A DNA stretch of 64,000 nt, taken from contig OZ242376.1 of NCBI GenBank assembly GCA_965209085.1, positions 1,056,001-1,120,000 of the forward strand, written 5' to 3'. Source of the stretch: Nitrosopumilaceae archaeon. GTDB taxonomy: Archaea; Thermoproteota; Nitrososphaeria; Nitrososphaerales; Nitrosopumilaceae. How positions within the stretch are numbered: position 1 is the first letter of the stretch; each line of letters opens with the position of its first letter. Positions 1 through 64,000 of this stretch are shown here, piece by piece. The notes under the pieces are model-generated. The model was given only the letters and a program-made list of their open reading frames with translations, was not told where the DNA came from and did no database searches. Both the position numbers and the translations under genes were made by a program.

Positions 1-706
1 TATAATCGGAAAAGTATACGAATCTTGGATGCAGGTTTAGTGCGACAAAATTTTCCAGTGCTTTTTTGTCAGTCTTGCCTGAAAGCAAATTTTTGAATTG
101 GTTTGTCGGATCTGCATAAATTTTTTCCCATTCTTGCAGTATCATCGGTTCCTGTGATGCGTTTACATGAAACGTGTTGCTAAATTCTGACATTCCGGTA
201 TCAAATTCCTCCTGCGTTTCTGGAGGAGTTTTTTTGAAGAATCCGGTGTCAAGCTGTATGCGTATGTGGTTTGGCAGCGTGTCAAGAAAACCCAGTATTT
301 TTTCAGTAAAGTTATCCCATGAATTTATCTCCTCGTTTGCATCATCGCTTACATCAAGTCCGCCAAAATCGTACACGGGATCCTCGCGCTTGTTTGTTCG
401 CATTATTGTTACCCGTCCCACATCAGGCAGGTTTGGAAATTTATCTTTTATCAGGGAAATTTCTTTATTTGTAAGCTCAAATTCCCCCTCCACTATATTC
501 ATCTCTGATTTTAATTCCTCATCCATCTCATCGCACAGATCCAAATCCGAGAGGGTTTCGGTCCGATTCAACAGCATCAAAGCCTGCAATATGGTGGTCT
601 TGCCGCTTTCGTTTCGCCCCACAAATGCGGCCAGATCCCCCACGGTTATCTCTCCAGAATCGTGTATGCACCGATAGGCGCGTACACGGAATTTACGCAG
701 TCTCAA
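1..706 (-). CDS. AAA/ABC-type ATPase (AAA_15/OLD-like N-terminus), runs off the window start
   Basis: Read manually on the minus strand from TTG at 706: MRLRKFRVRAYRCIHDSGEITVGDLAAFVGRNESGKTTILQAL, with an N-terminal Walker A typical of SMC/OLD-like ATPases. Absent from the ORF track because it has no stop in the window. Confidence 0.75.
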   Translation of the reverse strand, partial: MRLRKFRVRAYRCIHDSGEITVGDLAAFVGRNESGKTTILQALMLLNRTETLSDLDLCDEMDEELKSEMNIVEGEFELTNKEISLIKDKFPNLPDVGRVTIMRTNKREDPVYDFGGLDVSDDANEEINSWDNFTEKILGFLDTLPNHIRIQLDTGFFKKTPPETQEEFDTGMSEFSNTFHVNASQEPMILQEWEKIYADPTNQFKNLLSGKTDKKALENFVALNLHPRFVYFSDY

Positions 707-843
707 TAAGCATAAATCCGATCAATAGAATTTAACACATACGGCAAAAAAAAATCTGACAAAATGGCGATAAATGATGCAGAATTATGCCATGATCAAT
801 ATCTGGCAAAATAGATATATGCTAAAACGACTAGGCGTATATT

Positions 844-1287
844 GTGGCTAGAAATGCAGTTTATGCAGTATTCTTACTCCCGCTCGTTGCAGGCATAGTG
901 TTTGGGGCGGTAGTCTTTGCCCAAGCCACAGAGGAAGGATATTTTTTGGCAGAATCATCTCTTGAACGCAGTGATGGTTCGATTCAGATAAGAGGACTAT
1001 CAAATACGTACTCGCTATCAAACCCAATAGAGATCAGTATCGCCGTTTTGGACAAATCGTACGAATGCGGGGATTTGTACATAACCATACAGGATTCTGC
1101 AGGAAAAACAGTATCCCAAAACGGGTATTTTAAAGAGTGTTTTTCCAACAGCGAGGCAAATCTTCCCACCACTGAGACATATTCTGAAAAGATAGACCAA
1201 AAGGGCAAATACACCATGGAGGCAAAAATGTATGATCGCGATCGCGTAAATTCCATCCATGTAAAAGAAACATTTTACATAAGATAG
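844..1287 (+). CDS. Hypothetical secreted/membrane-anchored protein
   Basis: 147 aa ORF with an N-terminal hydrophobic helix followed by a beta-rich domain. Confidence 0.7.
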   Translation: MARNAVYAVFLLPLVAGIVFGAVVFAQATEEGYFLAESSLERSDGSIQIRGLSNTYSLSNPIEISIAVLDKSYECGDLYITIQDSAGKTVSQNGYFKECFSNSEANLPTTETYSEKIDQKGKYTMEAKMYDRDRVNSIHVKETFYIR

Positions 1288-1353
1288 GTGAACGATATAT
1301 AATGACGCATATACGGGCAATCGTGTGAACAAAATGAGAGAGAGGCTGTATTT

Positions 1354-2364
1354 ATGATGGACGTAATAGAAGAGATTATCAAATTTAGAAAGGATTTAGA
1401 GGATGCAAAAAAAGACGTCAAAGGTATAAACGACAAGAGTAAAAAATCCGCACCGGTGAAAAAAACAAAACCGGTCAAAGGCGCATCCACAAAGGCTGTA
1501 CCAAAAAAGAAACCCCAGATAGTGGAAAAAACAAAACCTATCCCCAAGGCTGCAAAATCGGCACCAAAAAAACAGCCAGTACCTGCAAAGAAGACAAAAG
1601 ATGAACACAAAGCAAAGCCGGCACCAAAAAAACAGCCAGTACCTGCAAAGAAGACAAAAGATGAACACAAAGCAAAGCCTGCTTTGAAAAAACAGCTAGT
1701 ACCTGCAAAGAAAACAAAGCCGACACCAAAAAAACAGCCAGTACCTGCAAAGAAGACAAAACCGGATTTGAAGCAAACTCCCAAAATAAAAAAAACCCCA
1801 GATAAAAAACAGACAGATGGTAAAAAAACTGCAAAGTCACAGGATGTGCCTACAAAGGGTGGAAAATCATCTTTGAAAAAATCAAAAGCTGATGAAAAGA
1901 GTAAACCTGAACCAGAAGAGGAAAAAGATCAGACTCTTGAAGAGCAGATAGAAAAAGAAATGAGCGAAGATGAGATCAAAAATCTTGATATTGAAAAAGC
2001 AAACATGGAGAAAATCACCTACAAGGTCTGTGAATTGCTTGCAACTTTTGCATCAAACACCATGCATCAGAATCAAATTTGGAAAAAAATGAGAATAAAT
2101 GCCAGGGACGGTGCAAGACTTGCTCTAAGACTTGAGAGACGCGGAATAATCAGCAGGGAAAAGATTCTTGACAAAGGGAGATGGACGTACAATCTTACCC
2201 TGGTAAAATCCCCCATCAGTACTGAATCAATAATCAAGGCTCCGTGTCTTACATGCAAGGTTGAACAAAAATGCACGTTAGATGGTGAAGTTAGTCCTAG
2301 AACGTGTCAGTGGATAAACGACTGGGTTTTGATAAAAACTACAGGATCAAAGTCTAAAAAATGA
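1354..2364 (+). CDS. Winged-helix/Cys-cluster transcription-related protein with long Lys/Pro-rich N-terminal repeat region
   Basis: C-terminal wHTH-like segment (RDGARLALRLERRGIISREK) and Cys cluster (PCLTC..KC..PRTC), preceded by a low-complexity PAKKTK repeat region. Stop overlaps the rlmE start (ATGA). Confidence 0.75.
   Translation: MMDVIEEIIKFRKDLEDAKKDVKGINDKSKKSAPVKKTKPVKGASTKAVPKKKPQIVEKTKPIPKAAKSAPKKQPVPAKKTKDEHKAKPAPKKQPVPAKKTKDEHKAKPALKKQLVPAKKTKPTPKKQPVPAKKTKPDLKQTPKIKKTPDKKQTDGKKTAKSQDVPTKGGKSSLKKSKADEKSKPEPEEEKDQTLEEQIEKEMSEDEIKNLDIEKANMEKITYKVCELLATFASNTMHQNQIWKKMRINARDGARLALRLERRGIISREKILDKGRWTYNLTLVKSPISTESIIKAPCLTCKVEQKCTLDGEVSPRTCQWINDWVLIKTTGSKSKK
1561..1765 (+). repeat. 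60-bp coding tandem repeat (APKKQPVPAKKTKDEHKAKP) plus degenerate copies
   Basis: 1561-1620 and 1621-1680 are identical except for the last base; shorter diverged copies follow. Confidence 0.9.
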
Positions 2365-2954
2365 GACCGCATGAGGCAAAACGTGATTTTTTCCGACGTC
2401 TTGCAAAAGAACAGGGATTTAGAAGCCGCGCAGCATACAAATTAAAACAGCTAAACAAGGCATATCGCATAATAGGTCCGGGTTTTGTGGTGCTTGATTT
2501 GGGTTGCGCACCTGGAGGCTGGCTTCAGGTAGCCGTAAAAGCTGCTGGAAACCGCGGCAAAGTGGTTGGCGTTGATGTATCATACGTAGAAGAGGTGCAC
2601 GGTGCTGAAATTTTGCGCTCAGATATAGAGGATGATGGGATACACGATGAGATTGCAAAAGTTATCAGAAGCAAAGTTAATGCTGTAGTATGTGATCTCT
2701 CGCCGCAAGTAATAGGCAGCTGGTCATTGGATCATGCAAGACAGATATCGTTGAATTATAGTGCCGCTGTGATAATGGAGAGGATCATAGCGCAAAAAGG
2801 CAACGCCGTATTCAAAGTCTTTGATGGCCCACATGCGTCCGAATTTGGTGCGTATGTGTCAAAAAAATTTGCAAAGATGAAACTTACAAAACCAATGGCT
2901 AGCAGAAAATCTAGCAGTGAAGTGTACGCCGTGTGTCTTGGATACCACGGTTAG
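2361..2954 (+). CDS. rlmE: 23S rRNA 2'-O-methyltransferase RlmE/FtsJ
   Basis: GFRSRAAYKL, VLDLGCAPGGW, DLSP, KVF and SSEVY motifs (K-D-K-E tetrad). Confidence 0.95.
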   Translation: MRPHEAKRDFFRRLAKEQGFRSRAAYKLKQLNKAYRIIGPGFVVLDLGCAPGGWLQVAVKAAGNRGKVVGVDVSYVEEVHGAEILRSDIEDDGIHDEIAKVIRSKVNAVVCDLSPQVIGSWSLDHARQISLNYSAAVIMERIIAQKGNAVFKVFDGPHASEFGAYVSKKFAKMKLTKPMASRKSSSEVYAVCLGYHG

Positions 2955-4081
2955 AGCATACATTTTGTTATCTGCTCAAATGTGGCGTTTGTTCTAAATC
3001 CGGTGGGATCAAACGAGGTGGGGCTTGCCGCATATCCGGAGCTTTGCAGCCGTTGTATTGCATCTGCAAGCTTTGGAGGTGCAGTTTTGCTTTTTTTTGC
3101 AACCCCATCAAGCGTGTAATAACTTGGAGGTAGTGCAGATTCTGCAGATGATTTTGCAAGGATTTTTGCACAAGTCTTATCCACCGGTAGGTTTTCAGAT
3201 TCGGCAATCATCTGGTTTGTAAATTTTTCATCAAAGAGCCGTCCAATCCAAACAGGGCCAGCTGTTGCCGTATTTTTTTCACAGTAAGGACATGAAAAAT
3301 TTGCACAGTCTGCAATACCCCTATTGCCGCAGTGCGTACAGGAATACACGTATCCGGTTCCTGCCGAACCCGGATGGTTTTTCACTTTTACATATATCCG
3401 GTAATAATGCTGATCACAGTGTACAAAAAGCGGTTCAAATGAACGGTCTATGCGGGCGCACACATGGCCAAGACATCCAAGCATGAGCCGCACACCTATC
3501 TCCATGCCAAATTCGGCATGACGGATTGGCACTCCCCCGTATCTGCGTATGCATGCGGGGTTGAAGAGTCCCCGTAAAACCTGCAAGTCTGTTGCCGTGG
3601 CAGAGAGCATTCCCCCGTGGGCCACAGAGCGCAGCGCACAATCAAAATATTTTGCCGGAGAGCCAAACGGATCTACGTCCGCTGCCATTGCCCGCATTCC
3701 AGTCTCAGAGTGTGATGCCAAAAAACGGCATGCATCCTGGTTTGAGAATTTTGTTTTTTCAAGATTGTTTTTTCTAGAAGATTCCTTTGCCATTTGTATG
3801 GCGTTTGGATTTGCGTCGTTTAATATGACGTTTTCAAATCCATCCAGCTCGTTTGCCACGCGCAATCCCCGCGCTCCAAGGCCGCACAATGCGTCAAGAT
3901 ACGTCAGATCACCCCCATAGTCTTTTGCTAGTGCCGCATACGCCAAAAGTGACATGTCGCGGCTTATGCGCGCCCTAGGGTTGAAAAACGCCGGATTCCT
4001 CGGAGGTGTTTTAGATTCTGCGGATCCTTGTGGTATAAACAGATGTGTTTTGCCTTCTGTTACCAAGACTGTCTTGTTCAT
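2951..4081 (-). CDS. trm1: tRNA (guanine-26-N2)-dimethyltransferase
   Basis: AFFNPR..SRD, DALCGLGARGLR, DVDPFGSP, TATD, Zn ribbon, AGPVWIGRL and GFRTNA motifs. Confidence 0.93.
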   Translation of the reverse strand: MNKTVLVTEGKTHLFIPQGSAESKTPPRNPAFFNPRARISRDMSLLAYAALAKDYGGDLTYLDALCGLGARGLRVANELDGFENVILNDANPNAIQMAKESSRKNNLEKTKFSNQDACRFLASHSETGMRAMAADVDPFGSPAKYFDCALRSVAHGGMLSATATDLQVLRGLFNPACIRRYGGVPIRHAEFGMEIGVRLMLGCLGHVCARIDRSFEPLFVHCDQHYYRIYVKVKNHPGSAGTGYVYSCTHCGNRGIADCANFSCPYCEKNTATAGPVWIGRLFDEKFTNQMIAESENLPVDKTCAKILAKSSAESALPPSYYTLDGVAKKSKTAPPKLADAIQRLQSSGYAASPTSFDPTGFRTNATFEQITKCML

Positions 4082-4514
4082 GTATAATTTCCCACATACG
4101 CTGTATAATTATTGTACGAGATCATTACCGACTGTGCAAATTTCACAACTGTATACTGGCAAATCTTGTGCCTGCCCAGTCTGAGAATGACAGACGAGTG
4201 CGGTGCTGTTCAATCTATGGATGTTAAAAATAGTGTTAAGGGTCTTGGGAAAACTCCATTTAGGAATTATCCAAACAGTCAATAAAATACAATTTTTGTG
4301 ATTCATAATCAGGCTTTACAAATATCTCACATCTGTCAAAATTAAACAAAAGATAGCCTTTACTCTTATGGGGGATGTTCACAATCAACATATGCATGAT
4401 GAGAGGTTAAATTTTCACAAGTGCTTATTTCCTTTTTAAATTGTAAAATGATATCTCGAAAAGGATCACTGATATATTCAAAATCACGATCCCATTCAGA
4501 TCATTTAGGTATAA

Positions 4515-4980
4515 TCATTTTCCAAATCCACGCCAATACACAAATAAAAATAGATTATAATTAAAACTCTTTTTCTTGATCTTCAGTATGTGTCTTGAAT
4601 TTTTCTTCGGCTTTCTCAACTGCCTTGTAATGCCGTTCAGACCATTTGCGTTCCATAATATGATAAACCAAAGATGGTACGTATTATTGTTATCGGTAAA
4701 TAATAGACCTTGTGGCATAATATCATCCAAATTAGTCATTTTTATTCGTAAAAATTGTGAATTTGGTTCATTATGCATGCGATCTAATATTTAAATTCTC
4801 ATTTTGAATCAACATCTTTTACTTATCATCTCGCCCCATTATTATGCCCGCCTTATCAGCTGGCATTTTATCGCCAATACCCTGGACCATAAACTAGAAT
4901 TTTTACAAATCTCCAAAATTATGAGATTATCCAGGATAGATTCCCATAGATATTTGCCAAGAAATTGAACATGAATACGA
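4515..4980 (-). pseudogene. AT-rich degraded coding remnant interrupted by the MITE
   Basis: Only short broken ORFs in an AT-rich gap between trm1 and rnhB; product not recognisable. Confidence 0.3.
4705..4785. mobile_element. Palindromic MITE (about 80 bp), copy 1
   Basis: AGAC...ATCT ends flanked by AAT/AAT, internal imperfect hairpin, homologous to 55177-55254. Confidence 0.75.
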
Positions 4981-5068
4981 CATATTGTACATATTTTGTA
5001 CATGCCATTTTTTTTATCAAGTATATGATGACGGTTTTCTTATATCATGGTATGTGAGGGTTTATTCT

Positions 5069-5677
5069 GTGATAATCTGCGGTGTGGATGAGGCAGGTAG
5101 GGGTCCGATGTTTGGTCCGCTAGTCGTTGCAGGAGTTGCAATAGAGCGCTCAAAGTTGGGCAAGCTTCGCAATCTTGGTCTGAGGGATTCAAAGAAACTA
5201 AGTCCCAAAAGGAGAGAAGAGCTATATTCGGTCATAACAAAGGTGGCCGATGCGTACACCATATCAAGAATACAGCCGCACACCATAGATAAGAGCGTCT
5301 TTAAACACAAGCTGAACGAGCTGGAGGCAAAATTAATGGGCCGCATAATAGATAGACTGTCTGCAGATATTGCATACGTTGACGCATGCGATGTGAATGC
5401 TGCAAGATTTGGCAGAAACGTTGCAAAAATATCCAAAGGTGCGATTGTGCGCTCATATCATAAAGCTGACGACAGATTTGCCATTGTTTCAGCTGCGTCC
5501 ATAATTGCCAAAGTGGCAAGAGACAGGGCGGTTTTGAAACTTGGCATAGATGGAAGCGGTTATCCTTCAGACCCAAAGAGCAAGAGGTATCTTGTACGGT
5601 ACGTCAAAAAATACCACAAAGCCCCATCGTGTGCGCGCCAAAGTTGGAAGCCGGTAAAGATTGCGTTAAAGATCTAA
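5069..5677 (+). CDS. rnhB: Ribonuclease HII
   Basis: GVDEAGRGP, DSKKL, DACD, HKAD...VSAASIIAKV.RD and GSGYPSD motifs; probable GTG start at 5069. Confidence 0.95.
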   Translation: MIICGVDEAGRGPMFGPLVVAGVAIERSKLGKLRNLGLRDSKKLSPKRREELYSVITKVADAYTISRIQPHTIDKSVFKHKLNELEAKLMGRIIDRLSADIAYVDACDVNAARFGRNVAKISKGAIVRSYHKADDRFAIVSAASIIAKVARDRAVLKLGIDGSGYPSDPKSKRYLVRYVKKYHKAPSCARQSWKPVKIALKI

Positions 5678-6378
5678 TGCGCTACAATCATCGCATGATC
5701 TTTGTCGTACGGCAAGAGATCAATTACTTCCAACACGTCCATTTTGCGGGCGATTTTTTCTTTTTCTTCCTTTACCACCTGACTAGGTGTCTTTACAACG
5801 TCTATACTCCTAGTTTTTATCACCAAAAACAGCACTCCCCCCTCCTTTAGATATATTTGACAGTTTTCAAGGACAATCTGCGTCTGATCAGGCTGCGCAA
5901 TGTCAGCGTATACGACATCCACTTTGCCGTATACTGCAGAATATTCCCTAGGGCGCCTTGCATCCTGCAATACTGGAACTATGTTTTTACGGTATGATGC
6001 AACCCTGTCCAAAAAATCACGTGCCACGCGGCTTGCATGCTCTACGCAAAACATCATCCCCTGGGGTCCAACTATGTCCGAGATGTGGCTTGCGGTGGTT
6101 CCAGAAGAGACGCCAAGGTATAGAACCGAGGAGCCGTTTGTAAATGGAAATGTTTCAAGACCGTTTTTAATTGATGCTGCAAGTTTGCTGCGAAATGGAT
6201 CCCATGTACGATATTCAACGCCTTTTTTCTCCACAAGCCGCTCTTTGTATACGGTATTTCCAGGTACGAGGTTTTCTGTTGCAAGATTCATTCGACCGTC
6301 GGAACGCACAAGGTATGTGCCTTTGTGCCTACCTTCTACTAAAGCGCTTCCGCGATTTTGCTCCACGTTTTTTGTCAT
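5674..6378 (-). CDS. flpA: Fibrillarin-like rRNA/tRNA 2'-O-methyltransferase
   Basis: EYRTWDPFRSKLAA, VLYLG..SGTT.SHISD, DIAQPDQ and PYDKDH motifs. Start uncertain (ATG 6378 or GTG 6366); the 577-aa ORF is an artefact of the upstream repeat. Confidence 0.92.
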   Translation of the reverse strand: MTKNVEQNRGSALVEGRHKGTYLVRSDGRMNLATENLVPGNTVYKERLVEKKGVEYRTWDPFRSKLAASIKNGLETFPFTNGSSVLYLGVSSGTTASHISDIVGPQGMMFCVEHASRVARDFLDRVASYRKNIVPVLQDARRPREYSAVYGKVDVVYADIAQPDQTQIVLENCQIYLKEGGVLFLVIKTRSIDVVKTPSQVVKEEKEKIARKMDVLEVIDLLPYDKDHAMIVAH

Positions 6379-8509
6379 CCCCACTAGATCTGCCACCTCT
6401 ACGACCCTGACCTCCGGCACTACCGCCAGATCTGCTCCTATCCCCGTATCCTGTACTGCGGCGTTCGCTACTACGTCCTTCGCGCCAGCCTGAATTAGAA
6501 TCACCATCATTTTGCGTTCTTTTGTATCCACCGCCACGATAGCCATCATGAGTCTCATTTGTATCGCGTCTGCCTCTAAAACCGCCCCGGTCATCATCCC
6601 TGCCGTATCCGCCAGAATCACTATCGCTACGCTTTTTGAATTTATCAAATCCGCCCCGATCATCATTTCGGCGGAATCCTCCCGAATCACGATCGTCGCG
6701 CTTTTTGAATTTATCAAATCCGCCCCGATCATCATCTCGGCGGAATCCTCCTCGGTCATCATTTCGGCGGAATCCTCCCGAATCACGATCGTCGCGCTTT
6801 TTGAATTTATCAAATCCGCCCCGATCATCATCTCGGCGGAATCCTCCTCGGTCATCATTTCGGCGGAATCCTCCTCGGTCATCATCCTTACGGAATCCTC
6901 CCTGGTCATCATTTCGGCGGAATCCTCCCGAATCACGATCGCCGCGCTTTTTGAATTTATCAAATCCGCCCCGATCATCATTTCGGCGGAATCCTCCTCG
7001 GTCATCATCCTTACGGAATCCTCCCCGGTCATCATTTCGGCGGAATCCTCCTCGGTCATCATCCTTACGGAATCCTCCCCGGTCATCATTTCTGCGGAAT
7101 CCTCCCGAATCACGATCGCCGCGCTTTTTGAATTTATCAAAACCGCCTCGGTCATCATTTCGGCGGAATCCTCCTCGGTCATCATCCTTACGGAATCCTC
7201 CCGAATCACGATCGCCGCGCTTTTTGAATTTATCAAATCCGCCCCGGTCATCATCTCGGCCGGATCCTCCATCTTTATTTCCAAAACTTTCACGTGTTTT
7301 ATTTTCCCGATCTGGTTTGAAATTGTCTTTTTTTGCACCCCGTTCCTTAAATCCGCTGCCGCGTTCACTGTTTGTCGTATCCGATTTGGGTTCTGGCGGT
7401 TCGTCATATTTTGTGCTAATTTCAGTTATGCGTATATTTAGTTTCTCCATGAGCGTATTGTTTATGCCGTTGCCGTATACGTCCACGCGTGCGGCTATGA
7501 CAGCTTTTGCCGCCACTGCTCGCGCAATTTTACCCCTCTGCCATCGCGGAGCTGCATGAACTAGTGCGTGCTGGAACAACAGTCCGTGTTTTGGAGGTGG
7601 CGCTCCGGTTTTTAACGAACGAAATAGTGCCCGTTCTGCTCCAATCACCTGTATTGTACTAGCAGGTAAGGATGAGAGTTTTTTTAGACTTCCGGTTCTA
7701 GCAAGTATGCGGGCTGCCACACCAGTTCCAAGTATGATGGCAAGATTTGGAGCCACATTGTTCATTTCTTTTTCAAGATGATTTTCCAAGTTTTTTCTCA
7801 GATCAAGCATATCCAACATTCTTTGTGCAAGAGACTTTACTATTGCAAGATTTTCATCGGATATTTCCCCTCCGCGGCTTTTTTCCTGCACCACGTTGAG
7901 CATGTTTACCTTGGATTCGGGAAATCCAGCTTCGGTAAATGTAGCCTCGTTTAGATCTTCTCTTCGCCCAGATGCTGCTATTTTCGAATATCCTGCAATG
8001 CCGTCTATTATGTTATCTAGTTCCGGAAAGTGCAGACCGTACCATTCACGCAGTCTTGAACTTAGTGCATTGCACACTTTGTCCACCTCATCCAGTGTGT
8101 TTATCGACTGTATTACGTGCAGATCAGGACTGCTTGAAACCTCGGTAACTTTTGATGATGAAAGTGACATTGCAAAGTTGCGCAGTTTTTCAAGAGCGTC
8201 TTTTTCATCGGATGCAAATCCAGATTCTACCAGTATTTTTGGTTTTTCCATCTGTATTTTTTTCATATAATCCTCGTCTGCCATCCGCACGTCTATGGAT
8301 TCATTTTTTAGCATCATCATGAGTGATTCATCAGTTATCAAAAATCCAGTCTGCTCTTTTGCCAAATGATCTACCAAATCAGACGGGAGTGATTTTTTCT
8401 GTTTTATTGCAACGTATTCTGCCGCAGGGTCTGCAAACGGTATGGTATGTAATTTTACATCATCCTTGTATACGACTATTCCAAGCTCTGTGAGTACGAC
8501 TGTATGCAT
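6329..8509 (-). CDS. nop5: Box C/D snoRNP protein Nop5 (Nop56/58) with long C-terminal RGG-repeat tail
   Basis: LREWYGLHFPEL, APNL, PASTIQVIGAE.ALF, PKHG and RGKIAR motifs; about 350 aa low-complexity tail. Confidence 0.93.
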   Translation of the reverse strand: MHTVVLTELGIVVYKDDVKLHTIPFADPAAEYVAIKQKKSLPSDLVDHLAKEQTGFLITDESLMMMLKNESIDVRMADEDYMKKIQMEKPKILVESGFASDEKDALEKLRNFAMSLSSSKVTEVSSSPDLHVIQSINTLDEVDKVCNALSSRLREWYGLHFPELDNIIDGIAGYSKIAASGRREDLNEATFTEAGFPESKVNMLNVVQEKSRGGEISDENLAIVKSLAQRMLDMLDLRKNLENHLEKEMNNVAPNLAIILGTGVAARILARTGSLKKLSSLPASTIQVIGAERALFRSLKTGAPPPKHGLLFQHALVHAAPRWQRGKIARAVAAKAVIAARVDVYGNGINNTLMEKLNIRITEISTKYDEPPEPKSDTTNSERGSGFKERGAKKDNFKPDRENKTRESFGNKDGGSGRDDDRGGFDKFKKRGDRDSGGFRKDDDRGGFRRNDDRGGFDKFKKRGDRDSGGFRRNDDRGGFRKDDDRGGFRRNDDRGGFRKDDDRGGFRRNDDRGGFDKFKKRGDRDSGGFRRNDDQGGFRKDDDRGGFRRNDDRGGFRRDDDRGGFDKFKKRDDRDSGGFRRNDDRGGFRRDDDRGGFDKFKKRDDRDSGGFRRNDDRGGFDKFKKRSDSDSGGYGRDDDRGGFRGRRDTNETHDGYRGGGYKRTQNDGDSNSGWREGRSSERRSTGYGDRSRSGGSAGGQGRRGGRSSGDDKKRGAKSRKRFSRR
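6580..7260 (-). repeat. Coding tandem array of 27-bp and 42-bp units (DDRGGFRR[ND] / RGGFDKFKKRGDRD)
   Basis: About 22 xGG[FY] units counted in the translation, 6 of them with DKFKK. Confidence 0.92.
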
Positions 8510-8695
8510 GATGCCCCTCTGCCATGTGGCATTAAATACGTAGTTAGAGATACTCTAGTACACCATGCTAAAAGATTGAATTTATTCCAATTTACGGCAC
8601 AGGCGTCAGAGCCGCAACTTTTGTGGATAAACGTATCCTGTTACACGTGCTTTATGCCAAACTGTTAATATGCCAAAACCTGCAAATTGATACGA

Positions 8696-9601
8696 ATGCC
8701 CAGCCTTGCTACAAACTTTGGCAGCATCAGCCTTGAAAAACCAACAATGCTAGCTTCGGGAATTTTAGGCATATCCGTTGAAATATTCAAACGTATCTTC
8801 GAATCAGGCGCCGGCGCGGTGGTTTCAAAATCACTGAGTACAAAACCGTGGCAGGGATACCACAATCCAACATTTGTAGGACTTGGAAACGGCGGCTGGA
8901 TAAACGCAATAGGTCTCTCAAATCCAGGGGCTGCAGAATTTGCAGAAATTATCAAGGACAATAAAGTGCCAATTATAATCAGCATGGTTGGATCTGATCC
9001 GTCGGATTTTACAGAGATGGTTAAAAAATTTCACGGGATGAATGTTACAGCGTACGAGCTAAATCTCTCCTGCCCGCATGTGGCAAAGGTGGGATTGGAG
9101 GTTGGAGATGATCCGGAACTTGTATCAAAGATTACCGCGGCTGCAAAGTCTGCATCTAGCGTGCCGGTGATAGCAAAGGTGGGTCTTGGAACTACAAACT
9201 ATCTCTCAACTGCAGAAGCTGCCATTGGTGCCGGAGCTGATGCAATAACGGCAATAAACACACTTCGTGCAATGGCAATAGATGTAGAATCCAAAAAACC
9301 CGTGTTAAGCAATGTGTTTGGGGGATTATCAGGTGCGCCGATAAAACCTGTTGCCGTCAGATGCGTGCATGAGATATCTGAAAAATTTGATATTCCGGTA
9401 ATAGGATGCGGTGGCATTGCATCATGGGAGGATGCTGCAGAGTTCATTCTAGCAGGCGCCTCAGCTGTGCAGATAGGCAGCGCCATAGGAGAGTATGGAA
9501 TAAGCATCTTTGGAGAAATAAACGACGGACTTGGAAAATATATGGATAGGAAAGGATTTGGATCCATTGCAGACATGGTGGGACAAGTTGAGAAATCCTA
9601 A
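8696..9601 (+). CDS. pyrD: Dihydroorotate dehydrogenase, catalytic subunit (family 1B)
   Basis: ASGILG, NAIGLSNPG, ELNLSCPH, INT, GGLSG and GCGGI motifs. Confidence 0.95.
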   Translation: MPSLATNFGSISLEKPTMLASGILGISVEIFKRIFESGAGAVVSKSLSTKPWQGYHNPTFVGLGNGGWINAIGLSNPGAAEFAEIIKDNKVPIIISMVGSDPSDFTEMVKKFHGMNVTAYELNLSCPHVAKVGLEVGDDPELVSKITAAAKSASSVPVIAKVGLGTTNYLSTAEAAIGAGADAITAINTLRAMAIDVESKKPVLSNVFGGLSGAPIKPVAVRCVHEISEKFDIPVIGCGGIASWEDAAEFILAGASAVQIGSAIGEYGISIFGEINDGLGKYMDRKGFGSIADMVGQVEKS

Positions 9602-10394
9602 CATTCACAGACTCTTAAAGGTGGAACGCGTGGTGGATGAAACGCCGACTGTTAGAACTTTGATAGTCTCCGATGAGATACTGTATGATGCTCATCCTGG
9701 ACAATTTTGCATGGTATGGGTTCCTGGAGTTGCAGAGTTGCCAATGAGTATAATGGTGATGCAAAAAAGACCATATGCTGCATTTACTGTAAGAAAACAC
9801 GGACCGGCATCAACTGCCCTGTACAACATGCAGGCCGGAGACAGTATAGGGTATAGGGGACCGTATGGAAACAGTTTTGATTTGCGCAGCGGCCGCATCA
9901 TGCTAGTGGGAGGCGGCACGGGACTTGTTCCCCTTATGCGGCTCATCACACGACTTGGAGCAGATGATGAGGTAACGCTCATCATGGGATCAAAGAGAAA
10001 AGACGAAGTGTTGTTTGAGAAAACCGCAAAGATGATTGCGGAAAATCGCAGATGTGAAATCATAACCGTTACCGAAGATGGTAGTTACGGCTCAAAAGGA
10101 CTTGTCACAGACATGGTAAAGGTACAAATCAATTCCAAATACGATGCATTGTACACGTGCGGGCCGGAAATGATGATGTACAATACTGTAAAAATTGCCC
10201 ACGATGCCAAAGTGTTTGCGCAGGCAAGCATCGAGAGGGCGATGAAATGCGGCATGGGAATATGTGGAAGCTGCTGCATGTCTGATGCAATTGTCTGCAG
10301 CGATGGCACAGTATTTGATGCTCAGAGACTTCTTGCAAATGCAGACTTTGGGCATGTGCACCGCGACAAGTCTGGAATTTCAATCAAATACTAG
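9588..10394 (+). CDS. pyrK: Dihydroorotate dehydrogenase electron transfer subunit
   Basis: PGQF, RGPYG, GGGTG..P, CGPE and MKCGMGICGSC (2Fe-2S) motifs; TTG start overlapping the pyrD end. Confidence 0.93.
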   Translation: MRNPNIHRLLKVERVVDETPTVRTLIVSDEILYDAHPGQFCMVWVPGVAELPMSIMVMQKRPYAAFTVRKHGPASTALYNMQAGDSIGYRGPYGNSFDLRSGRIMLVGGGTGLVPLMRLITRLGADDEVTLIMGSKRKDEVLFEKTAKMIAENRRCEIITVTEDGSYGSKGLVTDMVKVQINSKYDALYTCGPEMMMYNTVKIAHDAKVFAQASIERAMKCGMGICGSCCMSDAIVCSDGTVFDAQRLLANADFGHVHRDKSGISIKY

Positions 10395-10673
10395 CGCGCA
10401 TATTTGGCATCAGATTTTGCACCATATGCAAGATGAGGTTCTCCGCCAGCATGGTGGAATTGTGCAGACTGCAAATGTACACATATTGTCTGTTTCAAAA
10501 ATTGCACCGATACTAGTATAGCGGCACGCCAATGTTCATGAACGTCCAACCATCTCTGTACTATTGGATTGAGACTATTTTTAGCTCACGAACTTTTGCG
10601 TGTGTCCATATGCGCGTATTTGCCATAATAGTCACACAAGATTTAAAACAAATGCGCCTGAGAGCGTGCTCGT

Positions 10674-12401
10674 ATGCCAACTCCAAAGATAGTTCTAACA
10701 GCAGATAGGACATTAATGTCCCCGTACCGCAAACTCTCGCTTGCCACATTCTTTGGCTGTGCGCCAGCTCTTGACCCCCACCGCGATCCGAAGAGTTTTT
10801 GGTATAAAATTCTTGGAAGACAGGTTACTCCGAAAATACTCTTTGATTTCATCTGCAATTACATACCCCATACAAACGGTGTTGCCGATTATGCCCCATA
10901 CGGTCTCCGCAAAGTTGAGGCAGGTTTGTTGCGTGACGGTTTCAAACGCGATGAAGTGGTTGTTGCACATCCGGATCATATTGAACAATTCATAGGTCCT
11001 GGTACCGAAGTTGTCGGTACGTATGAAATGGATCCGCTTGGAATGGGTCCTGTAACAATGACGTTCACATATGGCCGTAAACAAATGTCGTATGATGAAT
11101 TTTACAACAGGGAAATGCACCAAAGAATAAACGCCGCAAAAGAAAAAACCGGCAGCCATGCAAAAGTAATTGCAGGAGCTTCTGGTACATGGCAGTACAA
11201 TTATGATCCAGCAAAGATAGAAGAATACGGCCTGTACGCCATATTAGAGGGCGAGCTTGGCGGAATAGCCCCCGAGATAGACGGACATGCTGGCAGATTT
11301 TTCAGATATTTGATAAACGGGGATTTTGACAACATGGATCCGTTTAGAAAACGCAAAGATTTCAAGGTGGACATTAAAGAATTCAAGAGGGGGGATAAAA
11401 CTCACCACGGAAGATTTGTCAATTTTTGGGACAGACCAGACCTTGACGATATACCAAACATCGTAGAGCCTAGCATGCACGGAATGGTGGAAGTTATGAG
11501 AGGCTGCGGACGCGGCTGTAAGTTTTGTGACGTGACTTTGCGTTCTTTGAGGTATTATTCTCCAGAAAAAGTCAAAGAAGAGATAGAAGTCAATATCAAA
11601 AAAGGCGGTTCAAAGTCAGCATGGATACAAAGTGATGATATATTCGTGTACGGAATGAATCCACGTACGGCTAAAAACATGGAGCCAAACAGGGAAGCGA
11701 TGGAGGATTTGTTCAAAGCCATAATGTCAACAGGCGTTGAACATACAAACCCCACGCACGGGACACTTGCAGGTGCCATTGCAGACGAGAGACTGCTTCC
11801 AAACATATCCAAGATAATTCGTTCAGGTCCGGACAATCTCACGGGTATACAGTGCGGTCTTGAGACAGGAAGTATCAGATTGATTGAAAAGTATGCAGAC
11901 CGCAAGCTTGCGCCATACAAGCCATCCGAATGGCACTGGGTGATAAAGGAAGGCGTGAAAACATTAAACGAGAATTACTGGATTCCGGCATTTACGTTAA
12001 TTATGGGTCTTGACAACGACGAGACTCCTGAGGATTCATGGGAAACCATACGGGTATTGACAGAATTGGAAAGGGAGCAGCCTGATTCAATGTTTACCGT
12101 AACTCCCCTCACTTTCGTTCCAATAGGTCTGCTTGAAAAATCAGACTTTTTCAACATTGGAAGCGAGATGGATCCCGCACAGCTTGGAGTTATGTACAAG
12201 ACATGGCAGCACAATTTCAAATACGGAATAAAGAAATTCATGACAAAGACTGGAGGCAATAACGGACCAAAAAAATTCTTTTTCAACGCTCTTGCGCGCA
12301 CTCTTGGCGGCGTACCCCTTGGAGCAATGGAGAAATACGCCAGAAGAAAGGGCGGAGAGCACGAGTTGACCATAGAAAAGATCAAGGCCAATTACTGGTA
12401 A
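10674..12401 (+). CDS. Class B-like radical SAM protein, probable GDGT ring synthase (Grs) family
   Basis: CxxxCxxC (RGCGRGCKFC). The N-terminal IVLTADRTLMS and APYGLRKVEAGL motifs resemble Grs-family proteins as I recall them; family call unverified. Confidence 0.65.
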   Translation: MPTPKIVLTADRTLMSPYRKLSLATFFGCAPALDPHRDPKSFWYKILGRQVTPKILFDFICNYIPHTNGVADYAPYGLRKVEAGLLRDGFKRDEVVVAHPDHIEQFIGPGTEVVGTYEMDPLGMGPVTMTFTYGRKQMSYDEFYNREMHQRINAAKEKTGSHAKVIAGASGTWQYNYDPAKIEEYGLYAILEGELGGIAPEIDGHAGRFFRYLINGDFDNMDPFRKRKDFKVDIKEFKRGDKTHHGRFVNFWDRPDLDDIPNIVEPSMHGMVEVMRGCGRGCKFCDVTLRSLRYYSPEKVKEEIEVNIKKGGSKSAWIQSDDIFVYGMNPRTAKNMEPNREAMEDLFKAIMSTGVEHTNPTHGTLAGAIADERLLPNISKIIRSGPDNLTGIQCGLETGSIRLIEKYADRKLAPYKPSEWHWVIKEGVKTLNENYWIPAFTLIMGLDNDETPEDSWETIRVLTELEREQPDSMFTVTPLTFVPIGLLEKSDFFNIGSEMDPAQLGVMYKTWQHNFKYGIKKFMTKTGGNNGPKKFFFNALARTLGGVPLGAMEKYARRKGGEHELTIEKIKANYW

Positions 12402-12625
12402 TCTCTGAATTCAAATGCGCGTTTTACAGATAGAGGATTACATCAAAAATATCAAATATTTCAAAAAACACATTTTACAGCAGACATTCTAAGCGGCCAC
12501 TCCAGGATACAATTTCACACAAATATTCCAACATCCGCGTACAGTATCCGCGAGGCTGATTGCAGTTTTGTGCTAGCATGCTGCAAATGTCAACAGATTG
12601 TGCATCCCAAAACAGGAGTTTGATC

Positions 12626-13309
12626 GTATGAAGTCAGATATTAAACGATACAGAGCACCTCTTCAAAGACGTTTTTACTCTGCATTTTCCACGTTAAACG
12701 CACGTTAGATAGTTTGGCATTCTTCTCATGTATTCAGATCCTCTGATCGGTCAGCTTGTCTTACTGCAAACCACGACATCCAGTAATGCACGCCGTGTAC
12801 GTCGATCATATGTCTGATCTCTGTTGCAACTGCTGGCGTGTAATCGATAATGTCACGCGTTTTTGTATACGAGTATTCCAGGATACTGCCACAGCTGCAT
12901 TTGGTATTTTTCATGGTATGCTTTACAGTACTGGTTGGATTGTGTTTGTGTGATACTCCCTTGTAACCTGGACTGCCGCCGGGTTTTTTTGATGGCAGTA
13001 ATTTTCCATTTTCTCTTGCCTTGCGTTTTTCTTACATGTATTCAAGTGAACGTGAAGAGGTTGGTGTGTTGGAATTTTCATAATATACGAGTCAAGTTTT
13101 GAGGATTTTAATTTCCCTATCCTTTGCGTCCAATCTATGCGTAAATTCTGTCATTTGTTTATTCATCTTTTCAACAAAAACTCTCAGTCTTCCAATTCAT
13201 GACATGTGGGACATTGATTGCTCGTGAAATGGATTATTTATTGATGGTATTTGGATCTAAATGATCGTATGTTATTGACTAATTTGTTAGGCATGAGCTG
13301 ACCTCATAC
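12626..13309 (-). mobile_element. Internally deleted IS66-like element
   Basis: Ends GTATGAAGTCA...TGACCTCATAC. Reverse-complement homology to both ends of the 36742-38087 element, with about 640 bp of the middle missing. Confidence 0.8.
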
Positions 13310-13325
13310 ATCCATCAGGATCGTA

Positions 13326-13336
13326 AATATATAAAT
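13326..13336 (+). promoter_or_regulatory. Probable archaeal TATA box for the rps30e-scpB unit
   Basis: AATATATAAAT about 25-30 nt upstream of the ATG at 13360 (leaderless-style spacing). Confidence 0.5.
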
Positions 13337-13359
13337 GCGACATTACATGTGTACAATAC

Positions 13360-13542
13360 ATGGCAACTCACGGTTCGCTGACAAAGGCCGGCAAGGTCAG
13401 AAGTCAGACTCCAAAAGTGGAAGGAAGAAAAAAAATCGGCACAAATTCCAGCGTCAGAAACAAGAATAACTACAAAAAACGCATAGTTTTAAGCAGATTC
13501 CCGGGGCAAAACAAACCTGGTCAGAGAAGACGCAGACGTTAG
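13360..13542 (+). CDS. rps30e: 30S ribosomal protein S30e
   Basis: MATHGSLTKAGKVRSQTPKV signature. Confidence 0.95.
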   Translation: MATHGSLTKAGKVRSQTPKVEGRKKIGTNSSVRNKNNYKKRIVLSRFPGQNKPGQRRRRR

Positions 13543-13573
13543 AGAATTGTTTTAATACATTTTCAATGGTTCG

Positions 13574-14149
13574 TTGTACATGGTAAAGAATATAATTGAA
13601 AAGGATGCAATAGCAAGAATCGAGGCTGCTCTGTATTCTTCAGGAAGACCGCTGAAAATTGACGAGATTATCCGAGCTTCTGGGACAGAGTCACGGATCA
13701 AAACAAAACAGATGCTTGATGATCTTGTAAAAAGGACAAAATCATCATTCAAGGCAATAGAGATAGCCGTGTTGCCTGACGGATCTTATGTTTTTCAGTT
13801 AAAGCCAGAATACAGCAGTTCTGTCAGAAGATACGCCTCAAAACCCATTTTGCCAAAAGCCACGTTAAAGACACTCTCATACATTGCATATACGCAACCT
13901 GTATCATCCAAAAATTTGGTCGATACTCGTGGTAATGGCGTGTACAGTCATTTAAAGGAGCTCCGGCAGCTTGATTTCATATCACATCAGAATGTGGGCC
14001 GACTCAAGATATACACCACCACTGAAAAATTTCAAAAATATTTTGGAATACAAGGAGATCAGGATACGTTAAAAGCAAAGCTCTTCAAACAGGTAAGAAA
14101 AACATCCAAAGGTACAGACGTGCCTCCAAAAGAAGAAACATCCGCATAA
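13574..14149 (+). CDS. scpB: SMC-Scp complex subunit ScpB
   Basis: IEAALY..GRPL, TLSYIAY.QPV, RG and YTTTEKF..YFG motifs. Confidence 0.9.
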   Translation: MYMVKNIIEKDAIARIEAALYSSGRPLKIDEIIRASGTESRIKTKQMLDDLVKRTKSSFKAIEIAVLPDGSYVFQLKPEYSSSVRRYASKPILPKATLKTLSYIAYTQPVSSKNLVDTRGNGVYSHLKELRQLDFISHQNVGRLKIYTTTEKFQKYFGIQGDQDTLKAKLFKQVRKTSKGTDVPPKEETSA

Positions 14150-14241
14150 AATTTCAAAAAATGTTTATGATGCATGAATTATGCACGATTACTGGTTCAG
14201 TATTGCTTTATCTATAAATAACACCAGTATTGGATATAATT

Positions 14242-14622
14242 GTGAAAAAATGCGTTGAAAATCTTGCAACAAGCAAGCTGACCGGAGGGCGAAGACATCC
14301 ACTTCGTACCCGAAGAAAATACGAGATTGACAGATATCCAAACGAGCCAATACAAGGAGCTCAGGAATCTGTTGCAAGAAAAGTCAGAGGCAAGGCACAA
14401 AAGACGGCGCTGAGAACCGCAGATTTTGTAAACCTTGCATCCGCAGGTAATAAAGTCACAAAGGTAAAAATAACCAAAGTGCTTGAAAACCCGACAAATA
14501 ATGATTATCAAAGAAGGGGTGTTATTACAAAAGGCGCACTGCTAGAAACCAGCAGTGGAAAATGCAGGGTTGTTTCAAGACCCGGTCAGCACGGCGCAGT
14601 AAATGCCATACTAGTAGAGTGA
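14242..14622 (+). CDS. rps8e: 30S ribosomal protein S8e
   Basis: KLTGGRR...RKYEIDR, RRGVITKG and SRPGQHGAVNA motifs; probable GTG start at 14242. Confidence 0.95.
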   Translation: MKKCVENLATSKLTGGRRHPLRTRRKYEIDRYPNEPIQGAQESVARKVRGKAQKTALRTADFVNLASAGNKVTKVKITKVLENPTNNDYQRRGVITKGALLETSSGKCRVVSRPGQHGAVNAILVE

Positions 14623-14628
14623 GTTTTC

Positions 14629-14937
14629 ATGAAAGACTACGAACATGTCGTAGTATGGCTAGATTATTTCAACAAGATACTTTCTAGAAATGCCGGCAGA
14701 CGCCTTGTGAGGGAAAATTGCGTCAACGACCCATCATTCAAGGAGCTTTCTGATGCTGCCACGGCGGCAGGTTTTGAGATAACAGATTCAAATGAAAAGG
14801 CACGGTATCCAAGAAGGCCCTACGTAAGATCAGGATATATTTCAGTTCCAAAAAAATCAAAAAAAATGGACATACTTGTGAAAATAGGCAAAAAGATGGC
14901 CGGAAGTAAAGCTAGACGGAAAGCGATCAAAAACTAG
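14629..14937 (+). CDS. srp19: Signal recognition particle protein SRP19
   Basis: VVWLDYFN...GRR and YPR motifs; conserved position after S8e. Confidence 0.9.
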   Translation: MKDYEHVVVWLDYFNKILSRNAGRRLVRENCVNDPSFKELSDAATAAGFEITDSNEKARYPRRPYVRSGYISVPKKSKKMDILVKIGKKMAGSKARRKAIKN

Positions 14938-14999
14938 CTATATGATAAAGTAATCCCAACCAAAGATTATTGATACTAGCACATTATACCATATGTCAC

Positions 15000-15248
15000 T
15001 TGCAGGAGATAGGAAAAATCGTACACTTGGCTCAGAGCGGCAGACTCATTGTAGAACTGTCCGTTGAGTTATCCGAAGGCGACATACTATATGATCAAAG
15101 AAGAAACAAAGTCGCACGGGTTGCAGAACTTATCGGACCCGTTTCAGCTCCGTTTGCCTCGGCAATACCATATGAGAATGTTAGAGGCGGTGCTGGCAGC
15201 AAAATGTACGCAATGCCTTCGCCTGCAGAGGAAAGAAGAGACAAATGA
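15000..15248 (+). CDS. gar1: H/ACA RNP component Gar1/Naf1 family
   Basis: IGKIVH...G.LIV and VARVAELIGPV.APF motifs; lies between srp19 and tfb. Confidence 0.82.
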   Translation: MQEIGKIVHLAQSGRLIVELSVELSEGDILYDQRRNKVARVAELIGPVSAPFASAIPYENVRGGAGSKMYAMPSPAEERRDK

Positions 15249-16192
15249 ACAACGAAGAGAATATAATCAATTGTCCAGAGTGCTCGTCAAAACTGTTAGA
15301 TGACGTGTACAAAGGAGAAATAGTCTGCTCAGGCTGCGGCATAGTCGTAGAAGAGCAGACTGCAGACCATGGACCAGAATCCATAAGCTCTGATCCAAGC
15401 GAACGCATGAAACTTGCGCGCGCTACAGGACAGACAACCTATTCACAGCACGACTACGGGATCAGCACCAGCATCTCCATGGGAACAAAAGACTTTAGCG
15501 GCAAGTCAATAAACGCGGCAATGTCAAACAAGATGAAAACACTGCGAACATGGCAGGATCGCATAAGAGTTTCCACTCCAAAAGAGAGAAGACTTGCAAG
15601 CGTACTGACAAAAATAGGCAGTGCATGCGAGAGCATGTCACTCCCGTACAACATACGCGAAACAGCGTCCGTGATATACCGAAATCTCAACGACAAGATG
15701 GAGGTAAAGGGCAAGTCTGTTGTTTGCATGTCAGCAGCGGTGATATTCACCGCATGCAGGCAGTGCGGAACGATCAGATCCATTGATGAGATCTGCAAGA
15801 GCATGTGCGAATCAAACGACGTAAAAGCAAAGGCAAAACTTGCCACAAAATACTATCGCAACATGGTAATCGAAATTGGTACAACCATGGCTCCCAGCAC
15901 CTCGATAAACACCTACATATCCAGAATTGCAAACGTTGCAAAGATTGACGCCCGTGTGGAAAGAACGGCTCTTGAACTAGCCGAGAAAATGGGCAAGGGC
16001 GGTGTAATGGACGGTAAAGCGCCAAACGGCATAGCGGCAGCCTACCTGTACATTGCGACCAATCTGCTTGGGCACAAGATGGTTCAAAGGGAAATCTCAA
16101 ACACTGCAAACATAACAGAGGTTACCATACGCAGTAGGTGTAAGGAAATGCTAGAGCATTACAAATTACAAATAACGCTTCGAGCAGTCTAG
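15245..16192 (+). CDS. tfb: Transcription initiation factor IIB paralog
   Basis: CPEC...GEIVCSGCG Zn ribbon, two cyclin repeats, TEVTIRSR HTH. Confidence 0.95.
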   Translation: MNNEENIINCPECSSKLLDDVYKGEIVCSGCGIVVEEQTADHGPESISSDPSERMKLARATGQTTYSQHDYGISTSISMGTKDFSGKSINAAMSNKMKTLRTWQDRIRVSTPKERRLASVLTKIGSACESMSLPYNIRETASVIYRNLNDKMEVKGKSVVCMSAAVIFTACRQCGTIRSIDEICKSMCESNDVKAKAKLATKYYRNMVIEIGTTMAPSTSINTYISRIANVAKIDARVERTALELAEKMGKGGVMDGKAPNGIAAAYLYIATNLLGHKMVQREISNTANITEVTIRSRCKEMLEHYKLQITLRAV

Positions 16193-16288
16193 TCTGCCAT
16201 TTTATTTTTTTATTTTTTAGATTCCCCAGTGGAACCTATTAGGAGCAGCTAAAATCCACTTATCTTATATACGAATAAAAATTTATTC

Positions 16289-17077
16289 ATGATAATGGCA
16301 GAATTGGAGATTAAAGATCTGCGCGTTGAATGTGAAGGCAAGGAGATTCTCAAAGGGGTAAATCTTAAGACAGGTTCCGGACAGGTGCATGCAATAATGG
16401 GTCCAAACGGTTCTGGTAAAAGCACCCTTGCATACACGCTTTTAGCCCATCCAAAATACAAAGTCACCAGCGGGGACATACTGCTTGATGGTGAAAGCAT
16501 TTTGGATCTTAGAGCTGATGAGAGGGCAAGAAAAGGATTGTTTTTGGGATTCCAATATCCCACCGAAGTTTCCGGTGTCGGTTTTTCACATTTTCTACGC
16601 ACATCATACAATTCACTTAGCAAAGCTTTGCAGGGAGATGATCGCGAAGTGTTCATTACCGTACGAGAGTTTCAAAAATATCTAAAAGAAAATCTTGCCA
16701 AAGTTGGATTGCGCGATGAGTTTTTGACAAGATATCTAAACGAGGGATTTTCCGGCGGCGAAAAGAAACGCTCAGAGGTACTTCAAATGGCAGTTATAAA
16801 ACCCAAAATATCCATACTAGATGAGCCAGATTCCGGACTTGACGTTGATGCTGTCCAATCAGTTGCCAAAGCAATCAGCGATGTCTCCAGCAAGGATTCA
16901 ACTATAATTATAATTACACACTATGCGCGCATTTTAAAATTTCTTAAAAAATTAGACTATGTGCACGTGTTTGCACATGGTAGAGTCGTAAAAAGCGGCG
17001 ATGCATCATTGGCAGACAAGCTCGACGAGAAAGGATACGACTGGGTTTTAAAGGAATTTGCACAAATTTCAGATTAA
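16289..17077 (+). CDS. sufC: Fe-S cluster assembly ATPase SufC
   Basis: GPNGSGKST, FQYP.EV.GV, NEGFSGGEKKR and LDEPDSGLD motifs. Confidence 0.95.
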   Translation: MIMAELEIKDLRVECEGKEILKGVNLKTGSGQVHAIMGPNGSGKSTLAYTLLAHPKYKVTSGDILLDGESILDLRADERARKGLFLGFQYPTEVSGVGFSHFLRTSYNSLSKALQGDDREVFITVREFQKYLKENLAKVGLRDEFLTRYLNEGFSGGEKKRSEVLQMAVIKPKISILDEPDSGLDVDAVQSVAKAISDVSSKDSTIIIITHYARILKFLKKLDYVHVFAHGRVVKSGDASLADKLDEKGYDWVLKEFAQISD

Positions 17078-19560
17078 TTTTGCGCCATCTGTTGCGTGCG
17101 ACATGAGCGTCTCTTTCGGAGTGCAACATATATCATTATTGTAGCAAAGAGCGCAGCTAGTGCAAGGAATAGCCAGGAATTTTCCCCACCATCATCATAT
17201 TCATACACGGTGTTTTCTGGTATAATTTCTGGCAGTGCGGATGCTGAATCCACTGCAAGAAAGTTTACCGTATGCGATGCGGTCCGCAGTACAGAATCAG
17301 ATAGTGCAAAGAGTGCAATATCTCCTGCCCCCTGTGCAAACGAGGCAGTGCTGTTTGCTCCAAGTTTTACAGAGGCAGAATTTGAATCCACTAGCACCTC
17401 TCCGGTCTCTGCAAGATTTCCCCTAGCATCAGTTACATAGTAGCGTATGCTATCTGCATTTTCAACGCGTACTGTGATTTCAGATTTTGTGCCGCGTTCA
17501 ATTACCTGCGGCCAGTCAACATCCAGAATTTTTGGCACCATGCTCTCTTCAAATCCGCCCATCTCATATGCTGCAAAAGGATACCCATCATCAAACGATG
17601 ATATTCGTATGGTTCTAGATTCTGGCGTATACCCGTCAAGACGGTACGGACCGTTTCCTATTACAGCATGTTTGTTCTCAGTTATCCACTGATCTGATGC
17701 GCCATATCTTTCCGCACGGTATTCAGCACTTGTGTATCCGGCCAGGAACGGATGCACAAAATCGGATTTTGAGAATTTTTGCAGATATTCTTGTATAAGA
17801 TAGGCATCTTTTTGAATTATCATTGAAAGCCATCCGGTGTTGCCGCTTATGGCACCGGATTTTGAAAACGACGCCTTGTTATCAGATACAATCTCTTCCA
17901 TTGCAGCGTTTAGCTCCCATGGAACCGAGGGCCAAACGCTGGCCCATGATGCAATCTCTGAATCATCAAAATGCCAGTAATCCACATACACTTCCAGAGT
18001 ATCAGAATCCACCTGTTTGACGCCTTTAAGGGTCTGCACGTACGGGCCGGCCCTTGCCGTAAACTCTGAATCCTTGTGCAGATCATCAGAACCTGCATCA
18101 TGACCCCATTCGTATATAAAATAAACAGAATACAGCACATCTGTCATGTCAACTGCTCTGCCATTATGCCATTTGCCAAAAACATAATCCAACGTCACCT
18201 TGCTTGTCGCAGTGGTATCAAGGCGGACGTTTGTCCATTTTTTATCCACCACATCCCAGTATACGGCATCAGTTGGAACCGGCAGCGATGATTCAAGACC
18301 GGCAGTCTCCACATCCCATACAGTCCGAAGCGGAAGTATTTGGCCAGTATATGGATGACGAAATGATGCCGGATCAGAGAGAACGCCCCAGATGTAACTT
18401 GAATAATAGTCAGTAAAACCCACCACAGGATTCCACGAACCCTGATAAATTTGCTTAACGCCAATGCGCATCTTGTCAGAATCGGTTTTAGCGTTTATCA
18501 GCGAGAGCCTAGTTGGAATTCCGGCACCAAAATCATTTACCAGTCCGTCCACCCCTTTGGATGCAGCATACAAATCGTTTTTGGCAGCGACAAATATTCT
18601 AACAGCCTCGCGCACTCCCTCATCGGTGGCAGCCCGCATAAGGTCTGCCCGCTCAGATTTTGATGCAAAATTGCCAGCATATATGACCTGTGTGAGGTTG
18701 TCCAGCAGTTTGTTTTCATAGTTCCAGTATCCAGGATTGTTAAAGCCCGGCATGTTTGAAAACCACGGCGAATACATTTGTGCAAGTCCTGTTTGATCGT
18801 ATTTTACAAGCGCCGTTGAGGCACCCCATCCTTCCGTGTATACGGACCATTCAAGATTTGCAGGATCGGATCCGTATACTGTAACAAACGCCTTGTTTAA
18901 ATCCCCATAATCGCGCTTCACTGCAAATCCAAGCCTCTCCAAATCCGTTGCAAGTATATCACCCATTGATTTCCGTATTGAATCATCGCTCCGGATAAAG
19001 ACGCGTATTGTAACATCCTGGCCATCAAACATCCATACGCCATCATGCAGAATAGCTCCCGCATCAGACATTGCCAAGTGTATGATTTTTTTTGCAAGCT
19101 GCGGATCGTATTGAAAGTTTATCGACTGTATCTTATCCAATATGGTCAGATAGTCCGGATTGTGCGGACCGTAATTTGAAACCATCACGGTGCCGTACCC
19201 CCCCATCAGCTCATTTACAATCAGTTTTCTGTCAATCAGATAGTTTAGCGCATACCTTACATCCCGCATTGAAAACGGGTTGAATGTTTCAGAATCGGCA
19301 GGATTTACCAATATGCTGTAAAACCCTCCAGGCGATTCAAAGACTTGCAGATTTTCCCGGTATGAGGGATCCTCTAGGCGCTCGGATGGAATTCGAAAAT
19401 AATACGTGTCCAAATTTCCTGCGGCAATCTCCTCCAATGCAGTATTCTCGTCAAGATATTGGACAAACTCTACGCGCTCAAGATACGTCCCTTTTTCAGC
19501 ACATGCTGCAGGCACTGTAATCATTCCAAGTATGGTAATATACAGAATATACGTTTTCAT
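17074..19560 (-). CDS. ABC transporter substrate-binding protein (family 5, peptide/nickel), membrane anchored
   Basis: Signal peptide, NPFS..VRYALNYLIDR, GNGPY and C-terminal TM helix; probable start 19560. Confidence 0.85.
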   Translation of the reverse strand: MKTYILYITILGMITVPAACAEKGTYLERVEFVQYLDENTALEEIAAGNLDTYYFRIPSERLEDPSYRENLQVFESPGGFYSILVNPADSETFNPFSMRDVRYALNYLIDRKLIVNELMGGYGTVMVSNYGPHNPDYLTILDKIQSINFQYDPQLAKKIIHLAMSDAGAILHDGVWMFDGQDVTIRVFIRSDDSIRKSMGDILATDLERLGFAVKRDYGDLNKAFVTVYGSDPANLEWSVYTEGWGASTALVKYDQTGLAQMYSPWFSNMPGFNNPGYWNYENKLLDNLTQVIYAGNFASKSERADLMRAATDEGVREAVRIFVAAKNDLYAASKGVDGLVNDFGAGIPTRLSLINAKTDSDKMRIGVKQIYQGSWNPVVGFTDYYSSYIWGVLSDPASFRHPYTGQILPLRTVWDVETAGLESSLPVPTDAVYWDVVDKKWTNVRLDTTATSKVTLDYVFGKWHNGRAVDMTDVLYSVYFIYEWGHDAGSDDLHKDSEFTARAGPYVQTLKGVKQVDSDTLEVYVDYWHFDDSEIASWASVWPSVPWELNAAMEEIVSDNKASFSKSGAISGNTGWLSMIIQKDAYLIQEYLQKFSKSDFVHPFLAGYTSAEYRAERYGASDQWITENKHAVIGNGPYRLDGYTPESRTIRISSFDDGYPFAAYEMGGFEESMVPKILDVDWPQVIERGTKSEITVRVENADSIRYYVTDARGNLAETGEVLVDSNSASVKLGANSTASFAQGAGDIALFALSDSVLRTASHTVNFLAVDSASALPEIIPENTVYEYDDGGENSWLFLALAALFATIMIYVALRKRRSCRTQQMAQN

Positions 19561-19651
19561 GCATGCACGGATACAGTATCTCGTATATGGGTTTGTCCAT
19601 TTTTTATTTTGCACGCCTACATTTATCTAAACAGCGGATACGATATCGCAT

Positions 19652-20278
19652 ATGATGATGCAAGTTTCAGGACTTTGTGCAATAATTCCCGGCGGCATAT
19701 CTGCAGAAGATTATGCCATAGTTGTAAATACAGATCATGTTAGTGCAAAATCAGTACTGCTAGACCTAGTTGAGAATCAAATCGGCGTGCAAAATGGCAA
19801 AAGTTTTGAATTCAGTACAGGGGATAAGCTTCGTGCCGCGATGCTTTGTCTGCAAAGGGGTGCTGTAATTGATGAGATTGCCCAAAATCTGAACTGGAGG
19901 GATTTTGAAGGACTGATATCGGAGATACTCTTAGAGGCGGGTTTTGCCACAATACGCAACCACATAATGAAAAACCCCCGCAGGGAGATTGACGTGGTCG
20001 GAATAAAGATGGGTGTTGCCATGACAATTGACTGTAAGCACTGGAAAAGAGCCCCAGTATCAGCCCTTGCCACTGCAGCATCAAAGCAGACAGAGCGCGC
20101 AAAACAGTACGTTGCATGCACCAATGGCGCCATTGCAGTTCCAGTAATAGTTACCCTGTATGATGATGATGTGACATTTTGTGCAAAGGTGCCCATAGTA
20201 CCGGTGCACAGATTTGCACCATTTGTAGATGAGTTTTACGGAAATTTGGAAAAGATGAACGTTATAGAAAAAAGCTAG
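19652..20278 (+). CDS. PD-(D/E)XK restriction-endonuclease-fold protein (Mrr-like)
   Basis: W.DFE....IL...GF, EIDVVG and IDCKHW motifs. Confidence 0.7.
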   Translation: MMMQVSGLCAIIPGGISAEDYAIVVNTDHVSAKSVLLDLVENQIGVQNGKSFEFSTGDKLRAAMLCLQRGAVIDEIAQNLNWRDFEGLISEILLEAGFATIRNHIMKNPRREIDVVGIKMGVAMTIDCKHWKRAPVSALATAASKQTERAKQYVACTNGAIAVPVIVTLYDDDVTFCAKVPIVPVHRFAPFVDEFYGNLEKMNVIEKS

Positions 20279-22010
20279 TGATGAATAATGCAAATGATAC
20301 TGATGCGTGTATTGCCGTTAGTTTTAAGGAATTGGACACTGCCATTCTAAAATGCGTGAATATCTTTGATCCCATTATTGAAACATGCACACTCCCTTCT
20401 AGAATTTCAAATGACGCAGGCTGCACTGAATCGCGCGCGATTTTGGCAATCTGCATGTACCATTCAGATATGTTCTCTTTGGGTGTGAGCAGTCCAAACT
20501 GATGGTAGCCCTGTCTTGTCCGCACCAGTTTGTGGGAAAAATGTGTATCAGATGTGCACGTTTCAAGCAGGCAATATCCGCTCTCTGAGAAATTTTTTAC
20601 GATAAACTCGCGCACGCCGTTTTCCATATTGTTTGAATCAGACCACCCAATGTGGTATTCGGTGCCGTTTATCCGAAGGCATAAAATTCCAATCCCGCCG
20701 TTTGCAAGATCTGGCGCATTAAGGTTCATTGACGCAGAATTTGCATATCCAAATTCAAGCGGATATGCCGGTTTTGAGATCAAATCATCAAGACACGAGC
20801 GTGCCGCCTTTATCATGTCTTCAGAATCAGATCCTGATATTTCATCACCCATTGCGTTGTGGCAGTCAACCACAAGCGTTCGCTCAAAGCCGCGGTTTTT
20901 AGAGTACTGTCGGATTTGGTTCTGTATCGAGCCTGGCAGATCTTCGGTGCCAAACGGCGAGAGTGAGAGGAATAATACTGCGTTTTTTCCAAACAAAATC
21001 CCGGTAACTCTTGCGCGGTTTATCTGCACTGTTATAGGTTCAGTACAGGTTGCACCTGTATCTGAAATGGAGCATTTTGAGAGGCTAGAGACGTAATTTT
21101 CTACATGCTCAGCTGAAGGCAGATTCATCGCATGATCTGATATGCTGTGCATTACCATCGCCTGAGAATCAAGACTTTTGTATATCGTATAAGGGATGTT
21201 GCTTCCCCCCACGGGATGGTAAGGTCCTGGATGTATACCAGGAAAGACTAGGCGAATTTCCGAATCCCCCCCGTTGGATTTGAGATTGACCTGCGCTGTG
21301 TTAACTTGCGATGGTTTGGACCATTCTTCAAGTATGCTTTCCACATCCCCAAGATCACCGGACCTTGAACGAATATAGGCCTGCACAAGACGATGCGTAC
21401 TTTGTATGTGCGGTCTGCCGGCACGATCCGTAAGATATGACCATACTGCTGCAATTGCAAAAAACGCTCCGCCGTATCCCAGTGTTATGGGATGTACTAT
21501 CGCCAATGCCCAGGAATCTATAGGAATCATTACTGCAAATACTGCAACAGGCTGCAGTATTGCAATGGCCCACGCCTTGCGGGCAGGAACACCAAGCGTG
21601 GTTGTAAGCATACCCAGTCTAAATGCTATGAAAATCATCATGCCCAATCCCACATAATGCACCGGCGGGGCATCAAATGAGAGTATTCTAACAGCCGCCA
21701 ATCCAGAAAGCAGTATCAAGGCCCAAAGAAGGCTTCCGTACAATGACTGGTGCAGTGCCTTTGAATATTCTTTTTTTGCAATCAGTCTTGAATCTATTAT
21801 CTGTGTTATTCCAAGTATTCCAAGTCCGCTCACAAGATATGGCACAATCTGCGCGATTTCCCCTATTCCATACCAGACATGGGACATTGTTATCACGCAT
21901 GTCATTATGGCCATCGAGATTGCAAGGGATATCCAGTATGATGACGGGGTTACAAGCGTTATAGAATACTTGTTATGCAGCCTTGATACATCGTCAGAAG
22001 AATCGACCAT
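20262..22010 (-). CDS. DUF2070 family membrane protein
   Basis: N-terminal TM helices, HPGP..PVGGS, VDCHN, DSNNM and TSDTH motifs; adjacent to secG. Confidence 0.82.
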   Translation of the reverse strand: MVDSSDDVSRLHNKYSITLVTPSSYWISLAISMAIMTCVITMSHVWYGIGEIAQIVPYLVSGLGILGITQIIDSRLIAKKEYSKALHQSLYGSLLWALILLSGLAAVRILSFDAPPVHYVGLGMMIFIAFRLGMLTTTLGVPARKAWAIAILQPVAVFAVMIPIDSWALAIVHPITLGYGGAFFAIAAVWSYLTDRAGRPHIQSTHRLVQAYIRSRSGDLGDVESILEEWSKPSQVNTAQVNLKSNGGDSEIRLVFPGIHPGPYHPVGGSNIPYTIYKSLDSQAMVMHSISDHAMNLPSAEHVENYVSSLSKCSISDTGATCTEPITVQINRARVTGILFGKNAVLFLSLSPFGTEDLPGSIQNQIRQYSKNRGFERTLVVDCHNAMGDEISGSDSEDMIKAARSCLDDLISKPAYPLEFGYANSASMNLNAPDLANGGIGILCLRINGTEYHIGWSDSNNMENGVREFIVKNFSESGYCLLETCTSDTHFSHKLVRTRQGYHQFGLLTPKENISEWYMQIAKIARDSVQPASFEILEGSVHVSIMGSKIFTHFRMAVSNSLKLTAIHASVSFALFITSFFL

Positions 22011-22015
22011 TTGCC

Positions 22016-22183
22016 TCACGGTATAAGGAATATGTCAAGCAACCACGAGAGAACGATCAGGCTTATTGGCATTGTTACGACTATTTTTGGAGAGATTTTT
22101 ACCCCTTTGGTCTCATCCTCAAAGAACCGTAACAGTCCAGCGCCCGAAGCCGGAAGCGGGGCACTGTTTTTCTTGCTACTCAT
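22016..22183 (-). CDS. secG: Preprotein translocase subunit Sec61beta/SecG
   Basis: Read manually (55 aa, below the track cutoff): MSSKKNSAPLPASGAGLLRFFEDETKGVKISPKIVVTMPISLIVLSWLLDIFLIP. Confidence 0.9.
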   Translation of the reverse strand: MSSKKNSAPLPASGAGLLRFFEDETKGVKISPKIVVTMPISLIVLSWLLDIFLIP

Positions 22184-22230
22184 ACGGTTTGAAGCAATCT
22201 AGGTGCATTAAAAACTTTGGGCATGCCGGA

Positions 22231-23391
22231 GCTCTGTCCATGAATGAGCATTTTTTATAAAATCCGATCAAATTCATTCAAAATTATATAACATGTTCAC
22301 CAATTCACCATTATCAAGCCCTGCTCATCTTGTCAGTATTGCAAATATTGGGTTTTAGAGTATAGCACACGCTAGGATCATATCTGACACAAAGTGTCAG
22401 AATCTAGACTGCGGCAGCTAGAATGTGAATATTATAACACAAGACAAAAAAGCCCAATTCAATTTTCTGTGTTGCAAATTTGCGGGTACTCGGAGTGGAT
22501 GAAAACCTTCTCTTCATGGATGAAAACGTGGCCTCTACGTTGCTGCGTTTGTAGTATATGGATGGAAATTCATCAGGATTATCACGATGCCATCGAAGCA
22601 TTTTTCCCATTGCGTCAAATCCACGTACACGAACACCTTTTCTTGACATTATTACAGGAATTCGTCCAATCTTTTCTATGAGCGTGCACATGTTGCATGA
22701 AAGATATGCTGCATCAAGCATCACGTGGCCAGAACCGTGCGGCAGTGTGTCATATATTTGCTCAAATATTGGTACATCATGGCGTCGTGCATGGGTAATA
22801 TCCTATGATATGATTATGCCGTTTTCAGCAGTTACAATATGCAATTTGCGATAATCCCGTCTTGACCTTGATCCATTTTTTGCATAAAGCCACGTGTTAT
22901 GCCCGTTTATTGCAATTCCTGTAGAATCCCCGTACAGCGTACCTTTCATTCCAGGTCTACCTGCAGAATTTATCATCCATGTGATGAAATGCTCATAAAT
23001 TCTAGTAGATGCTACCTGCAACGCTAACCTTGACGGGACTCTTTTCAAGCCCGGTATTGATAGTAACCGTGATGAATCTTCAAGATAATCTCCAAGTTCA
23101 TCGTATGACAGTTGTTGTATTGTCTTTAGGGCAATACACACAGTCATTCCTAGGGGGTCAAAGCCGGTTTGTCCTAACGGACTTGGTTTCCATGGATTTA
23201 CCCCTTGATTTTTTGCTTTCATTATAATCGAGGTTAACATTTGGTGTGATCTGGCAAGATTTCCTCGTCGTTTGTGCTTTGTTGATTTCATTAAATTGGC
23301 TCGGATCTACTGATCCAAAGCTTTTTCGGTTGTTTACATTCATGATCTAAAAGCTTTATGGTATGTTTTTGATTTTATTCATGGACAGAGC
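22231..23391 (-). mobile_element. IS5-family element with broken transposase
   Basis: Perfect 15-bp IR GCTCTGTCCATGAAT / ATTCATGGACAGAGC. Fragments carry GDSTG, YRKLHI, LDAAY and Y.KRSNVEATFSSMKRRF; internal stop at about 22803. Confidence 0.85.
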
Positions 23392-23519
23392 CGCCAAAAC
23401 TCAAAAAAGGATCACTTTTTAGTCAATTCGTATACGATTTGCATTTATGACTATGCATAGATAAATTTGCGACCCTAGTTTACACACTTATGAATAATTA
23501 GTTTATTAAATTCAATTTA

Positions 23520-23861
23520 TTACTTTTCCAATTTATTTAATCTATTTACTATTTCAGGTATTTCATAAGCATGGAGTTTTGTCATTTCAAATACCTTGTC
23601 ACCTGTTTTTTCAACATTAGATAATAGCCCCTTTGCATCTTTTAGGTCAATTTTTATATGCTCTAATTTCTGATCTACATCATCAAATCTATTAGATACA
23701 TAAACGCTAAACTTTTCAAAACGAGTATTTGCTTGATCTGCATGATCTACAAACGCCTTGTTAATTTGTATAATTAATCCATTAAGATCCTTAATAATTG
23801 CATCCGTTAAATTATCAACCTTTATTTCAAATTGATCTAACCGTTTCTCTATATCAGTCAT
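23520..23861 (-). CDS. Hypothetical coiled-coil protein (AT-rich)
   Basis: 113 aa ORF with heptad pattern. Confidence 0.6.
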   Translation of the reverse strand: MTDIEKRLDQFEIKVDNLTDAIIKDLNGLIIQINKAFVDHADQANTRFEKFSVYVSNRFDDVDQKLEHIKIDLKDAKGLLSNVEKTGDKVFEMTKLHAYEIPEIVNRLNKLEK

Positions 23862-24058
23862 ATTATTTTAAGATTAGAATTTTCTTTTAAACCTATCTGT
23901 CGGGATTCGTGCCTATGCACCGATAAGTTTACAGAACCGGCATGCCAAAGATGGACTGTGATTGGGTCAGGTACGTCCAACAAGTCCATGGAAATTACAG
24001 ACATTGGAAAACGGTTTTAGCACAATCTTACATGTGTTGGTGAGAGGGCATGCACCCG

Positions 24059-24304
24059 TTATCGGGCATTATAATACAAGATGATTTGATCCTTTGCATC
24101 CCCAAGTATTTCCTTTATTGTGTACACGTATCCGTCAGATTCAACAGAATCTGACCATCTTTGCAGCGTATCAAAACTGCATCCTGTAAATTCTCCAATG
24201 CCAGAATCTCCTCCAAGAATCCATGGATTTGCACATCCAGAAGATATCAATGCAGCAGCTCCAAATAAAAGTGCAAAAAGGACAATTGTTACGCCAATTT
24301 TCAT
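24059..24304 (-). CDS. Hypothetical small secreted/lipoprotein-like protein
   Basis: Signal-peptide-like N-terminus with SGC. Confidence 0.55.
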   Translation of the reverse strand: MKIGVTIVLFALLFGAAALISSGCANPWILGGDSGIGEFTGCSFDTLQRWSDSVESDGYVYTIKEILGDAKDQIILYYNAR

Positions 24305-24348
24305 TTTTTTAAGGGGTGTATTTTATTAAATAACTGTTATGGTAACTG

Positions 24349-25782
24349 TAGGTCATATCACAACCTGCCTAATTCTGACATTTTGACTAAAACGATATTA
24401 AAATATCCAAGTTGGCGACAATTTTGATTCCATAGATTTAGATCATCCCACAAAGTGGACGAATTATGAGAAACACCCACGGAGATGATCCACTATGAGT
24501 AAAAAACACTGTAATAAAAATATCAAATGCAGAGACCAAAGAGGCGGATAAAAAAAGGATTGCCAAGAAAACCTGAAAAGCCGTGCTGCATCCATGCTGT
24601 TTGGCCATCTGAGCCAGTTTGCAGTCCCAAAAGAATACAAAAAAGAACTCAAATGCATGAACAAATGTAAGAACGGCAGACGTTACATGTATCCGGACAA
24701 GCTTTTTTGGGTATTATCGGTAATCCAAGCGTGCACAAGTTACTCAAGCTGCACTATTGAAGGGATGGTTAGAAAAGTAATGGATGATGCATCTCCATCT
24801 AGCAGTACGATATACAAACGCATACAGAGATTGGACATTTCTGATAACGGATTGGAAAAGATGGCCCGCATGTGTGGTCTCTTTAAAAACACTTGATCCG
24901 ACAAGGCGCATGAACGGACAGCCTACGATGCTCATCTCTATTGATTCAAGCGGACTGAAACTATCAAAACTTGGATCATGGATAAAAGAAAAATGGGGCA
25001 TATCAAGTCCGTTTCTAAAACTGCATCTTGTCATAAACGTAGAAACGCTTGAAATACTCGATTTTAAGATAACAAAAAGCAACAAGAGTGATGCATCACA
25101 GTTTCCACAGATGATAAGAAAGGCACGCAAAAAGATCAGATGGCAGCTTGCGCACATGATATCTGAGATGGATTCAACTGAAGAGACTGCCAAATACAAA
25201 AACACAATGATGAAAATTCTTGGCGATGGGGCATACGGTACAAAAGAAAATTACAACGTGTGTGACAAACTTTGCATGTCTGGTCTGTTAAAGGTGCGTA
25301 TCAATTCAGCACTGTCAGGCGGCAGTCATGAACGCAATACGGCGGTGCAAGATCAGCTTGGAGGAGATGCAAGCAAGCGTACAATGGATGATGTTTCAAT
25401 ACAAAAACGAAAGGAAAATCTGAAAAAATGGAAAAAAGATATAGAGTATGGAAAAAGATGTCACTCTGAAATTGTTTTTGCAATATTCAAAGAAAGGTTT
25501 GGAGAACATGTACGATCAAGACATATGAAAAACATAAAGCAAGAAATTGGCATGAAAATCCTAGTGTACAATTTGTTAATATGTGCCGTACACTGACACA
25601 AACTGCAATAAGCCTAGCGGACGCTGTATGCAGATGTGTGAATTTTGGAAGATTTTTGTGTAAAATTACGGTTTGATAACAAATGGGTCCGGATATCGAT
25701 GACAGATGTGTGTTTTTGAAATATTTACTGTCATTTTGGATGGAATTTCCAATAGAATTTTCAATAGTTGTGACATGGCCTA
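24349..25782 (+). mobile_element. IS5-family (IS903-like) element, frameshifted transposase, copy A
   Basis: IR TAGGTCATATCACAAC / GTTGTGACATGGCCTA and 8-bp TSD GGTAACTG. IDSSGLK, FLKLHL, GDGAY and SEIVF..KERFG motifs; frameshift near 24880. Confidence 0.9.
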
Positions 25783-26087
25783 GGTAACTGCGTAGTTGTG
25801 TTGTGCAAATGGCACATCTGGGAATAATCATATCCGAGTGATTAGATCGGTTAAAAAAGACTTGTTGCATTACAGGTTTGTATCAATCGTATTTGGCCAT
25901 ATGATCATGTCTAATGTACTAGTCAGGATACGAATGCGTACAATCAAATTTATTCACGATTATAAGTGACGCATACTGTATACTGGTGTTGAGTTTTAGA
26001 GCCAACATGCGGCACAAGAGCAAGGCCACATATCTTATCCCGGATTCTGTAGACGAGTCAAAAATTCTCTCCCTAGTATGCGGCAGT

Positions 26088-26522
26088 ATGCTAATAGAGT
26101 TTTCAATACCAGGCAAAGATTACGGGATGATCACGGTGCAAAATACAACGGACAAAGGTTTTGGGGTTCCGTTGGAGTATAAAATAAATGCCTCGGATTT
26201 TGATGTTACCGTTGATGGTTTGCGCGCCGCAATGTTTGTCATGTCCCAAAAATCCCTTCCTGCAAAACAATTCGACTTGGATAATACTTTGCAGTCAAAT
26301 ATGTATAAAAAAACATCCAGTATTGAGAGTTTAAAACGGCGCGGCGGCTCCAAATTTCACATCGCGTATGACCGCGACAGATATTCTGCAGGTCTTCTAG
26401 GAATCGCCCGTGGCAGATGCATCCTTGTTGGATTCATACTGCTTGAGAGATTTGCTGCAAAATCCGGCTCCAAATATGGCAAAACACTGGCACGTTTTGG
26501 TCCAAGCGGATATATTGGATAG
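26088..26522 (+). CDS. Hypothetical protein
   Basis: Longest ORF in the gap, convergent with the next gene; no recognised motif. Confidence 0.5.
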   Translation: MLIEFSIPGKDYGMITVQNTTDKGFGVPLEYKINASDFDVTVDGLRAAMFVMSQKSLPAKQFDLDNTLQSNMYKKTSSIESLKRRGGSKFHIAYDRDRYSAGLLGIARGRCILVGFILLERFAAKSGSKYGKTLARFGPSGYIG

Positions 26523-26530
26523 ATTGTAAA

Positions 26531-26839
26531 TTATTTGCGCATCTTGGATATTGTGCTTGCCAGTGCATCTATTGATTCAATAATTTCTTTCCTGTTTTTT
26601 GAATCTGCATTTTCCAGCTCTGTTGTAAGATCGTTTAATTTTTTTTCCAAACGCTCCAATACGGATTCTGATGGGGGGTTTTGTTTTGTTTTTTCAGGAT
26701 CCGGCGCCCTTCCGCAGTTTGTGCATAACGCGTTGCCATTTTTCATTACCCGGACACCTTTACAGTACGGACAAGGTTCTGCCACCAAAGTGGCCCCCTG
26801 CAGCAGCATCATGACAGCTTTTTTGTTTAAATCATCCAT
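26531..26839 (-). CDS. Autoantigen p27/UPF0148 Zn-ribbon protein
   Basis: LLQGATL...CPYC...LCTNCG plus C-terminal coiled coil. Confidence 0.85.
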   Translation of the reverse strand: MDDLNKKAVMMLLQGATLVAEPCPYCKGVRVMKNGNALCTNCGRAPDPEKTKQNPPSESVLERLEKKLNDLTTELENADSKNRKEIIESIDALASTISKMRK

Positions 26840-27085
26840 ATCATATGTAGAGTATGATCGTCTTAAAAAAATGTCGGAATGATGGGTCGGATTTACAGGC
26901 AGTTTTTGACGTATTATTGCATATAAATGGGCATATCATCGTAAACGGATGGTAAAAATGTCTTTGAGTAAATGCCCAGTATTGTTTAATATCCCACCCC
27001 GTACGGTATTTTGGTTTTATTCGTGGCTATAGCCCCCACTCATACGACAGGCTTAATAGATACGCTAAGGTACTATAAATGACGA

Positions 27086-27394
27086 ATGGCAACAATTTGT
27101 GGCACCTGTGGATTACCAGAAGATCTTTGTGCATGTGGTGAACTTGCCAAAGATAGCGTAAAAATTATTGTAAGACTTGAGACTAGGAGATTTAAGAAAA
27201 AAGGAACCATGATAGAGGGATTGGATCCAAAACTCAACGATCTTGAAAGGGTTGCAAGAGAGTTAAAAAACAAGTACGCCTGCGGCGGAACGGCAAAAGA
27301 AGGATACGTTTTTTTGCAAGGAGATCACCGCGATACGATAAAAGATTCACTTGTAGGTCTTGGATTTGCAGAGTCTAGCATAGAATTACACTAG
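27086..27394 (+). CDS. Translation initiation factor aIF1 (SUI1 family)
   Basis: CGLPEDLC, LK.KYACGGT.K and LQGDHR motifs. Confidence 0.93.
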   Translation: MATICGTCGLPEDLCACGELAKDSVKIIVRLETRRFKKKGTMIEGLDPKLNDLERVARELKNKYACGGTAKEGYVFLQGDHRDTIKDSLVGLGFAESSIELH

Positions 27395-27406
27395 GCAGGA
27401 GATCAT

Positions 27407-28384
27407 GTGAGAATACAAATCCAGATTGCATCATCTGTTTTTTGCGCGTTTTCTGTATTCATATGCGGATTGTTTGTAATCTCGCTAGCACTTGGTGCAT
27501 ACGTGTTTTATGCAAGCGATGTTGGAGACGGAATAAACCACGAATATCCCATAAACAGCGTCATCGGAATGTACGGGGGCGAACCGATTTCTGCAATAGA
27601 TGGCATTACGATGGGCCAGATTTTTGCCATAATGTGGGCGCTTACTGTCGGAGTGTTTGTAATTTCAATAAAGGGACCAAAACTTGGATATTTTCACGCA
27701 CTTGAAAAGATGCGCACATCTTCAGAATCTGGCGCCATATACAGTCACATGTTTCAGGCCACAAGATGGTTTTCAATTCTCATACTAGTCTCCGTTGTAA
27801 TAGTTGCAGTGCAGGGATTATTTGGCGTGGAAACTTTGCCGCCTGAGATCAAAAACGATTTGGTCGGTTTTTATCAGGTTTCAAATGCGCCGTATATTGA
27901 AGAGGGAATATTTCGCATTCTTTTAATCGGCGTGCCTTTGTATATGGTATACTCGCACAGGGCATCTGGAGTTCATTTTCTAAAATCACTGTGGCATCCG
28001 GATGCGCATTTGCACGTGGAGAGGAAAACATTTGTGGCCGTTTTGATTTGCGCGGTTGCAGCACTGTTTGGAGCAGCACATGTGCTTGTAGGCGAACCCT
28101 GGAGTGCGGGTAAAATTGCACAGGCCACGGCGGCAGGAATCATACTAGGATGGGCGTATTACAAATATGGCATAATTCCGGCCCTCCTAGTCCACATTAT
28201 GGCAAATTATATGCTTTTTTCCCTAATGTATTCGGCAGTGGCAGTTTCAGGCGCTAGCATATCCCAGATACAGGAGAGCCAGTTTTTAGAGACTTTGGAG
28301 ATTTTGATGGTTTCTGCAGGCGCATCAGCTGCCCTTGTTCTAATATTGCAGGTATTGCACAAACGCTGCACAGCTAAACCGTAA
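27407..28384 (+). CDS. CPBP/CAAX family intramembrane metalloprotease
   Basis: EE..FR, FGAAH and H...N motifs with multiple TM helices. Confidence 0.85.
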   Translation: MRIQIQIASSVFCAFSVFICGLFVISLALGAYVFYASDVGDGINHEYPINSVIGMYGGEPISAIDGITMGQIFAIMWALTVGVFVISIKGPKLGYFHALEKMRTSSESGAIYSHMFQATRWFSILILVSVVIVAVQGLFGVETLPPEIKNDLVGFYQVSNAPYIEEGIFRILLIGVPLYMVYSHRASGVHFLKSLWHPDAHLHVERKTFVAVLICAVAALFGAAHVLVGEPWSAGKIAQATAAGIILGWAYYKYGIIPALLVHIMANYMLFSLMYSAVAVSGASISQIQESQFLETLEILMVSAGASAALVLILQVLHKRCTAKP

Positions 28385-28417
28385 ATAATTATAACTTGCA
28401 ATCATACGTATAGTCAG

Positions 28418-29470
28418 ATGGGTTTTAAGACACATATTGTCCGCAAAGTTGGAATTATGTTTGGCGTACTGTTAATCACCATGCTTTTGACCATATCCCT
28501 TGTAGGCTCAAACATGGACCATATTCTAAAGCAGGGCGTTGCGTTCCAAGTTCGCGCCGAATCCAGCTCCGATCCCCGCATTGCAGCGTCATTTTCAGAT
28601 CATACAGAATTTGAAGAATACATCCAGTTCAAAATAACAGAACGTGAGAAGATTCTCGGGCTTGATGAACCATGGCACTCCCCGCAGCGCGTCGGATACG
28701 CAATGTACCGCATAATTACACTTGATTTTGGCCAGGCCGTATTTTTAACCAGTGATGCAGGCTCATCAGATGTGTTGGATATTTTGGCAGAAAAACTTCC
28801 CAAAACCGTGCTGCTCTTTACCAGTTCAACGGCAATTATTGCAGTTATCGGCATTCTTGTAGGATCCGCATCAGCTTCACGAATAGGTTCGACAACTGAC
28901 AGACTTGTGTCCGCTTTTGCCGTAATAAGTTCCAGTTTTCCCGTATGGTGGGTTGGCATGCTGATGATACTGCTGTTTGCTTTTGTACTTGGAATATTTC
29001 CCGCAAGGGCAACGCCGGATATTGCACCCGGCGAACCGGGATATTATCTCTCGCTTGCATATCACATGGTTTTGCCGCTTGCCACCATTGTCTTAATTGG
29101 ATTTGGTTCGTGGTCGTATCTGGTACGCAATTTTATGATAGGCGCCATGCATGAAGAGCACATATTTGCAAAACGTGCCATTGGAATATCCAAAAGAAAA
29201 ATAGTATACTCTCATGCACTTCGCAACGCTGCACCCCCAATCATAACCGTGCTTGCACTGAGCGTTTCAGGCTCGCTTGGCGGAGCCATCATAACTGAAG
29301 CAGTCTTTGACTGGCCGGGTATGGGGAGGCTCTACTTTGAGGCCATAACCGTGTTGGATCTGCCGGTAATCATAGGAGCCACGTATACGCTAACGGTGTT
29401 TTTTCTCATCAGTGTTTTCATAGCAGACATGCTGTACGGATATTTTGATCCGCGGGTGAGAATAACATGA
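28418..29470 (+). CDS. Peptide ABC transporter permease (DppB-like)
   Basis: HALRNA and GAIITEAVFDWPGMG motifs. Confidence 0.92.
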   Translation: MGFKTHIVRKVGIMFGVLLITMLLTISLVGSNMDHILKQGVAFQVRAESSSDPRIAASFSDHTEFEEYIQFKITEREKILGLDEPWHSPQRVGYAMYRIITLDFGQAVFLTSDAGSSDVLDILAEKLPKTVLLFTSSTAIIAVIGILVGSASASRIGSTTDRLVSAFAVISSSFPVWWVGMLMILLFAFVLGIFPARATPDIAPGEPGYYLSLAYHMVLPLATIVLIGFGSWSYLVRNFMIGAMHEEHIFAKRAIGISKRKIVYSHALRNAAPPIITVLALSVSGSLGGAIITEAVFDWPGMGRLYFEAITVLDLPVIIGATYTLTVFFLISVFIADMLYGYFDPRVRIT

Positions 29471-30846
29471 CATTATCTGCGAGCGTGCCAGGTTCGGGAA
29501 TCATATCAGAGATGCTTCATACAAAATCCGGTAAAATCGGGATTACGATGCTTTTGGCACTTGTGGCACTCTCAGTATCAGTTCTTGCAAGCACCCCTAT
29601 TGACACTCTTCAGGAATGGAACGATCCCAGCGTGTGGTTTGAGAGACCAAAGTCAGCGATGCCAGCATGGGTAAACATATTCTCTCCAGATGAGCGCATA
29701 CCAGAGCATGTAATTTTGCGCGGAGTTGCAGCAGATAGCGTACGGTATGACAGCATATATGCTGCCGTGCAGAATTTTGTTATAGAGTACAATTACGACG
29801 GATTTCCAAACGACATCATATACGAATATGCTGCATCATATACTGGAGCTCCCCTGCTTAGCATCAATGTTGAGAGACCTGACGGTAAAAGCATAATGCT
29901 GTATGCGGATTCGCTTCCGTATTCAAAAGAGGTGGTGCGCCATACGGAGCGCATCTTTTCTGCAGATCCGGCAATAAAATCAAACCTGCAAATGTACGGT
30001 GATTTTTTTACATTTTCCACGGATGGAATAGCTTCTGAATCCATAGTGTTCTCAAAGGCGCACGTTCATGAACCCCTGCATGGAACATACCACATCACGG
30101 CAAGTCTGTACGGTTCACCGGATGCGGCGCACATAAGAGAGTCCACCATTATTCTTGGAGGCAGTGTATACGGACTGCTTGGAACAGACGATCTCCGGCG
30201 GGATTTGGCAATAGGCATAGCATGGGGCACGCCACTTGCGCTTTTCATAGGCGTTACAGTGGCAATAGGTTCCGTAAGCATGGGTCTCCTGTACGGCGTA
30301 TATGCTGGATACCGCGGCAAGTATACTGATGAGACCATGATGCGTCTTAATGACATAGTTTATGCCTTGCCGGTTTTACCGTTTTTGATAATTCTTTCAG
30401 TTACGATAAGCAACAGCATATTCGTGATGGTTTTGTTTCTAATGGCCTTTGGCTGGGTCGGAGTTGCAAAAGTTGCCCGCAGTATGGCGTTGCAGATAAA
30501 AACTCAAAGTTTTGTAGAGGCATCCCGCATGATGGGCAGAAAAGACATGGGTGTCATATTGCGACATGTTCTGCCCCAGCTTTTACCGTATGCGCTTGCA
30601 AGTGTGGCAATATCGGTTCCGGCTGCAATTACCACAGAGGCCGGTCTTAGTTTTCTTGGACTTGGAGATCCGTCATTTCCCACATGGGGACAGATTCTGC
30701 ATGATGCCGGAACCCACGGAGCTGCTGCGCGCGGAATGTGGTGGTGGATAGTACCTCCGGGTTTGATGGTTGCAGTGGCAGGACTGACGTTTGTCTTTAT
30801 TGGAAACTCACTTGATAAGATTGCAAATCCAAGAATACGCCGCTAG
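29467..30846 (+). CDS. Peptide ABC transporter permease (DppC-like)
   Basis: LGTD.L.RD, FVEASR..G and EAGLSFLGLG...WG motifs. Confidence 0.92.
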   Translation: MTLSASVPGSGIISEMLHTKSGKIGITMLLALVALSVSVLASTPIDTLQEWNDPSVWFERPKSAMPAWVNIFSPDERIPEHVILRGVAADSVRYDSIYAAVQNFVIEYNYDGFPNDIIYEYAASYTGAPLLSINVERPDGKSIMLYADSLPYSKEVVRHTERIFSADPAIKSNLQMYGDFFTFSTDGIASESIVFSKAHVHEPLHGTYHITASLYGSPDAAHIRESTIILGGSVYGLLGTDDLRRDLAIGIAWGTPLALFIGVTVAIGSVSMGLLYGVYAGYRGKYTDETMMRLNDIVYALPVLPFLIILSVTISNSIFVMVLFLMAFGWVGVAKVARSMALQIKTQSFVEASRMMGRKDMGVILRHVLPQLLPYALASVAISVPAAITTEAGLSFLGLGDPSFPTWGQILHDAGTHGAAARGMWWWIVPPGLMVAVAGLTFVFIGNSLDKIANPRIRR

Positions 30847-30879
30847 TTTGCCGCATTGCATATTTTACAAAATACCGTA

Positions 30880-31191
30880 TTAGAAATCTGCACGTTTTGT
30901 TTTAGAGCCGCATCTTGGACATTCGCTTGCCTTGTGCTGGTTGCCGCATACAAGACAAATGTATTTTATCGGACGGCTTTCGTTATGTTCGGGGTTTGCA
31001 CCCATTCCAAACATGCTGCCGCCAGTACCACCCATCCTTCCCGTGTAACGTCTGCGTAAAAAGAACGGAAATGCGATAAAAAGTACCAACGCCACGCCAA
31101 GACCGTATGGGAAAGGTAAAACCATCTGTATGCCTATGCTTACCACCAAAGAGGCCACTAAAAATATGATGTAAGTTTTGTAATTGAACAT
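30880..31191 (-). CDS. Small membrane protein with C-terminal Zn ribbon
   Basis: Two TM helices, then CLVCG...CPRCGS. Confidence 0.75.
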   Translation of the reverse strand: MFNYKTYIIFLVASLVVSIGIQMVLPFPYGLGVALVLFIAFPFFLRRRYTGRMGGTGGSMFGMGANPEHNESRPIKYICLVCGNQHKASECPRCGSKTKRADF

Positions 31192-31234
31192 GGCATACGA
31201 TACTTGAAATAACATATAAGGCTAACCAATCCAA

Positions 31235-32671
31235 TAGATCATGTCACAACTATTGAAAATTCTATTGAAAATTCCATCAAAAATGACAGAAAATCTTCCA
31301 AAAACACACATCTGTCATCGATATCATGACCCATTTGTTACCAAACCGTAATTTCACACAAAAATCTTCCAAAATTCACACATCTGCATACAGCGTCCGC
31401 TAGGCTTATTGCAGTTTGTGTCAGTATGCTGCACATATTAACAAATTGTACACTAGGTTTTTCATGTCAATTTCTTGCTTTATGTTTTTCATGTATTGAT
31501 CGTACATGCCCTCCAAACCTTTCTTTGAGCATTGCAAAAACAATTTCAGAGTGCCATCTTTTTCCATACTCTATATCTTTTTTCCATTTTTTCAGATTTT
31601 CCTTTCGTTTTTGGATTGAGACATCATCCATTGTACGCATGCTCGCACATCCTCCAAGCTGATCTCGCACCGCCGTATTGCGTTCATGACTGCCGCCTGA
31701 CAGTGCTGAATTGATACGCACCTTTAACAGATCAGACATGCAAAGTTTGCCACACACGTTGTAATTTTCTTTTGTACCATATGCCCCATCGCCAAGAATT
31801 TTCATCATCGTGTTTTTGTATTTGGCAGTCTCTTCAGTTGAATCCATCTCAGATATCATATGCGCGAGCTGCCATCTGATCTTTTTGCGTGCTATCTGAT
31901 CATCTGTGGAAACTGTGATGCATCCCCCTTGTTGCTTTTTGTTATCTTAAAATCGAGTATTTCAAGCGTTTCTACGTTTATGACAAGATGCAGTTTTAGA
32001 AATGGCCGGATATGCCCCATTTTTCTTTTATCCAGGGTTCCAAGTTTTGATAGTTTCAGTCCGCCAGAATCAATAGAGATGAGCATCACAAGCTGTCCGT
32101 TCGTGCACCTTGTCGGGTCAAGTGTTTTTAAGGACAGGCCACACATTCGGGCCATCTTTTCCAATCCGTTATCGGAAATGTCCAATCTCTGTATGCACTT
32201 GTATATCATACTGCCAGATGGAGGGCTGCATCATCCATTACTTTTCCAACCATCCATTCAATGGTGCCAGCTTGAGTAACTTGTGCACGCTTGGATTGCC
32301 AATAATGCCCAAAAAAAGCTTGTCCGGATACATGTAACGTCTGCCGTTCTTACATTTGTTCATGCATTTGAGTTCTTTTTTGTATTCTTTTGGGACTGCA
32401 AACTGGCTCAGATGGCCAAACAATATGGATGCAGCACGGCTTTTCAGGTTTTCTTGGCAATCCTTTTTTTATCCGCCTCTTTGGTCTCTGCATTTGATAT
32501 TTTTATTACAGTGTTTTTTACTCATAGTGGATCATCTCCGTGGGTGTTTGTCATAATTCGTCCACTTTGTGGGATGATCTAAATCTATGGAATCAAAATT
32601 GTCGCCAAATTAGATATTTTAATATCGTTTTAGACAAAATGTCAGAATTAGGCAGGTTGTGACATGACCTA
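31235..32671 (-). mobile_element. IS5-family (IS903-like) element, multiply frameshifted, copy B
   Basis: Inverted homolog of 24349-25782. IR TAGATCATGTCACAAC / GTTGTGACATGACCTA and 8-bp TSD CAATCCAA. Confidence 0.9.
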
Positions 32672-32703
32672 CAATCCAAGGCTGTGGAATCAGAATTATG
32701 CGT

Positions 32704-33102
32704 TCATTCTATGTCAAGTTTCACGCGCTCTCCTGCGCTAGACCAAGCATAAATGTTCTCTTTTTTGTACGGATACTGCACTATTATGGAGACAAGTCCA
32801 AAGAAATTGTGCAGATCTTCCACGGAGGGTTGTGCTGTACCGCTTGGATGCGTGTGAACCATTCCAACATAGCTTGAATCAAAGGGAAGAAACGAGTGCG
32901 GAAATCCAGCAAACGTCGGGCCGCTGTGTGAAAAAGGAGGCACCACGAGCCCATCCACACGTATAATCCCGTTCTTTGATTTGCCTTTTAGAATCAAAAT
33001 GGCCTCGTTTGGATGGCGTATCTTTGCATATGATAGGATGCTCTCGCAAACATCTCCAATTAGGGTTACATTGCGCTTTATCGGTTTTTTCTTGCCAAAC
33101 AA
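32704..33102 (-). CDS. JAMM/MPN+ (Mov34) metalloprotease
   Basis: HPNE and HTHPSG...PS..D JAMM motif; probable TTG start at 33102. Confidence 0.88.
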   Translation of the reverse strand: MFGKKKPIKRNVTLIGDVCESILSYAKIRHPNEAILILKGKSKNGIIRVDGLVVPPFSHSGPTFAGFPHSFLPFDSSYVGMVHTHPSGTAQPSVEDLHNFFGLVSIIVQYPYKKENIYAWSSAGERVKLDIE

Positions 33103-33309
33103 TACTGGACAATTATTGTACAAAATTAATAATGTTTGTGGTAGGCCGTTGCTGTCAACTGTCAGCATGGCGCAATCGTTGTAGGTTCTGTACGCATGTC
33201 CATCATAATTTAGCATTACATCAAGTGCGTTTATCCTCATGCATATTTGGGTGTGATCCAGTGCATATCTCCTAGAATGCCGCGTACTATTCTCTCGCAT
33301 ATCTCGTAA

Positions 33310-33486
33310 GAGATGTACAAATGGAAAAAAAGAGTACATTACGGACAGAGATGGATATCATAGGTAGTCTTTTCAGTGTTTAAGAAAATCTTTGGCGATT
33401 CGGCATACTCTAAGAGATTGGACAACGTTGTCTAGGAGATTCGAATAAAAGTGTCCGCGTACGACACGTTCTGCAATATCACCTAA
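33310..33486 (+). pseudogene. C-terminal remnant of another IS5/IS903-like transposase
   Basis: Manual reading KWKK..YGQRWIS*VVFSVFKKIFGDSAYSKRLDNVV*EIRIKV parallels the C-terminus of the 24784 transposase. Confidence 0.6.
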
Positions 33487-33716
33487 CATCCGCACAAGCT
33501 TGGATTGAATTCAATGGAAATTTCTACCAAATACTACATTTTGTGTATATAAAGTACGTATTTTAAAATGTCCAATCAAGAGTCATGCAACTGTGTAGAA
33601 ATAATCCAAATGTGGTTTTGCCTCGTACTCGGTCTAATAATGATTATGATGTGGATTTATATTCAATTTTTATGAACTGCTTGTATGAAATTAGTAGAAG
33701 TTTTTGGAGTGATTAA

Positions 33717-33937
33717 TGATAAAATTATCGACATATGTAACAAGAAAGGAAATAGAGGATTGTTTTAAGAAAGCGTTTGAACAAAAAAGACACTTGTAAT
33801 ATATGGTTCATCTAAACAAGGAAAAACAACACTTCTAAATGCTAACATAAAAAAAGAAAATAGGATTATAGTTCAGTGTTATCCTGCAATGGATTTACAT
33901 GACATTTACAAAACTGTCCTTAAAAAATTAGATGCTA
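33717..33937 (+). pseudogene. P-loop ATPase pseudogene (frameshifted, disrupted by two IS630 elements)
   Basis: MIKLSTYVTRKE... then shifted frame LVIYGSSKQGKTTLL (Walker A); frame continues through the 30-bp spacer at 35056-35085. Confidence 0.55.
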
Positions 33938-35053
33938 TACTGACACGCAAAAGTAACTGCAATTTATGACTCTAGGCACAATGTAACCTCAAGATATTTG
34001 GATCACCTCGGGTATGAATCAATCATGAACAAAGAACATCAGGAACTGTATAATGCAAGCAGGCATGTCAAAAACAGAAAAGAGATATCAAAAATATATC
34101 TTGTAAGCATGGTCAAATACCAAAACATCTCCATAGCTAAAGCTTCGGAATTACTGATGAAAAGCTACAACTGGGGCAAAGAATGCATGCAACGATATGA
34201 CGAGCTTGGATTAGACGGTCTTAAAACCCTGCCCAAATCGGGCAGGCCTTTATTATTATCAAATATACGATTTAAAAAAATTATTGACACGACAAGACGA
34301 GAGAACGGTTCAGTTGATCCAAAACAGGTAATGCACAACATTAAACGCAAAACCGGAGTAAAATATCACATATCAAACATCAGAAAAAGACTCCACAAAT
34401 TCTCATTTGTCAGCAAGGCTCCAAAAAGAATTCATGTCAATGCAGCGCCGGCATCAGTCTGCTACAACTGGTCGCAAAACACTAGGCGTCAAATACGCCT
34501 ACTTGAAGAGCGTGGATTTGCAGTAGGCGTTCAGGATGAATGTATAATAAAATACGATTCATTATCCGGCAAGAAACTCTGGATTGAAATAAGCAAAAAT
34601 TGTTACGTAAAATCCACAGGTTCTCACAAAAAAGTTGTTGTCTTTGGAGTACTCTTATCGGATAGCAGGCAGATGTTTGCAAGCTATGATTTGTTTGATG
34701 CAAAATCATTTCTCAAGTTTTTAAAAATGGCTCATCAAAAATTTGGAAAAATTTGCATGATTACGGATAGAGCTGCACAACACAGAAAATCCAAAATTAT
34801 TAAAAAATATATATCTGAGAATAAAGATGAGGTAAAGCTTTTGTTTTTCCCTACAAGTTCACCGTTTCTGAGTGCCGTTGAAGAATGCGGGCATCAAGCC
34901 AAACGTGCGTTGGTCGTCTCTGAATATTATGAAACATTTGAGAATATGAAATATACAATTTCAGAATATTTTAGAACTGTACGATTCAAAGTATCAATAA
35001 TGGATTTTGTTATGAGAAAAGCTGTAGATTGCAGTTACTTTTGATCCGCAGTA
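33938..35053 (+). mobile_element. IS630-family element, apparently intact
   Basis: IR TACTG....CAAAAGTAACTGCAAT / ATTGCAGTTACTTTTG....CAGTA with TA duplication. Confidence 0.88.
34025..35044 (+). CDS. IS630-family transposase
   Basis: GLDGL....SGRP HTH, QDE, TDRAAQH and SPFLSAVE catalytic D-D-E; uninterrupted ORF. Confidence 0.9.
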   Translation: MNKEHQELYNASRHVKNRKEISKIYLVSMVKYQNISIAKASELLMKSYNWGKECMQRYDELGLDGLKTLPKSGRPLLLSNIRFKKIIDTTRRENGSVDPKQVMHNIKRKTGVKYHISNIRKRLHKFSFVSKAPKRIHVNAAPASVCYNWSQNTRRQIRLLEERGFAVGVQDECIIKYDSLSGKKLWIEISKNCYVKSTGSHKKVVVFGVLLSDSRQMFASYDLFDAKSFLKFLKMAHQKFGKICMITDRAAQHRKSKIIKKYISENKDEVKLLFFPTSSPFLSAVEECGHQAKRALVVSEYYETFENMKYTISEYFRTVRFKVSIMDFVMRKAVDCSYF

Positions 35054-35085
35054 TACTATTCAATCCAGTACATCGTGTGAAAATA

Positions 35086-36196
35086 TACCCGCAAGCATAA
35101 ATTCGTTTAAAAATCCACCATTACACAATAGCAACGTTTTTTGATCACGACATCGGAACCAATTCATGCAAGTTAGCAATGAGGATCTCCTCCAGGCCTA
35201 TAATGACTGCAAAGATTCTCGCGTAAAAACGACTGCATGCGATGTGTCTGGTGCAGATACGCATCTACGACATAAAAGAAACTGCGGATCTCGTATTCTG
35301 AACATACCAGTTTGTGCACAAATGGCATAATCGATACAAAAAATACGGACTCAAAGGTCTGGAGGAAGGGTTCAGATATGGACGGTCGCCAAAAATTCCA
35401 CCATACACCATGATACAAATAAAAAAAGAATTTACAAAAATATGAACCGTTACACTTCCAAAGCTGGTTCGAGATTATATCAAAACTATGACAGGTGTAG
35501 TATATAATATCACATTACACACGTATGCAAGCTGATGCGGAAATGGAAACTAAAATCAAAGGTACCCCAAAAGATGCACGTCAACGCTGCATCATATGAT
35601 GAATGTTACACATGATATAGACGCACAATGCGTATTATTACGCACGAAATGGCAATGGGGCCAAAGATCTTTGTCCAAGATGAGACCATAGTGAGCAGTG
35701 ATGGTAAACTGGTCAAAAAATATTGGTGCAACGAGGATGAGCACCCAATCTATACGTGGAAATGGGATCATGGAAAATTCATAGCATATGGAATGATTTC
35801 AATTTCAGGAGAACGATTCTTTAGATCGCATGACAAGTTTGATGGTCCGACGTTTTTAAGATACGTCAAAGACGCAGTAGCAAAATATGGCAGAATACTG
35901 ATAATCGTAGATAGAGCCCGGCAGCACAGAACGATAAAGATTGAAGAATGCATCAAAGAGAACAAGGATAAGATTAGAATAGAATATCTTCCAAAAGCGT
36001 CGCCGCAACACAACATCCTGGAGATAATCTGCTTGTCGCCAAGCGTAATGTGGATCATTCGGAATATCACCATCAACTTGAAGATAAAAGGGTGGATTTT
36101 ATGGAATATCCGAGGACAAAAAAACTACCGAGTAATGTCATGGATTATTTTAAGCCAAAATTGGTAAATTTTTAAATGAATTTATGATCTGGAGTA
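35086..36196 (+). mobile_element. Second IS630-family element, degraded
   Basis: IR TACCCGCAAGCATAAATTCGTTTAAAAAT / ATTTTTAAATGAATTTATGATCTGGAGTA. Fragments with QDE, VDRARQH and SPQHNILE; multiple frameshifts. Confidence 0.8.
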
Positions 36197-36238
36197 TGAA
36201 TCTAAATGCTTTTATTATGATAGTTATGTGCTAGACAC

Positions 36239-36364
36239 ATGAGCAGAACAACAGAATTCATACAACATGAAGGTTCTCTTGATAAAGATGCACGCAAATA
36301 TTCATGTTCATACAAAAATGTGAAAGAAGCAAAGAGAGCCATTTTAGAGGATTTGAAAAAATAG
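36239..36364 (+). CDS. 41-aa small ORF, possible antitoxin-like partner
   Basis: Read manually: MSRTTEFIQHEGSLDKDARKYSCSYKNVKEAKRAILEDLKK, directly upstream of the 36382 ORF. Confidence 0.3.
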   Translation: MSRTTEFIQHEGSLDKDARKYSCSYKNVKEAKRAILEDLKK

Positions 36365-36381
36365 ATAATGTGGGATACATA

Positions 36382-36657
36382 ATGTCCGATCTCATATTAT
36401 CAAAACTTTTTCGTAGACAAATTAAAATTATAGCAGCTAACGATCAACAAAAATTTTTAGACATTTGTGATAATTGGGATAAAGCACACAAAATAGTTGA
36501 TAGTAAAAATTTTCCGTTTAGCAAAATTACGTTTAAATCTCAAGTAAAGAGTAGGCAATTATATTTAACTTATGATTTTGATAAGCGTAAAAAAAAATTT
36601 TGGGTGTTGGAGATCTTTATAAAAACGTCTAAGGGATTTAGACCCTATAAACCATAA
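36382..36657 (+). CDS. Small basic hypothetical protein, possibly RelE/ParE-like
   Basis: About 91 aa from MSDLILSKLFRRQIK; beta-alpha-alpha-beta pattern ending YLTYDFD...FWVLEIF. Confidence 0.45.
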   Translation: MSDLILSKLFRRQIKIIAANDQQKFLDICDNWDKAHKIVDSKNFPFSKITFKSQVKSRQLYLTYDFDKRKKKFWVLEIFIKTSKGFRPYKP

Positions 36658-36741
36658 ACCATAATTCCTAATTACGAGAGATAAAATTATTGTAGATTCA
36701 GGTGATGATGAATAGACTTTATCCATAGGAATGCTTTTTAA

Positions 36742-38087
36742 GTATGAGGTCATCTCATACCTAACAAATTAGTCAATAACATACGATCATCTAGATCCAA
36801 ATACAATCAGTAAATAATTCATCTCATGAGCAATCGACATCCCACATATCGTGAATTGGAGGAATTTGTACGAGATTTTACAGAAAAGACGAATAAAACG
36901 ATCAGCAATCTCAAAGCAGAACATGCACATCAGGTGGATGAACAGAATAAGGAAATTATACTTCTCCGGAATCGACTTGCATATTACGAAAATTCCAATA
37001 CGCCAACCTCTTCACGATCACTTGAATACATGCAAGAAAAACGCAAAATACGCAAGGCAAGGGAAAACGGCGAATTACCGCCATCAAAAAACCAGGCGGC
37101 CGTCCAGACCACAAGGGAGTATCACGCAGACAATCCAACCAGTACTGTAAAACACACCATGAAAAATACCAAATGCAGCTGTGGCAGTACCATGGAATAC
37201 TAGTATACAAAAACGCGTGACATTATCGATTACATACCAGCAGTTGCAACAGAGATCAGACACATGATCGACGTACACACATGCTCAAACTGTAAACATG
37301 TCCGCGAGGCAGAAAACAATCTGCCAAAATCTGGCTCGTATGGTAAAAACGTGATTGCCCTAGTTCTCCAATACCGAGCAGTGAGAATCACGCATGATGC
37401 GATACAAGAACTGCTCAAAGCAACATGCGGTCTAGTCATTGCCAAATTCACTATAATCAACATGATCTCAAATGCCTCGGATCTAATGGATACGGAGGCA
37501 AAAACAATAACAAACACGGTTGTACAATCACCGTTTGTCAATATTGATGAGACATCATACATACTAAACTGACTGTTAATTTGGGCATGGACAATCGCAT
37601 ACGAGAAAAATATTGCGATAATTATGAACAAGAGTCGCGGTGCGTATGTTATGGACGCATATATGGACAAATTTACCGGCGTCGCAGTAACTGACGGATA
37701 TCCCGTATACCAGAGATTTGATCCAGGAGGAATGCACCAACGGTGCTGGGCACACGAGCTGCGGACTATTAAACACATGGCGATGAGATGCTGGACAGAT
37801 ACCGCAATACAGATCTGCTTGAACTGCAGAGTCTGATCAAACGATTGGAGAATGTAACTATGAATCTATTTGCGTTCATAGAGCATGAAAGCATCCTGCC
37901 TACAAATAATGTAACCGAGCGGGCATTACGGGATGTCGTGGTTCGTCGTAAGATAAGCGGTCAGATCAGAGGATCTGAATCTATGAGAAGAATGTCAAAC
38001 TTTCTAACATGCGTTTTGACATGGAGAGCGCAAAGTAAAAGTGTCTTTGAAGAGGTGCTGGGTATCGTTTAATAGATGACATCATAC
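36742..38087 (+). mobile_element. IS66-like element with fragmented TnpC-type transposase
   Basis: IR GTATGAGGTCATC / GATGACATCATAC. Fragments carry ENSNTPTS, NIDET, TDGY..Y, QRCWAH and PTNN..ERALR..V..RKIS. Confidence 0.87.
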
Positions 38088-38116
38088 TATTATAGCATTG
38101 TATTATTTAAAACCTC

Positions 38117-38207
38117 ATCGAGGTCGCCTAGTCAGGTAGGGCATCTGTATTCTAAACAGAAATGGTTCCGCAATCATACAGGGGTTCGAATCCAGTCTTT
38201 GGTGCCA
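38117..38207 (+). tRNA. Degenerate tRNA-like gene: serine-type body (long variable arm, G73, encoded CCA), anticodon loop reads TCT; likely pseudo-tRNA
   Basis: Acceptor ATCGAGG/CTTTGGT, D arm GCC/GGC with TAGTCAGGTAG loop, anticodon stem TCTGT/ACAGA with loop ATTCTAA, variable stem ATGGTT/AATCAT, GGTTCGAATCC. T stem has two mismatches. Confidence 0.65.
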
Positions 38208-38352
38208 TAATGGACGTGTTAAATTTATTCCATCCACTTACACATGACACTATTTTTAGCATTCTAGAATCAGATCCCCCACCTGTCTGTAACCATCACA
38301 AATTGAGCAGTACTAGAAAAAAAGTTATAGTGGGTTTGGGTGCACAGTACAC

Positions 38353-39483
38353 ATGGAAAAGGCATCGGTGCTGCTAGGCGGCGCGTTTGGGGCAATTGCG
38401 GTAGTGGCAGTTTTTGCCGTATTTTTATTTCCTCCATCCGAAGTTCAGCCAGGATTTACTCAAAACGATCCGGTGCTTGAATCTGTCATGGCGTCTGGGA
38501 CGTACGAGTTGCTCAGCTTGGAGGAGATCTTTGAGAGATCCGAATCTAGCACTGTAAGCGTTGAATCAAAACGGAAAGGTAATGAACAGGGTTTTCGCGG
38601 AATCGGTTCAGGTTTTGTATATGATTTGCACGGGCATGTGATAACCAACCAGCACGTGGTTGAAAAATCAGATGAGATTATTGTAACGTTTCTTGATGGC
38701 AGATCATACAAGGCGGAAATAATCGGCACTGACGAGTATACGGACATTGCAGTACTGCATGTAAATGCCGCCGATGATGTGCTAACCCCACTTCAGATTG
38801 GAGACTCCTCGCAGCTAAAGGTTGGACAGGCAATTGCCGCAATTGGTAATCCGTTTGGGCTTTCAGGTTCAATGACTGCAGGAATTGTCAGCCAGCGCGG
38901 GAGACTGCTTCAGGCAGGAGATACGGCGTTTCAAATACCCGACATTATACAGACTGACGCTGTGGTAAATCCTGGAAATTCTGGCGGACCTTTGCTAAAC
39001 ATGCACGGACATGTTGTTGGAATGAATACTGCAATACAATCCAACACGGGATTTTTTACCGGAGTAGGATTTGCAGTTCCCTCGCAGACAATTGCAAAGA
39101 TTGTCCCGCATCTTATCAGGGACGGCGAGTATCACCATCCGTGGATTGGCGTGGTTGGCACGGACATTAGTCTGGATCTTGCAGAGGTTGCCGGACTTGA
39201 GGATACCAGAGGGTTTATGATAATCTCGGTTGCAAAAGACAGTCCGGCCCAAAAAGCTGGTCTGCGGGGCTCTGATCGGATAAAAACCCTCGACGGTGCA
39301 GATTATTCGCTTGGAGGGGACATTGTAGTTGCGATGGACGGCAAATCTGTCCGAAGCATAGATGACATACTAGTATATTTGCAGAGATCAAAATCAGTAG
39401 ACGATACGATTGTACTTGAAATACTCCGGGACGGACAGCAAACAGAGGTAACGCTTGTTTTAGAGCAGCGGCCGGATAAGTAG
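38353..39483 (+). CDS. HtrA/DegP-like trypsin serine protease with PDZ domain
   Basis: TNQHV, DIAV and GNSGGPL triad, plus PDZ domain and N-terminal TM helix. Confidence 0.93.
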   Translation: MEKASVLLGGAFGAIAVVAVFAVFLFPPSEVQPGFTQNDPVLESVMASGTYELLSLEEIFERSESSTVSVESKRKGNEQGFRGIGSGFVYDLHGHVITNQHVVEKSDEIIVTFLDGRSYKAEIIGTDEYTDIAVLHVNAADDVLTPLQIGDSSQLKVGQAIAAIGNPFGLSGSMTAGIVSQRGRLLQAGDTAFQIPDIIQTDAVVNPGNSGGPLLNMHGHVVGMNTAIQSNTGFFTGVGFAVPSQTIAKIVPHLIRDGEYHHPWIGVVGTDISLDLAEVAGLEDTRGFMIISVAKDSPAQKAGLRGSDRIKTLDGADYSLGGDIVVAMDGKSVRSIDDILVYLQRSKSVDDTIVLEILRDGQQTEVTLVLEQRPDK

Positions 39484-39511
39484 ATTAAATATATGCACAT
39501 ACGTTATTCGT

Positions 39512-40687
39512 ATGTTGAGCGGGCTTGTTCTGCACTCTGATGTGTTAAGCGAAGCGGTTGCCGGGAAGAGTCCCAGTTTTGATCAGGCACTCTCGGTCAT
39601 GGAAGAATCCTGCAATGATTCATCAGATCTATTTGAGTCAGCATGTACCATACGCAGAAAATTCAAGGGAGATATTGTCACATTTTCAAGCAAAGTATTC
39701 ATAAACATTACAAATCTCTGCAGGGATACGTGTACGTATTGCACGTACAAAAAAGAGCCGGATTCAACTGTTGCATTCATGGAGCCAGAAAAGGTGCGCG
39801 CCCTAGCACGGCTGGGTAAAAAATACGGCTGCACCGAGGCACTTATTGTAACAGGCGAGAGACCCGAAGAGAAATACAGTGTTGCCCGCAGATGGCTTTA
39901 TGATAACGGGTTTTCAAGCACCCCAGAGTACGCGGCATTTTGCTCCCAGATTGCGCTAGAAGAGGGACTCTTTGCACATACAAATGCAGGCAATCTAGAA
40001 TACAAAGAGATGCTCAAATTAAAAGATACGAATCCAAGCATAGGATTGATGCTTGAAAATTCCAGTCCGCGTCTTGCCGAAAAAAACATGCCACACCATT
40101 TGGCAAAAAGCAAAGATCCAAAGGCTAGGATTGCAGTAATTGAAAATGCAGGGAGGGCAAAGATTCCCACCACAACAGGAATACTGGTTGGGATAGGGGA
40201 GAGTGAAGAGGAGACTGTAAGATCCCTTGAGAAAATCCGCGAGCTGCACAAACTATATGGGCACATACAGGAAGTAATCGTGCAAAACTTTGTTCCAAAA
40301 CCTCAGACGATAATGGGAAAAAATCCGGCACCTGATGGGACGTATTTTGCAAGAACTGTTGCGCTTGCAAGAATTATGATGCCAAATATGAACATACAGA
40401 TACCGCCGAATCTATCTCCGAATCTGTTTGGAGACTTTTTACGCATGGGGATAAACGACTGGGGAGGTATATCTCCTGTAACGCCAGATTGTGTAAATCC
40501 GGAGATGCCATGGCCATCCATACACATGGTTAAAAAAGTCTCAAAGGATGCCGGGTTTGATTTAAAGTGCAGGTTTGCAGCATATCCTGAATTTTTCAAA
40601 ATGGTGCCAGAAAAGCTTTTGGAGAAAATGTCAGTTATGGCAGACGAGTTTGGCCACGTAAGGGAGAAGATATGGCTCAAAGCATAG
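39512..40687 (+). CDS. cofG: FO synthase subunit 1 CofG
   Basis: TNLCRDTCTYC, HTNAG, GLMLE, HIQEVIVQNF, QIPPNL and DWGGISP motifs. Confidence 0.93.
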   Translation: MLSGLVLHSDVLSEAVAGKSPSFDQALSVMEESCNDSSDLFESACTIRRKFKGDIVTFSSKVFINITNLCRDTCTYCTYKKEPDSTVAFMEPEKVRALARLGKKYGCTEALIVTGERPEEKYSVARRWLYDNGFSSTPEYAAFCSQIALEEGLFAHTNAGNLEYKEMLKLKDTNPSIGLMLENSSPRLAEKNMPHHLAKSKDPKARIAVIENAGRAKIPTTTGILVGIGESEEETVRSLEKIRELHKLYGHIQEVIVQNFVPKPQTIMGKNPAPDGTYFARTVALARIMMPNMNIQIPPNLSPNLFGDFLRMGINDWGGISPVTPDCVNPEMPWPSIHMVKKVSKDAGFDLKCRFAAYPEFFKMVPEKLLEKMSVMADEFGHVREKIWLKA

Positions 40688-41928
40688 AGTGCCTCCTAAA
40701 GGGAGCTGACCCACTTGTATCAGAAGCCCTAGATGATGCATTGTGTGGTAAAAAAATAAGTGTCGCGCAGGGGGAGATACTCTTTGGTGCCAAAGATTTT
40801 GATTTTCACATGGTTGGGATGGTAGCAGATTATCTTTGCAGAAAAAACACGGGCGATACTGTAACATATGTCGTGAATAGAAACGTGAATTTTACAAATG
40901 TATGTATAAAACAGTGCGGCTTTTGCGCGTTTAGCCGGGATTTTAGACAAGAGCAGGGATACATGCTACCCGTAGAGGAGATTGTACGCAGGGCAAAAGA
41001 GGCCCACAGCATGGGCGCCACCGAAGTGTGCATACAGGCAGGTCTGCCGCCGGACATGAAAGGCGACCTGTACGAGAGCATATGCTATGCAATTAAAGAT
41101 GAGATTCCCGGAATACACATACACGGTTTTTCCCCAGAAGAGGTGCTGTATGGAGCTCTCAAAAGCGAGATTGACGTGCGGGAATTTCTTGGCAGACTCA
41201 AAGAGGCCGGAGTTGGCACGCTTCCTGGTACCTCTGCTGAAATTTTGGATCAAAAAATGAGGGATGAGATCTCCCCAGGCCGCATTACCGTAAAGCAGTG
41301 GATTAACGTGATAAAAACAGCCCACAAACTTGGAATACGTACAACCTCCACTATGATGTTCGGGCACGGTGAAACTTTTGGGCACCGGGCACGGCACATA
41401 AAGCTGCTTCGCGACATACAGGATGAAACGGGCGGGTTTACAGAATTTGTTCCGCTGGGATTTGTGCACGAAGAGGCGCCAATGTACCTCAATGGCAAAT
41501 CCCAAAGTACAGGTGCCAGTGCCGCAGACGTCATGCTGACCCACGCAGTATCCCGCATCATGCTAAACGGCAGCATAAACAACATCCAAATGTCATGGGT
41601 AAAGGAGGGTCCCAGAATGGCACAGGTTCTGCTCTCATGGGGGGTAAACGACTTTGGCGGTACGCTCATCAACGAGAGCATTTCAACTTCTGCTGGTTCC
41701 CAGTACGGTCAGCTTTTGCGCCCGTCCCAGATACGCTCCCTTGTACGGCAGACTGGAAAAAAAGCAGCCGAGCGGAGCACACTATACAAGATACTGCGAA
41801 CCTTTGATGGCGGCGAATCGCACGAATTGTTGGATGAGGCAGATTCATCATCATTTGGATCGTATTTTGAGCTGGTAAAAGCCAGCGGATTCCGCTACAG
41901 TGACAGCGGCACCCTAAAACAGGATTAA
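40672..41928 (+). CDS. cofH: FO synthase subunit 2 CofH
   Basis: NRNVNFTNVC...CGFC, PGTSAEIL, NIQMSWVK and NDFGGTL.NE motifs. Confidence 0.93.
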   Translation: MAQSIECLLKGADPLVSEALDDALCGKKISVAQGEILFGAKDFDFHMVGMVADYLCRKNTGDTVTYVVNRNVNFTNVCIKQCGFCAFSRDFRQEQGYMLPVEEIVRRAKEAHSMGATEVCIQAGLPPDMKGDLYESICYAIKDEIPGIHIHGFSPEEVLYGALKSEIDVREFLGRLKEAGVGTLPGTSAEILDQKMRDEISPGRITVKQWINVIKTAHKLGIRTTSTMMFGHGETFGHRARHIKLLRDIQDETGGFTEFVPLGFVHEEAPMYLNGKSQSTGASAADVMLTHAVSRIMLNGSINNIQMSWVKEGPRMAQVLLSWGVNDFGGTLINESISTSAGSQYGQLLRPSQIRSLVRQTGKKAAERSTLYKILRTFDGGESHELLDEADSSSFGSYFELVKASGFRYSDSGTLKQD

Positions 41929-42828
41929 AAATCCAATATATGCAGCATATGCTGCAACCAGTGTTATTCCCCAAAGGATACTGATTTTTCCCCGCAATGC
42001 AATCAGCATTGCAATTGCAAACGCCAGCATTATCACATAATCAAATTCGATTGATTTTGGAACGGTGATTCCTGAGACAATCGAGACTATTCCGACAATC
42101 ATCAGTATGTTGTAAATGCTGCTTCCAAGAATGATTCCAATTCCAATATTTGTCTCCCCGCGCCTTATTGCAGCAACCGATGTAATCAATTCAGGCAGCG
42201 AGGTGCCGATTGCAAGAACCGTGAGTCCAATAATTTTTTCAGAGACGCCGATGGTTTCTGCAATATCCAGGATATTATCCACGACAAGAATTGATCCCGC
42301 ATACAAAAGTGCCACGCCCAGTACAAGTTTTATCAGTGATTTTTTTCCAAGTTTTGTTTTTTCTTTTGTTTTACTTGCCTGCGAGCGGATGCTCTTATAC
42401 GTAAAGGCTGTAAAGGCCATGAGAAGTCCAATCAAGAGTATGCCATCATACGTGTCCAAATTCCCGTCAAGAGAGAGTATGATGAGCAAAAGTGAAAATC
42501 CAATCATCATTGGGACAAGCACACGAATCTGGCCTTTTTTGATTGCAATCGGGGTTAAAATCGCGGCGATTCCTATCACCATGCCGATGTTTGCAATGTT
42601 ACTTCCCACCACATTCCCCAATACTAGTGCCCCATGCCCGCCTGCTGCAAGACTAGCTGCCAGTTCCGGAGTAGAGGTGCCGTATGCGACCACGGTCATT
42701 CCTATTATCAGCGGGCTAATTTGAAATCTCTTGGCTATCGCAATTCCCCCATCCACTAGCCAGTTTCCCCCATAACACAGCAGTGCAAGTCCGGATGCGG
42801 CAAGTGCTATACTTACTAGTATCTCCAT
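41914..42828 (-). CDS. Ca2+/Na+ antiporter (YrbG family)
   Basis: Two alpha repeats GTSTPE / GTSLPE with GNVVGSN. Confidence 0.92.
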   Translation of the reverse strand: MEILVSIALAASGLALLCYGGNWLVDGGIAIAKRFQISPLIIGMTVVAYGTSTPELAASLAAGGHGALVLGNVVGSNIANIGMVIGIAAILTPIAIKKGQIRVLVPMMIGFSLLLIILSLDGNLDTYDGILLIGLLMAFTAFTYKSIRSQASKTKEKTKLGKKSLIKLVLGVALLYAGSILVVDNILDIAETIGVSEKIIGLTVLAIGTSLPELITSVAAIRRGETNIGIGIILGSSIYNILMIVGIVSIVSGITVPKSIEFDYVIMLAFAIAMLIALRGKISILWGITLVAAYAAYIGFLILF

Positions 42829-43009
42829 ACAGTATTGCTCTCAAATTATGTGTTTAAGCAAATGGATTCGCCCATGCCTATATTTGTAAAACCATGCCCG
42901 ATGCGGTGCAGGTTGTGTACAATTTTCAATTGTACGAATATTTGATTCAGGGTTGTGCAAAAATCAATCACACCCCTAATAAGAGGAGTACCGTATTGTA
43001 CGGTATAAG

Positions 43010-43360
43010 ATGACTGGACGATTAATGTACATTCCAAAAGAGATCGCATCTGATTTTGGACATATTGAAACATCCACCGATCGGGATCTAAATACGGTCA
43101 AGAGCCGCATTGCAGATTTTAGTACAATCTCAGTCCTAAAGATACTCTCACAGTTGCGTGCCGGTCCAAAGACGTTTGGCAATTTATACACGGATTCGGG
43201 CATTAGGTACAAACGATCATACATTAGATACTTGCATCTTTGCGGCAAATACGGTTTTATCGACAGAAGAGAGCAGAGTCCAAGAGTCTATTACAGCATT
43301 ACCGACAAGGGACGCACCATGTTTTCCTTGTTCATAGAGGACTCAACAAGACATAATTAG
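43010..43360 (+). CDS. Winged-helix transcriptional regulator
   Basis: GPKTF..LY and RVYYSITDKGR wing motif. Confidence 0.75.
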   Translation: MTGRLMYIPKEIASDFGHIETSTDRDLNTVKSRIADFSTISVLKILSQLRAGPKTFGNLYTDSGIRYKRSYIRYLHLCGKYGFIDRREQSPRVYYSITDKGRTMFSLFIEDSTRHN

Positions 43361-43381
43361 ACATATCTTTATTCCATTATA

Positions 43382-44104
43382 GTGAACAGAGAATATCCAG
43401 CAGCTGAAATTGTAGAGATCAACGGTAAAATTCCAACAAAGCCGGTAATATTTGCAGGTTTTGTGGGTGCAGGTCTAGTAGGACCGTTATCCATAGGACA
43501 TATGATAGTAGAGATGGGCATGAAAGAGATTGCATATGTGCGCTCAAGGCACATGCCTCCGTCTACGGTTTTTACAAGTGGAAGACTGCGTTATCCTTTT
43601 CGAATATACGCAGATGAGGAGGGCAAAACATGCTGCATAATATGCGAGGTTACCTTGAAGATGGAGGGCATTTATGATATAATAGGGGCCATACTAGAAT
43701 GGGCAAAAAAAGTTGGAGCTCAAGAACTTGTCATACTTGATGGATTCTCAGGGAAGCATGATGGCAGAACGTATTGTGCAGCAGAACAGGATCGAAACAA
43801 AGAGATGGAAAAAAACGGCATTGCCATAATAACGCAGGGATTTATTACAGGAGTTCCGGGCGGAGTTCTTGCAGAATGCCTGATGCACAAGATACAGGGC
43901 AGCGTACTGCTTGCAAAAGCTGAAAAGGCAAAACCGGATCCCATAGCGGCAGCATTGCTGTTAGAGTCAGTAAACAAGCTATACGGGACAAACGTGGATA
44001 CTGGAAAAATGCTCAAAAACAAAGAGAGGTTGGGGAATGATTTTAGCGACATGTCCAAAAAATATACAGAGCACAGCGAGAAATACTCTGGCATGTACAT
44101 GTAG
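43382..44104 (+). CDS. Proteasome assembly chaperone PAC2 family
   Basis: AGFVGAGLVG, YPFRIY, G.ITG..G and PDP.AAA motifs. Confidence 0.88.
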   Translation: MNREYPAAEIVEINGKIPTKPVIFAGFVGAGLVGPLSIGHMIVEMGMKEIAYVRSRHMPPSTVFTSGRLRYPFRIYADEEGKTCCIICEVTLKMEGIYDIIGAILEWAKKVGAQELVILDGFSGKHDGRTYCAAEQDRNKEMEKNGIAIITQGFITGVPGGVLAECLMHKIQGSVLLAKAEKAKPDPIAAALLLESVNKLYGTNVDTGKMLKNKERLGNDFSDMSKKYTEHSEKYSGMYM

Positions 44105-44144
44105 GTGCGTGAGAATTGTTTTATTTTGATAAAAAACGGCGTGT

Positions 44145-45149
44145 ATGATGGCACTCACGTATAAAAAAACCGGTGTGGATATTTCAGGGATAAAATCCAC
44201 CCACCGCAGTATCGGGCGCATAATATCTAGTACGCATGATAAAAGCGTCAGACACGGGTTTGGCCATTATGCCGGAATTGTCAGGGCGCACGGTACGGAT
44301 GTGGCAGTGCATACGGATGGTGTCGGCACAAAAGTGCTCGTTGCATGCATGATGAAAAAATACGATACTGTCGGGATAGACTGCATAGGTATGAACGTAA
44401 ATGACATGATATGCACAGGGGCCGCACCTGTTGCCATTGTGGATTACATTGCAGCAAACCGCAATGATTCGAAAATATTTTTACAGATTGTCAAAGGACT
44501 TGCAAGAGGTGCAAAAATGAGCGGCACGCCAATAGTTGGCGGAGAGACTGCAATAATGCCAGACATGTTTGCAGGTAGGGGTTTTTCATTTGATCTTGCA
44601 GGTACCGTTGTCGGAGTGCTGAAAACAAAACCGCTTTTGGGGAATGCAATAAAACCAAAGGATGTGATAATCGGCGTGCACAGCTCAGGACTGCATTCAA
44701 ACGGATACACGCTTGCAAGAAAAGCACTGCTCTCAAAATTTTCATTAAAGGATAAAATTCAAGGAGCAGGAACCATTGGCGATGCCCTGCTAGAGCCCAC
44801 ATGCATATACACAAAACCGGCCTTGGAGGCTTTGCAAAAATGCAACCTGCACGGAATCGGACACATTACTGGCGGCGCATTCTCAAAGCTGACGCGCCTG
44901 AAAAACCTCCGCTATGAGATAGAATCGCTGCCAAAGATTCCTCCAATCATGGCACTCATAGAGGAATCAGGCGTTGCTAGAAAAGAAATGTACCGTACAT
45001 TCAACATGGGCGTGGGCCTGTGCATAATGGCGCCGCAAAGCGAGGAATCAGGCATACGGGCAATCTTCAAAAAACATAAAATTAATTCTGATGTGATAGG
45101 CACTGTTACATCAGGCAAAGGCGTGCGTGTAAAATCCATACGGGTCTAG
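44145..45149 (+). CDS. purM: Phosphoribosylformylglycinamidine cyclo-ligase
   Basis: TYK..GVD, TDGVGTK, GGETA, SSGLHSNG, HITGG and TFNMGVG motifs. Confidence 0.95.
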   Translation: MMALTYKKTGVDISGIKSTHRSIGRIISSTHDKSVRHGFGHYAGIVRAHGTDVAVHTDGVGTKVLVACMMKKYDTVGIDCIGMNVNDMICTGAAPVAIVDYIAANRNDSKIFLQIVKGLARGAKMSGTPIVGGETAIMPDMFAGRGFSFDLAGTVVGVLKTKPLLGNAIKPKDVIIGVHSSGLHSNGYTLARKALLSKFSLKDKIQGAGTIGDALLEPTCIYTKPALEALQKCNLHGIGHITGGAFSKLTRLKNLRYEIESLPKIPPIMALIEESGVARKEMYRTFNMGVGLCIMAPQSEESGIRAIFKKHKINSDVIGTVTSGKGVRVKSIRV

Positions 45150-45209
45150 GGTCAGCATACCGGATATTTTGGCAATCAAGTATAAAAAACCCGAATTGTA
45201 TGATAATGC

Positions 45210-46469
45210 ATGGTAGCTGAGATGAATTTCATACAGACCATTATCGGCGTCGGCATACTGCTAGCGGCTGCAAAGCTGATGGCAGAGCTCTTCTCACGCA
45301 TAAAGCTGCCCATAGTACTTGGCGAGCTGCTAGCAGGCATGATAGTGGGTCCGTTTGCCCTGGGCATGTTTTTCATATATGATGGCAGACCGCTTTTGCA
45401 GATTGATGCAAACTTGCGGCTGCTTGGCGAGATTGGAGCTATTGTAATTTTGTTTATGGCAGGTCTTGAGATGACCCCGAGGGAATTTCTAAGAGGGGGC
45501 AAAAGCTCGCTTACTGTAGGAACGCTTGGCGTTGTAATCCCGTTTGCCGCAGGATATTTTGTTTTTCAATTCTTTGGGTTTGATGCCCTCCAGTCCATGC
45601 TCATAGCCACAGCACTTACTGCGACAAGCATTGCAATTTCCATCCAGGTGTTAAACGAATTTGGTAAGATAAAAACTCCCGAAGCGCGAATGATTATAGG
45701 TGCAGCTGTAGTGGATGACATACTTGCCATAGCGATTTTATCCGTGGTATCATCCATTGCAGCTGATGGCGGCGACATTGACAATATCAACGTGATTGAT
45801 GTCGCACTTACAATACTAAAGGTTCTAGGTTTCTTTGCCATATTGCTAGTCGCTGCTGTATTTATAATACCAAAGGTAATGACGCCAAGACTCTGGAAGG
45901 CAAAGGGGAGCGTGGAGGCGATTGCAACTGCATCGTTTTTTGGAGCAGCAGCGATTGCCGGTTCCATCGGATTATCCCCTATTGTAGGCGCGTTTGCAGT
46001 CGGAATGGCACTATCCACCACCAAAGCCTTTGACAAAGTTGAGAATTTTATCGGGAAGATTGGTCTTATATTTGCCCCGTTGTTTTTTGCCATAATCGGA
46101 GCCCAAGTTGACTTTAGAACGGTAAATCTGGAGATACTCGGACTATCGGGCATAATCATAGTGATTGCAATAGTGACAAAATACTTTGGGTGCGGAATTC
46201 CAGCGTGGTTCTTTCTCAAAGACCGCGCACGCGGCATGCGCGTTGGAATCGGGATGATATCAAGAGGCGAGGTCGGACTCATCGTGGCAGGAGTGGGGGT
46301 ATCTTCGGGAATTTTAACCGGCGATGTATATTCCACAATTGTAATAATGGTGGCAGTTACCACAATTATTACGCCCATTTGGTTAAAGATGGAATACCGT
46401 AGAGAAGCTAGAAAAGATAATGCCGGCTCTGTTGTATCAGATGTGAGATCCCCCTCGCAATCCCAATAG
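45210..46469 (+). CDS. Cation:proton antiporter (CPA2/NapA-like)
   Basis: LFMAGLE, ATSI, AAVVDD and MISRGEV motifs. Confidence 0.92.
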   Translation: MVAEMNFIQTIIGVGILLAAAKLMAELFSRIKLPIVLGELLAGMIVGPFALGMFFIYDGRPLLQIDANLRLLGEIGAIVILFMAGLEMTPREFLRGGKSSLTVGTLGVVIPFAAGYFVFQFFGFDALQSMLIATALTATSIAISIQVLNEFGKIKTPEARMIIGAAVVDDILAIAILSVVSSIAADGGDIDNINVIDVALTILKVLGFFAILLVAAVFIIPKVMTPRLWKAKGSVEAIATASFFGAAAIAGSIGLSPIVGAFAVGMALSTTKAFDKVENFIGKIGLIFAPLFFAIIGAQVDFRTVNLEILGLSGIIIVIAIVTKYFGCGIPAWFFLKDRARGMRVGIGMISRGEVGLIVAGVGVSSGILTGDVYSTIVIMVAVTTIITPIWLKMEYRREARKDNAGSVVSDVRSPSQSQ

Positions 46470-46504
46470 ATGATATGCAACAATTAGATTATATGTCTTG
46501 AATA

Positions 46505-47110
46505 GTGCGCAGCTGTGTGGCTGAAGATTATGTTGCAATGTGCACCGCATGTAAAAAGGCAGTTGATCGCAAAGATCTCCAGTATGTAAACGGTCTCTCA
46601 TATCATACAGCATGCAGTGCCCAAAGCGGCTCCAATTCAGGCATAATTAATGCAGACGAGACTAGACTCAAAGTGGACATTGTAACTTTGAAAAACCTCA
46701 GATCACAAATGTTCTCAAAGAAACATCCTGCATCCAAAAAGAAAACATCATCTGGGAGAAAAACGCTGAAAAAGAAAACCGTTCCCAGGAAAAAAACTGT
46801 TAAAAAACGCACTCTATCCAAAAGGAAAACTCTGGCCAAAAAAAAGACTCTGACCCGTAAAAAAACTGTAAAACGTCCAAGTTTGAAAAAGACAGGTACA
46901 AGATCGTCTAGAAAACCGGCAAAACGCACCGTACGTAAAAAACCAATCAGGCGTACTGTGAAAAAAACAACACTTGGAAAAACCGCAAAGCATAAAAAAA
47001 CTGTAAAACGTCCAAGTTTGAAAAAGACAGGTACAAGATCGTCTAGAAAACCGGCAAAACGCACCGTACGTAAAAAACCAATCAGGCGTACTGTGAAAAA
47101 AAGACGTTAG
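46505..47110 (+). CDS. Lys/Arg-rich histone-H1-like protein with N-terminal CxxC...HxxC Zn motif
   Basis: CTAC...YHTAC, then a very basic tail with a duplicated 36-aa block. Confidence 0.7.
   Translation: MRSCVAEDYVAMCTACKKAVDRKDLQYVNGLSYHTACSAQSGSNSGIINADETRLKVDIVTLKNLRSQMFSKKHPASKKKTSSGRKTLKKKTVPRKKTVKKRTLSKRKTLAKKKTLTRKKTVKRPSLKKTGTRSSRKPAKRTVRKKPIRRTVKKTTLGKTAKHKKTVKRPSLKKTGTRSSRKPAKRTVRKKPIRRTVKKRR
46858..47102 (+). repeat. 110-bp direct repeat, period 135 bp
   Basis: 46858-46967 matches 46993-47102. Confidence 0.9.
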
Positions 47111-47153
47111 TACGGGGCGCATAAAATTTATTCAAGTGTAATTTACACAGTTT

Positions 47154-48734
47154 ATGCAGTCAGCGGTTACATTTGAGATGGCATGTCATGAGATATCTCA
47201 GGGCATTCTCGCAGGAGGCAAACTGACGGTAAAGGCTGCAAGAGATGAGACAATGCGCGTATGTGCAAAATATTCACTCAGTAAGATACCCCGCAACGAT
47301 GAGATACTTGCAACTGTAAACGGTGAAAATTACAAGTCTCTTCAGAAAATCCTCATACGCAAACCAGTAAAGACTGCATCAGGTGTGGCAGTAATAGCCC
47401 TCATGGCCCGCCCGTATGCGTGTCCGCACGGCAGATGCACATACTGTCCTGGCGGAGTAGAGTACAACAGTCCAAACAGCTATACTGGAAACGAGCCATC
47501 CACTGTCAGCGCAATAGAGAGCGGGTATGATCCAAAAAAACAGATACTCTCAAAGATTGCAAAGCTTGCAGCATACGGCCATGAAAGCTCAAAGATAGAA
47601 ATCATCATAGTCGGAGGAACGTTTCTGTTCATGCCCGAACAGTACAGATATGAATTTGTAAAATCATGCTACGAGGCGCTCAACGGATTTGAATCTGCAA
47701 CCCTGTTTGAGGCGCAAAATGCAAACGTTAGTGCAAAACACCGCAACGTGGGATTCACCATAGAGACAAAACCGGATTACTGTAGAAAAGAGCACATTGA
47801 TGCCATGCTCACATACGGGGCGACCCGCGTTGAAATCGGCGTGCAGAGTCTGCAGGAGAATGTTTTAAAAAGATCAAACAGAGGGCACGGATTTGAAGAG
47901 ATTACAAGATCGTTTCAAGAGGCAAAAGATGCAGGGTATAAAGTTGCCGCCCACATGATGCCTGGCCTTCCTGGTGCAACTTTGGAAAATGATCTTGCCG
48001 ATTTTGAATCGTTGTATTCGGATACGCGTCTAGTTCCAGACATGCTGAAAATTTACCCCACGCTTGTATTGCGCGGAACGCCCCTGTATGAGGAATACAA
48101 GGCAGGCAGATACGAGCCGTACGATGAGGAGAGCATGATCTCACTTGTCGCAAAGGCAAAATCAAAAATTCCAAAATGGGTGCGCATAATGAGGGTACAG
48201 CGCGAGATATCCGCAGGCGAGATTATAGCCGGTCCAAAATACGGCAATTTTAGGCAGACTGTACTGCAATATATGAGAGAGAACGGTATAAAGTGCTCGT
48301 GCATCAGATGCAGGGAGGCTGGATTGTCAGGTAAGAATTCAATCAGCGAGGATCTTGTACTGTACAGGAAAGATTATGATTCATCTGGCGGTCGCGAGGT
48401 GTTTTTATCATACGAGGATAAAGAGGAGTCAGTGTTCGGATATTTGAGACTGAGAATGCCAAGCAGTATTGCACACAGGTCAGAGATATCAGATGGTACT
48501 GGAATAATACGGGAAATTCACGTTACAGGTAAAACTGTCGGAGTGGGTATCAAAGATGGGAGCATACAGCATGCTGGAATTGGAACGGCTCTGCTGCGGC
48601 GGGCAGAATCTGTGGCAAAAGAAGAGTTTGGGTGCTCAAAGATGCTTGTAATCAGCGCCGTTGGGACGCGCGGGTATTATGCAAAATTTGGATATTGTAT
48701 GGACGGGCCATACATGGCCAAAAATATGGTGTAA
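47154..48734 (+). CDS. elp3: tRNA U34 carboxymethylation radical SAM/GNAT enzyme Elp3
   Basis: KTASGVAV, CPHGRCTYCP, ETKPD, LKIYP and REIHV..QHAGIG motifs. Confidence 0.95.
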   Translation: MQSAVTFEMACHEISQGILAGGKLTVKAARDETMRVCAKYSLSKIPRNDEILATVNGENYKSLQKILIRKPVKTASGVAVIALMARPYACPHGRCTYCPGGVEYNSPNSYTGNEPSTVSAIESGYDPKKQILSKIAKLAAYGHESSKIEIIIVGGTFLFMPEQYRYEFVKSCYEALNGFESATLFEAQNANVSAKHRNVGFTIETKPDYCRKEHIDAMLTYGATRVEIGVQSLQENVLKRSNRGHGFEEITRSFQEAKDAGYKVAAHMMPGLPGATLENDLADFESLYSDTRLVPDMLKIYPTLVLRGTPLYEEYKAGRYEPYDEESMISLVAKAKSKIPKWVRIMRVQREISAGEIIAGPKYGNFRQTVLQYMRENGIKCSCIRCREAGLSGKNSISEDLVLYRKDYDSSGGREVFLSYEDKEESVFGYLRLRMPSSIAHRSEISDGTGIIREIHVTGKTVGVGIKDGSIQHAGIGTALLRRAESVAKEEFGCSKMLVISAVGTRGYYAKFGYCMDGPYMAKNMV

Positions 48735-48739
48735 TATGC

Positions 48740-50314
48740 ATGGAGAAAAAAATAGGACGCGGTACGTGGATTGACAAACTTGCCTCAGAAATGCTAGAGC
48801 GTGAAAAAAAACTTTGCAGGGACACTAGCATTCTCAGAGTTGAGAGCGGTCTTGGCGCCTCGGGCATCCCGCATGTTGGAAGTCTTGGGGATGCTGTAAG
48901 GGCATACGGGGTAAAGCTTGCCCTGCAGGATTTGGGATACAAGTCTGAATTAATTGCATATTCAGATGATATGGACGGGCTGCGCAAAATACCTAAAGGG
49001 TTTCCAAAATCACTAAACGAGCATTTAGCAAAGCCGGTCTCTCTTATACCGGACCCTGACAGCTGCCATGGCTCTTACGGGGAGCATATGAGCAGTCTTT
49101 TGCTTGAAGGCTTGGATGATTTGGGCATAGAGTATGAGTTTAGGCGGGCGTATGATACGTACGGTAATGGTGATTTAAAAGAGCAGACGCATGCAATATT
49201 ATCCCAAAAGAATATCATCGGGGAGAAAATTTCAGACATGGTCGGACAGGAAAAATTTACAAAATATCTGCCGTATTTTGCAGTCTGTGCCAATTGCAAG
49301 AAACTGTACACTACAGAATCCCTAGAGTATGATGCAGAAAATCGTGCCATCTCATACGAGTGCAAAGATGCAAAAATCAGCGGAAATATAATCAAAGGGT
49401 GCGGACATGCGGGGATATCCCGCATCGGGATTGATTTGGGCAAGCTTGCATGGAAGGTGGAATTTGCCGCAAGATGGGCCGCATACGATATACGGTTTGA
49501 GGCGTACGGCAAGGACATTATGGATTCGGTGCACGTAAACGACTGGGTTGCAGAAAAGATACTAGGGTATGCACCCCCACACCATGTAAAATATGAAATG
49601 TTTTTGGACAGGGGCGGTAAAAAAATATCAAAGTCGCTTGGAAATGTGATAACGTCTCAAAGATGGCTCAAATACGGATCAAAGCAGTCGCTGCTATTGC
49701 TATTGTACAAACGAATCACCGGAGCGCGCGAGCTTGGATTTGAGGATATTCCATCCCTGATGGACGAATATCACGAATTGGAGAGCGCATATTTTGCAAA
49801 CAAAGGATCCGGAAACGCCGCAAAGGATGCAAAGATGCACGGTCTGTACGAGTATGTGAATTTGCTGCAGATCCCGTCTGCCCCCGCCCCCCACGCAAAA
49901 TACATGCTAGTGGTAGAACTTGCGCGCATATTTGTGGAAAATCGTGCAGAGTGTATCATCAAAAAACTCTTGGATTATGGAGCCATTAAAGAGTCATCTG
50001 TTGAGATTAAAGGTTTGGTGCAGATTGCCGGAAATTATGCAGATGATTTTGGCAGCAAGGATGCACAGCTAGTTGATGCACAAGATGAGGTGCGTGTGGC
50101 ACTTTTGTCCCTAGCTGATTCGCTGGAATCAAATTCTAGCGTGCAAAACGCCGCATATGAGGCTGCCAAATCTGCCGGTGCAAAACCTCGCGACGTATTC
50201 GTATGCATGTATCAGATACTTTTGGGTTCTTCTAGCGGACCGCGCCTTGATCCGTTCATTGCAGATATAGGAGCTGCAAAAGTGGCGCATAAAATAAGGG
50301 AGGCTTTGGCGTAA
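48740..50314 (+). CDS. lysS: Lysine--tRNA ligase, class I
   Basis: ESGLGASGIPHVG, SDDMDGLRK, GKLAWKVEFAARW, KISKSLGN and SGPRL motifs; ATG at 48740. Confidence 0.95.
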   Translation: MEKKIGRGTWIDKLASEMLEREKKLCRDTSILRVESGLGASGIPHVGSLGDAVRAYGVKLALQDLGYKSELIAYSDDMDGLRKIPKGFPKSLNEHLAKPVSLIPDPDSCHGSYGEHMSSLLLEGLDDLGIEYEFRRAYDTYGNGDLKEQTHAILSQKNIIGEKISDMVGQEKFTKYLPYFAVCANCKKLYTTESLEYDAENRAISYECKDAKISGNIIKGCGHAGISRIGIDLGKLAWKVEFAARWAAYDIRFEAYGKDIMDSVHVNDWVAEKILGYAPPHHVKYEMFLDRGGKKISKSLGNVITSQRWLKYGSKQSLLLLLYKRITGARELGFEDIPSLMDEYHELESAYFANKGSGNAAKDAKMHGLYEYVNLLQIPSAPAPHAKYMLVVELARIFVENRAECIIKKLLDYGAIKESSVEIKGLVQIAGNYADDFGSKDAQLVDAQDEVRVALLSLADSLESNSSVQNAAYEAAKSAGAKPRDVFVCMYQILLGSSSGPRLDPFIADIGAAKVAHKIREALA

Positions 50315-50315
50315 A

Positions 50316-50513
50316 ATGGTGCACGGTGAGCACAACAAAAACCGTAGCGGCGGATTTTTTCTCATAATATTTGGAGCACTCTTATTCATAACATCCCCCC
50401 TGTATCTTGCAGACTCACCAACATTAGGAGGGGTTGCAATTGTATTTGGATTCATCATAGGCGGATTGGGATTTTACATGAATTTTGTGCGCGGCAGGGG
50501 CAAAAAACAGTGA
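50316..50513 (+). CDS. Small two-TM membrane protein
   Basis: 65 aa, two hydrophobic helices, coupled to lysS. Confidence 0.7.
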   Translation: MVHGEHNKNRSGGFFLIIFGALLFITSPLYLADSPTLGGVAIVFGFIIGGLGFYMNFVRGRGKKQ

Positions 50514-50546
50514 ACCGTTTTAATGTAGAGAAGGGGTGTATGATAC

Positions 50547-51407
50547 ATGGGGTTTTTTAGAAAAAAATCAGCAGATGATGCACTAAAAAGTGCCGAATCA
50601 TCTGCTGCAAAACCGGCAGAGTCCTCACCCACTGATGAGCAGATACGGATGGAATCACAGCGTAAACAGATAGACTCACTAGATGTGGAGATTGGTCAAA
50701 AACGCAAAGAGGTCTCATCGCTTGAAGAACTAGTCAATACAAAGCAGGATCTGCGCAAATCCATAGAAGAAAAACTTGCCGACGTTAGAAAAGAATACGA
50801 TAGTGCCGTGGGTACTTTGATGTCGACAAAAAAAGAATTAAATGAGAAAAGACGCAATGCACGCTCTGCTACTGCAGAGCTTGAAAACGTCCAGGATAGA
50901 CTTACCGGCATAATTGCAGATACGGCATCAGCTGAGACCATTAGAAGGAAGAAAGATGACGAGTTAAAATCAATTGAAAGGCAGCACGGTAAGGTAAAAG
51001 CTCAGATTGCCGAAATGGAGAGGGCAAAGAGTTTGTTGGAGGAGATGAAAGGTGAGATTACATCGCAGCAGGATAAAAACGCCAATTTGAATACACGTAT
51101 TGCAGAATCTGAAAAGATTTTACAAAAATTGGAAAAAGAGAAAAAATCTGCATTAGAGGCGGTTTTAAATACTGAAAAATCACTCAAAGCGCCGCCTGTT
51201 GCATTGGCAGATAATGCAAAAAATCCACCCCTACCTGAGAGCAAGAGTGTTATCGAGGCTGCCAGTGCAGTGGTTGCATCCATGACGCAAAAATTGCGTT
51301 CTGCTGAAAACGAGCTGACCGTGGTAAAAAATCTGCTGCAAAAGGAGCGCAAAGCACATGATGTAACACGTGAAAACTTGCAGAAATTGAAAAATCCTAG
51401 CGCATAA
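50547..51407 (+). CDS. Long coiled-coil hypothetical protein
   Basis: Continuous heptad-rich 286 aa ORF starting MGFFRKK. Confidence 0.75.
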   Translation: MGFFRKKSADDALKSAESSAAKPAESSPTDEQIRMESQRKQIDSLDVEIGQKRKEVSSLEELVNTKQDLRKSIEEKLADVRKEYDSAVGTLMSTKKELNEKRRNARSATAELENVQDRLTGIIADTASAETIRRKKDDELKSIERQHGKVKAQIAEMERAKSLLEEMKGEITSQQDKNANLNTRIAESEKILQKLEKEKKSALEAVLNTEKSLKAPPVALADNAKNPPLPESKSVIEAASAVVASMTQKLRSAENELTVVKNLLQKERKAHDVTRENLQKLKNPSA

Positions 51408-51683
51408 AATCTACGATAATTCCGTATAGAAAATAAAATCCTATTACTCCTCCAATTATTCCAATCCATGCGGCTATGGCCTGTCGTTTTTCCATATAAT
51501 CTACGGTTATTACGTATTAAATTAGTATAGCGGTATGCGGTACGCAGTGGACCGGACCCGTAGGTTGAAAAATACCGTTTGAATACTGCCAAACTGTATG
51601 GTCATAGTTTCAAAAAAACAACCCGTTATCTAGTGCAACTCTGCTGCAAACGCATGCGGCAAAAAGGGCTTGGTACAAATTCG

Positions 51684-51698
51684 TAGCGGGCCCGAAGG
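51684..51698 (-). other. Putative att site: tRNA 3'-end-like fragment
   Basis: Minus strand CCTTCGGGCCCGCTA resembles the T-stem/acceptor end of a GGGCCCG-starting tRNA; lies just downstream of the integrase. Confidence 0.45.
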
Positions 51699-51868
51699 AG
51701 CCCCCTATTTGCAAATGGCGGGTACCTGCAACATGTCAAAAGTTGGCAGAAATAGTGTCAAAAATCTGATCGCGTGTGCTTATTTTTCAAGTACATTTTT
51801 GCCATTTGATAGTATGCCTACAAACTTCCAGCCGTTTTGTATGAGTTTTTCAGCCTCGTTAGAATATA

Positions 51869-53167
51869 CTACGCGCTGACTTGGAACATTTTACCGGCAT
51901 TCAGGTTCTGAAGTGCCTCTAGTACCGTTCCAAGTTTTTCTGGATTGATTTTTTGCAGTTCTGTATGAGCATTCTGCATCTGTTTTTCAGCGGTTTTATC
52001 TTCGCTAGTTTCGATGTCAAGATATTCTTCAGAGCGGTCAAACGAATCTTTCATAGCTTTTATGAGCTTTTCAGGGAGAATGCTCTTGTTTGTAGTGTAT
52101 GTAGCCTCTATACTTCCCCTGTGACCCATAAAGAACGCTCTAAAATCGTGTGCGATTTTACCTTCAGATTCTGCAATTAGTAGCTGTGTGTCAAAATACG
52201 CCCGCAGGACATATGGTCTCCAAGCAAATCTTGGTCGAAATACTTTGCGAACTCTGTTGCTGATCTGTTTTGTCATCAGAAACGAATTTACTTCTTTGCC
52301 ACGTCTGCGTATGAGATATTTTGACGAAGGTGCGACTAGTGGAGAATTGCCGTGCATTGGTTCCCCATTTGAGAGTCTCTCATTCAGATACGAAAGTATT
52401 ATCGATATTGCATTGGTTGTAGCATATGTGAAATACTGGTGCCTGGCTTTGGAGATCTCTGCTCTCACTACGATTCTCATAGGTCTGTTTACACATCTAG
52501 CAATGCCTTCCTGTATTATGATGTCAGGTAGATCTTTCATAGTCAGACCATCAGATCCGTTATCATTGCCCAATACTTCTGGTCTAAGTCCAGATTTTGC
52601 CATGAGTGACATTATGACAGCATCCCGTAGTTCTGACTTGTTGAATATTTCAGTCATTTCCTGTTCGTTTGGCACGCGCTCATCAGCTAAAGTAGGTGTC
52701 AGATGTGTGTTTGTGATACGTATCCGGCGCTGTATATAGACGTCAAAATGTCTGAGCCATGATTTTATTGATTTTAAATGACCTTCAATGTATGCTGGAG
52801 CGTATCCTTGCTGCTCCATCATACCAACATGATCTTCAAGCAGATCCGTGACGGTCTTTACATCCCTCATGCCAAGTTCTGCTAATTGCATTGCACTCAT
52901 CTGATGCATCTGACAAAATCTGATCAATTTCCTTAATCGCATTTCAGCAGTATTTCTGCTACCTCTTGCAGTGTTGTCATACCAGCGTTTTACATCTGGA
53001 TTTGCAAGCATACTTGATTTTTTTGTTTTTTTGATGATTTTTACGTTATCGGTTGTTGACTTTTGCATATTGTTTCCCACATCGGTCAACCTTGCGGCGA
53101 CTTCATTAGTTGTATTATGGCACCAGTGGGTTATTTTACCTTTGTTTAGATCGCTTATTTTGTTCAT
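51869..53167 (-). CDS. Tyrosine recombinase/integrase
   Basis: SGLRP (R), SKA.H.Y (K), PYVLRAYF (YxxR), FMGH and ATYT (Y) motifs. Confidence 0.9.
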   Translation of the reverse strand: MNKISDLNKGKITHWCHNTTNEVAARLTDVGNNMQKSTTDNVKIIKKTKKSSMLANPDVKRWYDNTARGSRNTAEMRLRKLIRFCQMHQMSAMQLAELGMRDVKTVTDLLEDHVGMMEQQGYAPAYIEGHLKSIKSWLRHFDVYIQRRIRITNTHLTPTLADERVPNEQEMTEIFNKSELRDAVIMSLMAKSGLRPEVLGNDNGSDGLTMKDLPDIIIQEGIARCVNRPMRIVVRAEISKARHQYFTYATTNAISIILSYLNERLSNGEPMHGNSPLVAPSSKYLIRRRGKEVNSFLMTKQISNRVRKVFRPRFAWRPYVLRAYFDTQLLIAESEGKIAHDFRAFFMGHRGSIEATYTTNKSILPEKLIKAMKDSFDRSEEYLDIETSEDKTAEKQMQNAHTELQKINPEKLGTVLEALQNLNAGKMFQVSA

Positions 53168-53225
53168 TTGTGTAATCTATACAATACACAAACCTTATTT
53201 AACTATTCCCATCTATGGATTACAC

Positions 53226-53501
53226 ATGACTGTGCATATAAGAGAGAGGGATGGTACAGAATATATCTATTTTTTGGCCGGAAAACGTCAGTTTTATCTG
53301 GGTCGCAAGGACGATTTAGAAAACATAAACCAGGATACTTTATTGAAAGCGGCCTCCGAGCTTGATAAAACATTTGACAAACACATGAAACGTTATGTCA
53401 AGAGCCTTTTGGAATGTGTTGCATTAATGGATAAAAAATATGCTGCAACGTATCTTGCTAAAAGAAGAACAGCTATTAACCAAAATTTACCTAAAATATA
53501 A
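53226..53501 (+). CDS. Small basic protein divergent from the integrase (possible directionality factor/DNA-binding protein)
   Basis: MTVHIRERDGTEYIYFLAGKRQFYLG beta-hairpin-type motif; ATG at 53226. Confidence 0.6.
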   Translation: MTVHIRERDGTEYIYFLAGKRQFYLGRKDDLENINQDTLLKAASELDKTFDKHMKRYVKSLLECVALMDKKYAATYLAKRRTAINQNLPKI

Positions 53502-53621
53502 TGATGTTATAATATTTGATCAAATTCGGTGGTACAAAATGTTTATTCGTGCTATCTAACAATGAAGTACCAAATCATGTATAAAAGTCATTTTTAGTTT
53601 TTTGACATATGGGGTTATGAA

Positions 53622-53891
53622 TTATTTAGAACGATTTTGTAATAATGCAATTATTGATGAGGATCCAAGAAACATTAAAGATAATACATATAGTGCGAAT
53701 GTGGGTACCCACAGTTTTGGAGTTTTATCACATTCATTAAATTCAGTCCTGTTCATGGTATCAAAAATTGCATTACCCATACAACTATGTAGATTCAATG
53801 AATTAGGTACGTTTGATATAAAAACTATAATACCAAATAATAATCCACATACAAGTAATAAAACACAGAGTGTTGTCATTTTATCGGACAT
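53622..53891 (-). CDS. Small two-TM membrane protein with paired Cys loop
   Basis: 89 aa, two hydrophobic segments. Confidence 0.55.
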   Translation of the reverse strand: MSDKMTTLCVLLLVCGLLFGIIVFISNVPNSLNLHSCMGNAIFDTMNRTEFNECDKTPKLWVPTFALYVLSLMFLGSSSIIALLQNRSK

Positions 53892-54059
53892 GTATATATT
53901 TTCTAATTTTTTACATATAAATACGTTTTTGCATGGGTCATGTCACAACCTGGGGTAAAATTTGTAACACTTGGAGTGTTCTCCTTTTATGGAGCCCAAT
54001 CCACTTTACTGTACTTTCGTGTGTCAACATATTGAAATTATGTTAACGTTCTAAATTTA

Positions 54060-54359
54060 TTAAAAACTACCTAGTTTTCCGAGATTGTCATCTTGTGTGT
54101 TATTTGGATTTGTTTTAACATATTTGTGGCCGTTAACTTCATGAACAGATATGTCCTCACCTTTTTTCCATGCTCCATTTTTGTATATTGTTACAAATGT
54201 TTTTCCTTGTTCTAAATAGTGTATCAAATTTTGTCTACTTATTATTGTAGTAGCACGTGCGACACTGTCACCATCATTATCTACACGTGTAAGAACTGCA
54301 TTTATAATATCGTCTTTATATCTTACTGCAGATATTAAATAATCAGCCCATTTTACCAT
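54060..54359 (-). CDS. DUF3892-like protein
   Basis: KWADYLISAVRY, G..FVT....W..G and Y..T....TQDDNL..L motifs. Confidence 0.75.
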   Translation of the reverse strand: MVKWADYLISAVRYKDDIINAVLTRVDNDGDSVARATTIISRQNLIHYLEQGKTFVTIYKNGAWKKGEDISVHEVNGHKYVKTNPNNTQDDNLGKLGSF

Positions 54360-54415
54360 ATTAATATTTACATGTTATAGTATATAAATATAAATATGAT
54401 TATGTATGGTTCGTA

Positions 54416-55587
54416 TAGCGCCAATCAAAAGTTCATGAGTATTTTTGGAGATTTTCTAAATATATAATCCACAATATTCAGATTGAATTTTACGGTCCTT
54501 AAATATTCAGACACCACATTCTGCATAATGGTAAACGTTGGACAATATTCGGATACCACCAATGCATATTTGTTAATCTTCCAGCACTGTTTGATCATGT
54601 TCAAATATGGTGATCCCTTTGGCAACAAAATTAATTTGACATTGGGATTGTCTGTTAGAAACTCTCTGACTTTATTTGATGTGTACCGAAGCGCGATCCA
54701 ACATTATTGCGATTTTTCCATATCTGTATTGCAACTCTTTCAAATATTTTACAAATGTTACAGAATTGAATTTTTTGTAAATTCTAAACATTTGATTCCC
54801 ATTCTCCAACATGGTTCCGTATACTGCAAAATTTTCATGTTTTCCAACATGTGGTAAAAATATTCGTTTTGCAACAAGTGACCAATATTTACGTCCTGCT
54901 TTTATATCTCTGACAAAGAACGCCTCATCCAACATTGCAATGGTAAATCCATTCTTTTTTAGGCGTGAAATTCTCTTTTTCATATATTGTTGCCAGTTGC
55001 ATACTGATGCAGCACTTGCATGATTTATGTGGTATTTCTGTGTAGTCTTGGCAGACATGCCATACTGATGCATGATCTTTCTAACATATGTAATATGCAA
55101 TTTTTCTCCAGTAACGTCATCTATTCTTTATTGTACCTACACAGGCGTTGCTATGGCAGATGTTATTTTGAGCATTAGACTTCATGCATAATGGGTCAAA
55201 TTCACAATTTTTACGAATAAAAATGACCAATTTGAACGATTATGCATACGGTCTATTATGGAACCCATTTATTTCTTTGAGACAATTCTTACTCGTCCAT
55301 TTTATGGGCGATCGCGGAGGCCATCAAGACCATCCGCATCAAAACGATCCACCCACATACGTACCCAATTCGGGCAATGTCGCAGCATATTTGCAATTTC
55401 TTGTACTTGTTTGCCATCTTTGCAAACCATGAGTATTGCAAGCATTCGTGTTGATGCTATACTGGAACGTTCTTTCTTGTACGCTTTTTCAAGTTGTTCT
55501 AATTTGTTCATGTGTATTGTAATAATTTGGAGATCCAAATACTTTTCGGTTCGATAAATTTATCTTATGAACTTTGGCGTGTGGCTA
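54416..55587 (-). mobile_element. IS630-family element, degraded and carrying a MITE
   Basis: IR TAGC....CAAAAGTTCAT / ATGAACTTTG....GCTA with TA flanks. Fragments with GLDGLRDRP, LDEAF, LDRASVH and SPYLN. Confidence 0.83.
55177..55254. mobile_element. Palindromic MITE (78 bp), copy 2
   Basis: AGAC...GTCT flanked by ATT/ATT; removal restores tcc-ata-atg-ctc in the IS630 transposase frame. Confidence 0.8.
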
Positions 55588-56206
55588 TAACATTACTTCC
55601 AAATTGAACGTAATTTTCGTAATTTTTTTCGATCATACACAGATGCATCTAATTCACAGAGTATATTTTTTTGATTAGAATATTTATTTAAAAGTGCTAA
55701 AATTCTTAATATCGCAATTTGAGAGTATTTTTGCAATTTGGCAGTTATTTTCTCAAGATCATCGTCTTTCAGTTGATTTCGATCTTTTTTCCGATGTTCC
55801 ACACCATGTACAATTGAATTTCTTATTTGGTAAACATTTTTAGAGAATTTCCAAATTTCTAACATTTGATCATCATTATTACTTAATAATGCAGACATTC
55901 TATGCGCAATTTTTGTTGTGGTATCACCAGCACCAGTAGTAAGAAGAGATTCCAATGCTATCACATAATCCAATATTTTTTCCTTCTCATTATTATGATC
56001 GTGTGCCAAACCAAAACGCCTTAATGTATATAATATTGTTAATCGGTCATTTTCGAGTAATTTATTATAGATGTTTTTATAAAATAATTCAAGTTTTTTA
56101 ATTATTACAGGATTTAATTGGACTATATTAGATGTGGATTGTTTAATTGGTTCCCAACCAAAATTTTTTAATGTTCCAATATCCCAGATATCTGACATTC
56201 TAGAAT

Positions 56207-57463
56207 AGATGTCTTGCGTAATAAAAAATTCGGCATAACAATATATTGTGCCTAATAATTAAAGTGTTATGTTAAAAAATCACATTCTGGAATATGATTT
56301 ACAGTTAATCTAAGACAATACGCCACATGTCAATTATGTGATCACCGTTTGCAGTAATTCATGTTGGAACAATGTAGGTTTGCAAACCCACGCGACAACA
56401 TGTACATCTGGTCAATATCGGGCGTGCAGTATGATGTTATAATGAGCGTGCCCACTCATTTTTGTAATTTATTAATCCGTTTACAACCTGCACGATTCCA
56501 TCATATTTATCAAATCGTGATCGGAATACATCTCGGCGTATGTTGAATTTCTTAATTCTGCTGTAAACATGTTCTATCCGTACACGTACGCTTGAGAGTA
56601 ATTTATTGTGAAATATTTGTTCGCGGGTTCTCTTTTTATTTTTATATTTTTTACAGGGTATGATCGAATTTGCTTGTGGAAACGCGTCATGTATTCCCTG
56701 ATATGCACTATCATAGAGATTTGAAACAGAATTCAACAGATCCTGCGTAATTTTGTTTTCACACTGCAGTGGGTGGTTCTCTTTTACAATGGCATAATCG
56801 TGTACACTGCCAGGATATGACATTGAGCTATACAAGATCATTCCGTTTCCGTTTATGACTTCTGTTGTTTTTCTGGTATGTGTTTTGTGCTTGCCAGAAT
56901 AGTTTTTCTTTTGTTCTTCCTTGTCACTTGGACGCCATACCCGTTGTTCGGTAGCATCTGTAACGCAATAATTGTCAGGAAAATTCTTTTCAAGATCTTT
57001 GGAAGATTTTATTTCTAAAACTTGTTTGTGTAGTTTATGTGGAGTTGGAAGAATATCTGCCAATATCTTTAGAATCATGCCTATGTTTCGTTGTACATTA
57101 CTTTGATCCAAGTCAAACATGTATCCTATTTTTTCATACGACTGGTATTCTCGTAAATAAACAAGCGTCATTATTAACCGATCTGGCAGTGACAAGTGAT
57201 GTTTCCTGCCTCCTCCTGGACTTCGTTGTCTTTCTGCTGCATCTGCAACATCCAGCTGGCATTCAAGATATTTTTTACGTATGCCAGGAATCAAGGAATC
57301 AAATTCTTCGACCGTAAGACCGGTAAACGCCTTGAATGCACGCGGTTTTTTGCGCATTGTCGTTTCTGAGAACACAAAACACAGTAAACATGCATGAAAA
57401 TAGATCGATGTGATCTAAAAGTTTGGACTGCATGATTGAATTTCTTTATTACGCAAGGCATCT
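56207..57463 (-). mobile_element. IS5-family (ISL2/Harbinger-like) element, intact
   Basis: IR AGATGTCTTGCGTAATAAA / TTTATTACGCAAGGCATCT and 3-bp TSD AAT. Confidence 0.9.
56437..57375 (-). CDS. IS5-family transposase (DDE_Tnp_4-like)
   Basis: F..FTGL...EF, GGGRK, DATE...RP, YSGK, GSVHD, DSAYQG and RVRIEH motifs. Confidence 0.9.
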   Translation of the reverse strand: MFSETTMRKKPRAFKAFTGLTVEEFDSLIPGIRKKYLECQLDVADAAERQRSPGGGRKHHLSLPDRLIMTLVYLREYQSYEKIGYMFDLDQSNVQRNIGMILKILADILPTPHKLHKQVLEIKSSKDLEKNFPDNYCVTDATEQRVWRPSDKEEQKKNYSGKHKTHTRKTTEVINGNGMILYSSMSYPGSVHDYAIVKENHPLQCENKITQDLLNSVSNLYDSAYQGIHDAFPQANSIIPCKKYKNKKRTREQIFHNKLLSSVRVRIEHVYSRIKKFNIRRDVFRSRFDKYDGIVQVVNGLINYKNEWARSL

Positions 57464-58183
57464 AATATAGACCGCCAAATATAGGATCACCAGAATTAAA
57501 TAATTTAAGAGCACCTAAGATATGTTCAGTGTCTGGAATTATTTTTTTTTCAGTTCCGGGTATTCGTTTATGTTTACAGATCAAAACGCATTTTAAATTT
57601 AATTGGTAAGGAGGGATAGTATCCTGAGGTGATTTTTGTATATTTAATATGTAAGAATATTCCGCGTCAGTGATTTTACGAATCCATAAATTATCAGTTA
57701 ATATAATTTTTGTGAAATTGCCATCAACATTGTATATTGGTATCAAATAATATAATAATTCTACATCATATGTTATATAATTTACAAAATTAGAAATTGT
57801 GTCATGTAATAATTGTTTTGTGTTATTTTCACTGTTTTTTATCGCATATGATATAGCATAATCCAAATATGATTTGGCAGGTGTGGGGTTAGTTTTATAG
57901 TTGTTTTGAATCAGTAATGATTTGAGAACATCGTGTAGAACATCGTAAGAATTATTATTATCACCATCATACTGATTTTTAAGATCAATTCTTACATCAT
58001 GGTTAAGTTTAATATGATCAATTTGAGTTATCATATCCATGTTTAATAATTTTCCATTCAAATCTCTTAATGGTTTTTTTACAGATTTTTGATAATTTTG
58101 AGGATTTTGTTCTAATCTATTTTTACATATGTCTAATGTGTTTTCTAAAAAAGGTCTCATATGTTTTTCCAATGTTTTAGTGT

Positions 58184-59239
58184 TCATCGTTGTTCCGGCA
58201 TCGATCTAGTTAGGATTCCTAATTTATCATGCAGATATGTTGCTAAGTTTGAACCATTGGGTGTTCTTTTATTATCAATGATCACAATTCGAGGGTTTGC
58301 GCGCTTTACATATTCTATAAGATCTGTAAACTCCGCATGTTCGTCAGAAGCAATCCAAAATTTTTCATTTTTGTTTTGTGCGGTAAAATTTCCAAAACCA
58401 CCAGTTATTGATATTCTTCTCATGATGCCTTCATTTTCTTCAGAAGTATGTTGCATGGTATCTCTAAATTCTATTCTAGGATATCTCTCTTCCATCAAGT
58501 TTTCTGCATCAGGTGATTTAATATCCAACAGCCTTTCTTGTTGTACGGTACAATCATCTCTATTATTGTATATGTTTGTCATTCTAATGTTTGTGTCACT
58601 AGCAAGGAATTTTATTGTATTAGGAATATTGCTATTATTGGCAAGGCTACACATGACGTGTTGTAATTTTCCTCTATAAGCGTGAATGCATACGGACATT
58701 CCTTTGTTTATCGCTTCAACTACCCAATCGTTTAATCTACGTTCAAGACTTTCGCCGTCAATTTGTTTGTCAAAACGTATGTTACCATGTGTAGAATCAA
58801 TTACTAGTACGTCACATTCTGGTGCTTTATCTTGTGGAGAGATGTCGCCAGAATATACTATTTTGACATTATCATCGGTTTGGAGAAAAACTTGACCAGA
58901 CCCAAACATATGTTTAGATTCAAATAATGTAAGATAATCAGCACTTCCATTATGACGGATCGGTACAGATTGTCCAAAATCTAGTTGGTGAAGTTGTGTT
59001 CTTAGTTCATACGTATCGTTATTTATCGCTTCCAATAGCTTTGCGGTTACATGAGACATGAATACAGGATATTGATGCATACATCGTTCAAAGCTATTTT
59101 TAGCATGATCAACGTGAGGATGAGTAAAAACCGCGGCTTTGACCCCAGGTATAAATCCATCACAAACCACAGATTTTCCAAGTCTGATAGAACCATCGTC
59201 AGTCACACTAGCATATGAAAACAGATCATGGTCAGTCAT
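58184..59239 (-). CDS. Metallo-beta-lactamase-fold (beta-CASP-like) nuclease
   Basis: THPHVDH (HxHxDH), SKHMFGS, YSGD, IDST and SDEHAE motifs. Confidence 0.82.
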   Translation of the reverse strand: MTDHDLFSYASVTDDGSIRLGKSVVCDGFIPGVKAAVFTHPHVDHAKNSFERCMHQYPVFMSHVTAKLLEAINNDTYELRTQLHQLDFGQSVPIRHNGSADYLTLFESKHMFGSGQVFLQTDDNVKIVYSGDISPQDKAPECDVLVIDSTHGNIRFDKQIDGESLERRLNDWVVEAINKGMSVCIHAYRGKLQHVMCSLANNSNIPNTIKFLASDTNIRMTNIYNNRDDCTVQQERLLDIKSPDAENLMEERYPRIEFRDTMQHTSEENEGIMRRISITGGFGNFTAQNKNEKFWIASDEHAEFTDLIEYVKRANPRIVIIDNKRTPNGSNLATYLHDKLGILTRSMPEQR

Positions 59240-59998
59240 TTAATCAACTACAGATTCTAACATATGATTTATGACATTTTTACGCAGTATGTTATGATAT
59301 GAAGAATATTCATTTATAGATGCATGTCCAATTTTGGTAAGTGATAGTCGAATATAATCATCAAACATATGAGAATTTTTTAATGACGTTGGCGGAAATT
59401 TTTTAGAGAGTAAAAATTTTGTAAAATCATGTAGGTTTTGTTTTTTATCAATAGATAATTTTTGTATTATTTTTACTAGTTCAGGATCAATACCGCTAAT
59501 GAATATGAAATGTTCAATGATATCAGTTCTTTTTATGTCTAGTTCATTTGAAATACATTCTTCAATAGATTTGTTAGGATTTCTTTTTTTCCATTGAATG
59601 ATACCTTTAATTTCAGTTTTGGTAATCGGGTGAGGCATAATCATAATAGCATTCACTGTTTTTAGTATATCATCTTTATTTTTCAAATATGTCAATCGAG
59701 TGGCTACGCTAAATCCAATAGATTCATTTGTTTTTGATACACCCCACATGATCATATCTTGTATTTCATCAGGTAATTCGAGTAATCTTAGAAATTGGTT
59801 CAACATATCTATAGACAATCTGAGTCTTTTTATCACTTCGTTTTTATCATTATTCATATCGTGCAACAAATTTTGAAGTTCTTTTGCAACTTCAACAGGT
59901 CGCAATGGCCTGTCAATGTAATCAACCTTTATGCTAGAAAGCAATTTTGCCAAACGTTGAGGATTACGTAATAATATCAGATCAGACATTTGTAGCAA
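59240..59998 (-). CDS. Hypothetical protein with ParB/Spo0J-like HTH region
   Basis: LRPVEVA...RLRLSIDMLNQFLRLLELPDEIQDMI..G resembles the HTH/central region of ParB proteins; no CTPase box. Confidence 0.6.
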   Translation of the reverse strand: MLQMSDLILLRNPQRLAKLLSSIKVDYIDRPLRPVEVAKELQNLLHDMNNDKNEVIKRLRLSIDMLNQFLRLLELPDEIQDMIMWGVSKTNESIGFSVATRLTYLKNKDDILKTVNAIMIMPHPITKTEIKGIIQWKKRNPNKSIEECISNELDIKRTDIIEHFIFISGIDPELVKIIQKLSIDKKQNLHDFTKFLLSKKFPPTSLKNSHMFDDYIRLSLTKIGHASINEYSSYHNILRKNVINHMLESVVD

Positions 59999-60803
59999 TC
60001 AAACCTATACCAATTAGTTCTGACACAGCATTTTCGTTGGTATCAATTCCTTTTACGGTTTTGAATATTTCGATTTTTTCTATTTGATCTTCTGTTACGT
60101 CTATGTGCAATATGTTCGATTGTGTTCGTTTTTTTGCCTTTTCTACTGCTGCTATAGGGGTTATGCCAGGATTGCTATGTATTATGCCGCCTACTTTATT
60201 CTTTGCTCCAGTAGAAAGAGGTTTCATGGCAATCGCTGTTTCTATAAGCATTTTTGTATCAACGTCAGATTCATCCCCTCCTAGTGCATTAAGAGCTTTG
60301 AATGCGTTATCTTGAGTAATTGTTTTGTCATTGATAGCTTCTTGGACATCTTCGGGTAAGCTGTTTACAGCAATATATTTTCGAATGGTGCTTTCAGATA
60401 ATCCTAATTCTTCAGCTACGGATTTAACTGTACGATATTTTCTCATATACATATCTACAATATCAACATAATCAGCACGTTTCATTTCTTTGCGTGCGGT
60501 ATTTTCTCCAAGAGAGATACGTTTAGCTTCAAATTCATCAATTTCACGGGTTACATAACGTGCAGATATGGTAGACATGTTCAATATCTTGTGTACTTGA
60601 AGTCGTCTTTGACCTGCTACTAGCTCAAATTTTCCATCAGATAGTTTTTTGACGATAACTGGGCTAGTCATGCCATCTTTTCTTATGCTGTGAACCAAAT
60701 CATCATCAGATTTAACTATGGTGTCTCTTTGTCGTGCTTGAGAATTACCAAGTGTGACATTTTCCAAGGATACTTCTATTATCTCGGGAGATAGTAAGCT
60801 CAT
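59982..60803 (-). CDS. ParB/Spo0J-like protein (N-terminal CTPase/Srx fold plus HTH)
   Basis: Q.R, LVHSIRKDG..SPVIV, FELVAGQRRL, EN..R and VAEELGLSESTIRKY motifs. Confidence 0.87.
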   Translation of the reverse strand: MSLLSPEIIEVSLENVTLGNSQARQRDTIVKSDDDLVHSIRKDGMTSPVIVKKLSDGKFELVAGQRRLQVHKILNMSTISARYVTREIDEFEAKRISLGENTARKEMKRADYVDIVDMYMRKYRTVKSVAEELGLSESTIRKYIAVNSLPEDVQEAINDKTITQDNAFKALNALGGDESDVDTKMLIETAIAMKPLSTGAKNKVGGIIHSNPGITPIAAVEKAKKRTQSNILHIDVTEDQIEKIEIFKTVKGIDTNENAVSELIGIGLIATNV

Positions 60804-60879
60804 ATGTGATAATTAATGCCATCATTAAATAATATATCGAAATGTTGTTTTTAACTAGGCGTGAATTTACCTTCTTTTT

Positions 60880-62037
60880 TTAGTCAAAACGTATATTTGA
60901 CAAATTTTTTACAGCGTTTAAGACATGTTTTATGAGATAATCTATCTCATCATCAGTGTTAAATCGCCCCATTCCAATTCTGATCGCCAAATGAGAATCT
61001 TCCTCACCCATCCCCAATGCAAGGAGTACGTGGGAGGGTTCGACGGATTGTGTAGTGCATGCAGAGCCGGCAGAAATTGCAATTTTTTTGTTGATAGTAT
61101 TGATTATAGCTTTTCCGTCAATTCCAGGAAAAATAACGTTGATGTTATGCAAGAGTCTGTTATTAGGAGGTCCATTTAATTTTGCTCCAAATTTTTGAAA
61201 TGATTTCATAATATTTTTAAACCATTTTCCAAATCTAATGTTTTCTTCATGCATCTCATTAATAGCAATTTCGATCGCTTTGCCAAATCCTACGATAGCT
61301 GGAACGTTAAGAGTTCCAGAACGCATATTCCGTTCTTGACCACCTCCACGTAGAATTGGATCTGGTTTAACTCTAGGTTTTATACCCCGTACATACAAAG
61401 CTCCAATTCCTTTAGGACCATACATTTTATGAGCTGAAAACGACATTAAGTCAATATTCATTGCTTGTACGTCAATTGGAATATGGCCTACAGCTTGGGC
61501 TGCATCTGTATGGAAAATAATATTCTTTTCGTGTGCTATTTTTCCAATTTTTTCGACATCGGCAATTGTTCCAATTTCATTATTGGCTGCCATGATAGAT
61601 ATCATTACAGTTTTATCTGTAATTGAATTTGATAATTCATTCAGATCTATTTCCCCGTATTTATTTACAGGTAAATACGTAATTTTTTTACTCAAAGTTT
61701 CCAAATATTTGGCAACATCTAATATTGCATCATGTTCAGTAACACAAGTAATTAGATGATTTCCACGGTCGGCATATTTTTGCATGGTTCCTACTAATGC
61801 CAGATTATTTGATTCTGTTGCGCCACTGGTAAATATAATTTCATCATATTGTGCGCCAATTGATTTTGCAATTTTCTCTCGTGCAGATTTTACAGCTATA
61901 GATGCTTCATTTCCAAAAGAGTGATCTGTGCTAGACGCATTGCCAAATTTTGTTGTAAAATAAGGCATCATTTCTTCCAATACACGGTTATCCAAAGGTG
62001 TAGTTGCATGATGGTCAAGGTATATTGGAAACTTCAT
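60880..62037 (-). CDS. dndA: Cysteine desulfurase DndA
   Basis: YLDHHATTP, DAAQAVG, SAHKMYGPKG and SAGSAC motifs; start overlaps the dndE stop (ATGA). Confidence 0.87.
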   Translation of the reverse strand: MKFPIYLDHHATTPLDNRVLEEMMPYFTTKFGNASSTDHSFGNEASIAVKSAREKIAKSIGAQYDEIIFTSGATESNNLALVGTMQKYADRGNHLITCVTEHDAILDVAKYLETLSKKITYLPVNKYGEIDLNELSNSITDKTVMISIMAANNEIGTIADVEKIGKIAHEKNIIFHTDAAQAVGHIPIDVQAMNIDLMSFSAHKMYGPKGIGALYVRGIKPRVKPDPILRGGGQERNMRSGTLNVPAIVGFGKAIEIAINEMHEENIRFGKWFKNIMKSFQKFGAKLNGPPNNRLLHNINVIFPGIDGKAIINTINKKIAISAGSACTTQSVEPSHVLLALGMGEEDSHLAIRIGMGRFNTDDEIDYLIKHVLNAVKNLSNIRFD

Positions 62038-62429
62038 GTTTGTACTGCTCTTTCTTGCTGGATAACATAAGCAAAATCAGATATTTTATGTATTCTTGCA
62101 AATAATGCTATTGCTCCACGATTAAAATGAGCCCGGACCATTTTATTTAAATATTTTTGTGGATCTAACCCTTCACGTTTTAATCTTTGAACCATTAATG
62201 CCATAAATACATCTTCGTATTCTCCAAACATGACAGATGGATGTATTTCAGAACCTTTTTCATCAAATTCTTCTGGATTTGGAGGGGATGGATCATTAAG
62301 TGACATACATATTGCAAATCTACCAACAATATTTGGAGTAAGACCAGTTCTTGATTTAATCTGGGCAAGTAGGTTTTGTGAACGATAGCTCATTCGTAAT
62401 CTGTTAAACCGTAACAATTTTTTCTCCAT
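62034..62429 (-). CDS. dndE: DNA sulfur modification protein DndE
   Basis: L..K.RTGLTPNI..RFA.C.SL, FGEY and H..RG motifs; directly downstream of dndD. Confidence 0.88.
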   Translation of the reverse strand: MEKKLLRFNRLRMSYRSQNLLAQIKSRTGLTPNIVGRFAICMSLNDPSPPNPEEFDEKGSEIHPSVMFGEYEDVFMALMVQRLKREGLDPQKYLNKMVRAHFNRGAIALFARIHKISDFAYVIQQERAVQT

Positions 62430-64000
62430 CGTTATTCCAGAAATAGCCTTCATATCCTTTCGTAGAACCCTCATCTTCTGAATATTTTATGATGTAGGAT
62501 CTTGTCATGTATGGTTTTAATTTTTTATAATATTGATGTTTTATTTCTTCATCGGTTGAAAATATCAAAATTTGATGTGACACGATGGGAAAGAATGTTT
62601 CAACTAGATTATTTCGGTGATTGCTGTCTAGCCTAGCAAGAGGCGTGTCGATCATAAATGGTAAAGGTCTCCCAGAAGTTTTAGCGAGTGCCCAAAGTAC
62701 AGCAGTTGCAAGCATTTGTTTTTCTCCTTCTGATAAAAGATCCCTTGGAAAAGGTTCACCATTTTTTCGGAATAATTGAATTTCAAATGTTTGTGGATTG
62801 ATTTTTGTATTTATAAAATCGTTTTTGTGCATTAATGTTTGAAGTCCTTCTAATAGATATTCTTCAAGTAGATGAATTTTCCTTACAGTTATTTTTTCAA
62901 CAAATTCCTCTAAAACTTTTTGGACATTTTGTGTTAATTTTACACCATGCTTTGTTTTTTCTGTTTTGTAAATCTTAGAAACAATGTCTCTAAGTTTTGA
63001 ATCTAAATGTTGGCGTAAGGCTTTGTTAGTGGTAATTTGTTCTTCAATATGATCAATTTCAGATTGTAATGCTCCTTGTTCGGAACGTGTATTACCAAGT
63101 TTAGACATCAATGGACCGATTTCGTCGTCTGCAGGAGCACTGGCAATTGTCATCTGAAGTTTTTCAATGTCACCATCAACCTGAATTATTTTATCTGTAT
63201 CTTTGTTTAAAATCGAGTGAGTTACAGTATTAGCTTTTTTAGCAATATCCAAAATTCTCATCATTTGTTTTGTTGAAAATCCAAATATGAGTTTTTTAGA
63301 ATTAACAGAATGTTGTATATGATCTTTAAATATTTTATTCAATGTTGCCATCATGTTAGACGCTGATTTTGAGTCAATGCCAGCATCTCGCCATAATTTT
63401 TGTTCATTAATCTGATTTTTGAGTATATCAATTTTTGATTCCATTATTGTCCGGCCAAATTGTTCCTGTTGGATAGATTCATCAATTTCCAAATGTTTTA
63501 CCAATATTTTCATTTCGTTAGGAATTAAAGTAAATGGAAGTACGTCATCACATAAATTATGAATTCTTTGTCGTATGCTTTCACGGATAATTTCTTTTTT
63601 AGCTAATTTTGCTTTTAATTCATCCCTATTACTAACAAAGTCTCCACCAATTTTTGATATTTGTGTTTCAAGCATGTCTATGTCCATGTTTAATGAATCC
63701 ATGTTTGTTTGTTTTTGGGCAAGGCGTTCTTGTAATTTTATAGTTATCTGAATGCTGTCATCCTTTTCACTCTTGAATTTATCAAATTCTTGTTGCAAAT
63801 ATTTAGTACCTTTAATGAGATTACGCATTAGGTTTACTTGCAGATCTGTATTTAATTGTTCAATTATATCTATGCCCAAAAGAGATTTGAATGATTCTTT
63901 AATTGTGAGATTTTCTGAGCCTTCTTTAGCAATATTCACAATTTTTTCTCCATCAAAAAAGAATAGTTTGATTATTCCCTTTGGAATTAGATCTTCAATA
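62404..64000 (-). CDS. dndD: DNA sulfur modification ATPase DndD (5' end outside the window)
   Basis: LFFFDGEKI, long coiled coil, LSEGEKQ, LWALA..SGRPLP..IDTPLARLDS.HR and SHQILI.STD.E motifs. Confidence 0.92.
   Translation of the reverse strand, partial: IEDLIPKGIIKLFFFDGEKIVNIAKEGSENLTIKESFKSLLGIDIIEQLNTDLQVNLMRNLIKGTKYLQQEFDKFKSEKDDSIQITIKLQERLAQKQTNMDSLNMDIDMLETQISKIGGDFVSNRDELKAKLAKKEIIRESIRQRIHNLCDDVLPFTLIPNEMKILVKHLEIDESIQQEQFGRTIMESKIDILKNQINEQKLWRDAGIDSKSASNMMATLNKIFKDHIQHSVNSKKLIFGFSTKQMMRILDIAKKANTVTHSILNKDTDKIIQVDGDIEKLQMTIASAPADDEIGPLMSKLGNTRSEQGALQSEIDHIEEQITTNKALRQHLDSKLRDIVSKIYKTEKTKHGVKLTQNVQKVLEEFVEKITVRKIHLLEEYLLEGLQTLMHKNDFINTKINPQTFEIQLFRKNGEPFPRDLLSEGEKQMLATAVLWALAKTSGRPLPFMIDTPLARLDSNHRNNLVETFFPIVSHQILIFSTDEEIKHQYYKKLKPYMTRSYIIKYSEDEGSTKGYEGYFWNNDGEKIVTV

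Follow-up and report, generated by a model that had tools for sequence, protein, structure and literature searches.

The dnd operon of a Nitrosopumilaceae genome raised the question of what the genes behind dndA do, and whether they work with the modification that the operon is predicted to make. Dnd proteins install DNA phosphorothioation (PT); their known partners are DndFGH in bacteria and PbeABCD in haloarchaea, where the gene order is dndCDEA. DndFGH, the classical restriction partner of dnd, acts as nickase and translocase through large multi-domain proteins. In PbeABCD, PbeA is of the PLD/Res/helicase type, PbeC resembles DndD, and the remaining two, PbeB and PbeD, are small. In the stretch of 64,000 nucleotides that we analysed (the window), dndD, dndE and dndA are followed, all on the minus strand by their ORF coordinates, by four coupled genes (Table 1). 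With a probability of roughly 0.6, we read these genes as one conserved cassette, an alternative restriction/effector module that would work with dnd-made PT. The cassette is probably an undescribed virus-defence arm tied to DNA-sulfur modification in ammonia-oxidising archaea.

Table 1. Features of the dnd locus and the cassette, with positions in the window.
Feature	Position	Strand	Basis or remark
dndD	62404..64000, gene runs past window end to L002:1482	-	C-terminal 531 codons within window
dndE	62034..62474	-	PF08870 83.1 bits; TIGR03184 74.6 bits (cut-off 71.85)
dndA, NifS/IscS-family cysteine desulfurase	60880..62037	-	PADLOC DndA 529.5 bits; Aminotran_5 293 bits
76-bp spacer dndA-parB	60804..60879	-	Sequence inspection
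ParB273: ParB N-terminal (CTP-binding type) domain, HTH and C-terminal domain	59982..60803	-	PF02195, PF17762, TIGR00180
HTH252	59240..59998	-	PF17762 32.2 bits
MBL351, compact beta-CASP-type metallo-beta-lactamase-fold nuclease	58184..59239	-	Motifs, profile matches
G4 N-terminal half, 241 codons	57462..58187	-	Alignment to intact homologues
IS, 1257 bp	56207..57463	-	Transposase ORF 56437-57375, DDE_Tnp_4 / IS5-family-type
G4 C-terminal half, 201 codons, with HEPN domain (Rx4H)	55593..56198	-	Motif, modelled fold

The first-pass annotation had left the region upstream of dndD to be inspected. We found there dndB and dndC, just outside the window (on L002), and no dndFGH or pbe genes; the order is dndB-C-D-E-A on one strand. 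DndC (PAPS-reductase-like; TIGR03183, 515.5 bits, cut-off 290.4), DndD (SMC-like ATPase; TIGR03185, 340.5 bits, cut-off 245.85; PADLOC DndD, 439 bits) and DndE are thus all present and adjacent. The cysteine desulfurase is probably DndA: the PADLOC model and the position in the operon agree on this, but TIGR03235 gives it 403.9 bits, under the equivalog cut-off of 480, and the models of IscS and NifS reach similar scores. The ORF coordinates bear out the junctions as first described, with overlapping dndD-E-A, a 76-bp gap and coupled, co-oriented genes: dndE overlaps dndD and, by 4 nt at its stop, the start of dndA; parB and the HTH gene overlap by 17 nt (counted from the listed TTG start); the MBL ATG directly follows the HTH stop; and the gene after MBL starts within the MBL stop, with 4 nt in common. 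The spacer has a 6+6 palindrome and, some 25-35 nt ahead of the parB ATG, a TATA-like stretch rich in A+T. This stretch, and the other orientations that the cassette takes relative to dnd elsewhere, make the spacer a likely candidate for the cassette's own promoter.

The fourth gene (G4) required correction. It had been described as a HEPN gene coupled to the MBL stop; the coupling stands, whereas the coupled 241-aa ORF is not itself HEPN, and the HEPN half lies beyond an IS. Indeed, G4 is a HEPN gene of about 444 aa, split here into 241-aa and 201-aa ORFs; in 13 other loci it is a single uninterrupted ORF of 436-485 aa. The N-terminal half, which has no Pfam or PADLOC family match, aligns with the first ~300 columns of these intact homologues and stops at the IS boundary. 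The IS has terminal inverted repeats and a 3-bp target duplication (56204-56206 and 57464-57466), and it recurs elsewhere in the genome in two full copies at 100% identity, another copy at 98% and several fragments; its ends and the duplication were set by aligning four copies, three of which have the duplication. The 201-aa ORF holds the Rx4H motif, whose R and H (R378 and H383) are at least 90% conserved among G4 homologues. Residues 295-425 of a modelled intact homologue matched HEPN structures with Z of 8.8-7.5, values that are middling for helical folds (4nqf, Z 8.8, rmsd 3.5, 117 aligned; 2hsb, 8.2; 1ufb, 7.7; a HEPN toxin, 7.7; Csm6, 7.6). An Rx4-6H motif in a four-helix fold is thus present; no Pfam HEPN model passes on G4, and the 201-aa ORF has a weak PADLOC CARF_HEPN match (E 4e-4). 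Judged by sequence, the HEPN gene is inactivated in this genome by a recent IS insertion, with ParB, HTH and MBL intact. As a separate matter, we rejected G4 as an ApeA (Gao_Ape) HEPN defence protein: the atlas lead was only 0.80, one of 15 members matches HEPN_Apea (E 0.029), and hhalign against the ApeA-like protein of the same genome gave 0.1% probability.

To follow the cassette across genomes, we used 31 loci with the MBL nuclease (that of the window and 30 others); the wider family has roughly 258 representatives. ParB, HTH and MBL occur in this order in 27 of the 31. Since it is conserved in 30 other loci, the arrangement is not due to chance. The core of the cassette consists of ParB, an HTH protein of ParB type and the beta-CASP MBL nuclease; a HEPN protein is usually added (15 of 27 loci). 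Eight loci have, immediately upstream of parB, an SNF2 helicase related to BrxH/DrmD/ZorD/DpdE, a subtype that also has a 266-aa protein. Cassette genes are often decayed by IS or as pseudogenes, as in the window and in L057, L059 and L070.

The first-pass annotation had named co-occurrence of the block with dnd as a check, and enrichment beside dnd was borne out. Genes of dnd lie within 10 kb, mostly as immediate neighbours, in 22 of the 26 loci with enough flank, and all context-resolved members belong to one archaeal family, Nitrosopumilaceae, so that the loci are not independent. The 22 linked cassettes are tandem (12), convergent (7) or divergent (3) to dnd. Four informative loci (L013, L061, L066 and L070) have no dnd within this distance, and for the solitary cassettes L013, L061 and L066 the genome carries dndC elsewhere. 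Among 401 genomes of the class, scored for the MBL family at E≤1e-30 and for dndC over its cut-off, the nuclease family was found in 21 and dndC in 49, with 20 having both. Hence dndC is present in 20/21 nuclease-bearing genomes versus 49/401 overall; the sole exception, G204, has a cassette contig that ends inside dndA. The cassette is absent from 29 of the 49 dndC-positive genomes.

The linkage has been re-formed repeatedly. Pairwise identities of DndC and MBL are uncorrelated (Spearman 0.10, 171 pairs). MBL subtypes that are clades on the MBL tree (support 99/98 and 100/99) each require six changes when placed on the DndC tree, where forcing subtype 1 together was rejected (delta lnL 660.9, p-AU 7.3e-12). 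This conflict indicates that the dnd and nuclease modules were exchanged, yet stayed adjacent. For comparison we took 16 cassette-free dnd loci from 14 dndC-positive genomes, running PADLOC on selected neighbours in eight of them. PbeA and PbeC lie beside dnd in three of these loci (L073, which also has AbiU, L078 and L086), and Orf5/HEC-06/SspE-like DUF262 proteins in three others (L072, L074 and L080). Thus, in dnd loci without the cassette, its slot is occupied by PbeA/PbeC or by DUF262 effectors.

These data bear on whether the cassette needs dnd at all. An autonomous defence system, in which the MBL nuclease guided by ParB and HTH, together with HEPN, would merely share islands with dnd and require no phosphorothioate, is possible but unlikely. 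It would account for the three solitary cassettes without nearby dnd, for a spacer of its own with a promoter-like stretch, for exchange independent of dnd and for the other defence genes clustered nearby (GmrSD-like, Mrr_N and HEPN_Apea proteins). However, it fits poorly with direct adjacency to dnd in three orientations, with the distribution of dndC, which is found in the genome of every solitary copy, and with the fact that no other defence gene is as constant beside the cassette.

The cassette is also distinct from the known partners of dnd. None of its proteins matched DndF, DndG or DndH in PADLOC or NCBIfam at E≤0.01, and at the same threshold the Pbe, Ssp and other PADLOC v2.0.0 (2023) models gave nothing beyond weak HTH/HEPN noise. 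PbeA has no match in the cassette, and the PbeC models match only DndD itself; true PbeA and PbeC in neighbouring genomes score 300-700 bits. The four genes are therefore unlike DndF/G/H or Pbe, as had been supposed, and we agree that the block is without an established name: it has no PADLOC v2.0.0 model and we found no description in the literature searched, which took in PMC10853773 and PMC6459918 without their supplementary tables of gene neighbourhoods. PbeABCD nevertheless resembles it as an archaeal four-gene cassette after dndCDEA that takes this slot in related genomes of the Nitrosopumilaceae, and the similarity of PbeABCD is likewise uncorrelated with that of DndCD (rho 0.107 in the available text of PMC6459918; here 0.10). 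From dnd neighbourhoods, nucleases with HKD, HNH, REase, URI, HEPN and PIN domains were proposed as alternative restriction/suicide effectors by Aravind and colleagues (PMC10853773, as far as available); that main text mentions MBL, lactamase or beta-CASP 0 times and names ParB only as DndB.

MBL351 has the metal ligands and the beta-CASP insertion of beta-CASP metallo-beta-lactamase nucleases. The histidines of HxHxDH (H40, H42, H45), H110 and H301 are invariant in 27 homologues, and D44, D132, D148 and D322 are at least 90% conserved among them. Profiles matched aCPSF1 (3.1e-15), FttA, Cas14, CPSF73 and SNM1A, the aCPSF1, Cas14 and CPSF73 matches spanning the beta-CASP region. Pfam Lactamase_B_2 gave 25.9 bits, just under its cut-off of 27, and the best NCBIfam match was TIGR04122, the ligase-associated DNA damage response exonuclease (E 1.3e-11), with MBL351 far under every NCBIfam equivalog cut-off. 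The protein shares metal motifs and beta-CASP-type residues with these enzymes but is compact (~350 aa), without KH or other RNA-binding domains. In Cas14 of type VII CRISPR the beta-CASP fold serves as an immune nuclease. Because its closest solved relatives (aCPSF1, FttA and CPSF73) are RNA-processing enzymes, the substrate of MBL351 could be RNA.

ParB273 combines ParB_N (PF02195, 45.9 bits, cut-off 26.3) with a ParB HTH (PF17762, 26.7 bits, cut-off 22.6), scores 81.8 bits with TIGR00180, and matches profiles of Noc/Spo0J/ParB/KorB structures (best E 6.8e-15); neither GmrSD_N (Pfam) nor SspE (PADLOC) matched it. We take GQRR/GxxR and ENxxR to be the named motifs of the ParB/Noc CTP-clamp family. 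The GQRR (GxxR box) is invariant in 26/26 homologues, as expected of that family, and the E of ENxxR is at least 90% conserved; several subtypes have Q in place of the R, so CTP hydrolysis by the ParB273 family is not assured. The HTH_ParB domain recurs in HTH252, a protein that lacks the NTPase domain at the N terminus and combines a ParB-type DNA-binding domain with a C-terminal alpha/beta domain without a match; the AF2 model of HTH252 (pLDDT 92.7) is closest in fold to the DNA-binding domains of Noc/Spo0J/ParB/KorB. The cassette thus differs from ParB/Noc/KorB clamps in this second ParB-like protein and in its context, a nuclease operon beside dnd. HTH and MBL are also found as a natural fusion (P0116, 582 aa, in a cluster of four; hhalign 99.5%, E 5e-23).

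How the cassette may work is best modelled on SspE (SspABCD-SspE) and DndI (IscS-DndBCDE-DndI), known PT sensors in which a ParB-superfamily NTPase is joined to a nuclease; when DndI senses PT, its NTPase is stimulated and the enzyme is released from self DNA (PMC11662687, available text). By this analogy, DndBCDEA would mark host DNA with PT; the ParB-type NTP switch would engage DNA as ParB/Noc/KorB clamps do, in the manner of the PT-sensing ParB-superfamily DUF262 domains of SspE and DndI; the HTH paralogue would tether the MBL nuclease to DNA; the nuclease would attack DNA judged foreign; and the HEPN protein would add a second, probably RNA-cleaving, abortive-infection arm. The cassette would thus fill the role held elsewhere by DndFGH, PbeABCD, SspE or DndI. 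In SspE and DndI, however, a DUF262 domain (DGQQR) and a DUF1524 HNH nickase are fused in a single chain, whereas here a canonical ParB_N (GQRR) with HTH, an HTH adaptor and a beta-CASP MBL are three proteins, plus HEPN, and no HNH domain was found in any cassette protein.

Alternatively, the cassette might serve the PT mark itself and not defence, as a set of DNA-targeted nuclease and helicase repairing or processing PT-linked damage, or tuning PT placement like a second DndB-type regulator. We regard this as distinctly unlikely, even with TIGR04122 as the top NCBIfam match, the SNM1A match, the use of SNF2 enzymes in repair, and DndB being a ParB-superfamily regulator (PMC10853773, available text). 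HEPN partners, and frequent decay by IS or as pseudogenes, are features typical for immune effectors that are costly to keep; elsewhere Pbe and DUF262 effectors hold the slot; and dndB is already in the same loci.

A 587-aa DUF262/GmrSD_N protein encoded upstream of dndB (PF03235, 65.9 bits), beyond the view of the first-pass annotation, is an extra candidate effector. That it is the working SspE/DndI-like PT effector here, with the IS-hit cassette a decaying passenger, seems improbable. DUF262 effectors do flank dnd in L072, L074 and L080, and the cassette's HEPN gene is split; but we found no DUF1524/HNH domain in the 587-aa protein, its scores against the Orf5/HEC-06 PADLOC models are weak (E 1e-7), tblastn gave no match beside cassettes or in other dnd loci, and ParB, HTH and MBL keep all conserved residues here. 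An effector role of the DUF262 protein and one of the cassette are compatible; both can hold.

Finally, it is highly improbable that ParB273 and HTH252 are the partition/maintenance module of a mobile element with unrelated nuclease genes as neighbours: ParB273 does pass the ParB/RepB/Spo0J partition-domain model TIGR00180 in a low-GC, IS-rich island, but the two are joined to the MBL gene by translational coupling, P0116 combines HTH and MBL in one protein, and the scan of neighbour genes gave no ParA-type ATPase. No parS site was identified, the spacer holding only the short palindrome; viral contigs yielded no relatives, nor did plasmids for the P0116 fusion. The first-pass annotation had called this island integrase-bearing, a description we do not retain: Pfam scans of 69 ORFs (59 in the window and 10 on L002) found no integrase, only transposases. 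The low-GC stretch runs from about 52 kb onward in the window.

We found that the dnd genes at the end of the window belong to a complete dndBCDEA set. The genome is a single contig of 1.69 Mb (98% complete), with the window at G000:C1:1056001-1120000, and the 20 kb beyond the window end (locus L002) hold the remainder of dndD, then dndC (PADLOC 606 bits; TIGR03183 515.5 bits) and, after it, dndB (PF14072, 363 bits), all on one strand. No dndFGH or pbe genes were found upstream of dndD. Downstream of dndA lie four genes, here called the cassette, for ParB273, HTH252, the metallo-beta-lactamase (MBL) protein MBL351 and a fourth protein of HEPN type, G4. The gene overlaps and abutments described in the first-pass annotation are borne out by the ORF coordinates. 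The 76-bp spacer between dndA and parB (60804-60879) has an A+T-rich TATA-like stretch; between this stretch and the parB ATG is a 6-nt/4-nt/6-nt palindrome, possibly an operator or loading site.

Genes of the dnd module and the cassette in the window
Feature	Position	Strand	Remark
dndD	62404 to window end	minus	remainder on L002
dndE	62034-62474	minus	
dndA	60880-62037	minus	
ParB273	59982-60803	minus	
HTH252	59240-59998	minus	
MBL351	58184-59239	minus	
241-aa ORF	57462-58187	minus	
IS transposase	56437-57375	minus	
201-aa ORF	55593-56198	minus	

The gene for G4 is split by an insertion sequence (IS). Its transposase gene is bordered by inverted repeats, and alignment of the ends of four copies placed the element at 56207-57463 (1257 bp), with a 3-bp target duplication of ANT type in three of the four, including the window copy. 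Once the IS and one duplication copy are removed, the 241-aa and 201-aa ORFs share a frame and stand two codons apart; moreover, the two halves align end to end with intact homologues of 436-485 aa, each encoded, in 13 other loci, by one ORF that immediately follows the MBL gene. The HEPN arm is therefore inactivated in this genome, while the ParB, HTH and MBL genes are intact. We argue that the insertion is recent because copies of the element are identical (two full copies are 100% identical and another is 98% identical; several fragments also occur). No IS-free joint was found over 55400-58400 in contigs of the public runs X1-X4, which break at the IS ends. The transposase is of DDE_Tnp_4 type, with further sites at 1169734, 755622 and 684339 of the contig (G000:C1), among others; fragments cluster at 692-697 kb, and the element looks active. 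Elsewhere, a ParB gene is broken by an IS630-type transposase inside it (L057:12082-13146) and a HEPN gene is in three pieces (L059:8113-9482).

We assembled 31 loci of the MBL family: besides the window, genome contigs gave 6, metagenomes 5 and a search across 401 genomes of the class a further 19. The scans that gave the 6 and 5 loci used narrow peptide patterns of subtype 1 (the cassette version of the window), and thus understate the family. The order ParB-HTH-MBL was seen in 27 of the 31, including L057, whose ParB gene carries the transposase, and L021, whose MBL gene is truncated at a contig end; of the other four, two break off inside the triad and two consist of MBL fragments only. 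Five loci on contigs below 4 kb were uninformative on neighbours. Among the remaining 26, all from a single archaeal family, as are all context-resolved loci, 22 carry dnd genes no more than 10 kb away, in most cases as immediate neighbours (12 in tandem after dndA, 7 convergent and 3 divergent from dndB). Enrichment beside dnd was also evident across genomes: dndC was found in 20 of the 21 genomes with the nuclease (E<=1e-30) versus 49 of all 401 (counts that do not amount to a statistical test, because the genomes are kin within one family). Four unpublished genomes (G132, G282, G326 and G230) enter the 401-genome tallies only. We excluded 59 other matches, those in G303 and G017 being weaker and partial and the rest housekeeping MBL proteins (about 380-450 aa, mostly 423 aa) with about half of the profile covered.

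The strongest rival reading is that the cassette is an autonomous defence system, as the three solitary cassettes (L013, L061 and L066) might suggest; with L070, a nuclease fragment only, these are the four informative loci with no dnd within 10 kb. Yet the genomes of the three solitary cassettes have dndC elsewhere. In G204, the only one of the 21 nuclease genomes without dndC, the contig with the cassette breaks off within dndA. G303, which has a nuclease fragment only, lacks dndC.

The two modules do not share one history. Pairwise identities of DndC and MBL were uncorrelated (Spearman 0.10; 171 pairs from 19 loci). Groups had been set by nuclease similarity and gene content prior to the DndC tree. 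A branch with support 99/98 in the MBL tree sets apart subtype 1 (six loci, the window among them), and another with support 100/99 sets apart the loci linked to an SNF2 helicase. In the DndC tree, each of these labels needs six changes, sister pairs mix subtypes (for example L011 with L068, 100/99), and a tree constrained to unite subtype 1 is worse by 660.9 log-likelihood units (p-AU 7.3e-12). This conflict means that closely related dnd clusters bear deeply different cassette versions. The dnd and cassette modules have been swapped repeatedly, and their adjacency has nonetheless been kept.

The position of the cassette beside dndA is an effector slot. We compared 16 cassette-free dnd loci from 14 dndC-positive genomes, with PADLOC run on selected neighbours from 8 loci. 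The slot held PbeA and PbeC (250-700 bits) in L073, L078 and L086, with AbiU also at the dndA-adjoining slot of L073, and Orf5/HEC-06/SspE-like DUF262 proteins in L072, L074 and L080; several others have gene sets that are similar as judged by size. In cassette loci, too, partners vary. In eight, parB is directly preceded by genes for an SNF2 helicase and for a 266-aa protein that belongs to no known family; the best PADLOC matches of the helicase in L058 were BrxH, DrmD, ZorD and DpdE, and in the remaining seven loci the helicase was recognized by tblastn (52-86% identity). In L065 the place immediately before parB, taken by SNF2 elsewhere, is occupied by a gene for a GHKL-type ATPase (12593-14656; HATPase_c_3, 687 aa). 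Several loci that lack G4 have, adjoining the nuclease gene, a convergent gene for an Mrr_N/DUF7669 protein, and Mrr_N, HNH_repeat and DUF7669 occur there in varying combinations (HEPN-free loci L063:10560-12659, L067:10531-12330, L068:8310-9428 and L070:7361-9577; the L067 protein matches PADLOC PDC-S18). These proteins may replace the HEPN arm. Convergent genes in L058 (11865-13061 and 13084-14667, minus), and likewise in L052 and L056, encode a 398-aa protein and then a 527-aa second MBL/RMMBL beta-CASP protein, which may be a paralogous nuclease pair.

ParB273 passes the ParB_N, HTH_ParB and TIGR00180 models, and its best alignment to CTP-dependent clamps (Noc, Spo0J, ParB and KorB) has an E of 6.8e-15. 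All 26 homologues carry GQRR without change; in the ENxxR box (motif names follow the ParB literature) the E is at least 90% conserved and the R is replaced by Q in several subtypes. The only domain recognized in HTH252 is a ParB HTH. Its AF2 model (pLDDT 92.7) most resembles Noc, Spo0J, ParB and KorB in their DNA-binding domains. Against 6y93 the target TM-score was 0.86, with an rmsd of 2.3 A over 112 aligned columns and a Foldseek probability of 1.00 (E 0.08); the lowest E of any Foldseek match was 5e-3. Foldseek found no match for its C-terminal alpha/beta domain. Prediction of a ParB273-HTH252 complex scored 0.00, evidence in neither direction.

In the MBL351 family, HxHxDH and the other His/Asp ligands are retained in 27 homologues with identities as low as 21%. 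Profile comparison points to beta-CASP enzymes (aCPSF1, 3.1e-15, followed by FttA, Cas14, CPSF73 and SNM1A). The top NCBIfam match of MBL351, a ligase-associated DNA-damage exonuclease far under the cut-off, would suit a second rival, a set for phosphorothioate (PT) maintenance or repair. The G4 family was not found in Pfam or PADLOC. An intact homologue gave a confident model (pLDDT 87, pTM 0.83), in which residues 295-425 match HEPN structures (Z 8.8-7.5), and the Rx4H motif is at least 90% conserved; Foldseek against the PDB returned nothing at E<=0.001. For the N-terminal two thirds no informative match was found: in a wide search, residues 1-149 gave generic helical matches only, and almost no listed match covered the middle domain. 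An ApeA identity for the N-domain was unsupported on testing.

A profile search of 1.84 billion representatives gave 258 members of the MBL family (E<=1e-30). In one representative, P0116 (582 aa, cluster of 4), an HTH252-like domain is fused to the nuclease (hhalign 99.5%, E 5e-23), a natural fusion that speaks for joint action of HTH protein and nuclease on DNA as a single unit. No relative of the MBL family turned up on viral contigs, nor any of P0116 on plasmids. Across 10 representatives of the wider family the sole name was 'Cft2 family RNA processing exonuclease', for one member. L015, a 3.9-kb contig of a 'Rubritalea' MAG whose genome lacks dndC, may be mis-binned.

To our knowledge, only a handful of effector modules of PT immunity have been described (DndFGH, PbeABCD, SspE, SspFGH, DndI and SBD-HNH enzymes). 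Numerous dnd clusters count as 'orphan' modification systems. The Nitrosopumilaceae are nitrifiers of global importance with poorly known antiviral defences. That the cassette genes do not resemble DndF/G/H or Pbe proteins, as had been supposed at first pass, held when the four proteins, subtype-2 homologues and intact G4 were searched with PADLOC v2.0.0: matches to DndFGH, Pbe, Ssp or other systems were weak HTH/HEPN noise only. We found no description of the cassette in searches of the text of published articles. In earlier work, PT sensing in SspE and DndI is described as control of a fused HNH nuclease by a DUF262 NTPase of the ParB superfamily (PMC11662687), PbeABCD as active only when PT is present (PMC6459918), and thaumarchaeal dnd genes are noted with partners not given (PMC6790972). 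A catalogue of nucleases in dnd neighbourhoods names HKD, HNH, REase, URI, HEPN and PIN; its main text contains no mention of MBL, lactamase or beta-CASP, and ParB appears there only in the form of DndB (PMC10853773).

Our computational reading is that this is PT-based defence with a new effector cassette, and we put the probability that the cassette is a PT-linked effector module at about 0.6. ParB273 would be a DNA-engaging NTP switch that reads PT status, and MBL351, a predicted nuclease, would be brought to DNA via HTH252, so that unmarked DNA would be cut or degraded. G4 would be a HEPN back-up that shuts down the cell, and SNF2 would contribute translocation in one subtype. Such a module would account for the partner of about 40% of sampled Nitrosopumilaceae dnd clusters (20 of 49 dndC-positive genomes). 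It would also add two families not known to have a link with PT biology, a CTP-clamp-type ParB and a beta-CASP nuclease, and the SspE/DndI logic of ParB-NTPase plus nuclease would recur a third time, as split proteins. PT reading by ParB-fold switches would then be directly testable, the proteins being small and separately expressible.

A more specific and rather doubtful version is that a canonical ParB-type CTP switch was recruited as an immune sensor, with PT as the 'self' signal. ParB would load onto DNA and spread or slide; PT made by dnd would release it or hold it silent, and on unmarked DNA it would license the beta-CASP nuclease through the ParB-derived HTH adaptor. One subtype would add translocation by SNF2, and the HEPN protein would serve as a suicide arm. 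If true, this would be the first restriction system based on a ParB CTPase, and ammonia-oxidising archaea would have it as their main PT-linked effector.

Another candidate effector lies close by. The gene for a 587-aa DUF262/GmrSD_N protein shares the strand of dndB and lies 541 bp upstream of it (L002:4544-6307, minus; G000:C1 about 1123544-1125307). This protein is possibly a second PT-linked effector, and a third rival reading makes it the real effector in the window genome; its Orf5/HEC-06 scores were weak, and neither a DUF1524/HNH domain nor a PDB sequence match was found. The weakest alternative is a partition module, for which the match of ParB273 to TIGR00180 speaks; no ParA-type ATPase was found among the scanned neighbours, and HTH and nuclease are fused in P0116.

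The effector module that we favour lies in a foreign island, marked by a fall in G+C from about 0.43-0.47 to 0.32-0.37 at window positions of about 52000-64000 and beyond. The lysyl-tRNA synthetase gene (48632-50314) precedes its left edge. The integrase claimed for the island at first pass was not found, the 286-aa and 432-aa ORFs at this edge having no PDB sequence or Pfam match; no tRNA was found in 48-64 kb. Beyond the window end, L002:6556-7809 (plus) encodes a 417-aa Apea-like HEPN protein (PADLOC candidate PDC-S58, E 6e-40), a further defence gene of the island, and a giant ORF of at least 3315 aa with seven bacterial-surface Ig-like domains (L002:9852-19799, minus) adjoins it. The region is IS-rich for a genome of 1.7 Mb, with extra transposase genes or fragments at 24784-25596, 31467-31859, 33998-35044, 35628-36167 and 54672-55100 (DDE_Tnp_1; DDE_3/IS630 type). 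Finally, a 208-aa ORF at 19652-20278, among housekeeping neighbours, gave a weak match to the Mrr_cat restriction endonuclease (E 1.3e-4).
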